A DNA stretch of 64,000 bases from Nanobdellota archaeon. Lineage in GTDB: Archaea; Nanobdellota; Nanobdellia; Pacearchaeales; GW2011-AR1. Numbering within the stretch: position 1 is the first letter of the stretch; the number at the start of each line of letters is the position of its first letter. The position numbers and the translations under genes are program-made. The DNA is taken from assembly GCA_013329055.1 (NCBI GenBank), contig DUKY01000011.1:16096-80095 (forward strand), in the 5' to 3' direction. The notes below the pieces were generated by a model that saw nothing but the letters and a program-made list of their open reading frames with translations, made no database searches and was not told where the DNA came from. Below, one piece after another: positions 1-64,000 of the stretch.

Positions 1-5
1 TTACT

Positions 6-830
6 ATGTTTGAACCATTTAGTTCTGAACCGGAAAGGATAAATGAATATCTTAAATGGCAGGAAATTTTTAATTTTGAAGGCGGGGAATTTTATCAAAA
101 TAATCCTATTCTTCAAGAACATATGTCAGATAAACCTTTGAATATGAGGAATTTTCTTTTATATCATGGGGATTATGCCAGAGCTAATAAAGTTTTAACT
201 AAATTTGGGGTTAAAGCTCTTGACAAAATTCCAGATAGGTATACTATTTCTGGAAATAAAATTACATTTAATTATGTTACTCCTTTTTTTGAAGTAAGAG
301 TTAATCCAAATTTATATGTTCAAACAATTTATGAAATTTATCAGATTCAATTTTTTCCGGATGTGATTAAAAAATTAATTATTAAAGGTAATGGTCGAGG
401 AATATTTTATAATGGAAAACCTACTGATTTAGCAGAGTTTGCTGAATTTAGAGGTAAAAAAACAAATTATGAGCCTTATTATCCTTTTGATGACTGTTGG
501 GGGATTTGTGATTTTGGATCAAAAACTTTTGTTGCACAACCTCATAATAATATTGGATTTCATGAATTTGCACATTTATCGGATTATTTTGTTGGAAAAG
601 TATTATTCGGTGATTTCCTTTCTGAAAATTCTTTAGTAAAATCTGATTTTAATAAGCTTCAGGGTGGCAAGTTTTTTGGGGAATTTTGTGAAACTTCATG
701 TGAATTTTTGGCTCGTTTTATGGAGAAATATTTTAGCAGAGATTTTGAAAAAAAGATTTTATATAATCAATTTTCGCATACTACTAAATTTTTAGATGAT
801 GTTTTAGATTCGTTAGTGAAGAAATATTAA
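6..830 (+). CDS. hypothetical protein with a single HExxH motif (possible metallopeptidase-like)
   Basis: 274-aa ORF containing GFHEFAHLSDY (HExxH). No other family signature recognised. Confidence 0.35.
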   Translation: MFEPFSSEPERINEYLKWQEIFNFEGGEFYQNNPILQEHMSDKPLNMRNFLLYHGDYARANKVLTKFGVKALDKIPDRYTISGNKITFNYVTPFFEVRVNPNLYVQTIYEIYQIQFFPDVIKKLIIKGNGRGIFYNGKPTDLAEFAEFRGKKTNYEPYYPFDDCWGICDFGSKTFVAQPHNNIGFHEFAHLSDYFVGKVLFGDFLSENSLVKSDFNKLQGGKFFGEFCETSCEFLARFMEKYFSRDFEKKILYNQFSHTTKFLDDVLDSLVKKY

Positions 831-867
831 AAAAATTAGATTTAAAAATGATAAATCTCATACTAAG
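803..867. repeat. 65-bp direct repeat, copy 1 (3' end of ORF 6-830 plus intergenic leader)
   Basis: Identical by eye to 1223-1287 (offset 420 bp). Confidence 0.9.
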
Positions 868-869
868 TT

Positions 870-1187
870 ATGAGCCAAACATATTTTGCAAAATTTCCAA
901 AAAAAAGAATTAGTCCTGAAGCTTTTTCTAAAGGTAAATCTCTTGCGTTTAAATTAGATGAAATGATTATTAGCCAAATTGCTAAAAACGGTTCTATTGA
1001 TGAGGAATTAGGACATAATTATTATGGTGTTGGAGTAGCAAGAGTAGATAATGGTTTAGTTGATATTCCTGAAAATTATAAAAATGATATTTATCTAGAA
1101 GTTATGTTTGGTAAAGAAAAACCGGATTATTTAGAGATTCCTAATGAACTTGAGGGGATATTAATTTTTGAAAAAAAATCGTTTTAA
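870..1187 (+). CDS. small hypothetical protein, paralog A
   Basis: 105-aa ORF. The N-terminus M-x-x-T-[YF]-x-x-x-FPKK and overall pattern are shared with ORF 1290-1628. Confidence 0.5.
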   Translation: MSQTYFAKFPKKRISPEAFSKGKSLAFKLDEMIISQIAKNGSIDEELGHNYYGVGVARVDNGLVDIPENYKNDIYLEVMFGKEKPDYLEIPNELEGILIFEKKSF

Positions 1188-1231
1188 TTTCTTTTTTTAT
1201 CTAATAATTCACTTGTTGAATCTTTAGATTC
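1184..1231 (-). repeat. relic copy of the 3' end of the SNF2 helicase gene
   Basis: About 47 nt nearly identical to 1631-1677, the last codons of the helicase. The relic would read ...STSELLDKKRN* versus the genuine ...STSELLDEKRN*. Confidence 0.8.
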
Positions 1232-1287
1232 GTTAGTGAAGAAATATTAAAAAAATTAGATTTAAAAATGATAAATCTCATACTAAG
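1223..1287. repeat. 65-bp direct repeat, copy 2
   Basis: Identical to 803-867. Here it is not attached to a full ORF. Confidence 0.9.
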
Positions 1288-1289
1288 AT

Positions 1290-1628
1290 ATGGCTGAAAC
1301 ATTTATTTGTGGATTTCCTAAGAAAAAACTTAATGCAGAAGAAAATGAAAAAAGAGAAATGGATTTTAGGCAAGCTAAAAATCTTTCAACAAAACTATAT
1401 AAAATGATTGATTATCAAGTTGGAGATAATAGAGGATTTCTTGTTGGTGTTATTACAAGAAGAGTAAACCCAGAAAAAAATCAAATTCCTAAAGGTTATA
1501 ATCAGAATGTTTATCTCACCGTTTTGCATACAACTGAATTTAAACAGTACAGAGATTTAATTATTCCTAAAAAATATAATGATTTATTAGTTCTTAGAGA
1601 AGAATCGGATCCTTGCACATTTGGTTAA
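1290..1628 (+). CDS. small hypothetical protein, paralog B
   Basis: 112-aa ORF, a diverged homolog of 870-1187, preceded by the same leader sequence. Confidence 0.5.
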   Translation: MAETFICGFPKKKLNAEENEKREMDFRQAKNLSTKLYKMIDYQVGDNRGFLVGVITRRVNPEKNQIPKGYNQNVYLTVLHTTEFKQYRDLIIPKKYNDLLVLREESDPCTFG

Positions 1629-1630
1629 TT

Positions 1631-3418
1631 TTAATTTCTTTTTTCATCTAATAATTCACTTGTTGAATTTTTAGATTCTTCATAATGACTTATTCCTTCC
1701 TGAATTACTTTTGTAATTTCTTTAATATCCCTTGCAAAAATATCCAAATTATTTTTGGAGTCAATGAATGAATTTAATAAATATTCTTCAATTTTTGTTG
1801 CTCCTGTTTTTCCTTGCGAATCTAAACCTAAATTAAATAATATAATTGGTAATTCTCCAATTACTAATCCTACGCAACACATTTTATTTATAATTAAATC
1901 AACTACATATTCTTCCATTGTGTCTTTTGTCGCAAGGCTGTAAATATTCATGTCTTTTTCCTGACCGATTCTGTCTAATCTTCCGATTCTTTGTTCAACT
2001 GACATTGGATTCCATGGCAAGTCATAGTTAATCAATGTATAACAAAATTGCAAGTTAAGTCCTTCGGCTCCTGTGTCTGTACTTATTAAAATTTGAGAAT
2101 TTTCTTTAAATTCTTTAATCTTTTCAGATTTTTCTTCACGAGTTAATCCTCCCATAAATTCTGTAATTTTAATATTCTTAGGGATTTTTTCTATCATATA
2201 TTTTAATGTTATCGGATGTTTTGTATAAATTAGTATTTTTGCTTTTGGGTCTTCTTTTAATGTTTTGTCAATAATTTCTATTAATTTTTCCATCTTGGAA
2301 TCTTTTTTTAATTCTTTATAATCCTGTAAAATTTCGTTTGCAAAGTTTCTTGTTTTTCTATGATATTTTTCATCATTTGCAATTCGTTCTAAACTTTCCA
2401 TTGCTGATTTTGATGAACTTGTTATTTTTGGTAATAAAGCGAAAAGAATTAATCTTGCATTTATTTCTCTTCCGCTGCATGCAAAATATTTTTCTTTTAA
2501 TAAAGAACAAATTTTATTATAAATTTTTTTTTCTTCGTCTGTTTGATTTATAGCAACAATTCTTGGAATTCTTTTTTTATAATTTATTCCTGTTTCATAT
2601 CTTCTTCTTCTTACCATTACTTCATCAAGTTTATTTTTTAGTTCTTTAGGATTTAATGGATATCTTTTATTTCCCTGATTAAGAAATTTTTTTCTAAATT
2701 CTTTTATTGTCCCTAAATGTCCTTTTTTTAATAGATGTAATAAATTGTATAACTCAATTAAATCATTTTGAAAAGGTGTTGCTGTAAGAAGTAAAAATCT
2801 TTTTTTTTGCAGTTTATCGACGAATCTCCATCGAACTGTATTTTTTTCTTTGAGTTTATGGGCTTCATCAACCATTACTAAATCCCATGAAATATTATGA
2901 ATTTCTTTGTATCTGAATTCTTTTGATTCTTTATCATAATTTTTTAATCTGTCCATTGAAGCTATTCCAAATGTGATGTTATCAAGGTCTGATTCATTTT
3001 CAATAATTTTAAAATCCAGTTCAAATTTTTCTTTTAATTCTGCAACCCATTGGTCTACTAATGACGGAGGTGTTAAAATTAAGACTTTTTTTACAAATCC
3101 TCTCATAATACATTCTTTTAAGACCAACCCTGCGGTAATTGTTTTTCCAAGTCCTACTTCGTCGGCTAAAAGTGCTGAGCCATTAAAATCTCTTAGTATG
3201 TTTATTGCTCCGTCAATTTGATATTGTAATTTATACGATAAATTTTTTTTAATTGATTCATAAGAAATTAATTCTGTTATTTGTGAGCCTTCTGAAACTT
3301 TATCTGCTTCTACTCGTAAATCCAGTAAATTTGATGAATCAAATTGTTTATTTTCTAATTTTTCAAATAATGAAAATTCTTCATTAGAAAATGATTCGTT
3401 TATTATAATTTCTACCAT
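1631..3418 (-). CDS. SNF2/RAD54-family helicase
   Basis: Motifs LADEVGLGKT (I), MVDEAHKLK (II, DEAH), LLLTATPFQNDL (III), STDTGAEGLNLQ and QRIGRLDRIGQ (VI). Confidence 0.85.
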   Translation of the reverse strand: MVEIIINESFSNEEFSLFEKLENKQFDSSNLLDLRVEADKVSEGSQITELISYESIKKNLSYKLQYQIDGAINILRDFNGSALLADEVGLGKTITAGLVLKECIMRGFVKKVLILTPPSLVDQWVAELKEKFELDFKIIENESDLDNITFGIASMDRLKNYDKESKEFRYKEIHNISWDLVMVDEAHKLKEKNTVRWRFVDKLQKKRFLLLTATPFQNDLIELYNLLHLLKKGHLGTIKEFRKKFLNQGNKRYPLNPKELKNKLDEVMVRRRRYETGINYKKRIPRIVAINQTDEEKKIYNKICSLLKEKYFACSGREINARLILFALLPKITSSSKSAMESLERIANDEKYHRKTRNFANEILQDYKELKKDSKMEKLIEIIDKTLKEDPKAKILIYTKHPITLKYMIEKIPKNIKITEFMGGLTREEKSEKIKEFKENSQILISTDTGAEGLNLQFCYTLINYDLPWNPMSVEQRIGRLDRIGQEKDMNIYSLATKDTMEEYVVDLIINKMCCVGLVIGELPIILFNLGLDSQGKTGATKIEEYLLNSFIDSKNNLDIFARDIKEITKVIQEGISHYEESKNSTSELLDEKRN

Positions 3419-3522
3419 CTTTTATTAAACCTAAAATTGAAGTTGTTTTTTAAGGATTATGGATGTTTAGAAGAAGAAAACATAAAATAGAATGGGGATG
3501 ATTATTTTTTATGCTTGTGATT

Positions 3523-4971
3523 TTATACTAACTTTTCAAGTTCTTCAAAACCTTCTAAAAGTTCTTTAACTTCTTTCTTGGCTTCTTTTATTATTTCCTT
3601 ACTATTTCGATGAATTACTTCTTCGTGCTTTTCTTTTCTATATTTGTTAATTGATAAATCAAAGTCGTTAGCCTTTATTTCATCAATTGAAACAAAAAAG
3701 GATTTTTTAGAAATATCTTTATTATCTTCCTTTTTTCTTTTTTCAAATCTTTCTAAAATATCTGGTATATCGTTTTCTTTTATCTCGTTTCTCTTATCGT
3801 CTAAACTATAACCGTCCGCTTCCATATCGTAAAACCAAACTTTCTCTGTTGGTTCCCCTTTTGTAAAATAAAGAACTGCTGTGGAAACCCCTGCGTAAGG
3901 TTTGAATATCCCTGAAGGCATAGATATAACAGCATCAAGACGGCACTTTTCTAATAAAAGTTTTTTTATGGATTTATGTGCATTAGAGTTACCGAATAAA
4001 ACACCTTCTGGAACAATTACAATGCATCTTCCTCCCACGGAAAGAGAATTATACATAAGTTCTAAGAAAAGTAATTCTGTTTTACTTGTGCTTATAGTTA
4101 GTTCATCTGATTTCTCACTTTCATTTATGGATCCTTTAAATGGTGGATTTGCTAAGATTAAATCATAAATTCCATTCTCGTTATATCTTTTTGATAAAGT
4201 ATCTTCTCCAACAATCTTTGGATTAGTTATTCCGTGCATCATTAAGTTCATGACTGCAATTCTAACCATAGTCCTATCGATATCATATCCATATAGAGAT
4301 TCTTCATCAAGAATTTTCTTCTTTTGAGGAGTTAGAGTGCTTACTCCATTCTTTTGATTTGTCCTTAAAATATATTCATAGGCATTAACCAAGAAACCCG
4401 CAGTTCCACAGGCGGGATCTAAGATTCTATCTCCAAATTCAGGTCTTGCTAAATCAACCATCATTCTAATTATATGTCTTGGAGTTCTAAACTGCCCGTT
4501 TTTTCCTGCTGATTGTAGCTCTGATAAAAGATACTCGTATATATCCCCTTGAGTATCCTGATTTTGTTCTTTAATATGTAAATCATTAATTATATTTACT
4601 GCTTCAATCAAAAGAGACGCTGTTGGAAGAGAAAAACTTGCATCTTTCATATATTTAGCATAAGAAGAATTTGCTTCTCCTAAATTTCTCATAAAAGGAA
4701 AGACAACATCTCTGACATGAGCTAAGATTTTATCGGAAGAATATTCACTCCAAACAGACCACCTGCAATTTTCGTGCCCTATAAAAACAGATTTATATTT
4801 GACCCCCTTAAGAACTGCATTTTGTTCATCTAAAATATCTTTATCTTCCATTTTCTTCATGAAAATTAAATAAGATATTTGTTCTATTGCTTGAAGGGGG
4901 TTACTAATTCCTCCACTCCAAAATTTATCCCATAACTTTCTTATCTTTGATTTTAGTTCCGTGTGTAACAT
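3523..4971 (-). CDS. hsdM: type I restriction-modification N6-adenine DNA methyltransferase subunit
   Basis: SAM-binding motif DPACGTAGFL and catalytic motif NPPF (LANPPFKGS). The N-terminal HsdM-like helical region begins LWDKFWSGGISNPLQAIEQISYLIF. Confidence 0.9.
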   Translation of the reverse strand: MLHTELKSKIRKLWDKFWSGGISNPLQAIEQISYLIFMKKMEDKDILDEQNAVLKGVKYKSVFIGHENCRWSVWSEYSSDKILAHVRDVVFPFMRNLGEANSSYAKYMKDASFSLPTASLLIEAVNIINDLHIKEQNQDTQGDIYEYLLSELQSAGKNGQFRTPRHIIRMMVDLARPEFGDRILDPACGTAGFLVNAYEYILRTNQKNGVSTLTPQKKKILDEESLYGYDIDRTMVRIAVMNLMMHGITNPKIVGEDTLSKRYNENGIYDLILANPPFKGSINESEKSDELTISTSKTELLFLELMYNSLSVGGRCIVIVPEGVLFGNSNAHKSIKKLLLEKCRLDAVISMPSGIFKPYAGVSTAVLYFTKGEPTEKVWFYDMEADGYSLDDKRNEIKENDIPDILERFEKRKKEDNKDISKKSFFVSIDEIKANDFDLSINKYRKEKHEEVIHRNSKEIIKEAKKEVKELLEGFEELEKLV

Positions 4972-4974
4972 GTT

Positions 4975-6387
4975 TTATTTAAAAACCTCCCAATGTCCTC
5001 TACCACCAGTTTGAGGACCTATTCTCTTAATTTTTCCTTCTTGCTTCAATATGTCTATATCTCTCTTTATAGTCTTTTCATTGGCTTTTAGTTGAGACGA
5101 TATCTCAGATATTGCAACTTTATTATTACTTTTTATCATTGCAAGAATATCTTCTCTTCGCTTATCGGGGACATTATCGGGGACATTATCGGGGACATTA
5201 TCCCACTTAGTCTTTAGAGGAAACTCTATTTTATAGAAGGTAATCTCATTCTCAACAATAGGCTCAATTTTATAATAAGACTTCCAGCCATTAAACATCT
5301 TATCAAAACCATAGCCTGCATTTTCAGCAAGTTTGAGTATTCTAAATATTTTTATTAGAATAGGATTTCTCGGAAGAGTAAGTTCTTGTTTTCTTAAAAC
5401 CTCGACAGTAGCTGGCAAACTTCCAGGATTCATAAATTCAAGTCTATCTGAGAATACCCTTACTCTGGGCTTCATTGTGCCAAAATAGTCTGAATGTGCT
5501 AGAAGATTTACTAATGCTTCCCTTATTGCCAAAACTTGAGGTTGATTTTCATCTCTAAAAGCTCCTTTTGTTTTAAATGGAATGTCTATTCTTGTCAGAA
5601 GTCTTTCAAAGATACTAAAGAAGTAGTTGTAAAGATTCTTTTGTAATGGCATTCTATAGGTATATCTTTCAGGAGCATCTGAATAAGATGTCCCCCTTAT
5701 TTCTAAATAATCAATCATAAAATCAGAAAATACCTTACCTATTGAATCTTCATTTCCAAACATTAAAAGTCCCGCAATAGTTACTTTGCCATCAATTGTA
5801 ACTCTTAATTTTTCAAATAATTCTGCTTCGGAAAGATCGCCGTAAGGATTAGCAGAATCAAGATTTTTTATGTAATTCCTAAATCTATCTAGTGTTTCTT
5901 TGTCTAAGTCTTTTAATTTAAATTTTGTTGTTTCTTTGTCTTTAGTTCCAAATGCCGAGTCTCTAAATAATGCATTAAGTTCTTCATAAGTCGCTCTTTG
6001 ATCTCCACTACCTGTTCTTATAAAAGTATTTTTGGGATTATCATAAAAAATAGGCTTGCTCTCTGCAACAGGTATATAAAAAGCAAGAACTGTTTTACTA
6101 TCGAAATTATACTTTTTACATTTAACTTCTAATTTCTTATTAAACTTCTGACCATTTCTTAAGACCCCTATAAAATCTTGTTCTACTTTTTCAGGATTTG
6201 AAACTCCAAGGATAGTGTATTCTTTTCCTTCTTTCTTTACTCCAAAGACAAGCCAGCCTCCAGCAGTATTTGAAAAAGCACTTACAGTCTCCCAGCTATT
6301 TTTTGGAACTTCAGATTTTGCTTCTTTAACCTCAAAGTCTTCCCATTCAATATCCTCTAATTTTTTTATTAATTCTTGTTTGTTCAT
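4975..6387 (-). CDS. AlbA_2/Schlafen-like DNA-binding protein with C-terminal winged-HTH
   Basis: N-terminal EWEDFEVKEAKSE...SAFSNTAGGWLVFGV is typical of the AlbA_2 domain. C-terminal DeoR-like HTH (ISEISSQLKANEKTIKRDIDILKQEGKI). Genes of this kind are frequent passengers in type I R-M loci. Confidence 0.65.
   Translation of the reverse strand: MNKQELIKKLEDIEWEDFEVKEAKSEVPKNSWETVSAFSNTAGGWLVFGVKKEGKEYTILGVSNPEKVEQDFIGVLRNGQKFNKKLEVKCKKYNFDSKTVLAFYIPVAESKPIFYDNPKNTFIRTGSGDQRATYEELNALFRDSAFGTKDKETTKFKLKDLDKETLDRFRNYIKNLDSANPYGDLSEAELFEKLRVTIDGKVTIAGLLMFGNEDSIGKVFSDFMIDYLEIRGTSYSDAPERYTYRMPLQKNLYNYFFSIFERLLTRIDIPFKTKGAFRDENQPQVLAIREALVNLLAHSDYFGTMKPRVRVFSDRLEFMNPGSLPATVEVLRKQELTLPRNPILIKIFRILKLAENAGYGFDKMFNGWKSYYKIEPIVENEITFYKIEFPLKTKWDNVPDNVPDNVPDKRREDILAMIKSNNKVAISEISSQLKANEKTIKRDIDILKQEGKIKRIGPQTGGRGHWEVFK
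5163..5202. repeat. 12-nt tandem repeat x3.3 inside a CDS, encoding (DNVP)3
   Basis: tatcggggacat is repeated back to back. It translates to DNVPDNVPDNVPD on the minus strand. Confidence 0.9.
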
Positions 6388-6390
6388 TTT

Positions 6391-6669
6391 TCACTTCTTA
6401 ATTCTTTCAGTTTTATATTTCTTATATTCTCGTAACCTTAATTTATTTATTTTCAGATTTTTTAACTCTTCCCATAATTTTTTATTTATCTTTTTGTAAT
6501 CAATAAAGATTCTCCCTCTTTCACCACCAAATTCACAATAACAATAAGGCATTCCTCCTTGAGAAGCTTCTTCTAATTGTTTACTATAAGTTGATAGCTC
6601 TCCACATGACGGACAGATGTAATATTTTTCTTTGAAATTCTTTGAAAGGTTTTTTGCTTTTTTATTCAT
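6391..6669 (-). CDS. small hypothetical protein, possible zinc-ribbon
   Basis: 92-aa ORF with CPSCG ... CYCEFGG. 4-nt overlap with the upstream ORF. Confidence 0.4.
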   Translation of the reverse strand: MNKKAKNLSKNFKEKYYICPSCGELSTYSKQLEEASQGGMPYCYCEFGGERGRIFIDYKKINKKLWEELKNLKINKLRLREYKKYKTERIKK

Positions 6670-7076
6670 TTTTTTGATCCAATCCTTTTATTTAAACAGA
6701 ATAATCCTTTTTCTCTAACTATTAATTCATTATCATTAACTTTTATTGTTTTATTTGATAAAATATCTTTATACTCTTCTCCCCTATTTTTTAAAAAATA
6801 TTTACATCCCTCTTTTAGAAAATGGGTTGAAATAAAATAAACATTATTCTTTGATTGATCACCAGAGCAAATATAGATTTCCATTCTAAAATCACGATTA
6901 TAATCTTTTAAAAAAATAGTTTCATTATCAATTAATATTCCGGATTCATTGATTAAAAAATTACTGATTCTTTCGGAATCACAAAGAGTATAAGATACCA
7001 CACTAACAGAGATTATGCTTACCCCAATAAAAAACCCAATAATTAGTAAAATTATTTTTTTCATATTATAATTCAC
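6666..7076 (-). CDS. membrane-anchored hypothetical protein
   Basis: 136-aa ORF with an N-terminal hydrophobic helix (KKIILLIIGFFIGVSIISVSVV). Overlaps the hsdS stop. Confidence 0.4.
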   Translation of the reverse strand: MNYNMKKIILLIIGFFIGVSIISVSVVSYTLCDSERISNFLINESGILIDNETIFLKDYNRDFRMEIYICSGDQSKNNVYFISTHFLKEGCKYFLKNRGEEYKDILSNKTIKVNDNELIVREKGLFCLNKRIGSKK

Positions 7077-8235
7077 CCCTAAATGCTTTTTGCATTAGCG
7101 AATCAAATAATTCTTCGGAGCTTTGTTTAGTTTTCTTTTGCTTTTCTTTCATCTTTTCAACTTTCTCGACGATGTTTGCGAATTTTTGTTGGAGGGGAAG
7201 TGGCGGGAGGGGGATTTTAAAATTATCAACAAAATATTTTGGCAATCTTCTAAGCCCCCCAGTTCCAGTTAATTGTTTTTCGCCTAATTTAATAAAAGTT
7301 TCACTGGAAATAACATAGTAAACAAGTTCTGGCAAAATATTTTTTGTTGGACGTAATACGTGATATTCGCTTGAGCCAAACCCAATTCTATTTTTTAAGT
7401 TCTTACATATTCCAGATTTACCATTTTCAAAGCAAGGAGTTACCTTAGCCAATAAAATATCTCCTTCCATAAAGTAAGTATATCCCTTATACACTTCCTT
7501 TATCCTTCGTATTTCTTTGGGTTTAAAATGAATACTGTGTTCTGAAATATCCGCCATTGGAACAAAAGAAACTTCTAAATTATTATCTTCTTTCCCAATT
7601 TCAGATTTTTTAGGATTGATTTCACAAATATCCCCTAGCTTAACTTTTTCAAAATCTTTCTTCAAAAACATCTCATTAAAAATAGCCTTAAGATATTCAT
7701 CAAGTAATTCACTGGCTTTCTTACTTTTTTCTTTCTGCTTTTCTGCTTTTTCTAAAATTGCGACGATTTGTTTTTGTGTTTCGAGGTCTGGTTTTCCTTC
7801 GGGGTTTTCAAGGGTCGGGGGGAGATAAGGGAGGAGGATTTTTTTCTCTTTAAGAAATTTATAATGTCTGCTATATCCTGCCGAAGAAATCTTTAATTTT
7901 TTTAGGGCGTAATAAAAATATTTTTGGGAAATATTTTCTTTTGGAACTAATATTTTAACTCCATCTGCACCAAGAGCAAATGGGAAATTAATAAATTTTA
8001 AAATTCTTGTATGGTCTCCAAAGATAATCACAGGTAATTTTTCATCATAAACTTTTGATTTGTCATTAGTATATCCTGCAATAAATTCTTCTCCTTGATC
8101 AATTATGGGATATTTGCCCTTTTTCAAAAAATCCTTTCCTTGAATTTTAAGATTATTGCTTGAAGCTTCTTTTTCAAGACAATCTAAGAAATTGATGTCT
8201 CTCCATTCAATTTTATTGGTTTGTTGGATTTTCAT
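7066..8235 (-). CDS. hsdS: type I restriction-modification specificity subunit
   Basis: Two target-recognition halves separated by conserved helical spacers (LPPLPLQQKFANIVEKVEKMKEKQKK; EKQKEKSKKASELLDEYLKAIFNEMF). Size and context match HsdS. Confidence 0.85.
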   Translation of the reverse strand: MKIQQTNKIEWRDINFLDCLEKEASSNNLKIQGKDFLKKGKYPIIDQGEEFIAGYTNDKSKVYDEKLPVIIFGDHTRILKFINFPFALGADGVKILVPKENISQKYFYYALKKLKISSAGYSRHYKFLKEKKILLPYLPPTLENPEGKPDLETQKQIVAILEKAEKQKEKSKKASELLDEYLKAIFNEMFLKKDFEKVKLGDICEINPKKSEIGKEDNNLEVSFVPMADISEHSIHFKPKEIRRIKEVYKGYTYFMEGDILLAKVTPCFENGKSGICKNLKNRIGFGSSEYHVLRPTKNILPELVYYVISSETFIKLGEKQLTGTGGLRRLPKYFVDNFKIPLPPLPLQQKFANIVEKVEKMKEKQKKTKQSSEELFDSLMQKAFRGEL

Positions 8236-8701
8236 TTTTTGATAGATGCTTCTTAAATTTTTTTAATTCACTTATAGTCCTTTTAGAAATATAAGGAGTA
8301 AAATTAATTTTCAGATGACCTTGACTAAATTTAGCCCTTAGGGTTACTCCATTATTATGCCCTCCAATCTCAAGATATTTCTTTTTTGTGATTTTGTAAT
8401 AATTTTTAAAATTATTATCTATGAAATAAGATACTAAAACGATTTCAGGGTCTATATCCTTCATGGTATCTTCATTTAGATCAAGCATCTTTGGGTGAGG
8501 GGACCACCATGCCATTTCCAAACCTAATAATTTTACTATAAATTTATTATATAAAAAATAAACTCCGATAAATACAATAAATATTATAATAATGATAAAT
8601 CCCTTTGGCAAAAGAGTTATCATTAAAGCAAATAATATACCAATAAGAAAGAAAAAGAATCCCATAATAGCCGATTTTTGAATACTGTTTAATTTTTTCA
8701 T
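8213..8701 (-). CDS. hypothetical two-TM membrane protein
   Basis: 162-aa ORF with two N-terminal hydrophobic helices. 23-nt overlap with the hsdS start. Confidence 0.4.
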   Translation of the reverse strand: MKKLNSIQKSAIMGFFFFLIGILFALMITLLPKGFIIIIIFIVFIGVYFLYNKFIVKLLGLEMAWWSPHPKMLDLNEDTMKDIDPEIVLVSYFIDNNFKNYYKITKKKYLEIGGHNNGVTLRAKFSQGHLKINFTPYISKRTISELKKFKKHLSKNENPTNQ

Positions 8702-8847
8702 TTTCTTTTTTTAGCATAAAAACTTACTTTTACTTTTTGAGTTTTTCGAACTTTAAAACAAACTTTTCTTCCATCTTTTGTTTTAAAACAAATATTTTTC
8801 TTTATTGGTTTTTTAGCCATAAAACTAACTCTTTTTCTTTGTGCCAT
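8698..8847 (-). CDS. possible 49-aa very basic peptide (below the ORF-track cut-off)
   Basis: Hand translation: MAQRKRVSFMAKKPIKKNICFKTKDGRKVCFKVRKTQKVKVSFYAKKRK. Its ATG abuts the TAA of the upstream ORF, and its TGA overlaps the ATG of the downstream ORF (ATGA). Confidence 0.3.
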   Translation of the reverse strand: MAQRKRVSFMAKKPIKKNICFKTKDGRKVCFKVRKTQKVKVSFYAKKRK

Positions 8848-9390
8848 TTATATCAACCTCTCAATAATTTTAATTGTGATATTCAAAATCATAACAGCAT
8901 CCAATTCACTAACTTCTTTTAAAATTTCATGAACAGAATTATTTCTTTGACTTCTTAGTCCATGAAGGAAATGATAATCTGATTCTTCAATAAGATTTGT
9001 TTTTTTTGCTTCTTCAATTAAGTTGTAAAAATTCTTTTTATTTACTTTTTCTTTTGTTAAAGCTTCAGCAAATAAGTTAGCTAGACTATTCTCAAATCTT
9101 TCTTTTAATATATTTTCTATTAAAGCAGATGCAACAACCACAGAACTTCTAAATAATCCGTAAGAATAGGCCCTATATGATTCAACAAACGCAGAATAAT
9201 ATTCTGGTTTTTTTCCTAATTTAGAAATAAAATCCTGTGTTAAAGGAACTCTCTGAGCTTTGCTATTAATCTGCGACTGAAATGCTTTATAATTTTCTAA
9301 TGCTTGTTTATCCGCAGGATTTGGTGCAGAAATTGCTGCTCCGACAAATCCTCCAAGAATCATTGCTAAAAGTTTATCATTTTGTGTCAT
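8848..9390 (-). CDS. hypothetical protein with C-terminal Rx4H motif (HEPN/DUF4145-like)
   Basis: 180-aa ORF. The C-terminal LHGLRSQRNNSVHE contains R-NNSV-H. The N-terminus is hydrophobic and Gly-rich. Confidence 0.35.
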   Translation of the reverse strand: MTQNDKLLAMILGGFVGAAISAPNPADKQALENYKAFQSQINSKAQRVPLTQDFISKLGKKPEYYSAFVESYRAYSYGLFRSSVVVASALIENILKERFENSLANLFAEALTKEKVNKKNFYNLIEEAKKTNLIEESDYHFLHGLRSQRNNSVHEILKEVSELDAVMILNITIKIIERLI

Positions 9391-9394
9391 TTTT

Positions 9395-11566
9395 TTAAAA
9401 TATAATCTCCTTTAATTTTTTAATCTCTTCTACAGTAGGCTGATTGACTGCATAGGGGTTTAATATAATATCCCCGACTAAGATAAATTTAACCTTGCCA
9501 TCTAAATTTACTAATTGTTTTTTGAAATAAATTAATCCACTAACAATTTGTTTATCTTTGGCAATTGCATCATCTTTTCTTATTAGTTCGGGCTTTGTTG
9601 TTTCTCCAGTTTCATTATTCCTATAAAATTGGTAAGTCAATGTTCCAAAAAAACTATTTGCTATCATGTATTCATCTATAACCGAAGAACTTGCATCAAC
9701 GACAATAAAATACAAATCATTTCTAATACCCTTTTTCATTTCTTCAAAAGATTCCAGAGAATAAAATTGACTTGATTTTTCTTTGAGAATTTTATCAACC
9801 TTATTATTTATCGTAACTGCACCGTTATCTAAATGTAAACTTCTATCTCCTTTAGAGTTTTTAATCTCAAAAAAAACATTCTTATTATTTAATTTAATAT
9901 ATAAATCTGCATTATTGTTTTTATTCGGAATCTTTGGTTCAAGAATTGAATTTAAGTTCTCTTCCAAAAAAATAAATTTGTTTGTAAAGATAATCTCGCT
10001 AAAATCATCCCAAAACTTATCTTCATTTTCAAGACCCCTAATTAATGACGTGCGATTATCTTTATTCCGTTCATTAGAAATATTTTTTGAGTAACTAAGA
10101 AAATTCTCTATTTCATTCAAATATGCCTTTTTTAGTTCTTTATCTCTTTGTTGGCTACCTAACCAAAATAAAGGACTATATCTTTTTTTGTTATATAACT
10201 CTTTTAATTTATGTTTAATTATCTTGTCTAATTCGGAAAATTCTTTTAAAGATTCATCAATTTCATTAAATTCAAAATCAATAATTCTAAATCTTAATTG
10301 TTCCAATAATCCATTAATATAATTAATTAGTTCATCAAAATTATTTTTGTTAACCAATTCATCAAATGTTTTTTTATTTTCATTAATAAAATCTTTATTC
10401 TCGGATATTTCTTCTATCTTTTTAGCTAAGGGGAAAAATAAATTAAACGCCTTCTTTTTATCCTGGTCTTTGTAGATTATTCCAATAATTTTACTAACAA
10501 GTTCATAATAGAGTTTAGGATCCTTGTCAAAAATCTTTTTTTCCATCAATTCTCTTGAAGCAAATTCAACATTTTGAGAAGCCATTTTTTCAAAAATCCT
10601 TGGAAAGATATACTTATAATCTAACTTCTCAGTTTTTACTTTTTCAAAATTATCTAAAAAATAATCTATAAACTTCTCATTCTTTTTTACCAACTCTTGA
10701 ATAGCCCAATCAAAATGCTGAACTTTGAATTCTAAATCTTTATTTATCCAATAGATAAATAGCTTAGATATTTTTTCAATTTCGTCAGGGTAATCTATCA
10801 ACGGATACATCATATCGTTGATAATGGTTTCTTCTGAATTCTTATATAATTCTATTAATTCCAAAATGTGTTCTTTATCTAATTTAATTCCAATTGTTTT
10901 CCAAAATAGTAATCTATTCACTGAAATAATTTTTCTTTCGGCAAGTGATTTTATTTTCTCATAAAAATAACTTTTCTCGTTTTTATAGAATGACAAATAA
11001 AGATTCATAAGTTCGGTTAATATCCTCTCATCATGAGATAACATTGTCTTATTAAGACACTCTTTAACTTCAGTAGGTAAAATTTCTTTTTCATATTTTA
11101 CCAAAATTGCTTTAAGAATAGTATTTTTCGTTGGATATTCCAAATTTCTTTTAATTAAATCCTTTAATAATCCTTCATTGTAAAATGAATATCCCCCAAG
11201 TATTAACCCAGAGATTATTTTAAGATCTATATTATTAGATTTATTTTGGATTATATAATATAATTTTATTGCTACTTCTTGCTTTTCTTTTCCAACTTTT
11301 ATTAACATCTCAAAAAAAGGTCCACTTGCCATATCTCCTTTTACTTTTAAAAAGACACTATCTAAATATTCCAGATATTTTTCACTATCAGAAGCTAAAT
11401 CAAATAAGATTTCTATAGATAATTGAAAATAATTCCAAATAGACTCTTTATTTATTTCATCTAATAAGACATATTTGTTTTCTTCAGTTATATCTCCCTT
11501 TATCTTAGAATATTCTTCTTTTTGTTTATCAAATTCAAATCTAAATTGTTTAAATTTTTCAATCAT
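9395..11566 (-). CDS. large helical protein with C-terminal PD-(D/E)xK-like nuclease motif
   Basis: 723-aa ORF. About 500 aa are Lys/Glu/Leu-rich and predicted helical. The C-terminus has FSEII...ADLYIKLNNKNVFFEIKNSKG (E ... D ... ExK spacing). Confidence 0.35.
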   Translation of the reverse strand: MIEKFKQFRFEFDKQKEEYSKIKGDITEENKYVLLDEINKESIWNYFQLSIEILFDLASDSEKYLEYLDSVFLKVKGDMASGPFFEMLIKVGKEKQEVAIKLYYIIQNKSNNIDLKIISGLILGGYSFYNEGLLKDLIKRNLEYPTKNTILKAILVKYEKEILPTEVKECLNKTMLSHDERILTELMNLYLSFYKNEKSYFYEKIKSLAERKIISVNRLLFWKTIGIKLDKEHILELIELYKNSEETIINDMMYPLIDYPDEIEKISKLFIYWINKDLEFKVQHFDWAIQELVKKNEKFIDYFLDNFEKVKTEKLDYKYIFPRIFEKMASQNVEFASRELMEKKIFDKDPKLYYELVSKIIGIIYKDQDKKKAFNLFFPLAKKIEEISENKDFINENKKTFDELVNKNNFDELINYINGLLEQLRFRIIDFEFNEIDESLKEFSELDKIIKHKLKELYNKKRYSPLFWLGSQQRDKELKKAYLNEIENFLSYSKNISNERNKDNRTSLIRGLENEDKFWDDFSEIIFTNKFIFLEENLNSILEPKIPNKNNNADLYIKLNNKNVFFEIKNSKGDRSLHLDNGAVTINNKVDKILKEKSSQFYSLESFEEMKKGIRNDLYFIVVDASSSVIDEYMIANSFFGTLTYQFYRNNETGETTKPELIRKDDAIAKDKQIVSGLIYFKKQLVNLDGKVKFILVGDIILNPYAVNQPTVEEIKKLKEIIF

Positions 11567-12227
11567 CTTTTTTTACCTCATAATTATCTGATTTGTGTAT
11601 ATCAAATTTATCTGAATATATTCTATTTTTTAATTTTATTTTGAATTTTCTTATCTTTCCCTCTTCTATACAGAAAATTTCTACCGGGAATAAAGCAGGA
11701 TGTCCCGTCATTGCATCATGTTTTCCTAAAAAATCAAAACATTCAAAAAAATTTTCAAAAATTTCTTTTTCATAATCTGTCACCAAAAATAGTTTCTCTT
11801 GACATTGTCCAATAAATTCAGAATTTGGGGAGCCAATCATTGCAAAATTAACCTCTTCATTATGTTGTTCCTTAAGATTTACAAATTTTTTATAAGTTAA
11901 ATTGGTAATATCTATCACGAGAATTCCAGACCCCATATTCAAATATTTAATATGTTGCTCCGTCTCTATAGATGGTGCATAATTCTCATTACTCATTGCA
12001 TTTTCAATCCTTGCTTTAAAATCTTCAAGATTAATACAGCTAATGGATTGATTATACACATGATTGATTATTAAATCACTCCCCGATCCAGCAAATAAAA
12101 ATTTCCCAGCAATTAAGGGAAATATCTTTGTTTTTGAATAAGTAGATACATCATAAGCATGTTGAGTATCTCCTGCCAAGAACAATCTTTCTCCATTTTT
12201 TGTTTTAAACAATATTATTGAAGTCAT
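11559..12227 (-). CDS. proteasome-beta/HslV-like Ntn hydrolase (Thr1 after Met)
   Basis: MTSIILFKTKNGERLFLAGDTQ...KTKIFPL...FAGSGSD aligns by eye with the genuine PsmB in this window (TTILGIVCKNGIVMAGDNR...EKVYQI...FSGCGSATEA). Thr1, the Asp of AGD, the Lys and the GSG block are all present. Confidence 0.55.
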   Translation of the reverse strand: MTSIILFKTKNGERLFLAGDTQHAYDVSTYSKTKIFPLIAGKFLFAGSGSDLIINHVYNQSISCINLEDFKARIENAMSNENYAPSIETEQHIKYLNMGSGILVIDITNLTYKKFVNLKEQHNEEVNFAMIGSPNSEFIGQCQEKLFLVTDYEKEIFENFFECFDFLGKHDAMTGHPALFPVEIFCIEEGKIRKFKIKLKNRIYSDKFDIHKSDNYEVKKDD

Positions 12228-12358
12228 CCCCTTCCACCCCCAATCAAAAACTTCTTATCATAAGAAAGTTCCTCTTTATCTAACAGCTTTTCAACTATCT
12301 CTTTGTAAGTCTTAACTTTCTTTTTCAATGTAATCATAGCCCAATCATCTCCAAACAT
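12224..12358 (-). CDS. possible 44-aa ORF (below the ORF-track cut-off)
   Basis: Hand translation: MFGDDWAMITLKKKVKTYKEIVEKLLDKEELSYDKKFLIGGGRG. Its TGA overlaps the ATG of the Ntn-hydrolase ORF. Confidence 0.2.
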   Translation of the reverse strand: MFGDDWAMITLKKKVKTYKEIVEKLLDKEELSYDKKFLIGGGRG

Positions 12359-12527
12359 ATAACTTTTCTCCATTAAATCCGAAGACCAAAACATTTTTAT
12401 ATTCCATATTCCTGTATTTTATTGTAAGCGGACCGGTTCCGTAAAAGGTTTGATTATTCAAACTGACCAACGCTTTATGCGTGTGATTGGTTGGGAAGAC
12501 CGCTAATCGCTTACATTTTATTTTCAT
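12345..12527 (-). CDS. doubtful 60-aa ORF overlapping a GC-rich structured patch
   Basis: Listed in the ORF track, with no motif. It overlaps both neighbouring ORFs and may be spurious or a frameshifted fragment. Confidence 0.2.
   Translation of the reverse strand: MKIKCKRLAVFPTNHTHKALVSLNNQTFYGTGPLTIKYRNMEYKNVLVFGFNGEKLYVWR
12424..12514. other. GC-enriched 91-nt element closed by a 7-bp stem
   Basis: GTAAGCG (12424-12430) pairs with CGCTTAC (12508-12514). Internal hairpins are TTTGA-TTAT-TCAAA and CCAACGC-TTTAT-GCG..TTGG. By hand count about 46% G+C in a much more AT-rich context. Confidence 0.3.
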
Positions 12528-13023
12528 TTAATTCCTCCCAATAATTTTTAATTGAACTAAATGGAACATCAACAATATTTAACTTCTTTCCTCTAATCTG
12601 CCTATTTGTCTTTAATGCTCTTCTTCGGTATATTCTCGCATAATTATCCGCTAAAGAACCAATATTTCTTCCAAGTCTTTTCCTGAACTCAGAGATATTA
12701 ATAATTTCAAAAGAATAATTTTTTAACAAATAATCCAAAATATTTTTAACAACTTGAAAATCTTCATCATTACAAATTATCAAGGTTTTAAGATCTTTTT
12801 CAACATTTTTAACCAAAAGATAAATACAAATGGCATATAATTTTGCAGAATCCTCATAAATATTTTTTTTAAATAATCTTCTCTTAATTAACTCTAGTAA
12901 ATTTCCCTTCAAAGCACATCCATAATTAACTTTTGTTTTTGAGCCTACAAGAGCAATACCTATAGTTTTCTTCCAATAGATTCTTCCACTCATATCAACA
13001 TGAAAATCATCTTTTTCTATCAT
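12511..13023 (-). CDS. hypothetical protein
   Basis: 170-aa ORF with no recognisable motif. Its start overlaps the stop of the RHH-like ORF (ATGA). Confidence 0.45.
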   Translation of the reverse strand: MIEKDDFHVDMSGRIYWKKTIGIALVGSKTKVNYGCALKGNLLELIKRRLFKKNIYEDSAKLYAICIYLLVKNVEKDLKTLIICNDEDFQVVKNILDYLLKNYSFEIINISEFRKRLGRNIGSLADNYARIYRRRALKTNRQIRGKKLNIVDVPFSSIKNYWEELNENKM

Positions 13024-13193
13024 TCCTCCTCCCCCAATCCAGTTTCTTTTCTTATCATCTCTCTAAGTTTTGTATTTACAGTTTTGCCTTCCTGATCACA
13101 AAGTTTTTTGAAAAAAAGAAATTCACTTTTATACAATCTTGTAGAAACAATTTTCCTCTCTTCACCGCTTAAATCATGATTTTTTAAAACCAT
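13020..13193 (-). CDS. 57-aa ribbon-helix-helix (CopG-like) protein (below the ORF-track cut-off)
   Basis: Hand translation: MVLKNHDLSGEERKIVSTRLYKSEFLFFKKLCDQEGKTVNTKLREMIRKETGLGEEE. The pattern is a beta-strand (KIVSTRL) followed by two helices, as in RHH regulators or antitoxins. Confidence 0.45.
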   Translation of the reverse strand: MVLKNHDLSGEERKIVSTRLYKSEFLFFKKLCDQEGKTVNTKLREMIRKETGLGEEE

Positions 13194-13253
13194 AGAAAAA
13201 ATAAAAATAAGAACTATTTAAATATTTAGGTAGTTACCTGTATACACCTTTTT

Positions 13254-13279
13254 GTTCATAAATTGTATAATTTATGAAC
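13254..13279. promoter_or_regulatory. perfect 11-bp inverted repeat upstream of the RHH ORF (candidate operator)
   Basis: GTTCATAAATT-GTAT-AATTTATGAAC, about 60 nt upstream of the RHH start. An AT-rich TATA-like TTTAAATATTT lies at 13217-13227. Confidence 0.35.
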
Positions 13280-13394
13280 TATTTCCACTTTTCCATTTTT
13301 CCACAAGTATTATATACCATAACCATCTATATATTTTATCTGGGTAAGTCCTAGGGAGGTTTGTGTACCGGAATGGTGCACCTTGTCTTAATCT

Positions 13395-14033
13395 CTAGGG
13401 TCCGGATAACTTTTCAAACACTTCTTTCTTTATTACTATTTTATCCTTTATTGTGTTCATAAAATTGGAATCTTTGAATTCATAATTTCTAAAAATTGCC
13501 CATGAAATAAAATCTAAAACCTGCAAACAACCTTCTTTCTGAGAATCCTCGTGTCTTATGTCTATTTTACAATTAGAATTATTCTGAACTAAGCTAGATC
13601 TAATATAATTATCAAAATCCTCCCTCAAGGAACGATTGGTCTTGGACTTATCAACAATTAAACAAACATGATTATTATCCAAAGAGCATTCGTTTAAAAT
13701 AAGATTTGAAATGTAATTGTACAACTTATCTTTTTTGTTTTTTAGATATTCATAAACTTTGGATTTTTCAAGAATTATAACAAATACTTCTGAGTTTGTT
13801 TCCACAAATCTTTTTAAGATCTCTGCTCTTATTTTGTCTGTACTGTTATTTCCCTTTAGTTCAGGATACTTTTTCATTTTCTTTTTGATTATTTTTTGTC
13901 TGACTTTTTTCATTATTCTTCTTAAAGAATAAACTTCTTCCTCATCACAAGATAATAGAGCTATAACAAAATATTTGCTTGAAGTTGATTTAAATCCAAG
14001 TTCTCCACTCTCATCAAGAAAGATATATTTCAT
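13395..14033 (-). CDS. DUF3800-family protein
   Basis: N-terminal YIFLDESGELGF is characteristic of DUF3800. The ORF starts 1 nt after the hsdR stop. Confidence 0.65.
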   Translation of the reverse strand: MKYIFLDESGELGFKSTSSKYFVIALLSCDEEEVYSLRRIMKKVRQKIIKKKMKKYPELKGNNSTDKIRAEILKRFVETNSEVFVIILEKSKVYEYLKNKKDKLYNYISNLILNECSLDNNHVCLIVDKSKTNRSLREDFDNYIRSSLVQNNSNCKIDIRHEDSQKEGCLQVLDFISWAIFRNYEFKDSNFMNTIKDKIVIKKEVFEKLSGP

Positions 14034-14034
14034 C

Positions 14035-16782
14035 TTATTTCCACTTCAATTCATTGCATTTTTGAACAATTGTCTCCAATTGTTCCTTACTAAAAGCATC
14101 TAAAGGTCTTCCTTCTGCCAAAGGATGTTCTGCAAAATTCTTTAATTCAATATGTTTCGCCCGAACAAAAACCTGCTCTAACATCCTTAAAAATTTCAAT
14201 TGTTGAGAATTATAATGTTCATTTTTATCCATAACAAATTTATCAAATTCCCATTTAATCATTTCTTGGGGATCAGGTAATCCCTTTATTTCTAATAATC
14301 CTCTCAAGAATAAAATAAAATCTTGACTCTGTTGAATGTTATCAATAGTCCATCTAGGATTTAAGCCTCTTAAATTTTTTTCAATTTCCAATAGTTCTTT
14401 AGATGTGACTCCATCTCCATTTTTAATTTTTTCTAATAGCTTATTACTGTTAACAAAATAAGAATAGTTTTCACCTTCTTTAACTTTCATTATTTCTTTT
14501 TTAACATCAATAACTATATCTGGAGCATTGATTTTTAACATATTTTTTCTTTCTTGTTCGTAGAATATCATTAAAGGAGAAATTTCTCTAACTAAGAAAT
14601 CAACATCTTCAAAAGTTATTTCTTCCCAAAATTGCTCTTTTTGGATTCTTACTAAATCATTCCTTTTCTGTTTTACAGCATCTAAGTTCTTATCCCAAAT
14701 AGAATCTACCCTTTCTACAACAAACTCTTCAATCTTAGCAATTTTATTTTTATTTCCGGTTTTTATGCAATCAAAAAGTTTAACGCACTGAGAAATGAAA
14801 CCATAAACTTTTGCATTTTCAGAAGGAGTATAAATCAAAAGAGGAGCTATTTCATTTCTTAATTCCTCAACATGTTCTCGCAAATCAAATTTAGAAGAAA
14901 CAACTTTTGTTATAATATTTTTCTTCTCAATAACCAATGGAGATTCAACATCAATTTCTTTAATTGTATCACGAATTTGTTTTTCAACAATTTTTCTCTC
15001 CTTCTCATCTAAATTTTTCTCCAAAGCATCAACTTGTTCTAAAAATATTCTTGTTTTAGCGTCAGTTCCAGAAGATTTTTGTTTAAAAATGTTTAATTTA
15101 TGTTGCATCACATTAGACCAATCTCCAAATTTAAAATCCAATATCAAAAAATCTTCTTTTATGTGTTGTCCATCTTTATTTGTTGGCAACCATTCTTTAT
15201 TTTCACAGGCAGATAAACTCCTTGTTCCTCTTCCTAACATCTGCCAAAATCTAATTGAAGACATTACGGGTTTAACAAAAACTAAATTCATTACTTCAGG
15301 AACATCAACCCCAGTATCTAAAACTCCAACAGATAAAGCAATTCTTGGGCTATCTCTTTTCTCAAATCTTTTAACCTCATCCATGTAACGAGATTTATCA
15401 GAAGTAATAACTTTTACATCCTTTGCTAAAGAGGGGTAAAGTTTTTGAAATAATTTTTCTAAAGATTCCGCATGTTTTACACTTGCACAGAAGAAAATAC
15501 TTTTACATGGCCTATTATCATCTGATTTATAACACCTATCAACAAATTCTCTAATGATTAATTCGTTAGTTTTTTCATCTGTAAAAAATCTTTCAAATTT
15601 AGAACCTGGTGTTTGAAATTTCTCTGGGTCTTCCTCTTGTTGCTTTAATGCTTGTTGTAATTCTTTATTCAATTTTTTTCCTTCAATTCCTAATGAAAGA
15701 ACACTTGTTTCAATAATTTCTGCTACATAAGGAGCTAAAATTTTGTCTCTTACTGCAGAATCATAATCATATCTAAAGGTAGGTTTTCCATTATCACAAT
15801 TAAAGAGATCAAAAGTATTTCTTGTTTCTTCTGAAGAAGGAGTGGCAGTTAATCCAACTTTTAAAGCATCAAAATATTTGAAGATATCATTATTTTTATC
15901 ATAGTAAGAACGGTGTGCTTCATCAAAAATAATTAAGTCAAATGCTCCAGGACCAAATTTTTCATAAAATTTCCCTCTTGGTTTTTGAGGAGACATTAAA
16001 GTTTGAATTGTAGAAACATAAAATCTTGCACTACTTGAATATCCTTCTTCATTCAACTCACAAACTGGAGATTCAGGAAAAAATTTCTTAAATCCTTTTT
16101 CTTTTGCCTGATTTCCTAGAGAAATTCTATCAACAACAAATAGGACTTTTTGTACATATTCTGCTTTTATTAAACAATCTATTAAAGCCATTGCTACTCT
16201 TGTTTTTCCAGTTCCAGTAGCCATATTAATAAGAGCCTCTCTATGTCCATCAGAGAAATGTTCTAATACTGTTTTAACTGCCTCAACACACATCTTTCTG
16301 TTTAAAATAGTAGAACTCACCTTAACATTTGCTGGGTCTTTTCTTTGTTTCATTAAGCTAATTATTCTATGCAAATCTTGTTGAGAAAAAGGCAAGAGAA
16401 TTTTTCTTCTTCTATCTAAGTCATCAACATAATACCAATTTGTTCCGTTAGTTAAGAATATAGGGATTTTAATTTTAATTTGTTTTTCAATATCATCTCT
16501 ATAAGTTCGTGCTTGAATTTCCCCTTTTTCAATGTCAATAGAAGTTTTTTTTGCTTCTACAATTGCAAGGGGACTTCTATCTTCATCTAATAATAGATAA
16601 TCAATAAAATGATCCACTCCTTTTTCTATTCCAGCTTCACGACCAATATATTCTTTAGTTTTAAATTTGGATTTAACTGGATTAATTTCTTCTTTGACAT
16701 AATGTCCTTTAACTTTCCATCCTGTCCTTTCTAAAATTGGATCTATCAAGTTTTTTCTTGTTTGTTCCTCAGTAAGCCCCAT
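14035..16782 (-). CDS. hsdR: type I restriction enzyme R subunit (nuclease-helicase)
   Basis: N-terminal PD-(D/E)xK (DYLLLDED...AIVEAKK), Walker A MATGTGKT, DEAH box IFDEAHRS, helicase motif VI QMLGRGTR, and a long C-terminal helical domain as in EcoEI-type HsdR. Confidence 0.85.
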   Translation of the reverse strand: MGLTEEQTRKNLIDPILERTGWKVKGHYVKEEINPVKSKFKTKEYIGREAGIEKGVDHFIDYLLLDEDRSPLAIVEAKKTSIDIEKGEIQARTYRDDIEKQIKIKIPIFLTNGTNWYYVDDLDRRRKILLPFSQQDLHRIISLMKQRKDPANVKVSSTILNRKMCVEAVKTVLEHFSDGHREALINMATGTGKTRVAMALIDCLIKAEYVQKVLFVVDRISLGNQAKEKGFKKFFPESPVCELNEEGYSSSARFYVSTIQTLMSPQKPRGKFYEKFGPGAFDLIIFDEAHRSYYDKNNDIFKYFDALKVGLTATPSSEETRNTFDLFNCDNGKPTFRYDYDSAVRDKILAPYVAEIIETSVLSLGIEGKKLNKELQQALKQQEEDPEKFQTPGSKFERFFTDEKTNELIIREFVDRCYKSDDNRPCKSIFFCASVKHAESLEKLFQKLYPSLAKDVKVITSDKSRYMDEVKRFEKRDSPRIALSVGVLDTGVDVPEVMNLVFVKPVMSSIRFWQMLGRGTRSLSACENKEWLPTNKDGQHIKEDFLILDFKFGDWSNVMQHKLNIFKQKSSGTDAKTRIFLEQVDALEKNLDEKERKIVEKQIRDTIKEIDVESPLVIEKKNIITKVVSSKFDLREHVEELRNEIAPLLIYTPSENAKVYGFISQCVKLFDCIKTGNKNKIAKIEEFVVERVDSIWDKNLDAVKQKRNDLVRIQKEQFWEEITFEDVDFLVREISPLMIFYEQERKNMLKINAPDIVIDVKKEIMKVKEGENYSYFVNSNKLLEKIKNGDGVTSKELLEIEKNLRGLNPRWTIDNIQQSQDFILFLRGLLEIKGLPDPQEMIKWEFDKFVMDKNEHYNSQQLKFLRMLEQVFVRAKHIELKNFAEHPLAEGRPLDAFSKEQLETIVQKCNELKWK

Positions 16783-16907
16783 GTTAAACTAATGAAACAC
16801 TACCTTAAAAAGTTATTCTCAAATAAACTTTATTGTTGATATAAATCCCTGTGAGATGGACTTCATGTCCATTCGAGTTTGTAAAAAAAATAAGAAAATT
16901 TGAAAAT

Positions 16908-17270
16908 TTATCCTGCCATAGGACAATTACCTTGGTGCATTCCTCTTCCCATACCTTTTTTGTTATTTTCCGGGAATCCATTTTGTTTCATTTCGTTATG
17001 TTTTTCCTGAATTGCCTGAAAATTTTCTTCTGTAAGACTATCTTGCATTTTAGCAATTTGTTCTTCCATTAATGCTTTCCATGTTGCAAAATCTCCTTCT
17101 TCTATAGCTGTTCTTATTGCATCCCTATTAGCTTTCATGTCGGCTTTTTCTTCTTCAGAAAGGTTTTGATTCATAAATCCCATTCCAAAACCATTAGCTG
17201 AAATCAAACTTACACCTAGTAATGCAATTATCGCTAAAGCTATTGAACCTAATACTAATTTATTTGCCAT
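16908..17270 (-). CDS. small secreted helical protein
   Basis: 120-aa ORF with an N-terminal signal-like helix, a charged helical body and a C-terminal GMGRGMHQGNCPMAG. Confidence 0.4.
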   Translation of the reverse strand: MANKLVLGSIALAIIALLGVSLISANGFGMGFMNQNLSEEEKADMKANRDAIRTAIEEGDFATWKALMEEQIAKMQDSLTEENFQAIQEKHNEMKQNGFPENNKKGMGRGMHQGNCPMAG

Positions 17271-17385
17271 TTATTTTTTATAACCTCCTTTCATTTTTTT
17301 CATAATAATTAATGCAAAAAATCTTTTTTAAAGAAGGTGGACTGATAATCCATTCCTTTTATAAATCTAAAAATTCTTTACTTTT

Positions 17386-18120
17386 ATGCCAATTAATCAT
17401 ATTACTGGAAATGCTATAATGGGCAAGCAAATGATTTCTCAGTTTGCATCTTGTGGTTTTATGCTTGAAATTTTATATTCTTTTGTAATTATTGTTTGCA
17501 GTTTAATGATTTATTTTGGTACAAAAGAATTATACGAATTAAGTTCTCATAAAGGAATTAAATATTTTAGATTATCTTTTCTTTTTTTTGCTATTGCTTA
17601 TTTTTTCAGGTCTTTTATTAAATTTGTAGTTATTTATTTTAATATTGAATCAATTTTTAATTTTTCTCCTAAGACTTTTGGAATTTTATTTGGTTCTGCT
17701 ACAATGTTTGTTTTTATGTATTTTAGTGCTATGGCAATTTTTTATCTTCTTTATAGTGTAATGTGGAAAAAATTAGAAAAATCACCGAATAAAATTTATT
17801 TGTTTCATTTTTTTGCTTTTATTATTTCTTTGATTACTATAATTTTTATGAATCCGTTTGTTTATCTGTGGATGAATTTATTGTTGCTTTCTTGTGTTAT
17901 TTTTATTTATTATCTTTCAAGAAAACAATCAAAAGTTAAAAAGTCTAAACATAATCTTCACATAATTTATACTTTGCTTTTTTCATTTTGGGTTTTGAAT
18001 ATTATTGATATTTTAATTCCTACTTTTTTCAAGACTTTTCAGTTATTCATTTATCTTGCTTCTATTTTCTTATTTTTATTAATGCTTTACAAAGTTATTA
18101 AGAAAACAGGTGCAAATTAA
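17386..18120 (+). CDS. polytopic membrane protein
   Basis: 244-aa ORF with about 7 hydrophobic segments. The start codon is uncertain. Confidence 0.5.
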   Translation: MPINHITGNAIMGKQMISQFASCGFMLEILYSFVIIVCSLMIYFGTKELYELSSHKGIKYFRLSFLFFAIAYFFRSFIKFVVIYFNIESIFNFSPKTFGILFGSATMFVFMYFSAMAIFYLLYSVMWKKLEKSPNKIYLFHFFAFIISLITIIFMNPFVYLWMNLLLLSCVIFIYYLSRKQSKVKKSKHNLHIIYTLLFSFWVLNIIDILIPTFFKTFQLFIYLASIFLFLLMLYKVIKKTGAN

Positions 18121-18394
18121 AATGGTTGTTAAAAGAAATAAATTAGAAATTATTAAGGATATTTTGAATTTGATTAATAAAAATCATAATTTGATAAAAT
18201 ATACTCCTTTACTCCGGCAGTCAAATATTTCTTCTTCTCGTTTTAAAGAATATTACATTGAGCTTTTGAAAAAAGATTTTGTTAAAGAGGTTCATCAAAA
18301 AAGAGAGAAATTTGTTTCTTTAACTGAAAAAGGGTTTAAGTTTTTAGAAAAATACGAAGTTATTGTTAATTTTATTGAAGAGTTTGAACTTTGA
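18110..18394 (+). CDS. small winged-helix DNA-binding protein
   Basis: 94 aa. The pattern RNKLEIIKDIL...YTPLLRQSNISSSRFKEYYIELLKKDFV...LTEKGFKFL resembles archaeal HTH_45/COG3432-type regulators. Confidence 0.5.
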   Translation: MQIKMVVKRNKLEIIKDILNLINKNHNLIKYTPLLRQSNISSSRFKEYYIELLKKDFVKEVHQKREKFVSLTEKGFKFLEKYEVIVNFIEEFEL

Positions 18395-18436
18395 AGTCAT
18401 CAAAACACTTATAATTCCATTTGATTATTAATTATA

Positions 18437-19933
18437 ATGAATAAAACATTTAAGGAACTTGGATTGTCTCCTCAATTTATTGAAATTTTAGAAAAGAATA
18501 AAATTATTGTTCCTACTGAGATTCAAGAGAAAGCAATTCCTTTAGCTATGAAGAGAATTGATATTATCGGAGTCTCTTCTACAGGGAGTGGTAAAACATT
18601 GGTTTTTGTTGCCCCGATTATCGAACAAGCTAAGGCTGGTGAAGGTATTATTGCGTTAATTTTAGTTCCGACCCGTGAATTGGCTGAACAAGTAGCGACG
18701 GAATTTCGTAAATTTTCGAATAAAAAGAATTTCCAGATTGGAAATTCTTTTGTATTCCCTACTTCTACGCAGCAAAGCTGCGAAAAGAAACAATCAGTAG
18801 GGAATAAAAAACTGAAAATATTTTCTGTATATGGCGGGGTTAGTATTGAAGAACATGTTAAAAAAATTGTAAATGCTGATGTTGTTGTTGCGACTCCCGG
18901 AAGATTATTAGATTTGATGAATCGTAATGCTGTTGATTTAACAAAAATTGAAACTTTAGTTATTGATGAATTTGATCGTATGCTTGATATGGGTTTTGTT
19001 CCGGATGTGGATTTAATTGTTAAAAAATGTCCAACTAAAAGACATACCATGCTTTTTTCTGCTACGGACTCAAAAAAAATTAGTTCTATTGTTCAGGAAT
19101 ATGTTATGAACCCAAAAAGAATATTTGCTCAGGCTCATGTTGAAGCATCAAAACTTGAACAAAGTTATTATTATACAAAAAATGATTCAAAACTTTCGCT
19201 TTTAGTTTATCTATTAAATGATAAAAAGCCGGAAAGTTCTATTATATTTTGCTCTACTCGTACTGATACTGATTTTGTAGGAAAGGGTTTAGAGTCGCTG
19301 GGTTTTAATGTTAAGATTCTTCATGGCGGGCTTGATCAGAAAAAAAGAACCAGAATTTTAAAAGAGTTTCATAAAAATGCCGGTATTTTAGTTTGCACTG
19401 ATGTTGCTTCTCGTGGTCTTGATATTAAAAATGTTAATTATATTTTTAATTATGATATTCCTCGAACAAGAGAGGGTTATATTCATCGTATTGGACGAAC
19501 AGCCAGGGCTGGAAAAGGCGGTCATGCTATAAGTATTATTTCCACTAAAGATATGCCGTTATTTCGTCAAATTTTAGAAATTAAAGAATTTGAAATTGAA
19601 GAGAAGGAACTTCCTTTTCTTGAGAAAATTATTGATTTTAGTGATTTTGAAAATCCTGAAAAAAAGAAAAAAAAGAGTCGTGGTGCTGGTCGGAAAAAAA
19701 TTAAGGAAAGGAGAAGAAAAAAAGGTTTAAGATGGGTTTCTATTGATGATCCTAATTTGAGTAATCGTGAAAGAAAAAGAAGTGTTAATCATTTTGAAAA
19801 TGATGAGCCTGAATTTACGAAAAGGAAATATAAAAAAATTAAACGTAAATTTGGTAGTTATGGTGGAAAGCGTGGATTTAAGAAAAAATCTAATAGACCG
19901 AAGGGGCGAGCCAATAGAAAGACGAGGAAATAA
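18437..19933 (+). CDS. DEAD-box RNA helicase with basic C-terminal tail
   Basis: Q-motif region, SSTGSGKT (I), PTRELA (Ia), TPGR, VIDEFDRM (II, DEFD variant), SAT (III), HRIGRTARAG (VI), and a Lys/Arg-rich tail. Confidence 0.9.
   Translation: MNKTFKELGLSPQFIEILEKNKIIVPTEIQEKAIPLAMKRIDIIGVSSTGSGKTLVFVAPIIEQAKAGEGIIALILVPTRELAEQVATEFRKFSNKKNFQIGNSFVFPTSTQQSCEKKQSVGNKKLKIFSVYGGVSIEEHVKKIVNADVVVATPGRLLDLMNRNAVDLTKIETLVIDEFDRMLDMGFVPDVDLIVKKCPTKRHTMLFSATDSKKISSIVQEYVMNPKRIFAQAHVEASKLEQSYYYTKNDSKLSLLVYLLNDKKPESSIIFCSTRTDTDFVGKGLESLGFNVKILHGGLDQKKRTRILKEFHKNAGILVCTDVASRGLDIKNVNYIFNYDIPRTREGYIHRIGRTARAGKGGHAISIISTKDMPLFRQILEIKEFEIEEKELPFLEKIIDFSDFENPEKKKKKSRGAGRKKIKERRRKKGLRWVSIDDPNLSNRERKRSVNHFENDEPEFTKRKYKKIKRKFGSYGGKRGFKKKSNRPKGRANRKTRK
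18727..18810 (+). other. 84-nt hairpin-rich in-frame insertion flanked by 9-nt direct repeats
   Basis: GAATAAAAA occurs at 18718-18726 and 18802-18810. Perfect hairpins: 18727-18735/18739-18747 (9 bp), 18753-18763/18796-18806 (11 bp), 18768-18773/18777-18782 (6 bp). Confidence 0.6.
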
Positions 19934-20091
19934 AAATATTTAAAAATTTATTTGGTGATGTGGGGTTTTTGTAACTGTTTGATGTATTTTTATCCTTCCT
20001 AATTGCCTGTCTATATCCTCTACACTTTAAATGCAATAATCAATAGATTGTCAAATCTAATAATTCAATAATCATCTTACTTTTTTCAAAA

Positions 20092-20583
20092 TTAATATAA
20101 GAAAAATCTTAAATATGTTTTTGTTGGGTCTAATTTTATTTCAAAAGGATTTAATCTTTCAGTAAATCTTTCTTTTGCTGAATTTATTAAATTTTCTAAT
20201 TCTCCCTGTTGAACATCAATAATTCTTCCGGAATGATTAAGATAATTAAAAGTATTTACGTCATCAATCATATCTCTTCCTGAAAATTCTTTGAATAAAT
20301 AAATCAGTGAAACCGGAACTATTGTGTCATCATTCGCTTTTGTTAAATCTAAATGGAAATCAGAATTTGTTAATACAGATTTGTGATTAACAGATTTTAC
20401 TTCAAAACCAAAATCTTTTTGTGAGGGATAAATTATATGCCCATTAATAGTTAAATATTTGCTTGGCTTTACTTGATATAATTTTTGGGTCAATTCATCC
20501 GGCACATAATTATGTGCTTGCGTATCTATATCTGTAACTAAAGATAAATACAAATCCCAATTAGTGGTTTTTTTTATATTCAT
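20092..20583 (-). CDS. hypothetical protein
   Basis: 163-aa ORF, no motif recognised. Confidence 0.4.
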   Translation of the reverse strand: MNIKKTTNWDLYLSLVTDIDTQAHNYVPDELTQKLYQVKPSKYLTINGHIIYPSQKDFGFEVKSVNHKSVLTNSDFHLDLTKANDDTIVPVSLIYLFKEFSGRDMIDDVNTFNYLNHSGRIIDVQQGELENLINSAKERFTERLNPFEIKLDPTKTYLRFFLY

Positions 20584-20776
20584 AAAAAAATAAAATATAT
20601 TGGGTATATAAATTTTGCTTCTGTGGACAGAACAGGTGGTTGGAAGACAATATCGTATAATTATGTTAGTTTCTCGTTTCGAAGTGACTGAATTAGAAAA
20701 TTTAAAGCTTTCGAAGAGTAAAAAAGAACTTGGAGGGTAGGAAAATTCGGTTTTCGCTAAGAGATTGCTTCTTAGA

Positions 20777-21313
20777 TTAGATCAGATCAGAATAATGTAC
20801 ATAAGGAATTATTGATTCTTCATCATGAAGAGTATTACCCTCTGTAGTCAGGGAGGCAGGAATAACCTCCTCACCTTCTAGATTACAAATCCTTATTAGA
20901 TAATTATTATCCCCAGCAAAATTTAGACAATCTTGTTTTTCCATTTCATTTTCAGCATTTCCTCGAAGACACCATGCTGTTGATCCCTTAAATGCAAATT
21001 TGTAACATAGTTCTACTTTTTCTTCATGAGTTAGATTAGTATTAGCAAAAGTGCTAATTAATAGCCCCTCATAAAATTTTAGTTTGCCAGTATAGTAACA
21101 TCCCCTATCATAATATCTGTAAGGAAAACAACTATCTTTCAAATTACTGCTAATAATATATTTGTTACCTCTTTCTATTTCATCAAGAAGTGTTTTATAT
21201 TCAGCACTATAAATTTTTTCTGGTTGTTTTTGTGAATTATTAAATAAAATAAATCCAACGGTAATAATTACTATTAAAACTATTATAGAAGTTATTATGA
21301 TCCTATTCTTCAT
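20777..21313 (-). CDS. membrane-anchored Cys-containing hypothetical protein
   Basis: 178-aa ORF with an N-terminal TM helix (RIIITSIIVLIVIITVGFILF). Confidence 0.4.
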   Translation of the reverse strand: MKNRIIITSIIVLIVIITVGFILFNNSQKQPEKIYSAEYKTLLDEIERGNKYIISSNLKDSCFPYRYYDRGCYYTGKLKFYEGLLISTFANTNLTHEEKVELCYKFAFKGSTAWCLRGNAENEMEKQDCLNFAGDNNYLIRICNLEGEEVIPASLTTEGNTLHDEESIIPYVHYSDLI

Positions 21314-21432
21314 AAGTCGTTAAATATTTGTGTGTTTTAAAGCTTTTTGTATTTTTGGGCTTTGTGTATAAATTCAAGAATTAACTTCTAACAACAATAT
21401 AAATTTTTTTGCCAAACTTAGTAATATTATTT

Positions 21433-21795
21433 TCAAGGAAGAATTTCATATCCATCTTTTGTTGATTGAAGAATTATTTGTTTTGGTTTTTCAGGAGATT
21501 TATCTAAAAAGTGTGGCATTACAACTAATTTATCGATTGTTCTTAAATTAACAGTATCTATATGTTTTCCATTTACTTGCCTTGCAATTTCTTCTCCAAT
21601 ATCATGAGATACTCCAATATATGCTCTTTCAACGGGATATTTGACATCTCCGACACCAGTTAAATAAACAAATTCTTCTGAAAGTATTGGATATAGAAAT
21701 ACATTGTAGGATTCTTCTTTGTTTTGTCTTGTGATTACAGTAGCTAATTCTCCTCTATGATTCTCTTGTATTTGTCCCCCAAAAAAAGCTCTCAT
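21433..21795 (-). CDS. hypothetical protein
   Basis: 120-aa ORF, no motif recognised. Confidence 0.4.
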   Translation of the reverse strand: MRAFFGGQIQENHRGELATVITRQNKEESYNVFLYPILSEEFVYLTGVGDVKYPVERAYIGVSHDIGEEIARQVNGKHIDTVNLRTIDKLVVMPHFLDKSPEKPKQIILQSTKDGYEILP

Positions 21796-21905
21796 AAAAA
21801 CAAAAACGAGGATTAATTTATAAATCTTTCTTAAAAAAATAAAATAAAAAAAATCCCCCAGGATTTCTCCTTGAGGTTTTTATTATAAAAAAATAAATTA
21901 AAATT

Positions 21906-22661
21906 TTATTTTAATTCAAAAGTTGCACTAACACTTGCTGTTACTTCTTTTTCTCCAGGTTGAATATTTGTTGCTTCAACTTTTGCAAGAGCATAATCTT
22001 CTGCAACTCCCATTCCTCTTGTTGAATAAACATTCCATGGATAATAACCGAAATCATTAACGCTTGTAGAGATTAAATCTCCTACTTCTTTGTTAAATCC
22101 TTCTGCAACAGCTTCTGCTTTAATTCTTGCATCTTCTGCTGCAAGTTTCATAGCTTCTGCTTTATATTGGTTTTGAAGTTTTTGACTTAATTCAAAATTA
22201 ATGTAACTTATTCCTGCACCTGCGTTAGCACCTGCATCAATAATGCTACCTAATTTATCTGAATCTTCTGAATCAATTTCAACTCTTATTGAATGAGTTG
22301 CTTTGAATCCTTTATCAATTTGCTTGCCATCTTTATCCCATTCATAATTAGGATAAATATTGTAATTTTCAGTTACAATGTTTTTTCTTTCAAAACCTTG
22401 TTTTAATAATTCAGTAATTAATTCATCTAATATCAAAGAATTTGCATCTTTTGCTTCTTCACTTGTATTTCCTGTTGTTTCAATGTTAAAATAAACACTG
22501 ATTACATCCGGCATTGCTTTTACTGTTGCCAAACCTTGAACATTAACACTATTCTTTCCAGGATTAACTGCTGAATTAAAAATATATAATGTTGAAAAAG
22601 CAATTATTAGTACAACTACTGAAATTATTGTTGTTATTTGTACTGCTGTATTTTTTATCAT
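21906..22661 (-). CDS. SIMPL/DUF541-family secreted protein
   Basis: N-terminal anchor followed by GLATVKAMPDVISVYFNIETTG... The length and pattern are typical of the SIMPL (26-kDa periplasmic immunogenic protein) family. Confidence 0.65.
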   Translation of the reverse strand: MIKNTAVQITTIISVVVLIIAFSTLYIFNSAVNPGKNSVNVQGLATVKAMPDVISVYFNIETTGNTSEEAKDANSLILDELITELLKQGFERKNIVTENYNIYPNYEWDKDGKQIDKGFKATHSIRVEIDSEDSDKLGSIIDAGANAGAGISYINFELSQKLQNQYKAEAMKLAAEDARIKAEAVAEGFNKEVGDLISTSVNDFGYYPWNVYSTRGMGVAEDYALAKVEATNIQPGEKEVTASVSATFELK

Positions 22662-22676
22662 GTATCTTTAACCTCC

Positions 22677-23294
22677 TTACAATTTTCTCCAATTTAATAT
22701 TGTAAAAATTAAGATCGCCGTTAATGAACCAGCTAAAAACCATGTCCATAATGGATTTATCGGGGAATACACAAAATTTTCTATTGAATTTATTGTTACA
22801 TCTCTTGCTGTATCTGTTGCAATTTGCGGTGTTCCTGCAAAAGAACCTTTAGCCATTTCCGAAGAACTTAATGTTTGAATATTCGCTAATGAATTTGTTA
22901 TTTTTTCATAAACATAAACTGCAAATGTTAATGAACCGGTTAATAAGAAAACAGGTAATAATGATTTAAGTTTTGAAAATATTTCAGTTGTATCTTTTGG
23001 AGCAATTATTATTGATTTATTTGATAGTTCATACATTATAATCTTTTTACCTTTACTGCTCCAAAAAAAGTTTTTTCTTTTTTGGATTATTTGTGATTCA
23101 AGAAGTTTTTTTAAGTTGTAATCTACAGTATTCATTGCTAAACCTAATTTGTCAGAAATTTCTTTTGCATTTGCTTCTTTTACTGTTGTTAGATAACTAA
23201 TTATTTTTTTAGAGGTTTCACTGCTTAGAACTTCTGCAATTTTTTTGAGTTTAGAATCTTTTAAAGATACTAACATAAAATTTTCATCTGTCAT
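22677..23294 (-). CDS. ArsR-like winged-HTH protein with C-terminal TM segments
   Basis: KIAEVLSSETSKKIISYLTT..ANAKEISDKLGLAMNTVDYNLKKLLESQII, plus two hydrophobic helices. Confidence 0.5.
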   Translation of the reverse strand: MTDENFMLVSLKDSKLKKIAEVLSSETSKKIISYLTTVKEANAKEISDKLGLAMNTVDYNLKKLLESQIIQKRKNFFWSSKGKKIIMYELSNKSIIIAPKDTTEIFSKLKSLLPVFLLTGSLTFAVYVYEKITNSLANIQTLSSSEMAKGSFAGTPQIATDTARDVTINSIENFVYSPINPLWTWFLAGSLTAILIFTILNWRKL

Positions 23295-23337
23295 GAATAT
23301 ATTTTAGATAATATACTTTATAAATAATTTGAAAGAT

Positions 23338-24186
23338 TCAATTTGATTTGAAGTTATTACACACAATCTCTGAAATAAAAGGTCTGGATTTATGAATATT
23401 TATTTTTTTTATTTTTTTTATTTTTTTTGAAATATTTTTTGAATTTCCTTCAACTGAAGCAAAAAATAATTTTCTTGGTTTTAATGGCAAAATTGAAAAA
23501 ATAACACTACTTGCTGTTTTGCCTGTATCAATACAATCATTAATTATTAATATTTCTTTTTTAATTTTTTCTTTAAAATCTTTTTTTTGTTGATAATCTG
23601 GGATCATTAATTGAGAATCATTTTCTTTAACATGAGAATATCTTGCAACTATTAAATCATCAATATTTGTTAAATTCATTGCTAAATAAGCGGGTTCAAA
23701 ACCACCGTTAGCAATGCACATTAGACTGGTTGGATCTATAGTTTTTGCTTTTAATTCTTCCTGAAGAATCAATCCAAAATTTTGAATATCTCCTTCACGA
23801 TAATTTAAATATCTTGATTTAGCTTTTCTTGAAGTATTACCATATTCTAAAATTTGTTCTGCAGAAGGTAAAATAATTTCTCTAACCTGATTCATATCAA
23901 TTCCTTCTCCACTATAAAATTGTCTAATTGATATTTTCCCTGCTTTTATTAATTTGTCCAATGTTTCTCTTTGTGATTTCCATTTTTGTTCCTGAACTGG
24001 TGAAGAAATTAATCCATCATGATATAATTGAGTAATAGCCAGTAGTTGTTCTTTAAAATCAATTATATTTTCTTCCCCTTCAATTTTTCGAATTAAATTT
24101 TCTAAATAATCTCTATTCTTTTCATTTGAGAAATTTATTTCTGTGTTATAATAATCATATAAATTTATTTTTGCTAATTTTATCAT
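23338..24186 (-). CDS. phosphoribosyltransferase-domain protein, paralog 1
   Basis: PRPP-binding loop ILIINDCIDTGKTA. The N-terminal roughly 150 aa are shared with paralog 2. Confidence 0.55.
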   Translation of the reverse strand: MIKLAKINLYDYYNTEINFSNEKNRDYLENLIRKIEGEENIIDFKEQLLAITQLYHDGLISSPVQEQKWKSQRETLDKLIKAGKISIRQFYSGEGIDMNQVREIILPSAEQILEYGNTSRKAKSRYLNYREGDIQNFGLILQEELKAKTIDPTSLMCIANGGFEPAYLAMNLTNIDDLIVARYSHVKENDSQLMIPDYQQKKDFKEKIKKEILIINDCIDTGKTASSVIFSILPLKPRKLFFASVEGNSKNISKKIKKIKKINIHKSRPFISEIVCNNFKSN

Positions 24187-24250
24187 ATCATAAACATTAT
24201 TTTAATAATTTATAAATCTTTCGTAATGTTATTCCTTAATAATAGTTACA

Positions 24251-24295
24251 ATATTAAAACTTCATCAATTTGCACTTTTTACAGGTATTATTTCT
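24251..24295. repeat. relic copy of the 3' end of the PP-loop ATPase gene
   Basis: 45 nt with 2 mismatches versus 25205-25249 (the last codons ...CKKCKLMKF* of ORF 25208-26029). Confidence 0.85.
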
Positions 24296-24298
24296 TGA

Positions 24299-25144
24299 CT
24301 ATTGTACTTCTATTATCATCGGTTCATAAGGACTAAAGACTTTTTGGATTTTTATTTTTGTATCTGCTATTTTCCCGTTTGTATCACCCCTAATTGATGT
24401 GAAAAATATTTTTTTGGGTTTTAATTCTCCTACTGATTTAATTACTTTTTCTGCAGTTTTACCACTGCAACACCAATCATCAACAATTAAAACTTCTTCT
24501 TGATTTTCAATTCTATTTTGTAGATAATTTTTTGGTGATAGTTTTGGTAGCATTAATTCTGAATCATTTTTTGAAGTCTGCGAGTATCTTACTACAGTCA
24601 AATCATTTAACCCAGTTAATCCCATTGCTAAATATGCAGGTTCAAAACTTCCATTTGCAATAGCAATTATCTCTGTTGGTTTTATATTTTCTCTATATAA
24701 TTCTTGCTGTAATTTAAATCCAAAAGTTTGAATTTCTTTTTCTAATTCAAATAAATGTCTAATTTTTGATTTTATTCTTGTTTCACCAAATTTTAAAATA
24801 TTTTCTGTATAAGGTAAAATTATTTCTCTTATTTGATTCATATTTATTCCTTCTCCACTATAAAATTGTCCTATTGAAATTTTTCCTGCTTTTATTAATT
24901 GATCTAATGTTTCTTTTTGAGATTCCCAAACAGAACTTTGGGTTATATTTTCTTCAACTTGCTTAGAAATTAAACCGTCATGATATAACTGTGTTATTCC
25001 AAAAATATGTTCTTTAAAACTAATTATATTTTTTTCTTTTTCAAAATCCAGAATTAAATTTTCCAGGTAATTACGCTCAATTTTTGAAGAATTAATTTCT
25101 TTTTCATAAGAGCTATACAAATCTATCTGGGGTAATATTTGCAT
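24299..25144 (-). CDS. phosphoribosyltransferase-domain protein, paralog 2
   Basis: PRPP-binding loop VLIVDDWCCSGKTA. Shares blocks with paralog 1 (ITQLYHDGLIS, LIKAGKISI.QFYSGEGI.MNQ.REIILP, ANG.FEPAYLAM). Confidence 0.55.
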   Translation of the reverse strand: MQILPQIDLYSSYEKEINSSKIERNYLENLILDFEKEKNIISFKEHIFGITQLYHDGLISKQVEENITQSSVWESQKETLDQLIKAGKISIGQFYSGEGINMNQIREIILPYTENILKFGETRIKSKIRHLFELEKEIQTFGFKLQQELYRENIKPTEIIAIANGSFEPAYLAMGLTGLNDLTVVRYSQTSKNDSELMLPKLSPKNYLQNRIENQEEVLIVDDWCCSGKTAEKVIKSVGELKPKKIFFTSIRGDTNGKIADTKIKIQKVFSPYEPMIIEVQ

Positions 25145-25207
25145 AAATCTGCTATTAGCTTAAAATTTATAAACCTTTCTATTTGTCACTTCTATTAAAT
25201 AGTAATA

Positions 25208-26029
25208 TTAAAACTTCATCAATTTGCATTTTTTACAGATATTATTTCTGGAAGGCTCACCACAGTATTGACAATATTGAATTATATTTTCTTTGCTTTT
25301 TTGTAATTTTTTCATAGTTATTTCCATATTTTTTACAATATTTTCTTTCTCTTTTGTAGAAAGTGTATTTAAGAATTTTCTTACTTCTATTCTATATGAA
25401 TCTAATGCACAAGGGCATTTATCATAAATTACAGGCAAGTTTAGTTTTTTTGTATAAGCTCTTATATCATTTTCTGCTACATAGAATAGAGGTTTTATTC
25501 GTGGAATAAATTTTTCATCCTGAATATTTTGTGTTATTGCACCGGAATTTGCACTTAATTTAGGATTGCCTTTAAAAAAGTTCATTAAAAATGTTTGAGC
25601 TTCATCGTCTAAATTATGACCCGTTGCAATTTTATCTGCTTTTAAATTTCTTGCACATTTATTAAAAATCCATTTTTTTAATACTCCGCAAATTGCACAA
25701 TTTTTAAGATTTCCTTTTGCTTGTTTTGATTGTATTGATGTTCTAAGATAGCACATTCCTGCACCCATTTCTTTTTTCATGTCATAAACATGAAGTTTTA
25801 TGTCTAAATCTTTACAGAGTTGCTCAACAGATTCTCTGCATCTTTTACTATATGTTCCAATTTCTAAATCAATATGAAAACCTTCTATATTATATCCTAA
25901 TTTTTTTAATAAATAAGCTGTAAGAGTTGAATCTTTTCCCCCTGAAAGTGCAACTAAGACTTTTTCTTTTTTATTGCACAATTTGTTTTTTTCAATCGTA
26001 TTTTTTATTTTAAGTTCTATTTTATCCAT
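25208..26029 (-). CDS. PP-loop ATPase, TtuA/NcsA/TtcA-type tRNA thiolation enzyme
   Basis: SGGKDS PP-loop, GHNLDDEAQTFLMN block, and Cys clusters (CAICG, CPC, CQYCG...CKKC). Confidence 0.8.
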   Translation of the reverse strand: MDKIELKIKNTIEKNKLCNKKEKVLVALSGGKDSTLTAYLLKKLGYNIEGFHIDLEIGTYSKRCRESVEQLCKDLDIKLHVYDMKKEMGAGMCYLRTSIQSKQAKGNLKNCAICGVLKKWIFNKCARNLKADKIATGHNLDDEAQTFLMNFFKGNPKLSANSGAITQNIQDEKFIPRIKPLFYVAENDIRAYTKKLNLPVIYDKCPCALDSYRIEVRKFLNTLSTKEKENIVKNMEITMKKLQKSKENIIQYCQYCGEPSRNNICKKCKLMKF

Positions 26030-26107
26030 GATTAATCTAAAAAAGGGTAGTTTTTAGGGTTTGTGATTTAGGTTAAATTTAAAAGAATAATATTCTTTGA
26101 ATTACAT

Positions 26108-27385
26108 ATGTGGGGTGAAATATATAAAAAAGGTCTTTCAACAGTTATCATAACTATTCTCCTGATTGGATTTGCGTTAGTAGCGATTGGAATTGTATGG
26201 ACGATTATTTTTAATATTGTCAATGAAGAATCTGAAAGAATAGGTGCTAATCAGTTATCTTTAGATTTAAATTTTGGTAAAATTGATGTTGAATTTCCTA
26301 ATAGTTTGAATGTTTCTGTAAAAAGGGACGTTGGTGAAGGTAAAATAGATGGCATTAAAATTGTTGCTGATGATGGCAAAACTTCAGAGATATTTTCATT
26401 TAATGAATCAATAGATGAATTAGAAACAAAAGTTTTCACTTTAAATTTTGTTGATTTATCTATTTTAAATGCTGAGAAACTTACTCTTTCTCCATACTTT
26501 TTAACAATTACCGGTAAAGAAGAAATTTTAGGTGTTGCAGATGTTAGAAATTTAGATTTATTTAATATTGGCTCTTTTAAAACCGGACAATTTATTACTA
26601 ATGGTGATGCAGAAATGGGTGATACTACTAATTGGGTGAATATTGACGGTATTGATTCAGAATTTTATTCCGGCAGTTATTCCTTTGTTGATGCTGGTGG
26701 AGGAACTATTTATTCAAAAGAATTAATACCTGTAGATAAAAATTATCTTTATCATTTAGAAGGAATGTTTAAATCAGATGGTATTGATCAAAGTCGTCTT
26801 TATTATGGATTTCTTCCTTATGATGAAAATTTAAAATTTATACCTCCTCAATCAGTTGATGCAATTCTAAATACTGAAACAACTCTTTATGAAGAGGTTC
26901 ATTCAACAGATACTTCTATAAAATTAACCAGTTGCAATAATTGGATAATTTTATGGTATGCAGTTGTTGCTTTTGATATAGATGATTCCGGAAATTATAA
27001 TGACCTTCCAAATTATAAAACAAGTGATTACAATATCAGTAAAATCACAAATTACCCTAATTATTGTGAAATTGAAATTGGAACTGGATATGGAGTTCAG
27101 CATTATGCAAAATTTAATGCTCCTGCAGGAACAAAAGTTAGACAACATCAATCCGGAGGAACTTATATGTACACTGCGGCTAGTAATTCATTGGTTCCAT
27201 TTTCCTGGACAAATTATCAAGGTGATGTTACTGGCATGTTTAACGAGGGTACATCTAGTACTAAATGGAGAAAAAACTCTACTTATGCCGTTGTTTTAAT
27301 CTTGCCTAATTATAATCAAACTTATGCTGGTTCACCTCTTCAACCAAGATTATTATTTGATGATTTAAAATTAACTATCAGTTAA
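26108..27385 (+). CDS. secreted protein with archaeal class III (pilin-like) signal peptide
   Basis: KGLSTVIITILLIGFALVAIGIVWTIIFNIV N-terminus. The following domain (VKRDVGEGKIDGIKIVADDGKTS) is shared with ORF 51775-52221. Confidence 0.55.
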   Translation: MWGEIYKKGLSTVIITILLIGFALVAIGIVWTIIFNIVNEESERIGANQLSLDLNFGKIDVEFPNSLNVSVKRDVGEGKIDGIKIVADDGKTSEIFSFNESIDELETKVFTLNFVDLSILNAEKLTLSPYFLTITGKEEILGVADVRNLDLFNIGSFKTGQFITNGDAEMGDTTNWVNIDGIDSEFYSGSYSFVDAGGGTIYSKELIPVDKNYLYHLEGMFKSDGIDQSRLYYGFLPYDENLKFIPPQSVDAILNTETTLYEEVHSTDTSIKLTSCNNWIILWYAVVAFDIDDSGNYNDLPNYKTSDYNISKITNYPNYCEIEIGTGYGVQHYAKFNAPAGTKVRQHQSGGTYMYTAASNSLVPFSWTNYQGDVTGMFNEGTSSTKWRKNSTYAVVLILPNYNQTYAGSPLQPRLLFDDLKLTIS

Positions 27386-27429
27386 TTAATTTTATAAAAC
27401 TTTAAAAAAATAACTCTATTAAACTATAT

Positions 27430-27846
27430 ATGGATTACAAAAAATTATCATTATTGGTGTTAATTATTCTTGTTTTAAATCTTATTTGGGAATTTTCTCA
27501 TTATAAACTTTATTTTGATTTAACCGGTATTCCTTCAAATTTACATTTAGTTTTAGCTTCGTTTGTTGATGTTATATTAATTTTTATTATTATTTTATTA
27601 ATTGCTTCAATTAAAAAGAAATTATCCTGGATAAATAATCCTTCAAAAGGGGATTATGTATTTTTTATAATTGTAAATTTTGTATTGGCATTTATTTGGG
27701 AATTAATTAATATTAATCTTGGAAGATGGGCATATAAAGAAATAATGCCTACAATTTTTGGTGTTGGTTTAAGTCCTATTTTGCAATTGCCTATTACTGC
27801 CGGATTAAGTTTGTTTTTGTTTAATTGGTTGAGTAAAAAATTTTAA
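27430..27846 (+). CDS. small four-TM membrane protein
   Basis: 138-aa ORF that is hydrophobic throughout. It lies immediately upstream of the type III PKS. Confidence 0.45.
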   Translation: MDYKKLSLLVLIILVLNLIWEFSHYKLYFDLTGIPSNLHLVLASFVDVILIFIIILLIASIKKKLSWINNPSKGDYVFFIIVNFVLAFIWELININLGRWAYKEIMPTIFGVGLSPILQLPITAGLSLFLFNWLSKKF

Positions 27847-27861
27847 ATCTGGATAAAATTT

Positions 27862-28968
27862 TTGAATAAAGAATATAAACTGGATTTTATTAGAAATCAT
27901 ATGAATATAATTAATAATATTTCAATGTTTTTTCCTGTAGCTCCTATTTCTCAGGAAAAATTAATTTTTCTTTTGAAAAATAAAGTGATTACTTCAAAGT
28001 ATTTAAACAGAACAAAAGAAGATATCGAAGCTGAAATTGATAAATATTCAGTTAATTCATCTAAAATCAATCAAAGAGCTTTAACAACTCAAATTAAAAA
28101 ATTTGATGAGTTAATGGCTGTTCCGGAAATTTGTGATGAAATTATTTATGGGTTATTAGAAAGAATATATCAAGGCAAAAAACAACCGAATCATATTGAA
28201 TATGTAACAAGTACTGAACATTCAATACCAACATCATTGCAAAGATTTTTAGCTTATAAGGGCTGGAATAATACTTATATAAATAATTTTTTTGACAGAG
28301 GTTGTGCCGGTGCACTTCCCGCAATACATAATGCATTAAATTTACCTTATGCAACAGATATTTTTTGTGCAGAAATATTTTCTCCATATGTAGATTTAAT
28401 TGCACAAAATTTAGCACAAAAACCTAATCCTCAATTAGTTATCGAAGGAACACTTTTTAGTGATGCTTCTGTTTTATGTTCAACAATTCCTCAAAAAAAT
28501 TTTAAAAAAGCAAAATCAAATGGATTGGAATTGTTAGCATATAATGAAATAATCATTCCGGATACCCATAAAGGAATTCATTTTAGATCATCAACAGATA
28601 AATTAAATTTATCTGTTTTACCGTATGTTCCTGCAAAAATAAAAGAATATGTTCTGGATTTTACAAAAGAACTTTGCAAAAAAGCAAATCTTGATTTTGA
28701 AAAAGAAAAAAATTCTTTTGTTTACGCAGTTCATCCCGGGGGTCCTAAAATTTTGACAAATATTCAGGAAGAATTTAATTTGCCATTAAGTTATTTTCAA
28801 AATAGTATTGATTTATTATATAATTATGGAAATTTTTCTTCTCCGACTTGTCCGGTTTTATTAAAGAATATTTTAGAAAATCCTGCAATTAAGAAAGGAC
28901 AAAAAATATTGGCTATTGCCGCAGGTCCTGGAATAACTATAAATGGTTTGGTATTAAATAAAATTTAA
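27862..28968 (+). CDS. type III polyketide synthase (chalcone/stilbene synthase superfamily)
   Basis: The Cys-His-Asn triad sits in the canonical contexts: RGCAGALPA, AVHPGGPKIL, YGNFSSPTC. A C-terminal AAGPGIT loop is also present. The track start is TTG, and an internal ATG at 27901 is an alternative. Confidence 0.8.
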   Translation: MNKEYKLDFIRNHMNIINNISMFFPVAPISQEKLIFLLKNKVITSKYLNRTKEDIEAEIDKYSVNSSKINQRALTTQIKKFDELMAVPEICDEIIYGLLERIYQGKKQPNHIEYVTSTEHSIPTSLQRFLAYKGWNNTYINNFFDRGCAGALPAIHNALNLPYATDIFCAEIFSPYVDLIAQNLAQKPNPQLVIEGTLFSDASVLCSTIPQKNFKKAKSNGLELLAYNEIIIPDTHKGIHFRSSTDKLNLSVLPYVPAKIKEYVLDFTKELCKKANLDFEKEKNSFVYAVHPGGPKILTNIQEEFNLPLSYFQNSIDLLYNYGNFSSPTCPVLLKNILENPAIKKGQKILAIAAGPGITINGLVLNKI

Positions 28969-28973
28969 TTAAA

Positions 28974-29618
28974 ATGAATAAAAAATTAACACAATCTCAA
29001 ATTTATAATGAATTTATGCTAAAATTTTATGATTTGACAGTTTTACAAATTTCTAATCAATTTATTTGGCGATGTCCTACAAAAAATTTACTTGATTTTT
29101 TTAACAAACATATTACTTCAAATCATTTGGATATTGGTGTTGGAACCGGATATTACCTTGATAAATGTATTTTTCCTTCTAAAAATCCACGAATAGGATT
29201 AATGGATATTAGTTCAGGAAGTATTAAAGCAACACAAAAACGAATTAATAGATATTCTCCGGAAAGTTATCATCAAAATATACTTGAAGAAATAACTGCA
29301 GAAATAGAGCCATTTCAATCTATTTCAATGAATTATCTTATTCATTGCATTCCTGGAAATATGGACGAAAAATTAAAAATTTTTGAAAATGTTCAGAAAA
29401 TACTTTTGCCACATGGAATTATTTTTGGTTCAACATTAATTTTTGATGAAAATCAAAACAGAATTGCAAAAAAATTAATGCAAAAATATAATGAAAAAGG
29501 TATATTCTATAATTATCATGATTCAAAAGAAGGACTAGAAAAAAATTTAGCAAAATATTTTAATAATTTTGAAACACAAAAAATCGGTTCGGCAATACTT
29601 TTTTTAGGACAAAATTAA
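28974..29618 (+). CDS. class I SAM-dependent methyltransferase
   Basis: Motif I LDIGVGTGYYL. 214 aa, starting 5 nt after the PKS stop. Confidence 0.75.
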   Translation: MNKKLTQSQIYNEFMLKFYDLTVLQISNQFIWRCPTKNLLDFFNKHITSNHLDIGVGTGYYLDKCIFPSKNPRIGLMDISSGSIKATQKRINRYSPESYHQNILEEITAEIEPFQSISMNYLIHCIPGNMDEKLKIFENVQKILLPHGIIFGSTLIFDENQNRIAKKLMQKYNEKGIFYNYHDSKEGLEKNLAKYFNNFETQKIGSAILFLGQN

Positions 29619-29629
29619 TTCTTAATTAA

Positions 29630-30571
29630 TTACGAAAAAGAAACAGGCAGTTGATTTGTTATAATTTTTTTAAAAAAATCTTCAAACATTTTTTCTTTAT
29701 TAACTTCTACAATTAAACACCATCTTGGACTTAAAATAATATTGTAAATCCCAATAACTTTGTCACCGCTATAAGTAATGTATTCAATAATTTCACCGGA
29801 AGATTGATTGATTTCTTTATTTTGTTTTATAGCTTCAATATTATTTATACATTGCGATACTGTTGAAGTATTAATTACCTGAGTTAATACTCCGCTATTT
29901 TCTTTTTTTAAAATTTTAGAAGGAGTTAATAAAAATAAATTTTCATTTACTAAATAACTTTCTATGAAACTGCTTTCTCCATTTAAGTCCATTAAGAATT
30001 GAACCATCTCTTCATCCGGAACTCTGTAAGAAAAATAACCCAAAAATTCTCCATTTTTGTTGAATATTTTTTTCATTATTAATAAATAAAATATCCCTGA
30101 ATCCGGATGAGGGAGAATCATGTATGTATTTTTTTTTTCATAAAAATCTTCTTTTAAGTACATTATTGATTCAGGATAAGATTCAGTAGTATCATATCCT
30201 ATCAACCATCTTTCTTTATCTGCAACGATTATTCCTTTGCTGTCAATTACTCCCATTGAAGTTGTAGGAAATTTTTCAAAATAATTTATTGTTTCATTTA
30301 ATGTTCGATTATACTCTAAATCCTGTTTATTTGTCTCTAATAATTTTATAAATAAATTTTGATTATAAGCCTGCCAAAAGAACTTTTCCTGTTTTGTAAT
30401 AAATTTTTCTATTTCCTGACTTTTATTTTCTAAGATTATATCCATTTTTGAATAAACATTTCTTTTTTGTTCATTATATTTTATTATGGCATTAACTGAA
30501 GAAACAACTAAAAGCATTATAAAAATAAATACTATAAATAAAAAATGATATTTATTTCGCTTAATTTTCAT
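29630..30571 (-). CDS. membrane-anchored extracytoplasmic protein (possible Cache-like sensor fold)
   Basis: N-terminal TM helix followed by about 280 aa of mixed alpha/beta composition. No output domain. The domain call is weak. Confidence 0.3.
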   Translation of the reverse strand: MKIKRNKYHFLFIVFIFIMLLVVSSVNAIIKYNEQKRNVYSKMDIILENKSQEIEKFITKQEKFFWQAYNQNLFIKLLETNKQDLEYNRTLNETINYFEKFPTTSMGVIDSKGIIVADKERWLIGYDTTESYPESIMYLKEDFYEKKNTYMILPHPDSGIFYLLIMKKIFNKNGEFLGYFSYRVPDEEMVQFLMDLNGESSFIESYLVNENLFLLTPSKILKKENSGVLTQVINTSTVSQCINNIEAIKQNKEINQSSGEIIEYITYSGDKVIGIYNIILSPRWCLIVEVNKEKMFEDFFKKIITNQLPVSFS

Positions 30572-30657
30572 ATTATGGTAAATTAAATGATTTTTATTAA
30601 TTAAAATACGAATCTATTCGGTTGTAATTTTATTACAAACTGATTAATATTTACTTT

Positions 30658-31566
30658 ATGAATAAATCTTTGTCTGATGTTGAATTAAAACAAATTCTTA
30701 ATGTTAATCAACAGACATTAAATATTTTTAAAAAAATTCAAAAAGAAACAATTAAAGAAGCTAATAATTCCAATAAAAGATCAAAAAAAATTCATGTTCT
30801 TGGAATTTCCGGAAGTGCACGAGATGAATTTGATATGGCACAGCAAAAATCAAATTCCGAAGAGCTTTTAGAAACTTGTTTAGAACATTGTAAAAAGTTA
30901 GGTGCAACTACCGAATTAATTCCCTTAAGAAAATATAATATTCAACATTGCAAAGCCTGTTATTCAACGACAAATACTCAATGTCATTTTTATTGCTCAT
31001 GCTATCCAAAAGGAACTAAACAAGGCGATGACATGACTAATATACTTTATGATAAAATAATTAAGGCAGATGTAATAATTTTTGCTACTCCTGTGAATAA
31101 TTTCAAGATGTCAACATTAATGGCGACATTTATTGATCGGTGCATTAGTTTAGATGGTAGTTTAAAACCTGCAAATTCTAAAACTCCAAAAGATAAGGAA
31201 TTAAATATTAAACATACAAAATTTATTGAATTAACTGCTGACAATAATATTCCGGGTAGTGGATTTTTAAAAAGATTTTCTGGTAAAGTTGCTGGTGTTA
31301 TTGTTACGGGTCATGAGGAAGGTGCATCGATGGTTATTTCAAGCTTATTTATGACATTAAGTCATTTTGGCATGCTTTTTCCTCCATTTAATAATATGTA
31401 TGCTATGTCTTCTGTTTGTAATTCAACTTACAAAGATAAAAAAATTGTTGTAAGTGAATGTTATAAAAAAGAAGCAAGATTATTGGCTCAAAATTTAATT
31501 GTTGCTGCAAAAATTTCAAAAAAATGTAAATTAACTGATTGGAAATATGATTATTCTATTGATTAA
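30658..31566 (+). CDS. flavodoxin-fold NAD(P)H-dependent FMN reductase-like (iron-sulfur flavoprotein-like) protein
   Basis: IHVLGISGSARDE start of the flavodoxin fold, VIIFATPVNNFKMS, and several Cys (CKACYS...CHFYCSC). Confidence 0.55.
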   Translation: MNKSLSDVELKQILNVNQQTLNIFKKIQKETIKEANNSNKRSKKIHVLGISGSARDEFDMAQQKSNSEELLETCLEHCKKLGATTELIPLRKYNIQHCKACYSTTNTQCHFYCSCYPKGTKQGDDMTNILYDKIIKADVIIFATPVNNFKMSTLMATFIDRCISLDGSLKPANSKTPKDKELNIKHTKFIELTADNNIPGSGFLKRFSGKVAGVIVTGHEEGASMVISSLFMTLSHFGMLFPPFNNMYAMSSVCNSTYKDKKIVVSECYKKEARLLAQNLIVAAKISKKCKLTDWKYDYSID

Positions 31567-31580
31567 AAGGAGGTAATAAA

Positions 31581-31823
31581 ATGATTAAAGAAAATATGCA
31601 AGAAATGAAAAAAAAAGTTTTATTTATGTGCATTTGTAAAAGCTGTCCGAGCTGGATTGAGTGCAAGGAAAAAGGTGGATTTTGTTTTCCAACCATCGGT
31701 AAAAGTAAATGTATTAAAAAAGAAAATGGATGTATTTGTGGAAATTGTCCTGTTACAAAAGAGATGGGGCTAAAGCATGGATATTATTGCACAAGAGGTT
31801 CAGAAAAAGAGCAATCTAGTTAA
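31581..31823 (+). CDS. small Cys-rich protein (DUF2769-like)
   Basis: 80 aa with CICKSCPSW, CICGNCPV and YYC. Confidence 0.45.
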   Translation: MIKENMQEMKKKVLFMCICKSCPSWIECKEKGGFCFPTIGKSKCIKKENGCICGNCPVTKEMGLKHGYYCTRGSEKEQSS

Positions 31824-32383
31824 TTATAATAATTTTTTGCAAGGGGTAAAAGATTTGTTAAATAATTTTTACCTGTTTGAGTTTTAAATAATGGAATTCT
31901 ATTTTCATTAAAAAAATCAAACCATTGTAAAAAGTTCTCTTTATTAAAATTTGGAGGGACTTGTTTAAAATCAATTTGAGCTAAAGAATCAGCTTCGAAA
32001 ACTTTTTGTGCATCAAGAGTTTTTATCTCTTTAAGATTATCATGAATACTGATAAGATAAGCAATTTGTTCAATTTCATCATTTGAAAATTTGCCGATTT
32101 TTGCAAGAAGAGTTTTACTCATTTTTGCACCTTTTTGCATATGCAAAATTTTAACTTTATCATTATCTTTAAAAGTATATCCTTCTTTTAACATTCCAGC
32201 ATATCCAATATCATGAAAATAAATTGTTGGCAATAAAATTCTTGGATTTCCACCTTCGTTATTAATTAATTCTTTCATGTAAAAAACTGCTGCATAAAGA
32301 TGAGGAATATTCCAATTCGGTCTTGATTGTGCCATATAACATTCTGCTTCTTTTCTTATTTGTTCTTCTATTCTCTTATTCAT
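31820..32383 (-). CDS. HD-domain phosphohydrolase
   Basis: H...HD (IYFHDIGY) and a downstream SIHDN. Confidence 0.65.
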   Translation of the reverse strand: MNKRIEEQIRKEAECYMAQSRPNWNIPHLYAAVFYMKELINNEGGNPRILLPTIYFHDIGYAGMLKEGYTFKDNDKVKILHMQKGAKMSKTLLAKIGKFSNDEIEQIAYLISIHDNLKEIKTLDAQKVFEADSLAQIDFKQVPPNFNKENFLQWFDFFNENRIPLFKTQTGKNYLTNLLPLAKNYYN

Positions 32384-32494
32384 TAATTTTTTAATGATGT
32401 AAGATTTTTAAATCTAATTTTTTCTTCTTATAATTACTTACAATTATTAAATTTTACATAAATATTTATATATTAAAAATTAATTCAAAAAATT

Positions 32495-33253
32495 ATGAAT
32501 CCTGATAATAAAGGAATTAAAGAAGAAAGAAAAAATTTAATTGACTTAGTTTTAGGAGCATATCTTTCCATAAGACATCCAATTGCTTATGTAAGTATGC
32601 CTATTACTTCGGGAAAAATATTATATGATGTTTTAGAAAAAAAAGGTGTTAGAAACATAGAAGAATTAATTAAGCAAGACCCAAATTCTCTTTATAATGA
32701 TATAATAAAACCGAATGTTGAAATGGGAATCATGGCTGCTGATAATCTTGACACAAAACTTCCTCCTATTGCCCCTTCTGTTTTTGAAGCTAAAAAATTT
32801 AGATGGTCTCAGGAAGATTATATGTCTTTATGGCTTAAGGTTATTGAAGAAAGAGCTGAAGAGATGCATATGACTGATGGCTGGGAATATTCAAACGGAG
32901 GGGTTCAGGAATTTGTTAGGGCAATGCAAATGCAATTTTTATTTGCCCATGTACCAAATGCATCTCCAGAATTTTATCAAAGAATGAGAAAAATAACTGT
33001 TTTTGATTTAAATAAAAAAGAATTAAGATTAAATGATGGTTTTAACAAAATCAAAGAATCAATTTTAGATTTGAATAAAAGAGGATTTCCAAATAATTCT
33101 TTAAGAGAATCTGTCAGAGATCTTTATAATATTAATGGATTTTTTATATCACATGGAACAAGTGCTAGTGAATGGCATATGCACATGAAATATCATTTAG
33201 ATTTTGCAAGATTAGATAAAGAAATGGAAGAAATTATTAATTTGAAAAATTAA
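32495..33253 (+). CDS. hypothetical protein
   Basis: 252-aa ORF, no confident motif. Confidence 0.4.
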   Translation: MNPDNKGIKEERKNLIDLVLGAYLSIRHPIAYVSMPITSGKILYDVLEKKGVRNIEELIKQDPNSLYNDIIKPNVEMGIMAADNLDTKLPPIAPSVFEAKKFRWSQEDYMSLWLKVIEERAEEMHMTDGWEYSNGGVQEFVRAMQMQFLFAHVPNASPEFYQRMRKITVFDLNKKELRLNDGFNKIKESILDLNKRGFPNNSLRESVRDLYNINGFFISHGTSASEWHMHMKYHLDFARLDKEMEEIINLKN

Positions 33254-33259
33254 AGAATC

Positions 33260-35440
33260 TTAAATTCTTTTTCTTCTTAATAAATTTGCATTACTTACAA
33301 CAGATATACTCGATAATGCCATTGCTAATTCAGCGAAAATCGGATTTAATGTTCCTGCAACTGCTAATGGAATCGCTACTGTATTATAGAAAAATGCCCA
33401 AAATAAATTTTGCTTTATTTTTGAAAATGTTGCTTTTGATAAATTTATTGCTTGCACTACTCCTATTAATGAGCCTTTTGCTAAAACAATATCTCCTGCT
33501 TCAATTGCAATATCTGTTCCTGTTCCCATTGCGATTCCGACATTAGATTGTTTTAATGCAGGAGCATCGTTAATACCATCTCCCACAAAAGCTACAAAAC
33601 CTTTTTTTTGCAATTCCATTACTTTTTTTGATTTATCTTCAGGTAAAACTTGTGCTAAAACTTCTTTAATTCCAACTTGTTTTGCAATTGCTTTAGCTGT
33701 TCTTTCATTATCCCCAGTCAGCATTACTGTTTTGTATCCTTGTCTATTAAGAGCTTGAATTGCTATTTTAGAATCTTCTTTAATTGCATCAGATACACCC
33801 ATTATTCCTAATATTTTCTTTTCTTCAATAATAATCATTGTTGTCTGACCTTTTTCTTCATATTCCCGGATTTCTTTTTCTAATCCTTTTAATGATATTT
33901 GTTTTTCTTCGATAAATGTTGGGTTGCCGATTATAATTTTTTTATTTTTAATGATTCCTTCTACTCCTTTTCCTCTTATAATTTTGAAATTTTTGACATT
34001 TTGATATTTGCTTAAATTTGCTTTATTTACTATTGCTTTAGCTACAGGATGCTCACTTAATTTTTCTAAACTTCCTGCAAGTTCCCAAAAATATCCTTCA
34101 TTTTTTTTGTCTTTTATGAAATAATCTGTAACTTCAGGTTTACCTTTTGTGATTGTTCCGGTTTTATCGAATACAACAATTTTAACTTCTTTCATTGTTT
34201 GAATTGCTTCTCCTTTTCTAATTAATATTCCTCTTTTTGCACCCATTCCTGAACCAACAGTTAAAGAAATTGGAACTGCAAGACCCAATGCACAAGGACA
34301 GGCAATAACTAAGACCGAAATAGCAACTCCTATTGATCTTCCTAAATCAAATGATGTTATATACATCCAAGAGATAAAAGTTAAAAATGATAATACCAAA
34401 ATAATTGGTACAAAAATTCCTGTGATTTTATCTGCAACTTCTTGTATCGGAACTTTTGTTCCCTGGGCTTCTTCAACTAATTTTATTATGTGTGATAAGA
34501 ATGTATCTTTTCCGATTTTTGTTGCTTTTATATATAATATTCCGTCTTGATTTATTGTAGCACCGATAACAGGACTTTTTACTATTTTGTCCACAGGTAA
34601 AGATTCTCCGGTAATCATACTTTCATCAACACTACTTTCTCCTTTGGTTACAATTCCATCAATTGGAATTTTTTCACCTGGTTTAACAATGATTATATCC
34701 CCTATTTTAACTTCTGATATTGGAATTTCTATTTCTTCTGTTCCTCTTAATATTCTGGCATTTTTTGCACCTAATTCTAATAATTTTTTGATTTCACTTG
34801 TTGCTTTTCCTTTTGCTTTATCTTCGATATATTTTCCTGTAATAAAAATTGTCATTATCATTCCTGAAACTCCGGAATAATCTTGTATTTCCATAAAAAA
34901 ACTTAGAATTCCTGTAAAATACGCAACCAAAGTTCCTAAAGCGATTAGTGAATCCATTGTAAATTGCAATTTCACAAATCCTCTTAAACCAGATTTAATT
35001 ATAGAAAAACCAAAAATAAAAAGTATTGGAAATGATGATATTAATAATAAGGGAGTCATAACTTCTTCTGAAACAATCATCATACCAAGAATTTTAGGAC
35101 CATACATTAATGTTGCAATTATAAATGTAAACATCCATACCCCAATTAATTTTTTCTTCCATGTAAGAATCTCAGGATGTTTTTTTGGATTTGGAGAATT
35201 GGGAGAATTTGAAGAGTTTTTAGTCTCTTCAAATTCTACTGCTACCGGGTTATAACCTGCATCTTTTACAGTTTTTTTCAATCTACCTTCTGTAATTGAA
35301 TCTTCAACTTCTGCAAAAGCACTTCCCATAATAGCATTTACAGCTATTTTTTTTGCACCAATTTTTTGCAAAGCTTTGTCTACGTGCGATGCACAAGATG
35401 CACAGGTCATTCCTTCTATTGTTATTTTGACTTTTTTCAT
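33260..35440 (-). CDS. copA: copper-translocating P1B-type ATPase
   Basis: N-terminal [17 protein letters not shown] (ACPCALGLA), DKTGTIT, TGDN and GDGINDAP. Confidence 0.92.
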
Positions 35441-35495
35441 TTCTTATTCCTCCTATGAAATTTATAGAATTTTGAAGAGTATAATATTTATAACT

Positions 35496-35513
35496 GCTTT
35501 GGCGAAACTAGTT
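35496..35513 (-). promoter_or_regulatory. 18-nt motif abutting a TATA-like box upstream of copA
   Basis: GCTTTGGCGAAACTAGTT matches 39216-39233 at 17 of 18 positions. In gene sense it reads AACTAGTTTCGCCAAAGC, followed by AGTTATAAATA. Confidence 0.4.
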
Positions 35514-36234
35514 ACTTGGAGTTGAGGATTTTTTTATCACGAACTAAATTTATAAATTGTATGAGCAATTTATAAAATATTTCTATTTCTTTTCTAACTT
35601 CAATTAAGTATTTATTAACATCAAATTTATTTTTTTTATTTGAATTGCAGATAAATTCTTGAAAATAAATTCCATTATGATGAATGATATTATCCCTATA
35701 TTTTTTAATATTCGTTACATTTATAGATTCAACCAATTTTTGAAAATCTTGATAATCAATTAATTTTTTTATAAGATTCTTTTTTTTCTTTTCAAAACTT
35801 TTACCATCTGTAGAATTAAACAATTTCATTAAACATAAAAGAAGTCTTTCATATCCAATTCTCAATAAAATAGTTAAATTAATTAAATGATAGATTGCTG
35901 GTTGACTTTTTATTAATAAATTCATTTTTTGCCAATCATTTATTGGTTCAGTGTATTCTTCTTTTTTACAATCAAAAGAATTCAAAGTTAATATAGATTC
36001 TTTAAGAGCTAAAATCATAGACAGATCATTAAGATAAATATCCAGAAAAATAGAAAATGTTTCATTTTTATTCCCTAAAAAAGAATTCCAATTTTTATAA
36101 ATCTCTACAAGATCGTATTGAATTAGTTTTGTTTCTGGCATTATCATATCCATTATTTGAACACAAAAAGGATACCTAAGATCATAAATTTCTTTTGCCA
36201 TTTTTTTCAAATTTATATCTAAGTCAGATTCCAT
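35512..36234 (-). CDS. hypothetical protein
   Basis: 240-aa ORF, helical composition, no motif. Confidence 0.4.
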   Translation of the reverse strand: MESDLDINLKKMAKEIYDLRYPFCVQIMDMIMPETKLIQYDLVEIYKNWNSFLGNKNETFSIFLDIYLNDLSMILALKESILTLNSFDCKKEEYTEPINDWQKMNLLIKSQPAIYHLINLTILLRIGYERLLLCLMKLFNSTDGKSFEKKKKNLIKKLIDYQDFQKLVESINVTNIKKYRDNIIHHNGIYFQEFICNSNKKNKFDVNKYLIEVRKEIEIFYKLLIQFINLVRDKKILNSK

Positions 36235-36293
36235 AATTAATTTAAAAAATTCAAATTTATAACAATTTCTATTATCTATTAGTCGTTAATTCT

Positions 36294-36674
36294 TCACAAC
36301 TCACATCCACTTAAATCTGATAAGAACTCTAATGTTTGAACCCCTAAATATTCTTTACCTTCATATTTCCATGTCGGATATCCTTGAATTCCTTCTGTCA
36401 TGCATATTTCTTTATTTTCATCACAATCTATATAATTGGCAAATTGAAATGATTCACCAAATAATTTTTTTTGTTCTTTGCAATGTGAACACCATTCTGT
36501 TCCATACATTTTCACGCCTGTTTCGTTTAAACATTTTGCAAATTCATCTAAATTCAATTGACCTGTTTGCCGTGGATAAGAATTAAATATTGTATAAGCC
36601 ATAAAAGTTATAACTATTAAAGCTAACACCATTAAAGCGATATTCTTCATATTCTTTTTTATGAAATTATTCAT
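36294..36674 (-). CDS. membrane-anchored thioredoxin-fold protein
   Basis: N-terminal TM helix, then WCSHCKEQK (CxxC) in a glutaredoxin/thioredoxin-like context. Confidence 0.6.
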   Translation of the reverse strand: MNNFIKKNMKNIALMVLALIVITFMAYTIFNSYPRQTGQLNLDEFAKCLNETGVKMYGTEWCSHCKEQKKLFGESFQFANYIDCDENKEICMTEGIQGYPTWKYEGKEYLGVQTLEFLSDLSGCEL

Positions 36675-37491
36675 TTTTTTCTCCCCTAAATTTACAAATC
36701 ATTTTTGCTTCTTTTAAAATTATTTTCAATGTCTCTTTTGAAAGTTTTGTTTTTATTTTTAATTCTTCAATATCATATAATGCTAAATCTTTAGCAAGTA
36801 CAATATCTGCTTCGTGCAATTTTTGTTTTGAACTTTCATCTATTGATCTTATTATTGTTATTGGATATAAAGCTTTCTCTTCGATTAATGCTTTTAAATT
36901 TTCTTTTTTGGGATATTGCCAGCTAGTAATTTTCATATTTATACCATTTGCATAACTGATTAAATCAGTTGTACATTTTGTATTTGTTGCTAACCAAGGA
37001 TAATCAAATTGATTTTTTAAATCCAGAAATCTTGCATATGTGTGCATTGCAACATTTACTTTTGTGTGTATTCCTAATTTATTATGATATTTGCATTCAA
37101 TCATATATCTTAATTTATTTTCTGCGACAATATCTACCTCTTGCGTGATGTTTTTCCCTTGCAGGATTTGTCCGACTTTTACTTGATATCCGTGATTTTC
37201 TAATATTTTTGAAAAATAAACTTCAAACGGAAATCCACTGGGTCCAAGATTCATTATTGCCCGTTTAAGATCATATCTTGCTGCAATGTCCGGATTTTTT
37301 TCCTGCAATAAGTCAATTATTTTATTTAAAATAGCCTTTGATTGAACTTTATTTTTATCTTTATATTCATCCAAAATTTTTTTTAAAACATCTTTAGCTA
37401 ACTTTTCAGAAGCTCCTGCCTGCATTATAGTATTTTGAATTTTTAATGGTTCAAACTCCTCTTTTTTTCCGGAAGCTTTTATTATTTGCAT
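36667..37491 (-). CDS. ATP-cone domain protein fused to a restriction-endonuclease-like (Mrr_cat-type) domain
   Basis: N-terminal MQIIKASGKKEEFEPLKIQNTI (ATP-cone). Central VDIVAEN...YMIECKYH (D...ExK). Confidence 0.6.
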   Translation of the reverse strand: MQIIKASGKKEEFEPLKIQNTIMQAGASEKLAKDVLKKILDEYKDKNKVQSKAILNKIIDLLQEKNPDIAARYDLKRAIMNLGPSGFPFEVYFSKILENHGYQVKVGQILQGKNITQEVDIVAENKLRYMIECKYHNKLGIHTKVNVAMHTYARFLDLKNQFDYPWLATNTKCTTDLISYANGINMKITSWQYPKKENLKALIEEKALYPITIIRSIDESSKQKLHEADIVLAKDLALYDIEELKIKTKLSKETLKIILKEAKMICKFRGEKNE

Positions 37492-37546
37492 TTTATTTTT
37501 ATAATGAATTATTATTTAAATATATATCTTAAGTTTTTTTAAAAAC

Positions 37547-37771
37547 TTATTTTGCAGATTTTATAAACCAATAAATTCCGGAGATAATTAATGCAATTAA
37601 TAATATGGAGATAATCCAACTAAGTATCATTGCTCCTGAACCATAGCTTCCATTAAAACCGTACATTACTCCTGGGCAAGTGTTAACATTATTTTCTAAT
37701 GCTGAAATATTTGCAATCAAATTCATTAATATTAATAATCCAAGTGCAATGATGAAATTAATTTTTTTCAT
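37547..37771 (-). CDS. small secreted/membrane protein (trimmed from track ORF 37547-37879)
   Basis: Internal start MKKINFIIALGLLIL... gives 74 aa with a signal-like N-terminus and a C-terminal TM helix. The longer track ORF overlaps the upstream gene. Confidence 0.4.
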   Translation of the reverse strand: MKKINFIIALGLLILMNLIANISALENNVNTCPGVMYGFNGSYGSGAMILSWIISILLIALIISGIYWFIKSAK

Positions 37772-37772
37772 T

Positions 37773-39185
37773 TTATCCCCCACAACTTCCGCTACTTCCT
37801 CCACCACAACCACAACCCCCTGAAGAAGCGGTTTTTGTATTCGCTGTTTTAATTTCTTCTTTTGTCGCAGTACCGTCATCTGTGACTATAAATGTTCCAG
37901 GAATCATTCCCATCCAACAACTCCAAGGGATAACTCCAACTTCAGTTGGAGTAAATTCAATTGTCTGTTTTCCTTTTTGAATTGGGAAATTTAAATTTAA
38001 TTTTGGAACCTGAATTGCATTATTACAATTAGTTATTTCCTGTCCGTCAATAACCCATCTGACAGGAATTCCTTTTTGCAAGACAAATGTATCCGGAGTC
38101 CAACCACTTCCATCAACAGTCATTTCAATTACTTGATATCCTTCTGAATCTATAACAATATTATTAGTTGCACCTGGATTATTAGTTGCTAATAAACTTT
38201 TTACATCATATCCTGAACCAATTAATGAAAACCCTCGGTTTAACATTATTAATCCTAAAATTAAAACAATAATTGCTGAAATTTTTAATATCTTTTTTGT
38301 TGTATTTTTACTTATTACATTCGTTATTCCTCCAAAACCTAACATTACTGGCATTGTTCCAAGTCCAAATGCCATTAAACTTAATCCTCCCTGAATCATA
38401 CTCCCTGTTCCTGCTGCATAAATATACAATGCCTGTAATGGACCGCAAGCAATAAATAGACCATTAAGTAATCCTGTTGTCATTGGTGCAATATAATGAC
38501 CTGAATATTTTTTTGTTGCAATTTTTGTTAAAAATTTTGGATTAAATTGAAATTTTTTAAAAAAAGATATACCAAACATTGATAAAGAATATGCTATCAT
38601 AAATATTCCGGCAAAGATTGCAATTGTTCCTCGTAATTGGGGTGTAAAAAAGAATATACTACCGATTAAACCAAAGAAAGCACCAATAATTGTATAAGAA
38701 ATTGTTTTACTTGTTCCATAAATTAAATGTTGTAAAAAAGATTTATGTCCATTTATTGCATTTTTTGCAGTATATGAAACCATGAATCCTCCGCACATTG
38801 CAATACAATGAAAACCTGTTAAAAGACCTGCGAAAAAGAGTAATAATAATGAAACATTTTCTAATTCATTAAAATTAATCTCTGGTATAGTTAATCCTAA
38901 ATTTTTAAAGAAAATGAATAAAACTGCTAATGTTATTATTGATAATAAACCAATATGCCAGTATATAGTATTTGATTTTTTTACTGTTGTATTTATTTCA
39001 TATCCTAAATCTTTTATAATTTCTTCAATTTTGTTTTCTGAAATTTTATCACTTTCAAAATCAATTTCTGCCTGACCTTTTGCAAAATTAACTGTGATGC
39101 TATTTACTTTATCTTTTAATGCATCTTCAATTTTACTTGCGCAAGAATTGCAATGCATTCCATTAATCTTAAATATTTTTTTCAT
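37773..39185 (-). CDS. HMA-domain / DsbD-TauE-like permease / cupredoxin-like fusion protein
   Basis: N-terminal HMA GMHCNSCASKI, about 6 TM helices with a CIAMCGG motif, a C-terminal beta-rich domain (IPVRWVIDG...CNNAIQVP...WSCWMGM), and a Gly/Cys tail GGCGCGGGSSGSCGG. Confidence 0.65.
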   Translation of the reverse strand: MKKIFKINGMHCNSCASKIEDALKDKVNSITVNFAKGQAEIDFESDKISENKIEEIIKDLGYEINTTVKKSNTIYWHIGLLSIITLAVLFIFFKNLGLTIPEINFNELENVSLLLLFFAGLLTGFHCIAMCGGFMVSYTAKNAINGHKSFLQHLIYGTSKTISYTIIGAFFGLIGSIFFFTPQLRGTIAIFAGIFMIAYSLSMFGISFFKKFQFNPKFLTKIATKKYSGHYIAPMTTGLLNGLFIACGPLQALYIYAAGTGSMIQGGLSLMAFGLGTMPVMLGFGGITNVISKNTTKKILKISAIIVLILGLIMLNRGFSLIGSGYDVKSLLATNNPGATNNIVIDSEGYQVIEMTVDGSGWTPDTFVLQKGIPVRWVIDGQEITNCNNAIQVPKLNLNFPIQKGKQTIEFTPTEVGVIPWSCWMGMIPGTFIVTDDGTATKEEIKTANTKTASSGGCGCGGGSSGSCGG

Positions 39186-39215
39186 ACTTAAATCAGATAA
39201 ATCTTCTTTATATGA

Positions 39216-39233
39216 GCTTTGGAGAAACTAGTT
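39216..39233 (-). promoter_or_regulatory. 18-nt motif abutting a TATA-like box upstream of the HMA-permease gene
   Basis: GCTTTGGAGAAACTAGTT. In gene sense it reads AACTAGTTTCTCCAAAGC, followed by TCATATAAAG. 17 of 18 positions match the copA upstream motif. Confidence 0.4.
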
Positions 39234-39598
39234 TCATGAAAGACACCCGCTGGTTTCTTTCAAACTTCCTCAAATTGCGGAGCGGTGGTATCTTTATGAG
39301 CCTTTGTGGATACCACATAGAATGTGAACCCGTTGGTTCTTTTTGAATCTCCTCGAATACTTGAACGGTGGCATTTATTTGAGCCTTCGTGAATGCCATG
39401 TAGAATGTAACACCCGCTGGTTCCCTTCAACCCTCCTCGAAATCTGGAAGGGTGGCATCTCTAAACTCAAGCCCACACTCGTGTCAAGGGCTATCATGAA
39501 AACTCGTGTAAACTTTCGGAGCCTCCTGTGGATGCCACGTAGAATGTGACACCCGCTGGTTTCCTCGGAAAATTTGTAAAATTAAATTTTCTGGAATT

Positions 39599-39667
39599 CA
39601 GAGATTAAAAATCTCTGAAACTTCAGGAAACCTGAAGTCTTCAAAAGGCGATACTTTTGAAGTTTTT
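39599..39667 (+). other. three consecutive perfect hairpins followed by T5
   Basis: CAGAGAT-TAAAA-ATCTCTG (39599-39617), CTTCAGG-AAA-CCTGAAG (39621-39637) and CTTCAAAAG-GCGATA-CTTTTGAAG (39639-39662), then TTTTT. Confidence 0.5.
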
Positions 39668-39761
39668 AAACTTCCTCAAATTGCGGAGCGGTGGCATTTA
39701 TTTTTTATATAATATAAATGAGTAAATAAAAATTTAAAAATAATTAATACTTGATGAATAG

Positions 39762-40064
39762 ATGGATCCAGAAGTTCAAAAAGTAATTGATTATTTATCG
39801 TCAAAAGAATATATAGAAAAAAGAGATAGGGCAATTTTAGTTTTTAATGAGAGAAATATTGAATGTGATTTAAATGGGCATTTAAATTCGAATATAGAAG
39901 ATAACACTTGTAATTATTGTTATAGAAGATTAGAATATTCTACTTCAAGATATGATTCAGTTACTAATAAACAAAAAAATCTTAGTAATTTTGAAATAGG
40001 ATTACAAAAATTGGAAGATTATTTTAAAGGGATTTCAAAAATATTCAAAGGATTAGATATTTGA
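39762..40064 (+). CDS. small hypothetical protein, paralog 1 (C..H...CxxC)
   Basis: 100 aa. Shared block ECDLNGHLNSNIEDNTCNYCYRRLEYST. Confidence 0.45.
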   Translation: MDPEVQKVIDYLSSKEYIEKRDRAILVFNERNIECDLNGHLNSNIEDNTCNYCYRRLEYSTSRYDSVTNKQKNLSNFEIGLQKLEDYFKGISKIFKGLDI

Positions 40065-40121
40065 TATTTAGAATTTGCATTCTTCAAGAAGATTTAAAAA
40101 TAATTAAACTTTTGTTAAAAG

Positions 40122-40496
40122 ATGGATTTTACAAATTCATTTTTAAATAATTTAGAGAAATATTTCGAATCAAAAGAGTTTAAAAGATATCTTAAAAAAA
40201 GAAGTAGAATAAATACTATATTAAATGCTAGATATACACGATGCGATGAAAAGGGACATTTAAATCCTAATCTCGAAGATAATTCTTGTAGTTATTGTTA
40301 TAGAAGACTAAAATATTCCACCCCAATAGATGATGCAATTACTGAGAGTAGAAAAAATCTCAGTATTTGGGAGCAACCTTGTGATTTACCTATTCGAATG
40401 GAAAATCGTAAACTTGAAATTTCAATACAGGAAATGGATGATAATTTTAAAGGTTTTAAAGAGCTCTCAAAGAAATTAGAAGAATTAGGGATTTAA
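40122..40496 (+). CDS. small hypothetical protein, paralog 2
   Basis: 124 aa. Shared block RCDEKGHLNPNLEDNSCSYCYRRLKYST. Confidence 0.45.
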   Translation: MDFTNSFLNNLEKYFESKEFKRYLKKRSRINTILNARYTRCDEKGHLNPNLEDNSCSYCYRRLKYSTPIDDAITESRKNLSIWEQPCDLPIRMENRKLEISIQEMDDNFKGFKELSKKLEELGI

Positions 40497-40534
40497 TTGA
40501 TAAACTTTATAAGTTTAAAAAAAATAACTTTTTT

Positions 40535-40963
40535 ATGAGTTCATATCTATATCATATTTCTCCAAAAGAATCAAAGGATTCTATTTTAGAAAGAGGAATT
40601 TTGACTCCTAATGAAGTTAATGATTTAATTGATAAAGGAGAGTTATCTTCAAATGTTTTAGGCATATCCTTTGATTCTTATACCATCTCAAATTTTCCTG
40701 AATATGTATCTTTATTAGAAGATTATTCTTTTATAGAATTTGTTGCTGAGCAGATTTGTTTTTCTAGATTTAAAAGATATTACGACCCAAACTTTATGGC
40801 AATTGGATATCTTATAAATGGAGAAATAAAAAAGCATAATGAATTTATTAATGCAATAAAAGTTAAAGAGATGAATTCTGAAGCTTTTCCTTCAGAAGCA
40901 TTATATCATGGAAGAATTCCTCGGAAATTTATTGAGAGATGTTTTGCAACAAGAACTTTTTAA
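40535..40963 (+). CDS. hypothetical protein
   Basis: 142-aa ORF, no motif recognised. Confidence 0.4.
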   Translation: MSSYLYHISPKESKDSILERGILTPNEVNDLIDKGELSSNVLGISFDSYTISNFPEYVSLLEDYSFIEFVAEQICFSRFKRYYDPNFMAIGYLINGEIKKHNEFINAIKVKEMNSEAFPSEALYHGRIPRKFIERCFATRTF

Positions 40964-41454
40964 CTTCTCAATACTACAAGATTATTCATTCCTCTTCTTT
41001 TTCTTTCAATTAATTGTTTTGCTTCAAGTTTGTCTAATAATCTTGTTGCCTTAACTTTTCCAATTTCTAATTTTTCCATTAAATCTGCCTGAAACATTCC
41101 GCCATTTTCTTCCTGCAATAATTTAATTACTTTTTTTTCATCTTGATCTAAATTTTCAAGATTTAATTTTTTCTTTTTTTCTTTTATTGTTTTTGTTTGA
41201 ATTACAATTTTTTCTTTTGGTTTAGTAAACATTATAATTATACCGATTATAATTATTATCGCCACAATACTAAGACTTATCCATGTTTGAATAGAAAGTG
41301 TATCATACATTCCACATGTTGGTCCATGAGTACAAGTTGAATAAATTAAATCTTTTAAGATTGTATTAAAAATTAATACCATTAAACCGATAACTAACCC
41401 AATTCCTACAATTAATCCTCCAACGTTTTTATTTTCCATTATTTTTTCCTCCAC
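40960..41454 (-). CDS. membrane-associated winged-HTH protein (COG2512-like)
   Basis: Two TM helices, then EKKVIKLLQEENGGMFQADLMEKLEIGKVKATRLLDKLEAKQLIERKRRG. Confidence 0.55.
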   Translation of the reverse strand: MEEKIMENKNVGGLIVGIGLVIGLMVLIFNTILKDLIYSTCTHGPTCGMYDTLSIQTWISLSIVAIIIIIGIIIMFTKPKEKIVIQTKTIKEKKKKLNLENLDQDEKKVIKLLQEENGGMFQADLMEKLEIGKVKATRLLDKLEAKQLIERKRRGMNNLVVLRS

Positions 41455-41818
41455 TTTTAGTTTTATAATCTATTATTGCTTTTTTTAATGCTTTAGTTGC
41501 CATACTTGAACAATGCATTTTAATTGGGGGTAAACCTTTTAATGATTCTGCAAGATTTTCATAGGTTATATTATCTGCTTCTTCAAGAGTTTTTCCCATT
41601 GCAAGTTGAGTTACCATTGAAGAAGTTGCAATTGCTGCTGCACATCCAAAGGTTTTAAATTTAATATCTTCAATTTTATTATCTTTAACTTTGATATGAA
41701 CCTGCATTATATCTCCGCAGGTAGGATTACCAACTTTACCCACTCCGTCGGGATTTTTAAGTTCTCCAATATTTTTTGGATTCATAAATTCTTCCATTAC
41801 TTTTTTTGAATATTGCAT
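41429..41818 (-). CDS. iscU: Fe-S cluster assembly scaffold
   Basis: GNPTCGDIM, FGCAAAIATSS and HCSSMA, the three conserved Cys contexts of IscU/NifU. Confidence 0.9.
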   Translation of the reverse strand: MQYSKKVMEEFMNPKNIGELKNPDGVGKVGNPTCGDIMQVHIKVKDNKIEDIKFKTFGCAAAIATSSMVTQLAMGKTLEEADNITYENLAESLKGLPPIKMHCSSMATKALKKAIIDYKTKSGGKNNGK

Positions 41819-42035
41819 TTTTTGTTTGTTGTTTTTTATTTGTATTATTTAATTCGTTAATTCGTTTTAAAATGCAATGCTAGAAATCTTTTGATTTCTT
41901 TGTATTACATTTTTTGTTTGTTATTTTTGTCGTTGTTTGAGTTTATTTAATTCGTTTAAAATGCAATGCTAGAAAATTTTGAATTTTCTTTGTATTGCAT
42001 TTTTTGTTTGTTACTTTTATCGTTGTTTATTTAAT
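41811..42035. repeat. tandem repeat of about 90 bp (x2.5) that includes the iscU start codon region
   Basis: TATTGCATTTTTTGTTTGTT at 41811 and 41993, and TATTACATTTTTTGTTTGTT at 41903. Each unit carries an imperfect long hairpin (AATGCAATGCTAGAAA ... TTTCTTTGTATTGCATT). Confidence 0.8.
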
Positions 42036-42067
42036 ATAAAAAAATAAATTAATTCTTTAAGGTTTAA

Positions 42068-42235
42068 TTAAAAACCTCTACAGCATCCAGGGCAAGAGCT
42101 ACAATCGCTACATCCTGATTCTTCATCATCCATGAAATTGTCTTTATCATCACATTCACATGGATAACACATACATTTTTCACAAATCTTGTTCTTTTCC
42201 TTTTCCTTTTCCTTTTTTTCTTCTTTTTTAGCCAT
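42068..42235 (-). CDS. 55-aa Cys-rich peptide (below the ORF-track cut-off)
   Basis: Hand translation: MAKKEEKKEKEKEKNKICEKCMCYPCECDDKDNFMDDEESGCSDCSSCPGCCRGF (12 Cys). It starts 24 nt after the iscS stop. Confidence 0.4.
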   Translation of the reverse strand: MAKKEEKKEKEKEKNKICEKCMCYPCECDDKDNFMDDEESGCSDCSSCPGCCRGF

Positions 42236-42258
42236 TTTATATTTTATCCTCCTAAAAT

Positions 42259-43404
42259 TTAATTAATTAATGGACTGAGTCTCCTTAATTTAGTTACGAT
42301 TTTCGGTAATTCTTTTAAGAAGTAATCAACTTCTTCTTCAGTAGTATATTTACTTATACTTATTCTTAATGAACTATTTCCTTCTAAGGGTGTAAGTCCT
42401 ATTGCTTTTAAAACATGACTTGTCTTTAAAGTATTTGACATGCACGCTGATCCTGTTGAAGTTGCAATACCTAAATTTTCTAAGTATCCCCCGATTGCTT
42501 CTCCTTCAATATTCATAAATGAAATATTAATATTGTTGCATAATCGATTATTTCGTGGTCCACTTAATTTTGTATTTGAAATTTTTAATATTCCTTCAAT
42601 TAATTTGTCTCTCATTTCAGTCATTTGTTTTATATCTTTAGATTTTACAATTTCTACTGCTTTTGCAAAACCAATTATCCCTGCCGGATTTTCTGTTCCA
42701 CTTCGAATATTTCTTTCCTGACCTCCACCATGAAGTAAAGGTGTTAACATTATCCCATCTTTAATATATAATGCTCCTACTCCTTTAGGTCCATGAATTT
42801 TATGAGAGTTTAATGTCACCAAATCTAAATTTTGCTTCTTAACATTTAAATCAACTTTTGTATAACTCTGGCAGGCATCAGTATGAAATAAAACATTTTT
42901 TTCTTTACAAATTTTACCAATGGTTTCTAAATCTTGAATTGTTCCAATTTCATTATTTCCGTGTATTACTGACACAAGTATTGTCTTATCTGTAATCGAT
43001 TCTTTTAATTGATTCACGTCAATAAAACCTTCTTTATTTACATCCAGATAAGTTATTTTTGCTCCTTGTTTTTCTAACCAGCTACAAGTTTTTAAAATAC
43101 AATCATGTTCTATTTTTGTTGTGATTATATGATTTTTTTTTGGATAATTATTAAAAAATAATCCTTTTAATGCTAAGTTATTACTTTCTGTTCCTCCGGA
43201 AGTAAAAACAATTTCAGAAGTTTTAGCATTAATTGATTTTGCAATTATTTTTCTTGCTTCTTCAATTGCTTGTTTTGCTTCTTGACCTACAAAATGTTGT
43301 GAAGATGGATTCCCAAATTTTTCAGTTAAATAAGGCATCATAGCTTCAACTACTTTTTCATCGGTTTTTGTTGTAGCAGCGTTATCAAAATATACTAATT
43401 TCAT
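42259..43404 (-). CDS. iscS: cysteine desulfurase (IscS/NifS class)
   Basis: PLP-lysine context SHKIHGPKG, active-site Cys loop STGSACMS, N-terminal YFDNAATT. Confidence 0.92.
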   Translation of the reverse strand: MKLVYFDNAATTKTDEKVVEAMMPYLTEKFGNPSSQHFVGQEAKQAIEEARKIIAKSINAKTSEIVFTSGGTESNNLALKGLFFNNYPKKNHIITTKIEHDCILKTCSWLEKQGAKITYLDVNKEGFIDVNQLKESITDKTILVSVIHGNNEIGTIQDLETIGKICKEKNVLFHTDACQSYTKVDLNVKKQNLDLVTLNSHKIHGPKGVGALYIKDGIMLTPLLHGGGQERNIRSGTENPAGIIGFAKAVEIVKSKDIKQMTEMRDKLIEGILKISNTKLSGPRNNRLCNNINISFMNIEGEAIGGYLENLGIATSTGSACMSNTLKTSHVLKAIGLTPLEGNSSLRISISKYTTEEEVDYFLKELPKIVTKLRRLSPLIN

Positions 43405-43556
43405 ATTGTTTCCTCATTATTTTGAAATTTATATGCTTGAGAATTGGTAAAATTCTCATTGTATACTAATTTCATTTTTGTTTCCTCATTATTGAAATTT
43501 GTATGCTTGAGAATCTGTGATTCTCATTGTATACTAATTTCATATTGTTTCCTTTG
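43391..43556. repeat. tandem repeat of 68-71 bp (x2.4) containing the iscS promoter-like region, RBS and start codon
   Basis: TATACTAATTTCAT at 43391, 43462 and 43530. Each unit contains the palindrome GAGAAT-N-ATTCTC and a TATA-like GCATATAAAT (in gene sense). Confidence 0.85.
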
Positions 43557-43974
43557 TCATTAAGCAACTATCTTTGTTTTTGCATTTAATTAATTTATAT
43601 CCTAATTTTTTATAAAATCCTATTGCAGGATAAAGAGCATGAACATAGGTTTCTTTCTTTTTTTTCTTTTTAGCCAGAGATTCCAAGAATTGCATCATTT
43701 TTGTTCCATTCTTTTTTCTTTGAAAATTTGGGTTTACATATATCATTCCAATTTCATTAGTATTTTTAGATAATTTACCAGTACAAATAATTTTATCATT
43801 ATATTTTATAATAAACATTTCAGAAGTTTTAAACAAACGTTGAATTCCAAAAGGAGAATACCTTTTTTTAATAAATTCTTTCATCTTTGGAGTAGCTTTT
43901 GAATTTTTGATTACATCTCTGATAAAAAGAGAACATTTTTCAAAATCGGATTTATTAATTTTTCTTATTGTCAT
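43540..43974 (-). CDS. GNAT-family N-acetyltransferase
   Basis: 144 aa. The acetyl-CoA-binding block VNPNFQRKKNGTKMM and size fit GNAT. Confidence 0.7.
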   Translation of the reverse strand: MTIRKINKSDFEKCSLFIRDVIKNSKATPKMKEFIKKRYSPFGIQRLFKTSEMFIIKYNDKIICTGKLSKNTNEIGMIYVNPNFQRKKNGTKMMQFLESLAKKKKKKETYVHALYPAIGFYKKLGYKLIKCKNKDSCLMTKETI

Positions 43975-44291
43975 TTTTTACCTTTACAATCTTTCATTGT
44001 ACAGCATTTACAATCACAATGCATTTTTGAATGCCGATCTATTAATTTTAGCATCGGCACAATTGTATTTTTATTTAAGGAGTATATTCTTTTTTTTCCA
44101 TCCTGAATTACATTCACAATATTGCATTTTTTTAAAGCAGATAAAGCATGAGAAACTTTACTTTGTTCAACATTTAATTCTTTAACTAATTCTTTAACAC
44201 TTTTTGATGTTTTTTTTAATGAACCAATTATTTCTATTTTTAGAGGATTGGCTAGATTATTAAAAAATATATGATATGAATTGTTTTTCAT
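43971..44291 (-). CDS. ArsR/SmtB-family transcriptional regulator with Cys-rich tail
   Basis: LANPLKIEIIGSL...SVKELVKELNVEQSKVSHALSALKKCNIV, with a C-terminal HCDCKCC. Confidence 0.75.
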   Translation of the reverse strand: MKNNSYHIFFNNLANPLKIEIIGSLKKTSKSVKELVKELNVEQSKVSHALSALKKCNIVNVIQDGKKRIYSLNKNTIVPMLKLIDRHSKMHCDCKCCTMKDCKGKK

Positions 44292-44345
44292 ATGAATTAT
44301 GATTCATATAGCTTTATAAATTTTATTATATTTGAATTTAAAGAT

Positions 44346-44585
44346 TTATTCTTTTTTAGAATCATCTTTTTTTCTAGAATTTTTGTAAAAAGCACTAAGC
44401 CCAAATCCGATTGATACAAGTGCTAAATATGGAGATTTCAAAACATTAACATATGGTTTAAAATTTTGGTTTATTATAATCTCTTCACTCACATTTTGAT
44501 TTATTATTGGAGCAACACCATAAATAAATGAAGCACAAAGTAATCCCTTGACTAACCCTTCTTTAATTCTTTTTTCTAATGTCAT
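44346..44585 (-). CDS. small membrane protein
   Basis: 79 aa with two hydrophobic segments. Confidence 0.35.
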   Translation of the reverse strand: MTLEKRIKEGLVKGLLCASFIYGVAPIINQNVSEEIIINQNFKPYVNVLKSPYLALVSIGFGLSAFYKNSRKKDDSKKE

Positions 44586-45223
44586 TTTTTAGATTCTTTC
44601 TTTTTTTCTTCAAGTTTTAATTCTAATCCGAATAAATCTTTATATTTATCTTTAAAAAGATTAACAAATTGAACAAATGGTTTTTCAACTTCTACAGTTA
44701 AAGTTTTATCTTTTATATCAAATTTTAAATCCTGTTTAAATAAAAAATCATTAAATGCTTTAATTTTTTCATTTAAATCTTCAATTTTTCTGGATATTTT
44801 AACATTGTAAACAACATCTTTTCCGGCTAATAAATGATTAAAATCTACCATTACCCTTCCACCTGAAACAGTTAAAACTTTTGCCATCCGATTATCAAAA
44901 TTAAATACTGCTCCAGCATAAGGCATTAAATTATGTTGTTTAAAGACTTTGATTGGAATCATTTGCAATTGTTTTGGATCTCTTAAGCCGAAAGCTTTTT
45001 TTGACTCTAGTTCAATTTTATGTTCTCCTATCTCTTTTCCGATTAAATATTCATCAACTCCGGATAAAAACATTCCTTCACCAAGTGCAAAAATAAAAGG
45101 TTTTGCTTCAAGTTTTAAACCTGCTTTCTCAATATCTTTTTTAATATTTGAATCAAAGATTTCTCCATCTTTAGTTTTTCCTGTAAATTCTATTTCAATG
45201 AAATCTTTTTTTTGTAAACTCAT
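44582..45223 (-). CDS. FKBP-type peptidyl-prolyl cis-trans isomerase (start trimmed to an internal Met)
   Basis: MSLQKKDFIEIEFTGKTKDGEIFDSN..., an insert-in-flap region, and LAGKDVVYNVKI, typical of archaeal FKBP/SlyD. The track ORF extends 35 codons upstream without support. Confidence 0.8.
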   Translation of the reverse strand: MSLQKKDFIEIEFTGKTKDGEIFDSNIKKDIEKAGLKLEAKPFIFALGEGMFLSGVDEYLIGKEIGEHKIELESKKAFGLRDPKQLQMIPIKVFKQHNLMPYAGAVFNFDNRMAKVLTVSGGRVMVDFNHLLAGKDVVYNVKISRKIEDLNEKIKAFNDFLFKQDLKFDIKDKTLTVEVEKPFVQFVNLFKDKYKDLFGLELKLEEKKKESKK

Positions 45224-45413
45224 GAAAGAATGATAAATATATGATTTAAAAAAGTTTGGTTTACAATTTACAATCAATAAATTCTTCATAGAAAGAAAAT
45301 TAGATAACTTCTTTCCATGCAAAAGCATAAACGTCCCATCCGAAACATTTAAATAATCTATTACTATCAGAATATTATAAATCTGGTAGTATTATCGAGT
45401 TATTCTAAAAAAA

Positions 45414-46040
45414 ATGGATCAAGAATCAAAAAATATTTTAAAAACAGGAACAACAATCTTAGGAATTGTTTGCAAAAATGGAATTGTAATGGCAGGGGAT
45501 AATCGAGTATCACTTGGGCAAAGCATAATAATCGACAAAGACATGGAAAAAGTGTATCAAATAAATGATTACTTAGTTTTCTCTGGCTGTGGTTCAGCAA
45601 CAGAAGCACAAAAAGTAGCAAAAGTCTTAACCGCAGAATTAAAATTAAAAGAATTAAAATCCAGATCAAGACCAAGCGTAAGACAATCTGCTTCATTACT
45701 TTCTAATTTTCAAGTTTCACAAAGTGCATTTATCTTAGCAGGATTTGATGAAGACGGAGAAACATCACTATATGAAATAACAGGTGGATTTCTAAAAAAA
45801 GTTAAAGATTATACCGCAAGTGTCGGTTCAGGAATGCCTTATGTATTAGGACTTTTAGAAAGACAATACAAAAAAGATTTAACTCTAAAAGAAGGAATTG
45901 AACTAGCATCAGAATCCATAAAAGCATCTTCAGCAAGAGATATGGCATCAGGAAATGGAATAGACATTTATACCATAACAAAAGAAGGAATTAAAAAAGT
46001 AGTAACTCAAAGAACAGAACAAAACTACAAAGACGAATAA
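45414..46040 (+). CDS. psmB: proteasome subunit beta
   Basis: Short propeptide, then GTTILGIVCKNGIVMAGDNR. The length and the GSGMPY block are typical. Confidence 0.9.
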   Translation: MDQESKNILKTGTTILGIVCKNGIVMAGDNRVSLGQSIIIDKDMEKVYQINDYLVFSGCGSATEAQKVAKVLTAELKLKELKSRSRPSVRQSASLLSNFQVSQSAFILAGFDEDGETSLYEITGGFLKKVKDYTASVGSGMPYVLGLLERQYKKDLTLKEGIELASESIKASSARDMASGNGIDIYTITKEGIKKVVTQRTEQNYKDE

Positions 46041-46069
46041 AGAGAAATATTATTCTATAATATTAAAAA

Positions 46070-47956
46070 ATGACAGATATTTTAAAGACAATAACAGAAA
46101 AACTTCACGGAAAAATAACCGAAGCAAACTTTGAAGGTGCAAATATAGTTCTATATACTGACAATGAAAAATTTTTCAAAGATGATGAAGGGAAAATCAG
46201 AGAAATTGTAAATGAAATTAAAAAAAGAATAGAATTAAGAGCAGATCAAAAAATCTTAAAAGATCAAAAAGAAGTAGAAAAACAAATCAAAGAGATTGTC
46301 CCAATAGATGCAGAAATCAGCGAAGTAATTTTTGATTATCATAGAAGTATCGTAATAATCGAAGCAAAAAAACCAGGTTTAGTAATTGGCAAGCAAGGCT
46401 CAATTCTGGAAGATATTCGAAAAGCAACTTTATGGGTGCCACAAATACAAAGAACACCGGCAATCAAAAGTAAAATTACAGATAATATAAGAGAAGTTCT
46501 TTATGCAAATAATAATTATAGAAGAAAATTCTTAAATGAAATTGGACAAAAAATCTACAAAGAATGGAACCCAGACAAATCTAAAGGATGGGTAAGACTA
46601 ACAATGCTTGGAGGAGCAAGACAAGTTGGAAGAAGCTGTATGCTGTTACAAACACCAAATTCAAGAATACTTTTAGATTGCGGTATTGATGTCGCATCAA
46701 ACGGACAAGATAAATTTCCGTTCTTTGATGTACCAGAATTTGATATCTCACAATTAGACGCAGTAATAATCAGCCACGCTCATCTTGACCATGTAGGACT
46801 ATTGCCTTATTTATTTAAAATGGGTTATAGAGGACCAGTTTACATGACACCACCAACAAGAGATATTGCAGCATTAATGTCATTAGATTTTATTGGCGTA
46901 GCATATAAACAGGCAGCAACACCATTATTCAGTTCAACAGACATTAAAGAGATGGTAAAACATAGTATTTGCTTAAATTATAATGAAGTTAGCGATATAA
47001 CACCGGATATCAGATTAACATTTTATAACGCAGGACATGCTTTAGGAAGTGCATTAGTACACTTAAATATTGGAAATGGATTTCATAATTTATTATACAC
47101 AGGAGATTACAAATACGGAAAATCAAGATTATTAGACCCGGCAGTTACAAATTTCCCAAGGGTAGAAACAGTAATAACAGAATCAACTTATGGAGCTAAA
47201 CAAGATATATTACCACCAAGACAACAATCTGAAGCAGAATTAATAGATAAAATCACAACAATCATTAATAGGGGCGGAAAAATATTAATCCCGGAATTAG
47301 GTCTTGGAAGAGCACAGGAAACAATGCTTATTTTAGAAGATGCAATGACATCAGGAAAATTACCAAAAATCCCAATATATATTGATGGTATGATTTGGGA
47401 TATTAATGCAATTCATACAGCTTATCCGGATTTTTTAAGCGGACAAGTAAAATCACAAGTGTTCCAGGATAATAATCCGTTTGTATCTGAAACTTTTTCA
47501 AGAGTGGGTTCACCTCAGGAAAGAAAAAAAGTCGTTGAAGGGGGACCATGTATAGTTTTAGCAACTTCAGGTATGCTTGTTGGAGGAGCATCAGTAGAAT
47601 ATTTAAAAGAATTTGCAGGCAATGAAAAAAATGCAATAATATTTGTATGTTATCAAGGAGTAGGTTCTTTAGGAAGACAAGTTCAAGACGGGGTAAAAGA
47701 AACAAAAATGATTGTTGATGGCAGAGAAGAGATTGTTAAAATAAATCTTGAAGTCCATACAATTCAAGGATTGACTGCTCACGCAGGAAGAAACGAAATA
47801 ATAGGTTTCTTCAATAACATGAGACCAAAACCAAAAAGAATAATTATCAATCACGGAGAAATTTCAAAATCATTAGATTTAGCTTCAGCAATTTACAAAC
47901 TTAACAAAGTTGAAACAAATGTTCCAAGATTATTAGAAACATTAAGATTACAATAA
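46070..47956 (+). CDS. aCPSF1-type KH-domain / metallo-beta-lactamase / beta-CASP ribonuclease
   Basis: N-terminal KH repeats (VIGKQGS), HAHLDH and the beta-CASP region. 628 aa is the canonical size. Confidence 0.9.
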   Translation: MTDILKTITEKLHGKITEANFEGANIVLYTDNEKFFKDDEGKIREIVNEIKKRIELRADQKILKDQKEVEKQIKEIVPIDAEISEVIFDYHRSIVIIEAKKPGLVIGKQGSILEDIRKATLWVPQIQRTPAIKSKITDNIREVLYANNNYRRKFLNEIGQKIYKEWNPDKSKGWVRLTMLGGARQVGRSCMLLQTPNSRILLDCGIDVASNGQDKFPFFDVPEFDISQLDAVIISHAHLDHVGLLPYLFKMGYRGPVYMTPPTRDIAALMSLDFIGVAYKQAATPLFSSTDIKEMVKHSICLNYNEVSDITPDIRLTFYNAGHALGSALVHLNIGNGFHNLLYTGDYKYGKSRLLDPAVTNFPRVETVITESTYGAKQDILPPRQQSEAELIDKITTIINRGGKILIPELGLGRAQETMLILEDAMTSGKLPKIPIYIDGMIWDINAIHTAYPDFLSGQVKSQVFQDNNPFVSETFSRVGSPQERKKVVEGGPCIVLATSGMLVGGASVEYLKEFAGNEKNAIIFVCYQGVGSLGRQVQDGVKETKMIVDGREEIVKINLEVHTIQGLTAHAGRNEIIGFFNNMRPKPKRIIINHGEISKSLDLASAIYKLNKVETNVPRLLETLRLQ

Positions 47957-47970
47957 TTTTAAGACAAAAT

Positions 47971-48366
47971 TTACTCTAAAGGAAATATCTTTTCATCAAA
48001 ATAAATGTTCCCATCGTGTTCTTTTAATGAATTCACAATACATCTTTCAATTAATCCTGTATAAGAATATCTCCCGCCTAAATCCATAACAACATCTTTT
48101 CCTTTTGAATCCTTGCCAATATATAAATAAATAACATCTAAAGTACTATCTTTCCAAATTTCACCACTTTTATATTCTCCGTCTTTAACCCCAACAACAT
48201 CTTCATTAAAATTATAAATAACTCTTTTAGAATTAAAAATCTCACAAGGATTTAACCTAGGATAACTTAATGATTTTTTCGGGATAGAAAAATTATCATA
48301 ATAATCAGAACTAACACCCATAATTTTCAATAGATTACTAGCTTCCATTCGATTAGATTTAACCAT
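47971..48366 (-). CDS. hypothetical protein
   Basis: 131-aa ORF, no motif. Confidence 0.4.
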   Translation of the reverse strand: MVKSNRMEASNLLKIMGVSSDYYDNFSIPKKSLSYPRLNPCEIFNSKRVIYNFNEDVVGVKDGEYKSGEIWKDSTLDVIYLYIGKDSKGKDVVMDLGGRYSYTGLIERCIVNSLKEHDGNIYFDEKIFPLE

Positions 48367-48459
48367 GCACGTTTGATATTAAATAATCTTTTAAAGATTT
48401 ATATTTAAGAAAACATTATAAACATATATTCTTTTTTATATATTATGAAGTTCCAAATT

Positions 48460-48539
48460 CCATGTGGTATCCCAGGAGGCTCAGAAAAGATGCCACCCTT
48501 CAGTACTTTGAGGAGGGTCAAAGGGAACCAGGGGGTTCC
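48460..48539 (+). other. solo inverted copy of the 39.2-39.7 kb GC-rich repeat, directly upstream of a start codon
   Basis: The reverse complement matches the unit blocks (GAGCCTCCTGGGATACCACATG; CCCTCCTCAAAGTACTGAAGGGTGGCATC; CTGGTTCCC). Hairpins: ACCCTTC/GGAGGGT (48495-48518) and GGAACC/GGTTCC (48524-48539). Confidence 0.7.
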
Positions 48540-48545
48540 TTTTAA

Positions 48546-49481
48546 ATGAAGCACAATCTAAAGATAACATTCATTCTTTTAGCAATGTTTATCTTAACGC
48601 AATTTATAGGACTTTATGTTGTGAGTTATTATTCTCCTGTTAAAATTATAGAAGGAGAAATTCAAAATGTAACAGAACCAAAAATATTGCCCTTTGGAAT
48701 GGATTCACCGAAAGTAGAAAAAGAATCAGATTATTACAATTTTTTTTCTTCAATAATAATATCGTTTATAATAGCAATTTTATTATTAACATTTTTAACA
48801 AAATTTAAAGCAGAATTCATCCTCAAATTATGGTTTTTTATTGTAGTTATGATTGCACTGGGTATTTCATTAAAGACAATTCTTCCTGATATAAAATACA
48901 TAACATTAATTTCATTAATTATTGTTCTGCCTTTAGCATATATTAAGATTTATCAAAGAAATTTCTTAGTTCATAATTTAACTGAATTATTTATTTATCC
49001 GGGAATTGCAGCAGTTTTTGTCCCGATTCTAAACATTTATACAATCATTGCATTATTAATTGCAATTTCAATTTATGACATGTGGGCAGTTTGGCATTCA
49101 GGAATAATGCAAAAAATGGCAAAATATCAAATTAATGAATTAAAGATATTCTCAGGATTTTTTATACCATATGCATCAAAAAAAGTAAAGCTGCAAATTC
49201 AAAAGATAAAAGAATCAAAAAAGAAATTAGGTAAAAAAATCAAAGTTAATGTAGCAATTTTAGGAGGAGGGGATATAATTTTCCCAATAATTACATCAGG
49301 AGTGATGCTAAAAACATTAGGGTTTATTCCGGCAATATTTGTAATAATTGGAGCAACAATAGGATTAAGTTATTTATTCTTCTTCGCAAAAAAGAAAAAA
49401 TTCTATCCTGCAATGCCATTTATTACTGCAGGAATATTCTTAGGGATTATTATAGGATATTTATTTGATAAATTTATATAA
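48546..49481 (+). CDS. presenilin/signal-peptide-peptidase-type intramembrane aspartyl protease homolog
   Basis: Polytopic protein with YD (SIYDMWAV), GxGD (LGGGDIIFP) and a PAL-like YPAMPF, in the canonical order. Confidence 0.7.
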   Translation: MKHNLKITFILLAMFILTQFIGLYVVSYYSPVKIIEGEIQNVTEPKILPFGMDSPKVEKESDYYNFFSSIIISFIIAILLLTFLTKFKAEFILKLWFFIVVMIALGISLKTILPDIKYITLISLIIVLPLAYIKIYQRNFLVHNLTELFIYPGIAAVFVPILNIYTIIALLIAISIYDMWAVWHSGIMQKMAKYQINELKIFSGFFIPYASKKVKLQIQKIKESKKKLGKKIKVNVAILGGGDIIFPIITSGVMLKTLGFIPAIFVIIGATIGLSYLFFFAKKKKFYPAMPFITAGIFLGIIIGYLFDKFI

Positions 49482-49935
49482 TTTACCATTTATTACTGCA
49501 GGAATTCCAACAAAACTTTTAATATAAGGCGAGTGAAGACGAGCAGAAGTTTTGTGGCACCAAAATTTTTTATAAAAATTTTTAGTGTTCTTAGGAATTA
49601 TTATAGGATATTTATTTGATAAATTTATATAATTTACCATTTATTACTGCAGGAATACCGACAAAACTTTTAATATAAGGCGAGTGAAGACAAGCAGGAA
49701 GTTTTGTGGCACCAAAATTTTTTATAAAAATTTTTAGTGTTCTTAGGAATTATTATAGGATATTTATTTGATAAATTCATCTAACTTGCCATTTATTATT
49801 GCAGGAATTCCAACAAAACTTTTAATATAAGGCGAGTGAAGACGAGCAGAAGTTTTGTGGCACCAAAATTTTTTATAAAAATTTTTAGTGTTCTTAGGAA
49901 TTATTATAGGATATTTATTTGATAAATTCATCTAA
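49482..49935. repeat. three tandem units of 151-152 bp, each a copy of the last ~58 nt of ORF 48546-49481 interrupted by an 82-nt insert
   Basis: Units are 49482-49632, 49633-49784 and 49785-49935. The flanks match 49424-49481. The insert carries a CCAACAAAACTT/AAGTTTTGTGG stem and an AT-rich palindrome. Confidence 0.85.
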
Positions 49936-49978
49936 CAATAAAACAAAAGAATAAAAAGTACAAAAAGATATTTTTGTT

Positions 49979-50503
49979 ATGGATTTTGGAACACATTTAC
50001 TATCAGGAATTATTTTAGCTTATATCTTAACAGATTTTAATTCATGGATGTGGGTTTTAATTATTATTTTTGCATTATTACCTGATTTAATCGGAGAATT
50101 ATTTTATCAGATAGGAAGAATCACAAAAGGATATAAAATAAAACTTATCTATGACCAAGAAATTACATCTTCAAGTTTATATTTAAAAAATAGTAAATAT
50201 ATGATTCCTTATAACTTTTTACATTCGTTATTGGCAATAGGATTGCTATATATTTTTTCTTTGCCATTTGAATTAATAATTGCATATGCAATCCATATAG
50301 TTTTAGACCTCGTCTCTCATTCAAGAGATTCATGGGGAATTATGATCTTTTGGCCATTTAATAAAAAAAGATTTGGACCAAAAAAGAATTGGTGGGAATG
50401 GAAATTTTTAAAAAATACCAGCGTATTTTATTTTAATTTAATAACATATATAATAACAATTATTATCTTTTTAATACTCAAATTTTTTTTAAATAAATTT
50501 TAA
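49979..50503 (+). CDS. YdjM/DUF457-family membrane-bound metal-dependent hydrolase
   Basis: MDFGTHLLSGIIL N-terminus, HSLL and HIVLDLVSH His motifs, and about 5 TM segments. Confidence 0.65.
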   Translation: MDFGTHLLSGIILAYILTDFNSWMWVLIIIFALLPDLIGELFYQIGRITKGYKIKLIYDQEITSSSLYLKNSKYMIPYNFLHSLLAIGLLYIFSLPFELIIAYAIHIVLDLVSHSRDSWGIMIFWPFNKKRFGPKKNWWEWKFLKNTSVFYFNLITYIITIIIFLILKFFLNKF

Positions 50504-50559
50504 AATTAATAATTTATCAAATTATTAATATATATAAACTATTAATTCAAATTATTAAT

Positions 50560-51732
50560 ATGAAAAATAAATATGAACTTTTAGCACCAGTAGGAGACTT
50601 CCCGATGTTAGTAACAGCAGTTAATGCCGGAGCAGACGCAGTTTTTTTCGGATTAAAAGAATTTAGCATGAGAACATCACCAAAAAATTTCACATTAAAT
50701 GATTTAAAAAAGATAAATACAATATGTGGAAAGAAAGTAAAAAAATACTTAACATTAAATACAATAATTTATGATAACGAATTAAACAAAATAGAAAAAA
50801 TAATTCAAAAAATAAAAGGAAAAATTGATGCAATAATCTGCTGGGATTTATCAGTAATTGAATTATGTAAAAAATATAAAATACCGTTTCATATATCAAC
50901 GCAAGCATCAGTTGCAAATTCAAAAACTGCAGAATTTTATAAAAAACTTGGAGCAGAAAGAATAGTCCTTGCACGAGAATTAAATCTAAAACAAATAAAA
51001 AAAATTTCAAAGATTATAGACATTGAATGTTTTGCACATGGAGCAATGTGCGTCGCAGTTTCAGGAAGATGTTTTACATCACAATTTTTATTTAATAAAT
51101 CTGCAAATAGAGGAGAATGCATACAACCCTGCAGAAGAACTTACAAAGTAGAAGATGTAGAAGGAAACCAGCTAAAAATTCAAAATAACAAAATATTTTC
51201 AGCCAAAGATTTATGCACATTACCTTTTATCGAAGAAATGAAAAAAGCAGGGATAAAAAGTTTTAAAATTGAAGGAAGAAGCAGAGATCCCAGATATGTA
51301 GATATAGTAATCAGAGTTTACAGAAAAGCATTAGACAAAAAATTAACAAAAGAAGAATTAGAAGAAAATCTTAATGAATTAAAAAAAGCATATAACAGAG
51401 ACTTCTCGTCAGGTTTTTACATAAGACTGCCGACATCAGATGATTTTACAAAAGTAGAACATAGTGCAGCAACAGAAAAAAAACATTTTGTTGGAAAAGT
51501 CACACATTATTATCCAAAAATAAATGTCGCTACAATAAAATTAGTTTCAAATTTAAAATTAAACGATAAAGTAATTATTCTAGGAAATACCACAGGATTA
51601 ATAGAATCAAAAATTGAATATCTTGAACACAAGAAAAAATCAATTAACACTGCAGAAAAAGGAATGGAAATCGGATTAAAACTTCCAAAAGTCAAAAAAA
51701 ATGATGAAATCTATGTAATTCAAAAAAAATAA
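50560..51732 (+). CDS. peptidase U32-family protein
   Basis: ELLAPVGDFPMLVTAVNAGADAVFFG N-terminus and the signature E-x-C-x-QPCR (RGECIQPCRR). Confidence 0.85.
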   Translation: MKNKYELLAPVGDFPMLVTAVNAGADAVFFGLKEFSMRTSPKNFTLNDLKKINTICGKKVKKYLTLNTIIYDNELNKIEKIIQKIKGKIDAIICWDLSVIELCKKYKIPFHISTQASVANSKTAEFYKKLGAERIVLARELNLKQIKKISKIIDIECFAHGAMCVAVSGRCFTSQFLFNKSANRGECIQPCRRTYKVEDVEGNQLKIQNNKIFSAKDLCTLPFIEEMKKAGIKSFKIEGRSRDPRYVDIVIRVYRKALDKKLTKEELEENLNELKKAYNRDFSSGFYIRLPTSDDFTKVEHSAATEKKHFVGKVTHYYPKINVATIKLVSNLKLNDKVIILGNTTGLIESKIEYLEHKKKSINTAEKGMEIGLKLPKVKKNDEIYVIQKK

Positions 51733-51774
51733 TTACAAGAAAAAATAAAAAAAATAAAAAAAATAAATTCTTAT

Positions 51775-52221
51775 CTAAGATAAGGTTTTAGTATTTGTTC
51801 TAGGACAAAGTTGTTGATCACCAGCTTTACCAATAAAGTAGGGAGTAATTCCAACTTCAATAGGATTATTTACACCAACATTAGCCCAAGATTGACTTAC
51901 TGTTGCAAGAGGAACAATGTTTCCAGGTCTATCTAATACAGTTCCTGAAATAGTACCATCATTAAAAACAACCTTTATACCGTCAATATCTCTACCACCA
52001 GCTTTTCTTTCAACAAAAAGATTACAAGCAGTACCAGTACAATTAGTAGCAGTTGTTGATTCAATTTGAATATCTAAACATTCAAGTTGCAAATTAATTT
52101 CATCAGATTTACCACCGATTAAATTATTAATTACAGTCCAAACAACTCCAACAGCAACTAAAGCCAAAGCAACCATTATTACAGTAATAACAATTGCTGA
52201 CATTCCTTTTTTTGTTTCCAT
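51775..52221 (-). CDS. small secreted protein with archaeal class III (pilin-like) signal peptide
   Basis: KGMSAIVITVIMVALALVAVGVVWTVINNLI. The body shares VERKAGGRDIDGIKVVFNDGTIS with ORF 26108-27385. Confidence 0.6.
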   Translation of the reverse strand: METKKGMSAIVITVIMVALALVAVGVVWTVINNLIGGKSDEINLQLECLDIQIESTTATNCTGTACNLFVERKAGGRDIDGIKVVFNDGTISGTVLDRPGNIVPLATVSQSWANVGVNNPIEVGITPYFIGKAGDQQLCPRTNTKTLS

Positions 52222-52339
52222 TTTTTAAACCTCCTTTTAGATAATATAATATGAATATAAATAAAATTAATTATTTAAATCTTATTGTTATTAATTATTA
52301 TCAGTTTAATAACACAACCAATTAGTTATTAAAAATTTT

Positions 52340-53446
52340 TTATTGAACTTTTAAAATAATCTCATTTCGTGGGATACTCTTATAACCACAACCAGTAATT
52401 TTTGGGATTAATTTTTCCATTATTCCTCTTGACTTCTTAAAATTTTCATCGAGCCCTTTTTGAAAAATTTCTAACTGTAATCCCCTTTTATCAAGACGAT
52501 TTCTAATAGGTTCATAGATCTTCAACGGAATAATCCAAGTTTTCAATGCAAATTCTTCACCAAATTTTTTAACACCTTTTTCTAAAAAATATTTAAGGGT
52601 CTTAGGATTCGGGTCATAAATAAAAGGATAAACATCAATTCCTGCCTTAACCATAGTCTCAAAAGTATTCCATCTCTCTTTATCTAAAAATTTATATTCA
52701 GGATTCACAGTACCATCTTTTTGGGAAAATCCAATTGCCCTTAAATTACTTTTCCAATCTGTTCCCTTAAAAGAACATAAAACACCAAAATTATTATACT
52801 CGGCAATTTTTTCCCAAAAATTTTTATCTAATCTCCCTTCATTTTGTAATTGTCGAATAAAACTTCCTGTAGTCAGATTAGTTTCTCCCTGAAAATAAAC
52901 ATCCTCAGATAATCCTCTTCTTTTTAATTCTTCTAAATTTTCCAGCCATTGCCATGGAACAAGTAAAGGCTCACCGCCTGAAAGCCTCATAACATGCATT
53001 TCTTTAGCAAGACCTTTTCTTGCATCTAAAAAAGCATCAATAACTTCTTTATTAGAAAAATATGCACCATCTTCTTTTCTCCCATTTTTATTATAATCAT
53101 CAACAAAACACCAAGGACAATAAACATTGCAAGTTTTTGTCTGAGGCATAAAAGTCATATTGCAAACCTGTAAAGGCAAGTTCAAAGATTTATAAGCCCA
53201 TAAAGGCATATCAAAACCAGTATCTGAAATCGCAGCCTTATATAATTCAGAAGGATTTCCGGATTTGCATTTAAGATTATCTTTAGTACGATAAAAATCA
53301 TCAATTACCACAGCACTTTTTTTAATATCATTCGCTTGAGAAGTCCCGGAAAGTCTTGCAAAAAGATACTTTTTTACACCATCCTCTTCGATAAAAGTTC
53401 TCTTGCTTAAAGAATCGCATCGTTTAATCCATTTTTCTAAATTCAT
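52340..53446 (-). CDS. radical SAM protein
   Basis: CNVYCPWC (Cx3Cx2C) and SGGEPLL. There is an N-terminal extension of about 95 aa before the cluster motif. Confidence 0.8.
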   Translation of the reverse strand: MNLEKWIKRCDSLSKRTFIEEDGVKKYLFARLSGTSQANDIKKSAVVIDDFYRTKDNLKCKSGNPSELYKAAISDTGFDMPLWAYKSLNLPLQVCNMTFMPQTKTCNVYCPWCFVDDYNKNGRKEDGAYFSNKEVIDAFLDARKGLAKEMHVMRLSGGEPLLVPWQWLENLEELKRRGLSEDVYFQGETNLTTGSFIRQLQNEGRLDKNFWEKIAEYNNFGVLCSFKGTDWKSNLRAIGFSQKDGTVNPEYKFLDKERWNTFETMVKAGIDVYPFIYDPNPKTLKYFLEKGVKKFGEEFALKTWIIPLKIYEPIRNRLDKRGLQLEIFQKGLDENFKKSRGIMEKLIPKITGCGYKSIPRNEIILKVQ

Positions 53447-53494
53447 AAAATTAACAAAATTAAACTCTTTAAAAAGATTATATTAATAAAATAT

Positions 53495-53764
53495 CTATTT
53501 TAAACCCTTTAATGTTCCACTAACTTTAATCACTTCCATTTTTTTAGGATAAACACACAAGGAAGCTCTGACTGAATCAACCATCTCTCGATTAATGCAA
53601 ATAATACAATCTTCATTTGATTTAATAAAACTCAAACCAACTTTTGACATCCCAAGAACCCCAATAAAATCTAAAATAGCTTTTTCAATATCAGAATTAA
53701 TATTTTTTCCTTTAATTAAAAGATACCTTTTATTTTCCTTAAGACTTGGTTTTAAACTACGCAT
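53495..53764 (-). CDS. RNase P protein component 2 (Pop5/Rpp14-like)
   Basis: LKPSLKENKRYLLIKG N-terminus, typical of archaeal Pop5. It is short (89 aa). Confidence 0.55.
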   Translation of the reverse strand: MRSLKPSLKENKRYLLIKGKNINSDIEKAILDFIGVLGMSKVGLSFIKSNEDCIICINREMVDSVRASLCVYPKKMEVIKVSGTLKGLK

Positions 53765-53788
53765 AATTATATATAATTTTTAACTTAT

Positions 53789-56700
53789 TTAATCTTTTCT
53801 TAAATAAATTAAATAATAAATTCCAAGAATCAACAAAATAGTAATTATTAAATTGTAAAATCCAAAAAATGGAAGCTGTATTTTTGCAGGGCAAGAAATA
53901 GCATTAGAACCCCCAACACAAACTCTGGATAACTTAAGAGGATCATAATAATAAAGCCCATTTTGTAAAAAGTAATTATCAATATTATTTGACGGACCAT
54001 CATTAAAATCTGCATATCCATTATCAGCTCCCCAAGACCAGATAGTTGTCCATGAATATTCTAAAAATCCATCCTCACAATTATCATTAGAACTTTCAGA
54101 ATAAGAACAAAGACCAATAATTGGAGTTGATCCACAATCTAAACCAGGTATAAATTCCCAAGTATATGAACAAGCATTCAAAATATCATCCCATACACAT
54201 TTGCACTGCATTAAATAATTACATAAACCAGACACTAAAATCTCATCACCACATCGTGTATTATTCCAAACTTCAGGATAAGCCTTAAACACTTTTTCAT
54301 TCACATTATTTTCTGCAGCATTGCAACCAAAATTATCACAACTATTACAAGAAAGTTTATTTTCATAATCTTTGCATTCTGCAGTTGAATCTTGAACTAA
54401 AACAGTTAATTTACCACTTTCATATCCATTAATTTTAAAATAAAATCCATCATAATCATTAGTTTTTGCATAATCTTCTTCGGTAATTGTCCATTCACCA
54501 ATAATAATTCCCCAACCAACATTGCTAAATGTTCCAGAGATAGCATTTGAACCTGTTCGAATTTCATCATCAAAAACAGAATCATCTTCAAAGATTTCAA
54601 AATTAAATGAACCATTTAATATCCCGGTATTATTAAGCACTAACTTAACTGTTTCACCGATATAGGCTTCAGTTATTCTTAATCCATTAGAGTCAACAAA
54701 ATAAGCTTCTGGTTGAAGAATGCAAACATTTGAACAACCATCGCCATTAATTAAATTTTTATCATCACATTCTTCTGGAGATTCCTTAATACCATTACCA
54801 CAATTATTAGAAGTATTAACTAAATCACAAGAAAGATTATTTGAAGAATAGGATGAAATATCTGTAGTTAATGTTGGAATAAATAATTCATTAGTATTTC
54901 CAGTGCCTAATTGTCCATCATCATTTAATCCCCAGCATAAAATACGGGTATCATTTAATCTCGTTCCACAAGAATAATAACTTCCTGCACTTATTTGAAT
55001 ATATGCAGATATATCTGAAGTCAATGTTGGTTTATTTAAATTTGTAAAACCTCCATTTCCAAGTTCTCCATCTCCACCGTCTCCCCAACATAAAACTCTT
55101 GAGTCATTTGCTCGAATTCCACAAGAATGATAATCTCCAGTAGCAATTTTTTTATAAGCCGAAGTATCTGTTGTTAAAGTTGGAATTAAATTATCTTCTG
55201 TTTCACCATCCCCTAATTGTCCTTCACCACCATATCCCCAGCATAACACTCTTGAATCATTTTTTCTAATTCCGCAAGTATGACCATCAGAATAAATAGA
55301 TTTATATTCAGATGTATCAGTTGTAACATTTGGATTTAATTGAACAATTAAAGTTCGCCCATCTCCTAATTGCCCTTCACCACCATATCCCCAGCATAAC
55401 ACTCTTGAATCATTTTTTCTGATTCCACACGTATAATAATCACCAGCACTAATACTTTTATAAGCAGAAGTATCATTAATTAATGTTGGATTTCCTAAAT
55501 TTGAAAATCCCCCATTTCCAAGTTGTCCAAAATTACTATATCCCCAACATAAAACTCTTGAGTCATTAGCACGAATACCACAAACATGATTATAATCACC
55601 AACACTTACAGCAAGATATGCAGAGGAATCAGTTGTTAATGTTGGATTCATAACATTATGCCCATCAATATCACCATCTCCTAAAGCACCATACTTTCCA
55701 TAACCCCAGCATAATACTCTTCTATCACTTGTTCGAATTCCACAAGTCTGATAACCTCTAGCACTTACACTAATATATCCAGAAATATCAGAAGTTGTAT
55801 ATGGACTAAGTCTATCAAGTATATTTTGTCCATCTCCAAGTTGTCCATATACTGAATTACCCCAGCATAAAACCCTTGAATCATTTTTTCTAATACCACA
55901 AGTATGAGACCATCCTGCTGAAATTTTAATGTCATCACAAGAAGCACTAAAATTAAAAACTTCAATAATACAACTAGCTGAACAGCCATCACCATTAACT
56001 AAATTTTTATCATCACATTGTTCAGAACCTTCTTTTATACCATCACCGCAAACAGCAATAGAAACAGAAGGACAAAAATTTTCTGAAACATTATATCCTG
56101 AAGAATCAATGGTTACATTAGGATTTAATGACATATGATCCATAATTATACCATCTCCTAATTGTCCATAAAGAGATCTTCCCCAACATAATACTCTTCC
56201 ATCAATAAATCGAGTAGCACAACTATGATATAATCCTACACTAACCTGAGTATATCCTGAAGCCTCACTTATTAATTTAGGATTTCCGGTATCTAATGTG
56301 CCACCATTTCCTAACACACCATATTCCCCTCTACCCCAACATAATATACGACTGTCATTTGCACGAATTCCACAAGTATGATACCTATAAGGACTAATTT
56401 GTTTATATTCAGATGTATCTGTTGTTAAAGTAGGATTTCGAGCAAGATGTTCAATAGTAATTCCATCCCCTAAAATTCCAAATATTCCCCTTCCCCAACA
56501 CAAAACACGACTATCATTTGCACGAATTCCGCAAGTAGAATAAAATCCGGCATTTACTTGTTTATACGCACTTTTATCTGTTGTAACATTTGGATTAGGA
56601 TTACTAATAAAACTATTTTGTCCATTTCCTAATTTTGCATTTTCCATATCTCCCCAACATAATACTCTTGAGTCATTTGCACGAATTCCACAAGTATAAA

Positions 56701-58540
56701 TCCATCCTGCACTTATACTTGAATAAGCTGAAGTATCTGTTGTTAATGTTGGTACTGCTTTAAAACCACCAACAGTTCCATTTCCTAACTGTCCATAATC
56801 ATTAAGCCCCCAACATAATACTCTGGAATCACTTGCTCTAATTCCACAAGTATGGTCTAATCCTGTACTTATACTTAAATAAGCTGAAGAATCAACAGTT
56901 AAATTTGGATTTCCTACATTATGATTTCCAAGAATTCCATCTCCTAATGCCCCAGAATTTCCAGACCCCCAACATAATACCCTTGAGTCATTTGCACGAA
57001 TTCCACAAGTATGAAATCCTCCTGTACTTATACTTAAATATGGTGAAACATCAGTTGTAAGATTTGGACTAAATGTTTTATGATTTGACGTAATACCATC
57101 CCCTAAAATACCATACCATCCATATCCCCAACATAAAACACGAGAATCATTTGCACGAATTCCACAAGTCTGATAACTTCCTGCTGAAAGTTTAAAATAA
57201 TCACAGGAATTAAAAACTTCATGCATACAAGTCGAAGAACAACCATCACTATTGATTAAATTCCCATCATCACATTCTTCACCACCAGTAATAATACCAT
57301 CACCGCAAGAATTAGAAATACAACTAAAACCACAAGTTTCATCAGTAGAATAACCAGAGGGGTCAATAATCAAATTCGGGGATAAAACTTTATGAACAAC
57401 AATTGACCCATCTCCCAATTGTCCATCATTGCCTTCTCCCCAACATAATACCTTTGAATCATTCGTTCGAATACCGCAAGAATGTTGTGCACCAGTTGTT
57501 AAAATAGTATATGAAAAAACATCAGTTGTTAATGTTGGAACAGATTTATCCGCAGTTCCACCATTACCTAATTGCCCTAAAAATCCATAACCCCAACATA
57601 ATACACGAGAATCACTTTTTCTAATTACACAATTATGTGAAAAACCTGAATTTAAATCTCGACTTGCCGATGAATCTTGAGTCAAAGTTGGATTTCCAAC
57701 ACTATGATCAGAAGCAATTCCATCACCTAATCTCCCGCTAATTCCTCTTCCCCAACATAATACACGAGAATCGCTTGTTCTAATACCACAAGTATGAAAT
57801 GCTCCAGTACTAATTTCACTATACATCGAAGAATCAGTAGTCAATATCGGATTTGGAACATTATGTACATTTGTGTTTCCATCACCCAATTTTCCATAAT
57901 CCCCTCTTCCCCAACATAATACTCTTGAATCATTTGCTCGAATACCACAAGTAAAATCACTAATAGTATCAAGACTTTTATACGCAGAAGTATCATTAAT
58001 TAAATTAGGAATTAATATAGAATGTATTAATACATTCCCATCCCCAAGCATGCCATATACACCTTCTCCCCAGCACAATACTCTTGAATCATTTGCTCGA
58101 ATACCACAAGTATGATACCCTCCTGCACTTATACTGCTATATGCTGATGAATCAGAGATTAATGTTGGAATTAAATTATCTCCTGTACTTCCATCACCTA
58201 ATTGCCCTAAATTCCCTTCACCCCAACAAAGAACTCTTGAATCATTTTTCCTAATACCACAAGTATGAAGATTACCAGAACTTACACTAACATATACCGA
58301 TAAATCTGTAGTTAATGTTGGAACTGAATTATAACCTGTTCCCCCATCACCTAATTGTCCAGAACTACCCCTCCCCCAACATAAAACCCTTGAGTCATTA
58401 GCTCGAATACCACAAGTATGATATTGACCTCCGGAAATCTTAGAATAATCACAAGAAATTAAAGTAGAACAAGAATCAGCACTAATAAATAAAATATTAA
58501 TCAATAACAAAAAAAATAAAATAAACAAACCTCTTTTCAT
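53789..58540 (-). CDS. giant surface protein: signal peptide, 3 x 7 RCC1-like blades separated by Cys-rich CxxGxxExxEECDDxN repeats, shared C-terminal module, C-terminal TM anchor
   Basis: 21 occurrences of the (R/K)(V/I)LCWG-x4-G-x-LG-x-G blade signature with HTCGIR strands. Three CG(D/N)GI...(E/Q)CDD(G/K)NL(I/V)N(G/S)DGCS..C repeats. C-terminal QLPFFGFYNLIITILLILGIYYLIYLRKD. Confidence 0.8.
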   Translation of the reverse strand: MKRGLFILFFLLLINILFISADSCSTLISCDYSKISGGQYHTCGIRANDSRVLCWGRGSSGQLGDGGTGYNSVPTLTTDLSVYVSVSSGNLHTCGIRKNDSRVLCWGEGNLGQLGDGSTGDNLIPTLISDSSAYSSISAGGYHTCGIRANDSRVLCWGEGVYGMLGDGNVLIHSILIPNLINDTSAYKSLDTISDFTCGIRANDSRVLCWGRGDYGKLGDGNTNVHNVPNPILTTDSSMYSEISTGAFHTCGIRTSDSRVLCWGRGISGRLGDGIASDHSVGNPTLTQDSSASRDLNSGFSHNCVIRKSDSRVLCWGYGFLGQLGNGGTADKSVPTLTTDVFSYTILTTGAQHSCGIRTNDSKVLCWGEGNDGQLGDGSIVVHKVLSPNLIIDPSGYSTDETCGFSCISNSCGDGIITGGEECDDGNLINSDGCSSTCMHEVFNSCDYFKLSAGSYQTCGIRANDSRVLCWGYGWYGILGDGITSNHKTFSPNLTTDVSPYLSISTGGFHTCGIRANDSRVLCWGSGNSGALGDGILGNHNVGNPNLTVDSSAYLSISTGLDHTCGIRASDSRVLCWGLNDYGQLGNGTVGGFKAVPTLTTDTSAYSSISAGWIYTCGIRANDSRVLCWGDMENAKLGNGQNSFISNPNPNVTTDKSAYKQVNAGFYSTCGIRANDSRVLCWGRGIFGILGDGITIEHLARNPTLTTDTSEYKQISPYRYHTCGIRANDSRILCWGRGEYGVLGNGGTLDTGNPKLISEASGYTQVSVGLYHSCATRFIDGRVLCWGRSLYGQLGDGIIMDHMSLNPNVTIDSSGYNVSENFCPSVSIAVCGDGIKEGSEQCDDKNLVNGDGCSASCIIEVFNFSASCDDIKISAGWSHTCGIRKNDSRVLCWGNSVYGQLGDGQNILDRLSPYTTSDISGYISVSARGYQTCGIRTSDRRVLCWGYGKYGALGDGDIDGHNVMNPTLTTDSSAYLAVSVGDYNHVCGIRANDSRVLCWGYSNFGQLGNGGFSNLGNPTLINDTSAYKSISAGDYYTCGIRKNDSRVLCWGYGGEGQLGDGRTLIVQLNPNVTTDTSEYKSIYSDGHTCGIRKNDSRVLCWGYGGEGQLGDGETEDNLIPTLTTDTSAYKKIATGDYHSCGIRANDSRVLCWGDGGDGELGNGGFTNLNKPTLTSDISAYIQISAGSYYSCGTRLNDTRILCWGLNDDGQLGTGNTNELFIPTLTTDISSYSSNNLSCDLVNTSNNCGNGIKESPEECDDKNLINGDGCSNVCILQPEAYFVDSNGLRITEAYIGETVKLVLNNTGILNGSFNFEIFEDDSVFDDEIRTGSNAISGTFSNVGWGIIIGEWTITEEDYAKTNDYDGFYFKINGYESGKLTVLVQDSTAECKDYENKLSCNSCDNFGCNAAENNVNEKVFKAYPEVWNNTRCGDEILVSGLCNYLMQCKCVWDDILNACSYTWEFIPGLDCGSTPIIGLCSYSESSNDNCEDGFLEYSWTTIWSWGADNGYADFNDGPSNNIDNYFLQNGLYYYDPLKLSRVCVGGSNAISCPAKIQLPFFGFYNLIITILLILGIYYLIYLRKD

Positions 58541-58575
58541 AACATCTAATTAGCTTAAATCTTTATAAAACTTAT

Positions 58576-60408
58576 TTAATCTTTTCTTAGAGAAATTAAT
58601 GAATAAATTCCAACAATTAAGAATATGGTAATTATTAAATTGTAAAATCCAAAAAATGGAAGTTGTATTTCGGCAGGACAAGGGATAATGTTTGAACCAC
58701 CGACGCATCTTTGGGATAATTTAAATGGATCATAATAATAAAGTCCATTTTCTAAAATATAATCAGCGACTTCATCAGAAGGACCATTACTATATATTGC
58801 ATATCCATTATCAGTCCCCCAAGCCCAAGTAGTTGTCCAGGAATATTCTAAAAATCCATCGTTACAATTATCAACAGTACTCTCACCATATTTACAACTA
58901 CCAACTGTTGGAATACTGCTATCTGTATCACAATCAAGTCCTGGAGAAGAACTCCAAGTATAATCACATTTACTTGTTGAAGAATTCCAAATGCATTTGC
59001 ATAACATTAAATATGAACATGAAGGATCAGGACCTGCGATTTCATCGCCACATTTAGTATCATTCCAAACATCAGGAAATGCTTCAAAGACTTTTTCATT
59101 AACGCTATTTTCTGCAGCATCACAACCAATATAATCACAATCATTACAACTTACTTCAGATTCATAATTTGAACACCAAGGAGTAACATCTTGAACTAAA
59201 ATTTCTAATCTGTTACTTTCATATCCATTAATTTTAAAATAAAAATCATCATAATCACCTATTTCAGTAATGGAGTAATCTTGTTCAGTTATTGTCCATT
59301 CGCCAATAATAATTCCCCAACCGACATTACTAAATGTTCCGGGAATAGCATTTATACCTGTCCGAATTTCATCATCAAAAGCAGGATCTTCCTCAAGAAT
59401 TTCAAAACTAAATGAACCATTTAAAATTCCGGTATTATTGAATACTAACTTAACAGTTTCACCAATATGAGCTTCAGTTATTTTTAATCCATTAGAATCT
59501 AAAAAATAAGCTTCAGGTTGAAGAACACAAGCATTTGAACAACCATCGCCATTAAATAAATTTTTATCATCACATTCTTCATAGCTCTTAAACCAAATTC
59601 CATCCCCGCAATAACTACTCTTATAAGTTTCAATTTCACAAATATTTGAACAACCATCAAATGAAATTAAATTACCATCATCACAATTTTCAGAACCAAT
59701 AAACAAAATACTATCCCCACAATAACTACTTGAATAAGTTTCTATATTACAAGTCGATGAACAGCTATCAAAATTAATTAAATTTCCGTCATCACACTCT
59801 TCAGAACCGACAAATAAAATATTATCACCACAATAATCATCATCATAAGTTTCTGTTAAACAAGTAGAAGAACAACCATCAAAAGAAATTTTATTACCAT
59901 CATCACAAGTTTCAAAAGACGGAAAAATAACATTATCCCCGCAATAATTACTTGAATAAGTTTCAGTTTTACAAGTTGATGAACAACTATCACCGGATTT
60001 AGTATTACCGTCGTCACATTCTTCAGGACCTTCTTTTAAACTATCACCACAAACAGAACAAGATGTTGAACATCCAGCAATACTATTTGGACTACAAGCT
60101 TGTGTACAACCACTACCAGCACAATAAAAATAATCAGTATAAGTTGTATATGAACCACTTGAAACGCAATTACCTTCATAACCTCCAGGTGTACCACCCC
60201 CTTGAGATGGAGAACATCCCCAACAACTTACACAGGTTCCACCACAACAGCAATTACCACAAGATAAAATAACACAACAACCAGTATACCAACCTGTACC
60301 AGTAACAGTCATTTTTTCATAAGTACCATAATCAACACAAGTATCAGCATTAATAAATAAAACATTAATTAATAATAAACCAAAAATAAGAAACACACAT
60401 CTTTTCAT
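58576..60408 (-). CDS. surface protein paralog: Cys/Gly-rich N-domain, 5 Cys-rich repeats, shared C-terminal module and anchor
   Basis: Signal peptide, then repeated YCGD(N/S)ILF.GSE.CDDGNLI.FD.CS..C units. The C-terminal ~310 aa are collinear with the other three paralogs. Confidence 0.75.
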   Translation of the reverse strand: MKRCVFLIFGLLLINVLFINADTCVDYGTYEKMTVTGTGWYTGCCVILSCGNCCCGGTCVSCWGCSPSQGGGTPGGYEGNCVSSGSYTTYTDYFYCAGSGCTQACSPNSIAGCSTSCSVCGDSLKEGPEECDDGNTKSGDSCSSTCKTETYSSNYCGDNVIFPSFETCDDGNKISFDGCSSTCLTETYDDDYCGDNILFVGSEECDDGNLINFDSCSSTCNIETYSSSYCGDSILFIGSENCDDGNLISFDGCSNICEIETYKSSYCGDGIWFKSYEECDDKNLFNGDGCSNACVLQPEAYFLDSNGLKITEAHIGETVKLVFNNTGILNGSFSFEILEEDPAFDDEIRTGINAIPGTFSNVGWGIIIGEWTITEQDYSITEIGDYDDFYFKINGYESNRLEILVQDVTPWCSNYESEVSCNDCDYIGCDAAENSVNEKVFEAFPDVWNDTKCGDEIAGPDPSCSYLMLCKCIWNSSTSKCDYTWSSSPGLDCDTDSSIPTVGSCKYGESTVDNCNDGFLEYSWTTTWAWGTDNGYAIYSNGPSDEVADYILENGLYYYDPFKLSQRCVGGSNIIPCPAEIQLPFFGFYNLIITIFLIVGIYSLISLRKD

Positions 60409-60430
60409 AATATTTAATTAATTTTAAACC

Positions 60431-62287
60431 TTATAAAGATTTCTTTGGTTTTGTTAAATAAATTAGAGAATAAACTCCAAAAATTAAGAAGAAAGTAATT
60501 ATAAAATTATAAAATCCAAAGAATGGAAGCTGAACTTGTTCAGGACATAAAATAATATTTGCTCCACCAATACATTTCTCAGACAACTTAAATGGATCAT
60601 AATAATAAGTTGTTCCTTCTAAAGCATAATCATTGATATTGCTTGATGGACCATTATTATAATCTGTATAACCATTATCAGCTCCCCAAACCCAATTAGT
60701 TGTCCATGAATATTCCAAAAATCGATCTTCACAATCATCAAAAACATTTCGATTATATAAACAAATTCCGATTTTAGGATAAGAACTATTGCAATCAATT
60801 ACCGGATTTAAACCCCATGCATAATTACATTTATTTGCAAGATTATCCCAAATGCAATTGCATGATAATTGGTAAATGCAAGAAGTAAGATTATCTTCTA
60901 TGTAATCCCAGCAACGAGTATTATTCCAAAGATCAGGATTTTCTTGAAAGATATCTTCATTAAGACTATTTTCTGCAGCACTGCAACCAACATAATTGCA
61001 ATTATTGCAACTGCTTTCATCAACATAATTACTACACCAAGGGGTAATATCGGGAATAAGAATTTTTAAAAAATCACTCTCATATGAACCAATAACAAAA
61101 TAAAAATTATTATAATCTCCGACTTCAGTTTTTTTATAATCCTCTTCAGTAATTGTCCATTCTCCGATTATTTTACCAAAACCTTCATTATAATATATTC
61201 CAAAGATTGCATTGTCTCCTGTTCGAATTTCATCATTCAAAAATAAATCTTTTTCATAAACTTCAAAAGAATAATCATCAGTCAAATGGTATATCCCTAA
61301 ATTATCTCCGAGATTATCAAAAACTAACCTTATAGTCTCACCAATATGAGCCTGATTTATTCTTTCCCCATTAAGATTTTCCCAATAAACTTTAGTCTCT
61401 AAATCACATATACTTGAACAACCATCACCTGAGAGAGTATTACCATCATCACATCTTTCTTCACCCATAAATAAAATATTATCCCCGCACATATCTAAAG
61501 AATAAACTTCCTTTTTGCAGGAAAAACAACCATCAGAAGAATCATTATTGCCATCATCACACTTTTCAGGAACTTCAATGATTCCATTCCCGCAAACAGA
61601 ACAAGGCAATTCACCAATGTCTTGTGCAATTTGTTTGTAAATATCAATTAATCCATTATTTTCTCCATAGTAAACTTTACCTAATCCACAATTTGCAATA
61701 CTTGTCAAAGTATCCATATCAGCATTACTTCCAAAACCAACTGCATAAACAATTATACCATAATTGTTATATGCATCGCATGCAGATTTAATTGCATCTT
61801 CTGTAGCACTGCCAGTCCCTTGTTCTTCGCATTTAACATTTGCTTTTCCATCACTCATAATAACTATCGACTTAACTCCTTCACCTTCAAATTCTAAAAG
61901 TGTTTTATTAACAGCTTGATTTATACCGCAACAAATGCATGTTCCTTCACCAAGATACCACTCATCAATTTTATTCTTTAATGAAATACTATCGTAAGAT
62001 AATGGATAAGAGTTTACATCATCAACTTCCCGAGAATATCCAATTAAACCAACTTTATTTCCTGAAAAATTTAAAAGAATATCTATAAAGACCTTATTTG
62101 CATCTCTGGCAATATCAATCATCTTTCCACCTTGTTCAGAACAATTTGCGACACATTGATTCATGCTTCCAGATAAATCTGTTAAAGAAAAAACACCAAT
62201 ATTCTCGCATGCTTGTGCAAAAATTAAATTAAATTGAAAGATAAAACTAATTAATAAGATAAAAATAATATACATACACCTCTTCAT
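60431..62287 (-). CDS. surface protein paralog: vWA domain, Cys-rich repeats, shared C-terminal module and anchor
   Basis: Signal peptide, MIDAS DLSGSM, VIMSDGKAN, two Cys-rich repeats and the shared C-terminal module. Confidence 0.75.
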   Translation of the reverse strand: MKRCMYIIFILLISFIFQFNLIFAQACENIGVFSLTDLSGSMNQCVANCSEQGGKMIDIARDANKVFIDILLNFSGNKVGLIGYSREVDDVNSYPLSYDSISLKNKIDEWYLGEGTCICCGINQAVNKTLLEFEGEGVKSIVIMSDGKANVKCEEQGTGSATEDAIKSACDAYNNYGIIVYAVGFGSNADMDTLTSIANCGLGKVYYGENNGLIDIYKQIAQDIGELPCSVCGNGIIEVPEKCDDGNNDSSDGCFSCKKEVYSLDMCGDNILFMGEERCDDGNTLSGDGCSSICDLETKVYWENLNGERINQAHIGETIRLVFDNLGDNLGIYHLTDDYSFEVYEKDLFLNDEIRTGDNAIFGIYYNEGFGKIIGEWTITEEDYKKTEVGDYNNFYFVIGSYESDFLKILIPDITPWCSNYVDESSCNNCNYVGCSAAENSLNEDIFQENPDLWNNTRCWDYIEDNLTSCIYQLSCNCIWDNLANKCNYAWGLNPVIDCNSSYPKIGICLYNRNVFDDCEDRFLEYSWTTNWVWGADNGYTDYNNGPSSNINDYALEGTTYYYDPFKLSEKCIGGANIILCPEQVQLPFFGFYNFIITFFLIFGVYSLIYLTKPKKSL

Positions 62288-62330
62288 AATAATTAATTGA
62301 TTTTAATGCTTATAAAACTTATTCTAATTT

Positions 62331-64000
62331 CTAATTTTTTCTAAGAACAAAATAAACACCAGCAATCAATAAGATAGTAATAATTAGATTATAAAATCCA
62401 AAGAATGGAAGCTGAACTTTTGCAGGACACAAAATTGTATTAGAACCTCCAACACAATTTCGAGATAATTTAAGAGGATCATAAAAATATGTATTGCTAC
62501 CATTAATACTCATGTTAAAATAATCATTAATATCATTTGACGGACCATCATTAAAATCTGCATATCCATTATCAGTTCCCCAAGTCCAAATAGTTGTCCA
62601 AGAATATCCTAAAAATCCATCATCACAAGTATCTGCAGTGCTTTCAGAATAAGTACAAGCACCAATATCCGGAGTACAGTTTAAAGGAACCAATTCCCAA
62701 GAATATGAACAAGAATTCAAAATATCATCCCATACACATTTACATTGTATTTCATAAATACATGAAGAATTAGAATCAATAATTTCATCACCACACCTAT
62801 AATCCCCCCAAACTTCAGGATAAGCTTCAAAAACTTTTTTATTCACACTTTTTTCAGCAGCTATACAACCAGAATTATCACAACTATTACAAGAAAATTC
62901 ATCAACATAATATTTGCATTCTTCAGTTAAATCCCTTGTTAAAATTGTTAAATTATTACTTTTATATCCATTAATAGTAAAATAAAAACCATCATAATCA
63001 CCAACATCGGTCTTAGCATAATCTTCTTCTGTGATAGTCCAATTTCCAAGAACATTTCCAAAACCTACGTTACTAAATACTCCCGAGATACCCCCTGCAC
63101 CAGTTCGAATATTATCATCTGGATTCAAAAAAGAATCTTTTTCAAAAATTTCAAAATTAAATGGACCAGTTAAATTTAATCCGGAATTATTTAAAATTAA
63201 TTTAACTGTATCACCAACATGAGCCTGTGTAATTCTTACCCCATTAGAATTTAACCAATAAACTTCTGGTTGAAGAATACAAACATTTGAACAGCCATCG
63301 CCATTAACTAAATTTTTATCATCGCATTCTTCTGGAGATTCCTTAATACCATTACCGCAAATAGTCTCATTCTTGCAAATCGAAGAGCAACCGTCACCAT
63401 TAATTGAATTGTTATCATCACATTCTTCGCCACTTTCAAGAATACCATTACCACAAACATTGCAAGACATATTAAGCATAATATCCTGCGAGATTTGCTT
63501 ATACACATCAACTAAATCAAAATCCCCAGAGTAATATCTTCCATGACCGCAATCAGCCATTTTCTGTAAAGTTTTTTTACCAGCATCAGCTCCAAAACCT
63601 ACAGTATGCACAACAATACCATAATCTTCATATGCATCACATGAAGCTTGAATTGCAGCATTTTCCGAACTTAAACTAGGATATTTATCAAGACACTGTA
63701 TATTTGCTTCTCCGTCACTCATTACCACCAGAACTTTATAAGCAGAAGAATCTGATTCATTAAACATTTTATCTATTGCATTAAGAACCCCACAACAAAT
63801 GCAAGTTCTACCATAAGAAGCCCAAGAATCAATTGTATTAATCAAAGAAACTGAATTATTTGATAATTCATGATAACCAGTATCATTTGAAACAGTTGCA
63901 TAAGTAACTAAACCAACTTCATTACCGGAAACTTTAAAAAGATTTTCAATAAATGCCTTATTTGCTCTTTGTGCAAGATCCATTCTTTGATAATAAGTTC
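62331..64000 (-). CDS. surface protein paralog (vWA type), 5'-truncated by the window edge
   Basis: The reading frame stays open upstream of the track Met to position 64000. The sequence aligns from about residue 55 of ORF 60431-62287. VVMSDGEAN, two Cys-rich repeats and the shared C-terminal module are present. Confidence 0.75.
   Translation of the reverse strand, partial: TYYQRMDLAQRANKAFIENLFKVSGNEVGLVTYATVSNDTGYHELSNNSVSLINTIDSWASYGRTCICCGVLNAIDKMFNESDSSAYKVLVVMSDGEANIQCLDKYPSLSSENAAIQASCDAYEDYGIVVHTVGFGADAGKKTLQKMADCGHGRYYSGDFDLVDVYKQISQDIMLNMSCNVCGNGILESGEECDDNNSINGDGCSSICKNETICGNGIKESPEECDDKNLVNGDGCSNVCILQPEVYWLNSNGVRITQAHVGDTVKLILNNSGLNLTGPFNFEIFEKDSFLNPDDNIRTGAGGISGVFSNVGFGNVLGNWTITEEDYAKTDVGDYDGFYFTINGYKSNNLTILTRDLTEECKYYVDEFSCNSCDNSGCIAAEKSVNKKVFEAYPEVWGDYRCGDEIIDSNSSCIYEIQCKCVWDDILNSCSYSWELVPLNCTPDIGACTYSESTADTCDDGFLGYSWTTIWTWGTDNGYADFNDGPSNDINDYFNMSINGSNTYFYDPLKLSRNCVGGSNTILCPAKVQLPFFGFYNLIITILLIAGVYFVLRKN

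What the first reader, a model, noticed from the sequence alone, without database searches (positions are those of the whole stretch)
49424..49935. Three tandem pseudo-3'-ends of the presenilin-homolog gene, each split by a structured 82-nt insert
Downstream of the stop codon (49479-49481), three units of 151-152 bp repeat the last ~58 nt of the gene (...PFITAGI FLGIIIGYLFDKFI*).

In every unit, an 82-nt segment replaces a single A between GCAGGAAT and TTCTTAGG. In unit 1 this segment is at 49506-49587.

The insert has:
- a stem of 8 bp plus 3 bp, separated by a 1-nt bulge (CCAACAAAACTT / AAGTTTTGTGG), around a GC-rich loop (GGCGAGTGAAGACGAGCAG)
- an AT-rich palindrome (CACCAAAATTTTT-TATA-AAAAATTTTTAGTG)

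Units differ at a few positions, so they are not a trivial assembly stutter.

Possible explanations:
- a small RNA gene or miniature element that inserted into a duplicated gene tail and was then amplified
- a reservoir of alternative 3' cassettes
- intron-like sequences
Basis: seen in the sequence. Interest (0 to 1): 0.65.

Follow-up and report, generated by a model that had tools for sequence, protein, structure and literature searches.

The report
Repeated pseudo-tails behind archaeal protease gene
Just after a membrane-protease gene of a tiny groundwater archaeon lie three head-to-tail copies of the gene's last 22 codons, each split by the same 81-base hairpin-forming insert; the array is real but confined to one species and is most likely a recombination-driven minisatellite, not an intron, a known RNA or a mobile element.

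Summary
After the stop codon (49479-49481) of a presenilin/SPP-family gene (48546-49481, +) lie three units of 151, 152 and 151 nt (49482-49935). Each unit holds a copy of the gene's last 22 codons, split by an 81-82-nt insert with two hairpins. More than 20 independent contigs reproduce the array.

It occurs in only one species-level Pacearchaeota/Nanoarchaeia lineage, in two strains about 94% identical. Eighty-three more distant relatives lack it. The insert was found nowhere else: not in the window, in about 600 kb of related loci, in a JGI metagenome scan, or in viral and phage collections. It matches no Rfam family, and its junctions cannot form a bulge-helix-bulge motif.

Array variants with 1, 3 and 5 units are exactly the reciprocal products of unequal crossover between identical inserts. 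Other tandem arrays in the same window also overlap gene ends and differ in copy number between the strains.

Best reading (about 0.5): a duplicated gene tail took one hairpin insertion, and recombination then amplified and reshuffled it. The array now supplies the first oligo-T terminator tracts after the gene.

Three things remain unexplained: where the insert came from, why its stems are conserved, and why the silent tails differ mostly at synonymous sites. Interest is modest.

The parts
48546..49481 (+). Presenilin/signal-peptide-peptidase family gene (311 aa); the array follows its stop codon (49479-49481)
   Evidence: ORF. Pfam PF06550, E 6.7e-15. 3859 homologues, named presenilin-family intramembrane aspartyl protease in Pacearchaeota and Nanoarchaeota.
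49414..49481 (+). Functional gene tail that the units copy: segment A 49414-49435, single A at 49436, segment B 49437-49481 (FLGIIIGYLFDKFI*)
   Evidence: Alignment of the tail with the units. Blastn-short with A and B matches only the tail and the three units.
49482..49632 (+). Unit 1 (151 nt): TT, A' 49484-49505, insert i1 49506-49587, B' 49588-49632
49633..49784 (+). Unit 2 (152 nt): TT, A' 49635-49656, insert i2 49657-49739 (four differences from i1), B' 49740-49784
49785..49935 (+). Unit 3 (151 nt): CT, A' 49787-49808 (ACT to ATT), insert i1 49809-49890, B' 49891-49935
49507..49557 (+). Hairpin 1 of the insert in unit 1: arms CCAACAAAACTT (49507-49518) and AAGTTTTGTGG (49547-49557) around a loop with the GC-rich core GGCGAGTGAAGACGAGCAG. 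The 2-3 nt on the 3' side of the loop vary between copies.
   Evidence: RNA fold -16.2 kcal/mol, z = -2.6. Alignment of six insert variants. The A-to-G change in unit 2 keeps the pair as G-U.
49558..49587 (+). Hairpin 2 of the insert in unit 1: AT-rich palindrome CACCAAAATTTTT-TAT-AAAAATTTTTAGTG. It holds the first oligo-T tracts after the stop codon (T6 at 49566-49571, T5 at 49579-49583).
   Evidence: The sister strain has one base fewer in each arm, so the hairpin is kept.
49979..50503 (+). Downstream gene (YdjM family, PF04307). The array fills most of the 497-nt gap between it and the protease gene.

Best explanation
The array is a lineage-specific minisatellite in the 3' flank of the protease gene. 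Homologous recombination built it and keeps reshaping it.

**Step 1 (inferred).** The last ~68 nt of the gene plus 2 nt were duplicated in tandem. Two other arrays in this window arose the same way at gene 5' ends.

**Step 2 (inferred; source unknown).** One 81-nt sequence that forms two hairpins entered the non-functional copy. It landed at the centre of the imperfect palindrome AGGAAT-A-TTCTTA.

**Step 3 (supported by the unit mosaics).** Unequal crossover between units expanded the array to about three units before the two known strains split. It still produces shorter and longer arrays.

Crossovers within segment B move tail ends between the functional position and the silent positions. 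This explains why the silent tails stay in frame and differ mostly at synonymous sites.

**Present effect (inferred).** Archaeal RNA polymerase is known to terminate at oligo-T tracts. The AT hairpin of the first insert carries the first T6 and T5 tracts after the stop codon, so it probably acts as the gene's terminator and 3'-UTR structure. No further function needs to be assumed.
For: **Tandem structure.** The units lie head to tail with period 151 and 95% identity.

**Recombination footprints.**
- The window and L011 carry [i1 B2][i2 B3][i1 B3].
- Eight contigs carry one unit made of the unit 1 5' part, i1 and B3.
- L109 carries five units: u1, u2, a u3/u1 hybrid, u2, u3.
- The one-unit and five-unit forms are the two reciprocal products of a single crossover between the identical i1 inserts of units 1 and 3.
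- L101 and L104 show the middle unit converted to i1.

**Same behaviour elsewhere in the genome.** Arrays at 43391-43553 (period 70) and 41811-42035 (period 90) duplicate a promoter plus the first 8-14 nt of a gene. Those two arrays and the array at 39243-39460 all differ in length between strains W and X.

**Young and local.**
- The array is present in two strains about 94% identical.
- It is absent from 78 of 80 GTDB species representatives (55-72% protein identity) and from 5 contigs carrying 73-77% relatives.
- The two exceptions are L014, which is sister strain X, and L041, which has a different, uninterrupted pseudo-tail.

**The insert is unique to this locus**.

**No other machinery fits.**
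- No Rfam family matches.
- No bulge-helix-bulge geometry forms.
- No family other than housekeeping ones is on record for any gene within 5 kb on either side (precomputed Pfam hits).
Against: **Origin of the insert.** It is not explained. The insert resembles nothing in the flanks or elsewhere.

**Variation within the insert is not random.** There are 0 disruptive changes in 46 stem positions and 8 in 37 loop positions (Fisher P = 0.001). A one-base loss in each arm keeps hairpin 2 intact. This hints at selection on the fold. The copies are few and related, so the test is weak.

**The silent tails look like coding sequence.** None has a frameshift or a stop. Nine of 14 variable sites are synonymous against 22% expected (P = 7e-4). 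Among changes private to silent tails, 5 of 8 are synonymous (P = 0.015). Under this model that pattern requires frequent exchange with the functional tail.

**Stable copy number.** Both strains keep three units in their best assemblies, while the other arrays changed.

**Possible site-specific process.** An independent displaced tail in a distant relative (L041) starts at the same codon. That could point to a site-specific event rather than random duplication.

**Assembly caveat.** Units 1 and 3 share about 130 identical bases, so short-read assemblers could also have produced the 1-unit and 5-unit forms.
Confidence: 0.5

Rival explanations
1. Each unit is a small non-coding RNA gene. The last codons of the preceding tail (AAA TTT ATA TAA) form a BRE/TATA-like box. 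Transcription would start 23-26 nt downstream, at the first bases of the insert, and stop at the T6/T5 tracts of hairpin 2. The product would be an ~80-nt two-hairpin RNA with an exposed GC-rich loop. Amplifying the unit would raise its dosage.
For: TTTATATA lies 25 nt upstream of the insert start in units 1 and 2. This matches the archaeal TATA-to-start spacing (sequence; the spacing rule is established knowledge).

The insert folds better than shuffled versions (z = -2.6).

Variation sits in the loops and the stems are kept.

The loop is 63% G+C in a sequence that is otherwise very AT-rich, as structured RNAs in AT-rich genomes usually are.
Against: The TATA-like box is not kept. Unit 3 of this strain is preceded by TTCATCTAA, and unit 1 of the sister strain by GTTCATATAA.

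No Rfam family matches, and the insert has no box C (RUGAUGA) or box D (CUGA).

No homologue exists in any relative, which is unusual for a functional RNA.

Nothing in the window matches the loop or its complement with up to 3 mismatches in 19 nt.

Insert divergence between the strains, about 5%, equals the genome background.
Confidence: 0.17
2. The units are footprints of a site-specific, non-autonomous insertion module that targets the conserved ...MPFITAGI... end of the gene. A 151-nt cassette [B'-stop-spacer-A'-insert] enters at AGGAATA^TTCTTAGG, or a 151-nt circle recombines within B. The gene thereby receives a replacement tail, and the old tail is pushed downstream, now carrying the insert. 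Repeated events, or tandem integration, build the array.
For: This geometry reproduces the observed order exactly: intact gene first, interrupted tails after it (reasoned).

The target lies at the centre of an imperfect palindrome, as recombinase core sites do.

The silent tails look like formerly functional alleles, with a synonymous bias.

The last silent tail of each strain encodes that strain's own tail peptide.

An independent displaced tail in L041 (63% identical protein) begins at the same codon.

Gene 3' ends are known integration targets in archaea, for example tRNA genes. I recall that casposons target the 3' end of aEF-2; I did not check this.
Against: No integrase, transposase or element body lies between the copies or within 5 kb on either side.

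A 151-nt element has no known mobilisation mechanism.

The insert and the cassette occur at no other locus and in no viral contig.

The unit mosaics are fully explained by ordinary unequal crossover.

The L041 spacer is unrelated in sequence, and its pseudo-tail is not interrupted.
Confidence: 0.15
3. The silent tails are a reservoir of alternative C-terminal cassettes. Recombination in segment B swaps them into the gene, changing the extracellular C-terminal residues of the protease. The insert keeps the silent copies untranslatable.
For: Crossovers in B necessarily transfer silent tail ends into the gene (mosaics).

In the sister strain the silent tails encode ...IIIGYIFNKFI while the gene encodes ...IITGYLFTKFI.

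All silent tails remain in frame, and their changes are biased towards synonymous ones.
Against: In this strain all three silent B segments encode exactly the gene's own peptide, so there is nothing to vary.

Only 2-3 residues differ anywhere.

Transfer by deletion goes one way and uses up the cassettes.

I know of no reason why the last transmembrane helix of an intramembrane protease should need variation.
Confidence: 0.08
4. The insert is an archaeal bulge-helix-bulge intron, or another self-removing RNA, within spare 3' exons.
For: Removing exactly 81 nt (82 in unit 2) restores the reading frame and the tail peptide in every unit.
Against: At that junction only 2 of 4 central-helix pairs form, and the outer helices have 1 and 0 pairs, in all three units. 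No alternative pair of sites gives a full helix-bulge-helix-bulge-helix motif.

The units lie downstream of the gene's own stop codon, and the gene's tail has no splice site.

No ribozyme or intron family matches in Rfam, even at E up to 10.
Confidence: 0.02

Closest known systems
Prokaryotic minisatellites or VNTR-type tandem duplications in intergenic DNA, expanded and contracted by slippage or unequal crossover
   Same: The units are head-to-tail copies of about 150 nt. Copy number differs between assemblies and strains (1, 2, 3 and 5). Hybrid units sit exactly where unequal crossover predicts. Sister arrays in the same genome behave the same way.
   Different: The unit is not anonymous DNA. 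It is a copy of the end of a coding sequence, split by a structured insert. The silent copies stay in frame and show a synonymous bias.
Displaced partial gene 3' ends left by integrating elements (att-site footprints at tRNA and some protein genes in archaea and bacteria)
   Same: An intact gene is followed by partial copies of its own 3' end. These copies differ by substitutions that look like allelic, formerly coding variation. A second lineage (L041) has a displaced tail that starts at the same codon.
   Different: There is no element body and no integrase. Only 81 nt of foreign sequence is present, and it lies inside the displaced tail, not between the tail copies.
Archaeal bulge-helix-bulge introns (tRNA, rRNA; from memory, also rare mRNA cases such as cbf5)
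   Same: A short structured insert whose exact removal would restore an open reading frame.
   Different: The junctions cannot form the motif. The location is after a stop codon. No splicing is needed for the gene to be intact.
Hairpin-ended miniature derivatives of IS200/IS605 elements (palindrome-associated transposable elements)
   Same: The insert has no terminal inverted repeats and no target-site duplication, it has a hairpin near each end, and it is inserted at a defined short sequence.
   Different: It occurs at a single locus only. The two hairpins are not alike. No TnpA or TnpB gene is seen nearby.
Silent-cassette systems for gene conversion (Neisseria pilE/pilS, Borrelia vlsE)
   Same: Promoter-less partial copies of one end of an expressed gene lie next to it and can recombine with it.
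   Different: The cassettes are nearly identical in peptide sequence. No dedicated recombination signal is apparent.

Membership tests
Tandem-duplication minisatellite | Head-to-tail copies of one unit with a constant period | tested here: met
   TRF: period 151, 3.3 copies, 95% matches. Alignment of the units.
Tandem-duplication minisatellite | Copy-number variation and recombinant (hybrid) units between individuals | tested here: inconclusive
   Arrays of 1, 2, 3 and 5 units carry exactly the hybrids expected from crossover between units 1 and 3. However, about 130 identical bases between these units mean short-read assemblers could produce the same forms. Long reads are needed.
Bulge-helix-bulge intron | Two 3-nt bulges separated by a 4-bp helix at the two splice sites, with at least one flanking helix | tested here: not met
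   At the frame-restoring junction: 2 of 4 central pairs, flanking helices of 1 and 0 bp, in all three units.
Bulge-helix-bulge intron | Lies inside a functional transcript whose product requires its removal | tested here: not met
   All units lie after the stop codon at 49479-49481. The gene's own tail is uninterrupted.
Miniature inverted-repeat or IS-derived mobile element | Several dispersed copies in the genome | tested here: not met
   Copies occur only inside the array: in the window, in ~600 kb of related loci, and in the JGI scan, where all 5 matching stretches are at this locus. Caveat: that collection is incomplete, because it missed the known JGI contigs L002 and L004.
Miniature inverted-repeat or IS-derived mobile element | Terminal inverted repeats and a target-site duplication | tested here: not met
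   Read from the sequence. The ends CCAACAAAACTTTT and (reverse complement) CACTAAAAATTTTT match at 9 of 14 positions. No bases are duplicated at the junctions.
Known RNA family (Rfam 15) | Covariance-model score at or above the family's gathering threshold | tested here: not met
   0 matches in the window at gathering thresholds. Only noise appears at E up to 10 in 48300-50100 (best over the units: rivX, 19 bits against a threshold of 100).
Box C/D small RNA | Box C (RUGAUGA) near the 5' end and box D (CUGA) near the 3' end, next to a terminal stem | tested here: not met
   Neither box is present in the insert. The nearest strings are GUGAAGA and CAGA, only 4 nt apart inside the loop (sequence).
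Integrative-element attachment-site footprint | Partial copy of the target gene's 3' end displaced downstream of an intact gene | tested here: met
   An independent case in L041.
Integrative-element attachment-site footprint | Element body with an integrase or recombinase, or its remnant, between the two att copies | tested here: not met
   Only 2 nt separate the stop codon from A'. The only foreign DNA is the 81-nt insert inside the displaced tail. The genes within 5 kb on either side show only housekeeping families.
Diversity-generating retroelement (template/variable repeat pair) | Differences between the copies confined to adenines of the template copy; reverse transcriptase nearby | tested here: not met
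   The differences include T/C, A/T and G/A changes in both directions. No reverse-transcriptase family is on record for the genes within 5 kb on either side.
Silent-cassette gene-conversion system | Silent copies that encode diverse variants of the expressed segment | tested here: not met
   In this strain all silent B segments encode the same peptide as the gene. In the sister strain one type of silent tail differs at 3 residues.

The most novel reading that the evidence does not exclude
The 151-nt unit could be a self-contained tail-swapping module. It would be a tiny cassette, mobilised in trans or acting as a recombining circle, that inserts at a palindromic site in the last helix of the protease gene. 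It would bring its own replacement tail, promoter-like box and structured RNA, so the gene stays intact while the old tail is archived downstream. The displaced tail in a distant relative (L041), which begins at the same codon, would be a second trace of the same process.
Probability: 0.1. Interest if true: 0.6.

Novelty: new member of a known kind. Interest (0 to 1): 0.3.

Why it matters
As it stands, the finding is a clean example of how fast intergenic DNA turns over in small DPANN genomes. Tandem arrays that overlap gene ends arise, trap small structured inserts, and are reshuffled by unequal crossover within a single species.

Two practical points follow.
- The array breaks or collapses short-read assemblies. 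Contigs end in it, scaffolds carry N gaps in it, and one-unit collapses appear.
- It leads gene callers to predict spurious 55- and 59-aa antisense proteins.

The finding would matter more if the insert proved to be an expressed RNA, or if the unit proved to be a site-specific insertion module. Either would be a new kind of small element. The present evidence does not favour either reading.

Tried and rejected
**Rfam.** At gathering thresholds on the whole window and at E up to 10 on the locus, nothing matched.

**tRNA and tmRNA scan.** No genes in the window.

**Bulge-helix-bulge scan** of every pair of sites within 25 nt of the junctions. There was no full motif, and the frame-restoring junction fails.

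**Searches for the insert elsewhere.**
- Window probes with up to 3 mismatches and blastn-short gave only AT-rich noise.
- Covariance model R1 over 599 kb hit only the array.
- The JGI metagenome pattern scan hit only this locus.
- Viral contigs gave 0 hits with three patterns, including the uninterrupted gene tail as a possible attP.
- Phage genomes gave only 26-nt chance matches.

**Peptide search** with the antisense ORF of the array, to find diverged arrays. It returned two clusters, both from the same lineage.

**Pseudo-tails in relatives.** An 11-mer scan and a P[FY][IL][STA]xG motif scan of 80 loci with 3-kb flanks found only L014 (the sister strain) and L041. Three closer relatives (73-77% identity) have none.

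**Origin of the insert from the flanks.** Local alignment scored no better than shuffles (16.0 against a mean of 15.6).

**Diversity-generating retroelement.** Rejected, because the differences are not specific to adenines.

**Translational bypass** between the GGA ATT codons on either side of the insert. It would delete four residues and would lie after a stop codon, so I rejected it by inspection.

**Literature search** for DPANN intergenic tandem repeats. Nothing relevant came up. A second query was malformed.
Full report
**What is there**

The window comes from an AT-rich DPANN archaeon. Close homologues of its genes are annotated as Pacearchaeota, Nanoarchaeota or Candidatus Nanoarchaeia, and most contigs come from groundwater metagenomes.

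The ORF at 48546-49481 (+) encodes a 311-aa presenilin/signal-peptide-peptidase family protein (PF06550). Directly after its stop codon TRF reports one array, 49437-49935, with period 151, 3.3 copies and 95% matches. Reading and aligning the sequence gives three units: 49482-49632, 49633-49784 and 49785-49935.

Each unit has four parts:
- two spacer bases;
- a copy of segment A of the gene tail (T[A/G]CCATTTATTA[C/T]TGCAGGAAT);
- an insert of 82 or 83 nt, counted from the base that replaces the gene's A at 49436;
- a copy of segment B (TTCTTAGG...TAA, 45 nt).

The duplicated part is 22 codons rather than about 58 nt. In unit 2 the A is retained, so the event can equally be read as an 81-82-nt insertion after that base.

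**Is it real?**

Yes.
- Two insert probes match only the three units, with 0 matches expected by chance.
- The identical protein is encoded on at least 9 contigs, and the array's antisense ORF on at least 17. These come from NCBI, JGI and ENA assemblies made with different assemblers.
- All of them show the same stop-to-unit junction.
- Contig L011 repeats the window's three units base for base.
- Several contigs end inside the array or carry N gaps there, as expected when short reads meet a repeat.

**Anatomy of the insert**

The insert folds into two hairpins (-16.2 kcal/mol, z = -2.6).
- Hairpin 1 has 11 pairs with a one-base bulge (CCAACAAAACTT / AAGTTTTGTGG). Its 28-nt loop contains the GC-rich core GGCGAGTGAAGACGAGCAG.
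- Hairpin 2 is an AT palindrome that ends at the last base of the insert. It carries T6 (49566-49571) and T5 (49579-49583). These are the first oligo-T tracts after the stop codon.

I found six insert variants in two strains.
- Their differences lie in the first base, in 2-3 hypervariable bases on the 3' side of the hairpin 1 loop, in one loop G/A, and in the loop of hairpin 2.
- The only stem changes keep the pairing: an A-U to G-U change, and the loss of one base from each arm of hairpin 2.
- Counted crudely, that is 0 disruptive changes in 46 stem positions against 8 in 37 loop positions (P = 0.001).
- The copies are few and related, so this is a hint of constraint, not proof.

**What it is not**

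- It matches no Rfam family, at gathering thresholds or at E up to 10.
- It has no box C or box D.
- It is not a bulge-helix-bulge intron. At the only junction that restores the frame, 2 of 4 central-helix pairs form and the flanking helices have 1 and 0 pairs. No other pair of sites gives a complete motif. The units also sit after the stop codon of an intact gene.
- It does not behave like a mobile element. It has no terminal inverted repeats and no target-site duplication.
- It has no second copy in the 64-kb window, and none in 599 kb of window plus related loci searched with a covariance model.
- In the JGI scan, all 5 matching stretches lie at this same locus. That collection is incomplete, because it missed two JGI contigs known to carry the insert.
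- It has no match in viral contigs or phage genomes.
- The uninterrupted gene tail is also absent from viral contigs.
- The insert resembles neither flank.

**Distribution**

A scan of GTDB species representatives returned 80 loci that encode relatives.
- Only L014, a sister strain with 97% protein identity, has the array.
- 78 others (55-72% identity) have no second tail within 3 kb, by 11-mer and peptide-motif scans.
- Three closer relatives (73-77%) also lack it.

The two array-bearing strains, here called W (the window) and X, are about 94% identical in DNA. Both carry two unit types, one with A and one with T at the first insert base. In both, the last unit is the T type. So an array of at least two units predates their split. 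The best assemblies of both strains have three units (L012 and L010 are contiguous in a 257-kb contig).

**Recombination footprints**

- W is [i1 B2][i2 B3][i1 B3].
- Eight contigs have a single unit made of the 5' part of unit 1, i1 and B3.
- L109 has five units: u1, u2, a hybrid of the unit 3 5' part with the unit 1 3' part, u2, u3.
- The one-unit and five-unit forms are the two reciprocal products of one unequal crossover between the identical i1 inserts of units 1 and 3.
- L101 and L104 have i1 in the middle unit, which looks like gene conversion.

Units 1 and 3 share about 130 identical bases, so short-read assemblers could make the same products. Real copy-number polymorphism is therefore likely but not proven.

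**The same behaviour elsewhere in the window**

- Two other arrays duplicate a promoter plus the first 8-14 nt of a gene. They lie at 43391-43553 (period 70) and 41811-42035 (period 90).
- A third array repeats a GC-rich element (39243-39460).
- All three differ in length between W and X.

Tandem duplication across gene boundaries is thus a general habit of this genome.

**The silent tails look like coding sequence**

If the insert is removed in silico, every silent tail is an intact reading frame.
- Of 14 variable sites among the seven tails, 9 are synonymous against 22% expected (P = 7e-4).
- Of the 8 changes private to silent tails, 5 are synonymous (P = 0.015).
- In X, the last silent tail encodes the same peptide as the X gene (IITGYLFTKFI) and differs from it at three synonymous sites. 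The other silent tails of X encode IIIGYIFNKFI.

Unequal crossover within B explains this without any function. It repeatedly moves tail ends between the expressed position and the silent positions, so selection samples the silent copies. The same pattern is also what a tail-replacing insertion module or a cassette reservoir would leave behind. I keep both as rivals.

**A parallel in a distant relative**

In L041 (Pacearchaeota, 63% protein identity), the stop codon is followed by about 100 nt of GC-richer spacer. Then comes an uninterrupted but diverged second tail, MPYITAGIFAGMLVGKLLVG*. It starts at the same codon as segment A here. The spacer is unrelated to the insert. Two independent events with the same left boundary hint at a preferred site. 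One coincidence is weak evidence.

**Most likely mechanism**

1. A tandem duplication of the tail (inferred).
2. One insertion of an 81-nt hairpin-rich sequence of unknown source into the dispensable copy, at the centre of the imperfect palindrome AGGAAT-A-TTCTTA (inferred).
3. Expansion to about three units, followed by continuing unequal crossover and conversion (supported by the mosaics).
4. As a by-product, the first insert now supplies the oligo-T tracts where archaeal RNA polymerase would terminate the protease transcript (inferred from general knowledge of archaeal termination).

I put this at about 0.5. The rivals are:
- an array of small RNA genes that uses the TATA-like last codons of the preceding tail as promoter (0.17; the TATA-like box is not conserved in front of every unit);
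- footprints of a site-specific miniature insertion module (0.15; no machinery and no other copies);
- a cassette reservoir (0.08; the cassettes barely differ);
- an intron (0.02).

**Verdict**

This is an unusual-looking but probably ordinary product of rapid intergenic turnover, confined to one species. Interest is modest unless RNA data or long reads show otherwise.

Noticed in passing
window 48459-48549 (+); window 39232-39543 (-); also L029 2519-2606, L031 2914-3003, L043 123-214, L017 2921-3006, L044 2912-3004, L050 642-737, L090 421-512: A GC-rich three-hairpin element of ~85-90 nt that is not in Rfam. One copy ends on the start codon of the protease gene in this window, and the same is true in six distant relatives. 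It also lies upstream of aCPSF1 in L090. Three or four partly decayed tandem copies lie upstream of the gene that starts at 39185 (-) (MKKIFKINGMHC...; I did not search this protein against families). The consensus fold has 22 pairs, 5 with compensatory changes, and a GGAGG in the first loop. It is a candidate leader or cis-regulatory RNA, and may deserve more attention than the assigned finding.
   Followed up: partly
window 43391-43553 (-) and 41811-42035 (-): Two tandem arrays (periods 70 and 90) duplicate a promoter region, a hairpin and the first 14 or 8 nt of the downstream gene. The pseudo-starts are ATGAAATTAGTATA and ATGCAATA. By the look of their first residues the genes are NifS-like and IscU-like; I did not search them against families. 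Both arrays differ in copy number between strains W and X.
   Followed up: partly
L041 3946-4110 (JAAOYJ010000041.1, Pacearchaeota DPANNHV_H1.bin.34): An independent displaced tail. After the stop codon come ~100 nt of GC-richer spacer ending in a small terminator-like hairpin, then an uninterrupted, diverged second copy of the last 20 codons. This copy starts at the same codon as segment A of the window's units. A 122-aa ORF on the opposite strand ends inside it.
   Followed up: partly
L014 2506-2563; L012 10056-10113; L008 1981-2038 (sister strain X): In strain X, the leader element upstream of the protease gene carries a 57-58-nt insertion that forms two hairpins (TTCAAAAG...CTTTTGAA and CAGAGAATTT...AAATTCTCTG). 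A copy of its first hairpin lies at window 39640-39664 (-), next to the tandem array of the same element.
   Followed up: partly
window 49461-49640 (-) and 49764-49931 (-): Antisense ORFs of 59 and 55 aa run through the units. Public annotations call them as genes (clusters P0121 and P0122, the latter on at least 17 contigs). They exist only in this array and are almost certainly spurious.
   Followed up: yes
window 53789-58540 (-): A 1583-aa secreted or membrane-anchored protein with many RCC1/WD40_RLD-type repeats and DUF4215 modules. It accounts for the 153-159-nt tandem repeats that TRF reports at 55023-58423. Related repeat proteins follow at 58576-63983.
   Followed up: no
proteins P0002, P0003, P0010 (homologues of window 48546-49481): Three database variants of the same protease (84-94% identity by the tool's measure) carry internal in-frame deletions of 11 to ~65 residues across transmembrane segments. 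They may be misassemblies or real deletion alleles.
   Followed up: no
window 1-64000: ARAGORN finds no tRNA gene anywhere in the 64 kb.
   Followed up: no

What the first reader, a model, noticed from the sequence alone, without database searches (positions are those of the whole stretch)
53789..53881. Conserved PFFGF-TM-basic C-terminus: candidate novel sorting/anchoring signal
All four paralogs end the same way: QLPFFGFYN, then a ~20-residue hydrophobic helix, then a short basic tail (LRKD, LRKD, LTKPKKSL, LRKN). The corresponding DNA lies at 53789-53881, 58576-58668, 60431-60535 and 62331-62420.

This tripartite layout mirrors the signals processed by archaeosortases and exosortases (for example PGF-CTERM, PEP-CTERM). 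However, the motif differs from the ones I know. No sortase-like gene is visible in this window.
Basis: partly seen in the sequence, partly recalled or inferred. Interest (0 to 1): 0.6.

Follow-up and report, generated by a model that had tools for sequence, protein, structure and literature searches.

The report
Conserved membrane-anchor cassette of DPANN surface proteins
The shared PFFGF-helix-basic ending is real and turns out to be the most conserved part of a large, undescribed family of cell-surface proteins of tiny DPANN archaea, but it always comes with the same neighbouring domain, so it looks like a family-specific membrane anchor and not a general sorting tag.

Summary
Four tandem minus-strand genes (five in the source genome) end in CP(A/E)x(I/V)QLPFFGFYN, an 18-20 residue hydrophobic helix, and a basic tail.

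The motif reaches far beyond these paralogs. A tail-only profile found 290 protein clusters. All but one were in contigs labelled Woese-/Pace-/Nanoarchaeota, Diapherotrites or Iainarchaeum, or simply 'archaeon'.

The consensus is C-P-A-Q-[IV]-Q-L-P-F-F-G-x-Y-N, a helix with near-invariant Ile(+15) and Tyr(+19), then Lys/Arg. The conservation holds in a sample chosen by the N-terminus alone. No Pfam or NCBIfam model covers it. Loki-CTERM and Heimdall-CTERM give only sub-threshold hits.

Two hallmarks of a sortase-type signal were not found:
- Every carrier also has homologous upstream modules, at least a Cys-containing membrane-proximal domain. Other anchored surface proteins in the same genomes lack the motif.
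- No exosortase/archaeosortase or recurrent multi-pass membrane gene lies near the carriers.

Most carriers are one syntenic core gene, flanked by RtcB upstream and a ~900-aa PKD protein and a GTPase downstream.

Best reading: a retained type I anchor cassette of a DPANN surface-protein superfamily. A processed, family-specific signal remains possible (about 0.2-0.25). Genome-wide sortase co-occurrence could not be tested.

The parts
53789..58540 (-). Paralog 1, 1583 aa: signal peptide, about 20 RCC1 repeats, DUF4215 Cys-rich repeats, shared C-terminal module, LPFFG tail
   Evidence: ORF; Pfam RCC1, WD40_RLD and DUF4215; tail
53861..53893 (-). Paralog 1 juxtamembrane signature CPAKIQLPFFG
   Evidence: pattern match starts at 53893 on the minus strand
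53801..53860 (-). Paralog 1 hydrophobic helix FYNLIITILLILGIYYLIYL. It is followed by RKD (53792-53800) and the stop codon (53789-53791)
   Evidence: coordinates derived from the translation
58576..60408 (-). Paralog 2, 610 aa: signal peptide, five DUF4215/myxo_disulf repeats, shared C-terminal module, LPFFG tail
58648..58680 (-). Paralog 2 juxtamembrane signature CPAEIQLPFFG. In the AlphaFold2 model it is a coil linker (residues 270-280, block pLDDT 67) between the last beta-strand and the helix
58588..58647 (-). Paralog 2 predicted transmembrane helix (model residues 281-300). It is followed by RKD and the stop codon (58576-58587)
   Evidence: helix 281-300
58576..59487 (-). Shared ~300-aa C-terminal module of paralog 2: Ig-like beta-sandwich, Cys-rich segment, membrane-proximal beta domain, tail. 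The equivalent modules of the other paralogs lie at 53789-54700, 60431-61360 and 62331-63260
   Evidence: Alignment A1; model with pLDDT 90.5; tandem Ig-like fold matches only
60431..62287 (-). Paralog 3, 618 aa: signal peptide, vWA domain, DUF4215 repeats, shared module. Its tail is CPEQVQLPFFG + helix + TKPKKSL, at 60431-60547
62331..64000 (-). Paralog 4, cut by the window end (1063 aa in the source contig): DUF4215, vWA, DUF4215, shared module. Its tail is CPAKVQLPFFG + helix + RKN, at 62331-62429

Best explanation
**What it is.** The PFFGF-helix-basic ending is the C-terminal end of a conserved anchoring cassette. The cassette belongs to a large, uncharacterised cell-surface protein superfamily of DPANN archaea, mainly the Woese-/Pace-/Nanoarchaeota lineages.

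**What the cassette contains.**
- A small Cys-containing membrane-proximal beta domain.
- An 11-residue extended linker, C-P-A-Q-[IV]-Q-L-P-F-F-G.
- A ~20-residue helix with near-invariant Ile(+15), Ile/Val(+18) and Tyr(+19).
- A Lys/Arg-rich cytoplasmic tail.

**Shown.**
- The proteins have N-terminal Sec-type signal peptides.
- The cassette sits at the extreme C-terminus.
- It is always linked to homologous upstream modules.
- It carries varied heads: three 'TNAH' repeats in the core family; RCC1 propellers, vWA and Cys-rich repeats in this window; PKD, LamG and cupredoxin elsewhere.
- It is the most conserved segment of the family.

**Inferred mechanism.**
- After Sec export the helix acts as a stop-transfer type I anchor, and the Lys/Arg tail stays in the cytoplasm (positive-inside rule).
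- The aromatic LPFFGxY collar sits at the outer membrane interface, just below a short segment bounded by two conserved Cys (likely disulfide-bonded), and fixes how the ectodomain stands on the membrane.
- The conserved helix face mediates lateral packing. The partner could be the protein itself or another membrane protein, for example the ~900-aa PKD protein encoded next to most core copies.

**In this genome.** The cassette has been reused in a tandem array of five genes to display different adhesin-like heads.
For: - **Breadth.** The tail-only profile found 290 clusters at E<=1e-3, nearly all matches at the extreme C-terminus. The position frequencies are C94 P88 A80 Q70 L92 P95 F100 F95 G67 Y77 N62 I86(+15) Y96(+19), then K/R.
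- **Unbiased check.** The same conservation holds in a sample ascertained by the N-terminal region only: 52 of 53 proteins with the membrane-proximal domain have the tail, with C98 P96 L96 P96 F95 F100 I95 Y96.
- **One superfamily.** The full-length consensus architecture is shared by 113 carriers. HMM dissection finds upstream family modules in all but 4 of 164 full-length carriers; three of those four still show the membrane-proximal Cys pattern by eye and P0163 is doubtful.
- **Other anchored proteins in the same genomes lack the motif**.
- **Varied heads**.
- **Structure model.** AlphaFold2 gives pLDDT 90.5: beta-rich ectodomains, the signature as a coil linker (residues 270-280) and a helix at 281-300.
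- **Long cytoplasmic tails.** Lys/Arg/Ser tails of up to ~25 residues are common. This suggests the cytoplasmic end is kept.
- **Synteny.** The core copy lies in the order archease, RtcB, carrier, ~900-aa PKD protein, GTPase, OapB, OapC, CCA enzyme. No recurrent multi-pass membrane gene and no PF09721 hit was seen.
- **Taxonomy.** Real copies were found only in contigs labelled as DPANN groups or simply 'archaeon', apart from one 594-bp contig binned as Bacteroidetes.
Against: - A plain anchor does not need an 11-residue, almost invariant, non-globular linker. Such segments are typical recognition or cleavage sites.
- The layout is the same as in sortase-type signals: a P-x-F-G-like motif at the start of the helix, then a helix, then basic residues.
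- Retention of the helix in the mature protein is inferred, not shown.
- The packing partner and the disulfide are speculative.
- Whole genomes could not be searched for processing enzymes.
- Copy number per genome comes from a truncated scan, with a pattern that captures about 70% of variants.
Confidence: 0.55

Rival explanations
1. It is a true C-terminal sorting signal, a DPANN 'LPFFG-CTERM'. A dedicated membrane enzyme, an archaeosortase-like transpeptidase or an unrelated analogue, recognises CPAQIQLPFFG at the outer face. It cuts off the helix and basic tail and attaches the protein to a lipid or another envelope component. The substrate range is narrow, limited to this one superfamily.
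For: - The architecture is tripartite and at the extreme C-terminus.
- The signature is the most conserved segment of the family and is predicted to be an exposed coil, not part of a fold.
- P-F-F-G resembles the P-G-F-G, P-E-F and P-E-F-G motifs of archaeosortase substrates (my own knowledge, not tested).
- Lineage-specific archaeal CTERM classes exist in NCBIfam (Loki-CTERM, Heimdall-CTERM) and give weak sub-threshold hits on the helix and basic part.
- ArtA genomes can have as few as one substrate (PMC6098224).
- The cassette carries many different heads.
Against: - The tail is never seen without the homologous membrane-proximal domain.
- Other anchored surface proteins of the same genomes do not use it.
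- No exosortase-family gene was found in the window, or in the 20-kb contexts of four other genomes, or among multi-pass proteins of 74 loci.
- The review read here describes archaeosortases in a subset of Euryarchaeota and makes no statement about DPANN lineages.
- Helix positions +15 and +19 are about 95% conserved, and long Lys-rich tails are common. Both are odd for a segment that would be discarded.
- No curated CTERM model reaches its cut-off.
Confidence: 0.22
2. The helix is a substrate of the presenilin/SPP-type intramembrane aspartyl protease encoded nearby (window 48546-49481). Cleavage would release or turn over the surface proteins. The conserved linker and helix face would be the recognition elements.
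For: - A presenilin-family PSH/SPP gene lies 4-9 kb from carriers in the window and in three other genomes.
- Carriers are type I single-pass proteins, the substrate class of presenilins (established knowledge).
- The helix has conserved positions.
Against: - The SPP gene belongs to a conserved SPP-aCPSF1-proteasome housekeeping block, so its proximity is explained by general synteny.
- An SPP gene recurred in only 3 of the 8-kb loci.
- Presenilin homologs occur widely in archaea that lack this motif (established knowledge).
- There is no direct evidence.
Confidence: 0.05
3. It is a plain hydrophobic anchor, and the shared motif only reflects recent duplication of four paralogs. It would have no functional meaning beyond hydrophobicity.
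For: The four window genes are tandem paralogs with 55-70% identity over 300 aa.
Against: - The signature is kept in homologs down to about 30% identity and in 290 clusters from many DPANN lineages.
- It is the best conserved stretch even in a sample chosen without reference to it.
- Family relatives with plain anchors show what an unconstrained anchor looks like.
Confidence: 0.03

Closest known systems
PGF-CTERM / archaeosortase A (ArtA), with the related PEF-CTERM and PEFG-CTERM classes
   Same: - All have a motif starting with Pro and containing Phe(-Gly) at the start of a C-terminal helix, followed by basic residues.
- All occur on Sec-exported archaeal surface proteins.
- PGF-CTERM proteins can also have a conserved domain just upstream (the 'PGF-pre-PGF' domain, from my own knowledge).
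   Different: - No match to those NCBIfam models, even at E<=10.
- The signature is longer (CPAQIQLPFFG) and starts with an invariant Cys-Pro.
- The motif is restricted to one homologous superfamily.
- No archaeosortase was found nearby.
- The review read here describes archaeosortases in a subset of Euryarchaeota only (PMC6098224).
- Cleavage and lipidation are untested.
Loki-CTERM (NF033507) and Heimdall-CTERM (NF045529) sorting domains
   Same: - They are lineage-specific archaeal C-terminal helix-plus-basic domains defined by bioinformatics.
- They are the only CTERM models that give any hit on these tails.
   Different: - The hits are below the cut-offs: 12.5-14.8 bits against 19.9, and 7-14 bits against 24.
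- The hits cover only the helix and basic part, not the LPFFG signature.
CGP-CTERM of Thermococcales (from my own knowledge)
   Same: - It has an invariant Cys-(Gly)-Pro just outside a C-terminal helix with a basic tail.
- No cognate sortase has been firmly identified.
   Different: - The motif and spacing differ: here Cys-Pro lies 6 residues before LPFFG.
- No model match was found.
- The lineage is different.
SlaB-type S-layer stalk or anchor proteins: Ig-like domains plus a retained C-terminal transmembrane helix
   Same: - Beta-sandwich ectodomains stand on a single C-terminal helix that stays in the membrane.
- The gene is paired with a second large surface-protein gene.
- Candidate SlaB-like anchors with Ig folds and a C-terminal helix are proposed for the DPANN archaeon Nanobdella (10.1101/2023.10.27.564410).
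   Different: - No sequence or specific fold relationship was detected; only generic Ig-like matches appeared.
- The role in an S-layer is unknown.
- SlaB is not described with a comparable conserved juxtamembrane motif (my own knowledge).
LPXTG/sortase, PEP-CTERM/exosortase and GlyGly-CTERM/rhombosortase systems
   Same: The same general tripartite logic: motif, helix, basic cluster.
   Different: - Those signals are mainly bacterial systems and sit on many unrelated proteins per genome, together with a cognate enzyme.
- Neither property was found here.

Membership tests
Sortase-type C-terminal sorting signals (archaeosortase/exosortase/rhombosortase substrates) | Tripartite architecture at the extreme C-terminus: signature motif, hydrophobic helix, basic cluster | tested here: met
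Sortase-type C-terminal sorting signals (archaeosortase/exosortase/rhombosortase substrates) | The signal is a portable tag found on several otherwise unrelated proteins of a genome | tested here: not met
   - All carriers share homologous upstream modules, at least the Cys-containing membrane-proximal domain.
- Other anchored surface proteins in the same loci lack the motif.
- Only the heads vary.
Sortase-type C-terminal sorting signals (archaeosortase/exosortase/rhombosortase substrates) | Co-occurrence with a cognate sortase-like membrane enzyme in the same genomes | tested here: inconclusive
   - No exosortase-family or recurrent multi-pass gene was found in the 64-kb window, in 20-kb contexts of four other genomes, or in 74 8-kb loci.
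- Whole genomes could not be searched with these tools.
Sortase-type C-terminal sorting signals (archaeosortase/exosortase/rhombosortase substrates) | Proteolytic removal of the helix and covalent attachment to a lipid or the wall | not testable with these tools
   This needs proteomics or biochemistry.
PGF-CTERM, PEF-CTERM, PEP-CTERM and other curated CTERM domains (NCBIfam) | Score above the curated cut-off of the family model | tested here: not met
   - No CTERM model hit on window tails or on 63 carriers.
- On 10 tails at E<=10 only Loki-CTERM and Heimdall-CTERM appeared, both below cut-off.
Retained type I (stop-transfer) membrane anchor | An N-terminal signal peptide, a single C-terminal hydrophobic helix of about 20 residues, and positive residues on the cytoplasmic side | tested here: met
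   - N-termini such as MKRGLFILFFLLLINILFISAD.
- Helix at residues 281-300 in the model.
- K/R tails.
Retained type I (stop-transfer) membrane anchor | The helix is present in the mature protein | not testable with these tools
   This is inferred only, from conserved helix positions and long Lys-rich tails.

The most novel reading that the evidence does not exclude
CPAQIQLPFFG-helix-KKK is a genuinely new protein-sorting signal of Woese-/Pace-/Nanoarchaeota. A still unidentified membrane enzyme would cleave it: a divergent archaeosortase, the conserved presenilin homolog, or something new. That enzyme would then transfer a core envelope protein, and lineage-specific adhesins built on the same cassette, onto lipid. 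This would happen in organisms that are thought to scavenge their lipids from hosts.
Probability: 0.2. Interest if true: 0.8.

Novelty: new variant of a known kind. Interest (0 to 1): 0.5.

Why it matters
DPANN archaea of the Woese-/Pacearchaeota type are uncultivated, ultra-small and probably host-attached. According to a 2023 preprint on Nanobdella, no S-layer or envelope protein had been determined experimentally for any DPANN archaeon.

This work does four things:
- It defines a widespread protein superfamily with no Pfam or NCBIfam model. Its core member sits in a conserved gene block, next to a second large surface protein.
- It shows that the family's most constrained element is the few residues where the protein enters the membrane.
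- It gives a simple sequence handle, the LPFFG cassette, for listing surface proteins and candidate host-adhesion proteins in these genomes. The RCC1, vWA and Cys-repeat array of this window is one example.
- It frames a sharp, testable question: is this a retained anchor or a new sorting signal?

If the signal proves to be processed, it would extend sortase-like surface anchoring to a major archaeal lineage where none is known.

Tried and rejected
- **Tail-only search in the word-indexed protein database.** The third returned only two fragments of the same family, so it was uninformative. The exhaustive profile search replaced it.
- **First DNA pattern.** Those two results are void, and one viral-contig scan was wasted. 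The corrected pattern was checked on the window before the single genome scan.
- **BLAST clustering of N-terminal parts.** Single linkage merged everything into one component, so it could not resolve architectures. HMM dissection replaced it.
- **Fold search against the PDB.** It gave only generic tandem Ig-like (Fab/TCR) similarity at E about 3e-3, with no specific relative.
- **Literature searches.** Searches for LPFFG/PFFGF, archaeosortase or sortase with DPANN, and Woese-/Pacearchaeales surface proteins found nothing about this motif. They also found no statement about archaeosortases in these lineages. Haft et al. 2012 is not held in the library.
- **Window ORF 17386-18120 as a hidden sortase.** This 244-aa, 7-helix ORF has no Pfam or NCBIfam match, so nothing supports the idea.
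Full report
**1. The observation**

The four intervals translate on the minus strand to (I/V)QLPFFGFYN, then 18-20 hydrophobic residues, then LRKD, LRKD, LTKPKKSL and LRKN, each followed by a stop codon. A six-frame scan of the window found the motif nowhere else.

The four ORFs lie at 53789-58540, 58576-60408, 60431-62287 and 62331-63983. All have Sec-type signal peptides except the last, which is cut by the window end. Their heads differ: about 20 RCC1 repeats, DUF4215/'myxo' Cys-rich repeats, and vWA domains.

They share a ~300-aa C-terminal module at 55-70% identity, and QLPFFGFYN is its longest invariant run. A few synonymous changes lie inside that run. The conserved block really starts six residues earlier, at an invariant Cys-Pro.

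The window is 27% G+C and archaeal. It encodes a proteasome subunit, aCPSF1, RNase P Rpp14 and pilin-like proteins with class III-type N-termini. It is identical over this locus to contig DUHR01000007.1 of assembly GCA_013330745.1 and to groundwater metagenome contigs. There the array has five paralogs (725, 1063, 618, 610 and 1583 aa). It is preceded by a 922-aa S8 peptidase whose C-terminal helix has no such motif.

**2. How far the motif reaches**

Homologs of the C-terminal module at 30-49% identity keep 'CPAxIxLPFFGxY + helix + Lys/Arg'.

I built a 34-position profile of the tail alone and searched it exhaustively against 1.84 billion representative proteins. It found 290 proteins at E<=1e-3, and nearly all matches end at the C-terminus. 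Anchored on L-P-F-F, the top 150 give these frequencies:
- C94 P88 A80 Q70 I60 Q53 | L92 P95 F100 F95 G67 x Y77 N62
- a hydrophobic stretch with I86 at +15, I72 at +18 and Y96 at +19
- Lys/Arg for 3 to about 25 residues
- a second Cys at -15/-16 and a Gly at -12

That sample was chosen with the tail itself, so I built a second one from the N-terminal 240 residues only. Among 103 new proteins, 53 have the membrane-proximal domain. Of those, 52 have the tail and the one exception is truncated. The frequencies are the same or higher: C98 P96 A85 L96 P96 F95 F100 I95(+15) Y96(+19). So the conservation is not an artefact of how the sample was chosen. The juxtamembrane segment is the most conserved 10-residue window of the whole protein.

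About 74 of them translate to a real tail. All but one are in contigs labelled Woesearchaeota, Pacearchaeota, Nanoarchaeota/Nanoarchaeia, Diapherotrites or Iainarchaeum, or in unclassified 'archaeon' records. The exception is a 594-bp contig binned as Bacteroidetes. The roughly 45 bacterial and other hits have no helix and no nearby stop, so they are chance matches.

**3. What carries it**

An alignment of 113 carriers gives a full-length consensus:
- a signal peptide
- three repeats of 'C...LSxxTNAHxE...Y...LCC'
- an Ig-like domain
- a Cys-rich segment
- a membrane-proximal domain 'GxCxYxExxDxCxDGFLxYSW...W...C..G.....'
- CPAQIQLPFFGxYN, the helix and KKK

HMMs of each segment show that 160 of 164 full-length carriers have at least one upstream family module. 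Three of the remaining four still show the C..G[FY]..[YI].W...C..GG....C.AQ pattern by eye; P0163 has only a loose Cys-rich resemblance. No Pfam or NCBIfam model covers any of these core segments. Only the heads are recognised: DUF4215/myxo repeats, PKD, LamG, cupredoxin, vWA and TSP3.

So the portable unit is a cassette of about 60-100 residues, not a bare 30-residue tag. Other anchored surface proteins of the same genomes lack the motif:
- the S8 peptidase
- a DUF4215 protein and the PKD protein next to P0007
- the ~900-aa protein described below
- several TNAH-repeat proteins with ordinary helices

**4. Structure**

I ran AlphaFold2 on the 303-aa module of paralog 2 with a 108-sequence alignment. 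The model has mean pLDDT 90.5 and pTM 0.71. It shows beta-rich domains whose last strand spans residues 264-269. CPAEIQLPFFG (270-280) is a coil with lower confidence (block mean 67). A helix follows at 281-300. The PDB search gives only generic tandem Ig-like matches.

The signature is therefore an extended linker at the membrane surface, not part of a fold.

**5. Genomic context**

In the 74 real loci the carrier lies in a conserved block:
- RtcB in 26 loci and archease in 11, upstream
- a ~900-aa PKD protein immediately downstream in at least 55 loci. It has a signal peptide, a helix and a conserved cytoplasmic 'GWNSEQIRYxxRKYxGKRTGM' end
- a small GTPase in 35 loci, OapB in 28, OapC in 22 and the CCA enzyme in 20, further downstream
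- pilin-like genes upstream

Wider 20-kb contexts in three genomes show the order pilins, PilB, PilC, PilC, two unknown genes, archease, RtcB, carrier, PKD protein, GTPase, OapB, OapC, CCA enzyme, TrmB, presenilin-like SPP, aCPSF1, proteasome.

No PF09721 (exosortase) hit appears in any of these contexts. The only recurrent multi-pass membrane family is T2SSF. Single multi-pass neighbours are a Cys-loop channel, an ABC-2 permease, a VTT/DedA protein and a DUF4190 protein. Most assemblies hit by the truncated scan had one copy, and three had two. The five-gene array of this window is an expansion with swapped heads.

**6. Comparison with known signals**

NCBIfam at E<=10 gave no CTERM family on the window tails and none on 63 carriers. 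On ten tails it gave only sub-threshold Loki-CTERM (12.5-14.8 bits against a cut-off of 19.9) and Heimdall-CTERM (7-14 bits against 24). Those hits cover the helix and basic part only.

The review read here places archaeosortases in a subset of Euryarchaeota, with one to 52 PGF-CTERM substrates per genome (PMC6098224). I found no paper on this motif and none on sortases in these lineages.

From my own knowledge, P-F-F-G resembles P-G-F-G, P-E-F and P-E-F-G of archaeosortase substrates, and an invariant Cys-Pro recalls CGP-CTERM. These are leads, not tests.

**7. Interpretation**

The layout and the extreme conservation of an exposed linker fit a recognition site. Several findings point the other way:
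- The tail is strictly coupled to one homologous membrane-proximal domain.
- Other anchored proteins do not use it.
- Copy number is low.
- Helix positions are conserved.
- Long Lys-rich tails are frequent.
- No candidate enzyme lies nearby.

Together these favour a retained, family-specific type I anchor cassette (confidence 0.55). In this reading the aromatic LPFFGxY collar and Tyr(+19) mark the two membrane interfaces, and the helix packs against itself or a partner.

A narrow-range processed signal remains possible (0.22). So does cleavage by the neighbouring presenilin homolog (0.05). 'Mere paralogy' is refuted. The remainder is unassigned.

**8. What was not done**

Whole-genome co-occurrence with a sortase-like enzyme and any test of cleavage were out of reach. 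Both are listed as decisive next steps.

Noticed in passing
L006:11480-14185; L017:4608-7319; at least 55 of the 74 real loci (for example L007, L028, L050): A second conserved surface protein of about 850-950 aa is encoded directly downstream of the core LPFFG carrier. It has a signal peptide with 'SASF.VGN.SHSI', a PKD domain, a helix, and a conserved cytoplasmic end 'LKKAGWNSEQIRYxxRKYxGKRTGMxEIP'. Only its PKD domain has a Pfam model. The two genes look like a conserved envelope gene pair.
   Followed up: partly
P0007 residues 24-146 and most core carriers (A4, A7): Three tandem repeats 'C...LSxxTNAHxE...Y...LCC' form the head of the core family. The Asn-Ala-His is nearly invariant, and no Pfam or NCBIfam model matches. 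This may be a metal- or glycan-binding module. The same head also occurs on proteins with ordinary helices (P0231, P0235, P0246).
   Followed up: partly
window 48546-49481 (+): A presenilin/SPP-family intramembrane aspartyl protease (PF06550, E 7e-15; NCBIfam PSH below cut-off). It sits next to aCPSF1 (46070-47956) and a proteasome subunit (45414-46040). The same SPP-aCPSF1-proteasome block lies 7-9 kb from the carrier in three other genomes.
   Followed up: partly
L001:1-2629 (source contig, beyond the window end): A 922-aa subtilisin-like S8 peptidase heads the tandem array of five paralogs. It has its own, unrelated C-terminal helix and a longer cytoplasmic tail.
   Followed up: partly
window 1631-16782 (-): By reading the translations only, this stretch looks like a defence island. 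It appears to hold a SNF2-type helicase (1631-3418), a type I restriction-modification methylase (3523-4971), a specificity subunit (7066-8235), a restriction subunit (14035-16782), and several unknown genes between them. It was not checked with any library.
   Followed up: no
window 51775-52221 (-) and 26108-27385 (+): Two proteins have pilin-like N-termini ('GMSAIVITVIMVALALVAVGVVW', 'GLSTVIITILLIGFALVAIGIVW'), typical of archaeal class III signal peptides. The first lies between the U32 peptidase and the radical SAM gene, close to the array. It has no Pfam hit.
   Followed up: partly
window 17386-18120 (+): A 244-aa protein with about seven predicted helices and no Pfam or NCBIfam match. 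It is the only unexplained multi-pass membrane protein in the window.
   Followed up: partly
window 23338-24186 and 24299-25144 (-): Two adjacent paralogous genes (282 and 281 aa) of unknown function with similar N-terminal halves. They were not examined.
   Followed up: no
L048 (PIVJ01000879.1, 594 bp): A perfect LPFFG tail sits on a 594-bp contig binned as 'Bacteroidetes bacterium'. This is most likely a mis-binned DPANN fragment.
   Followed up: no
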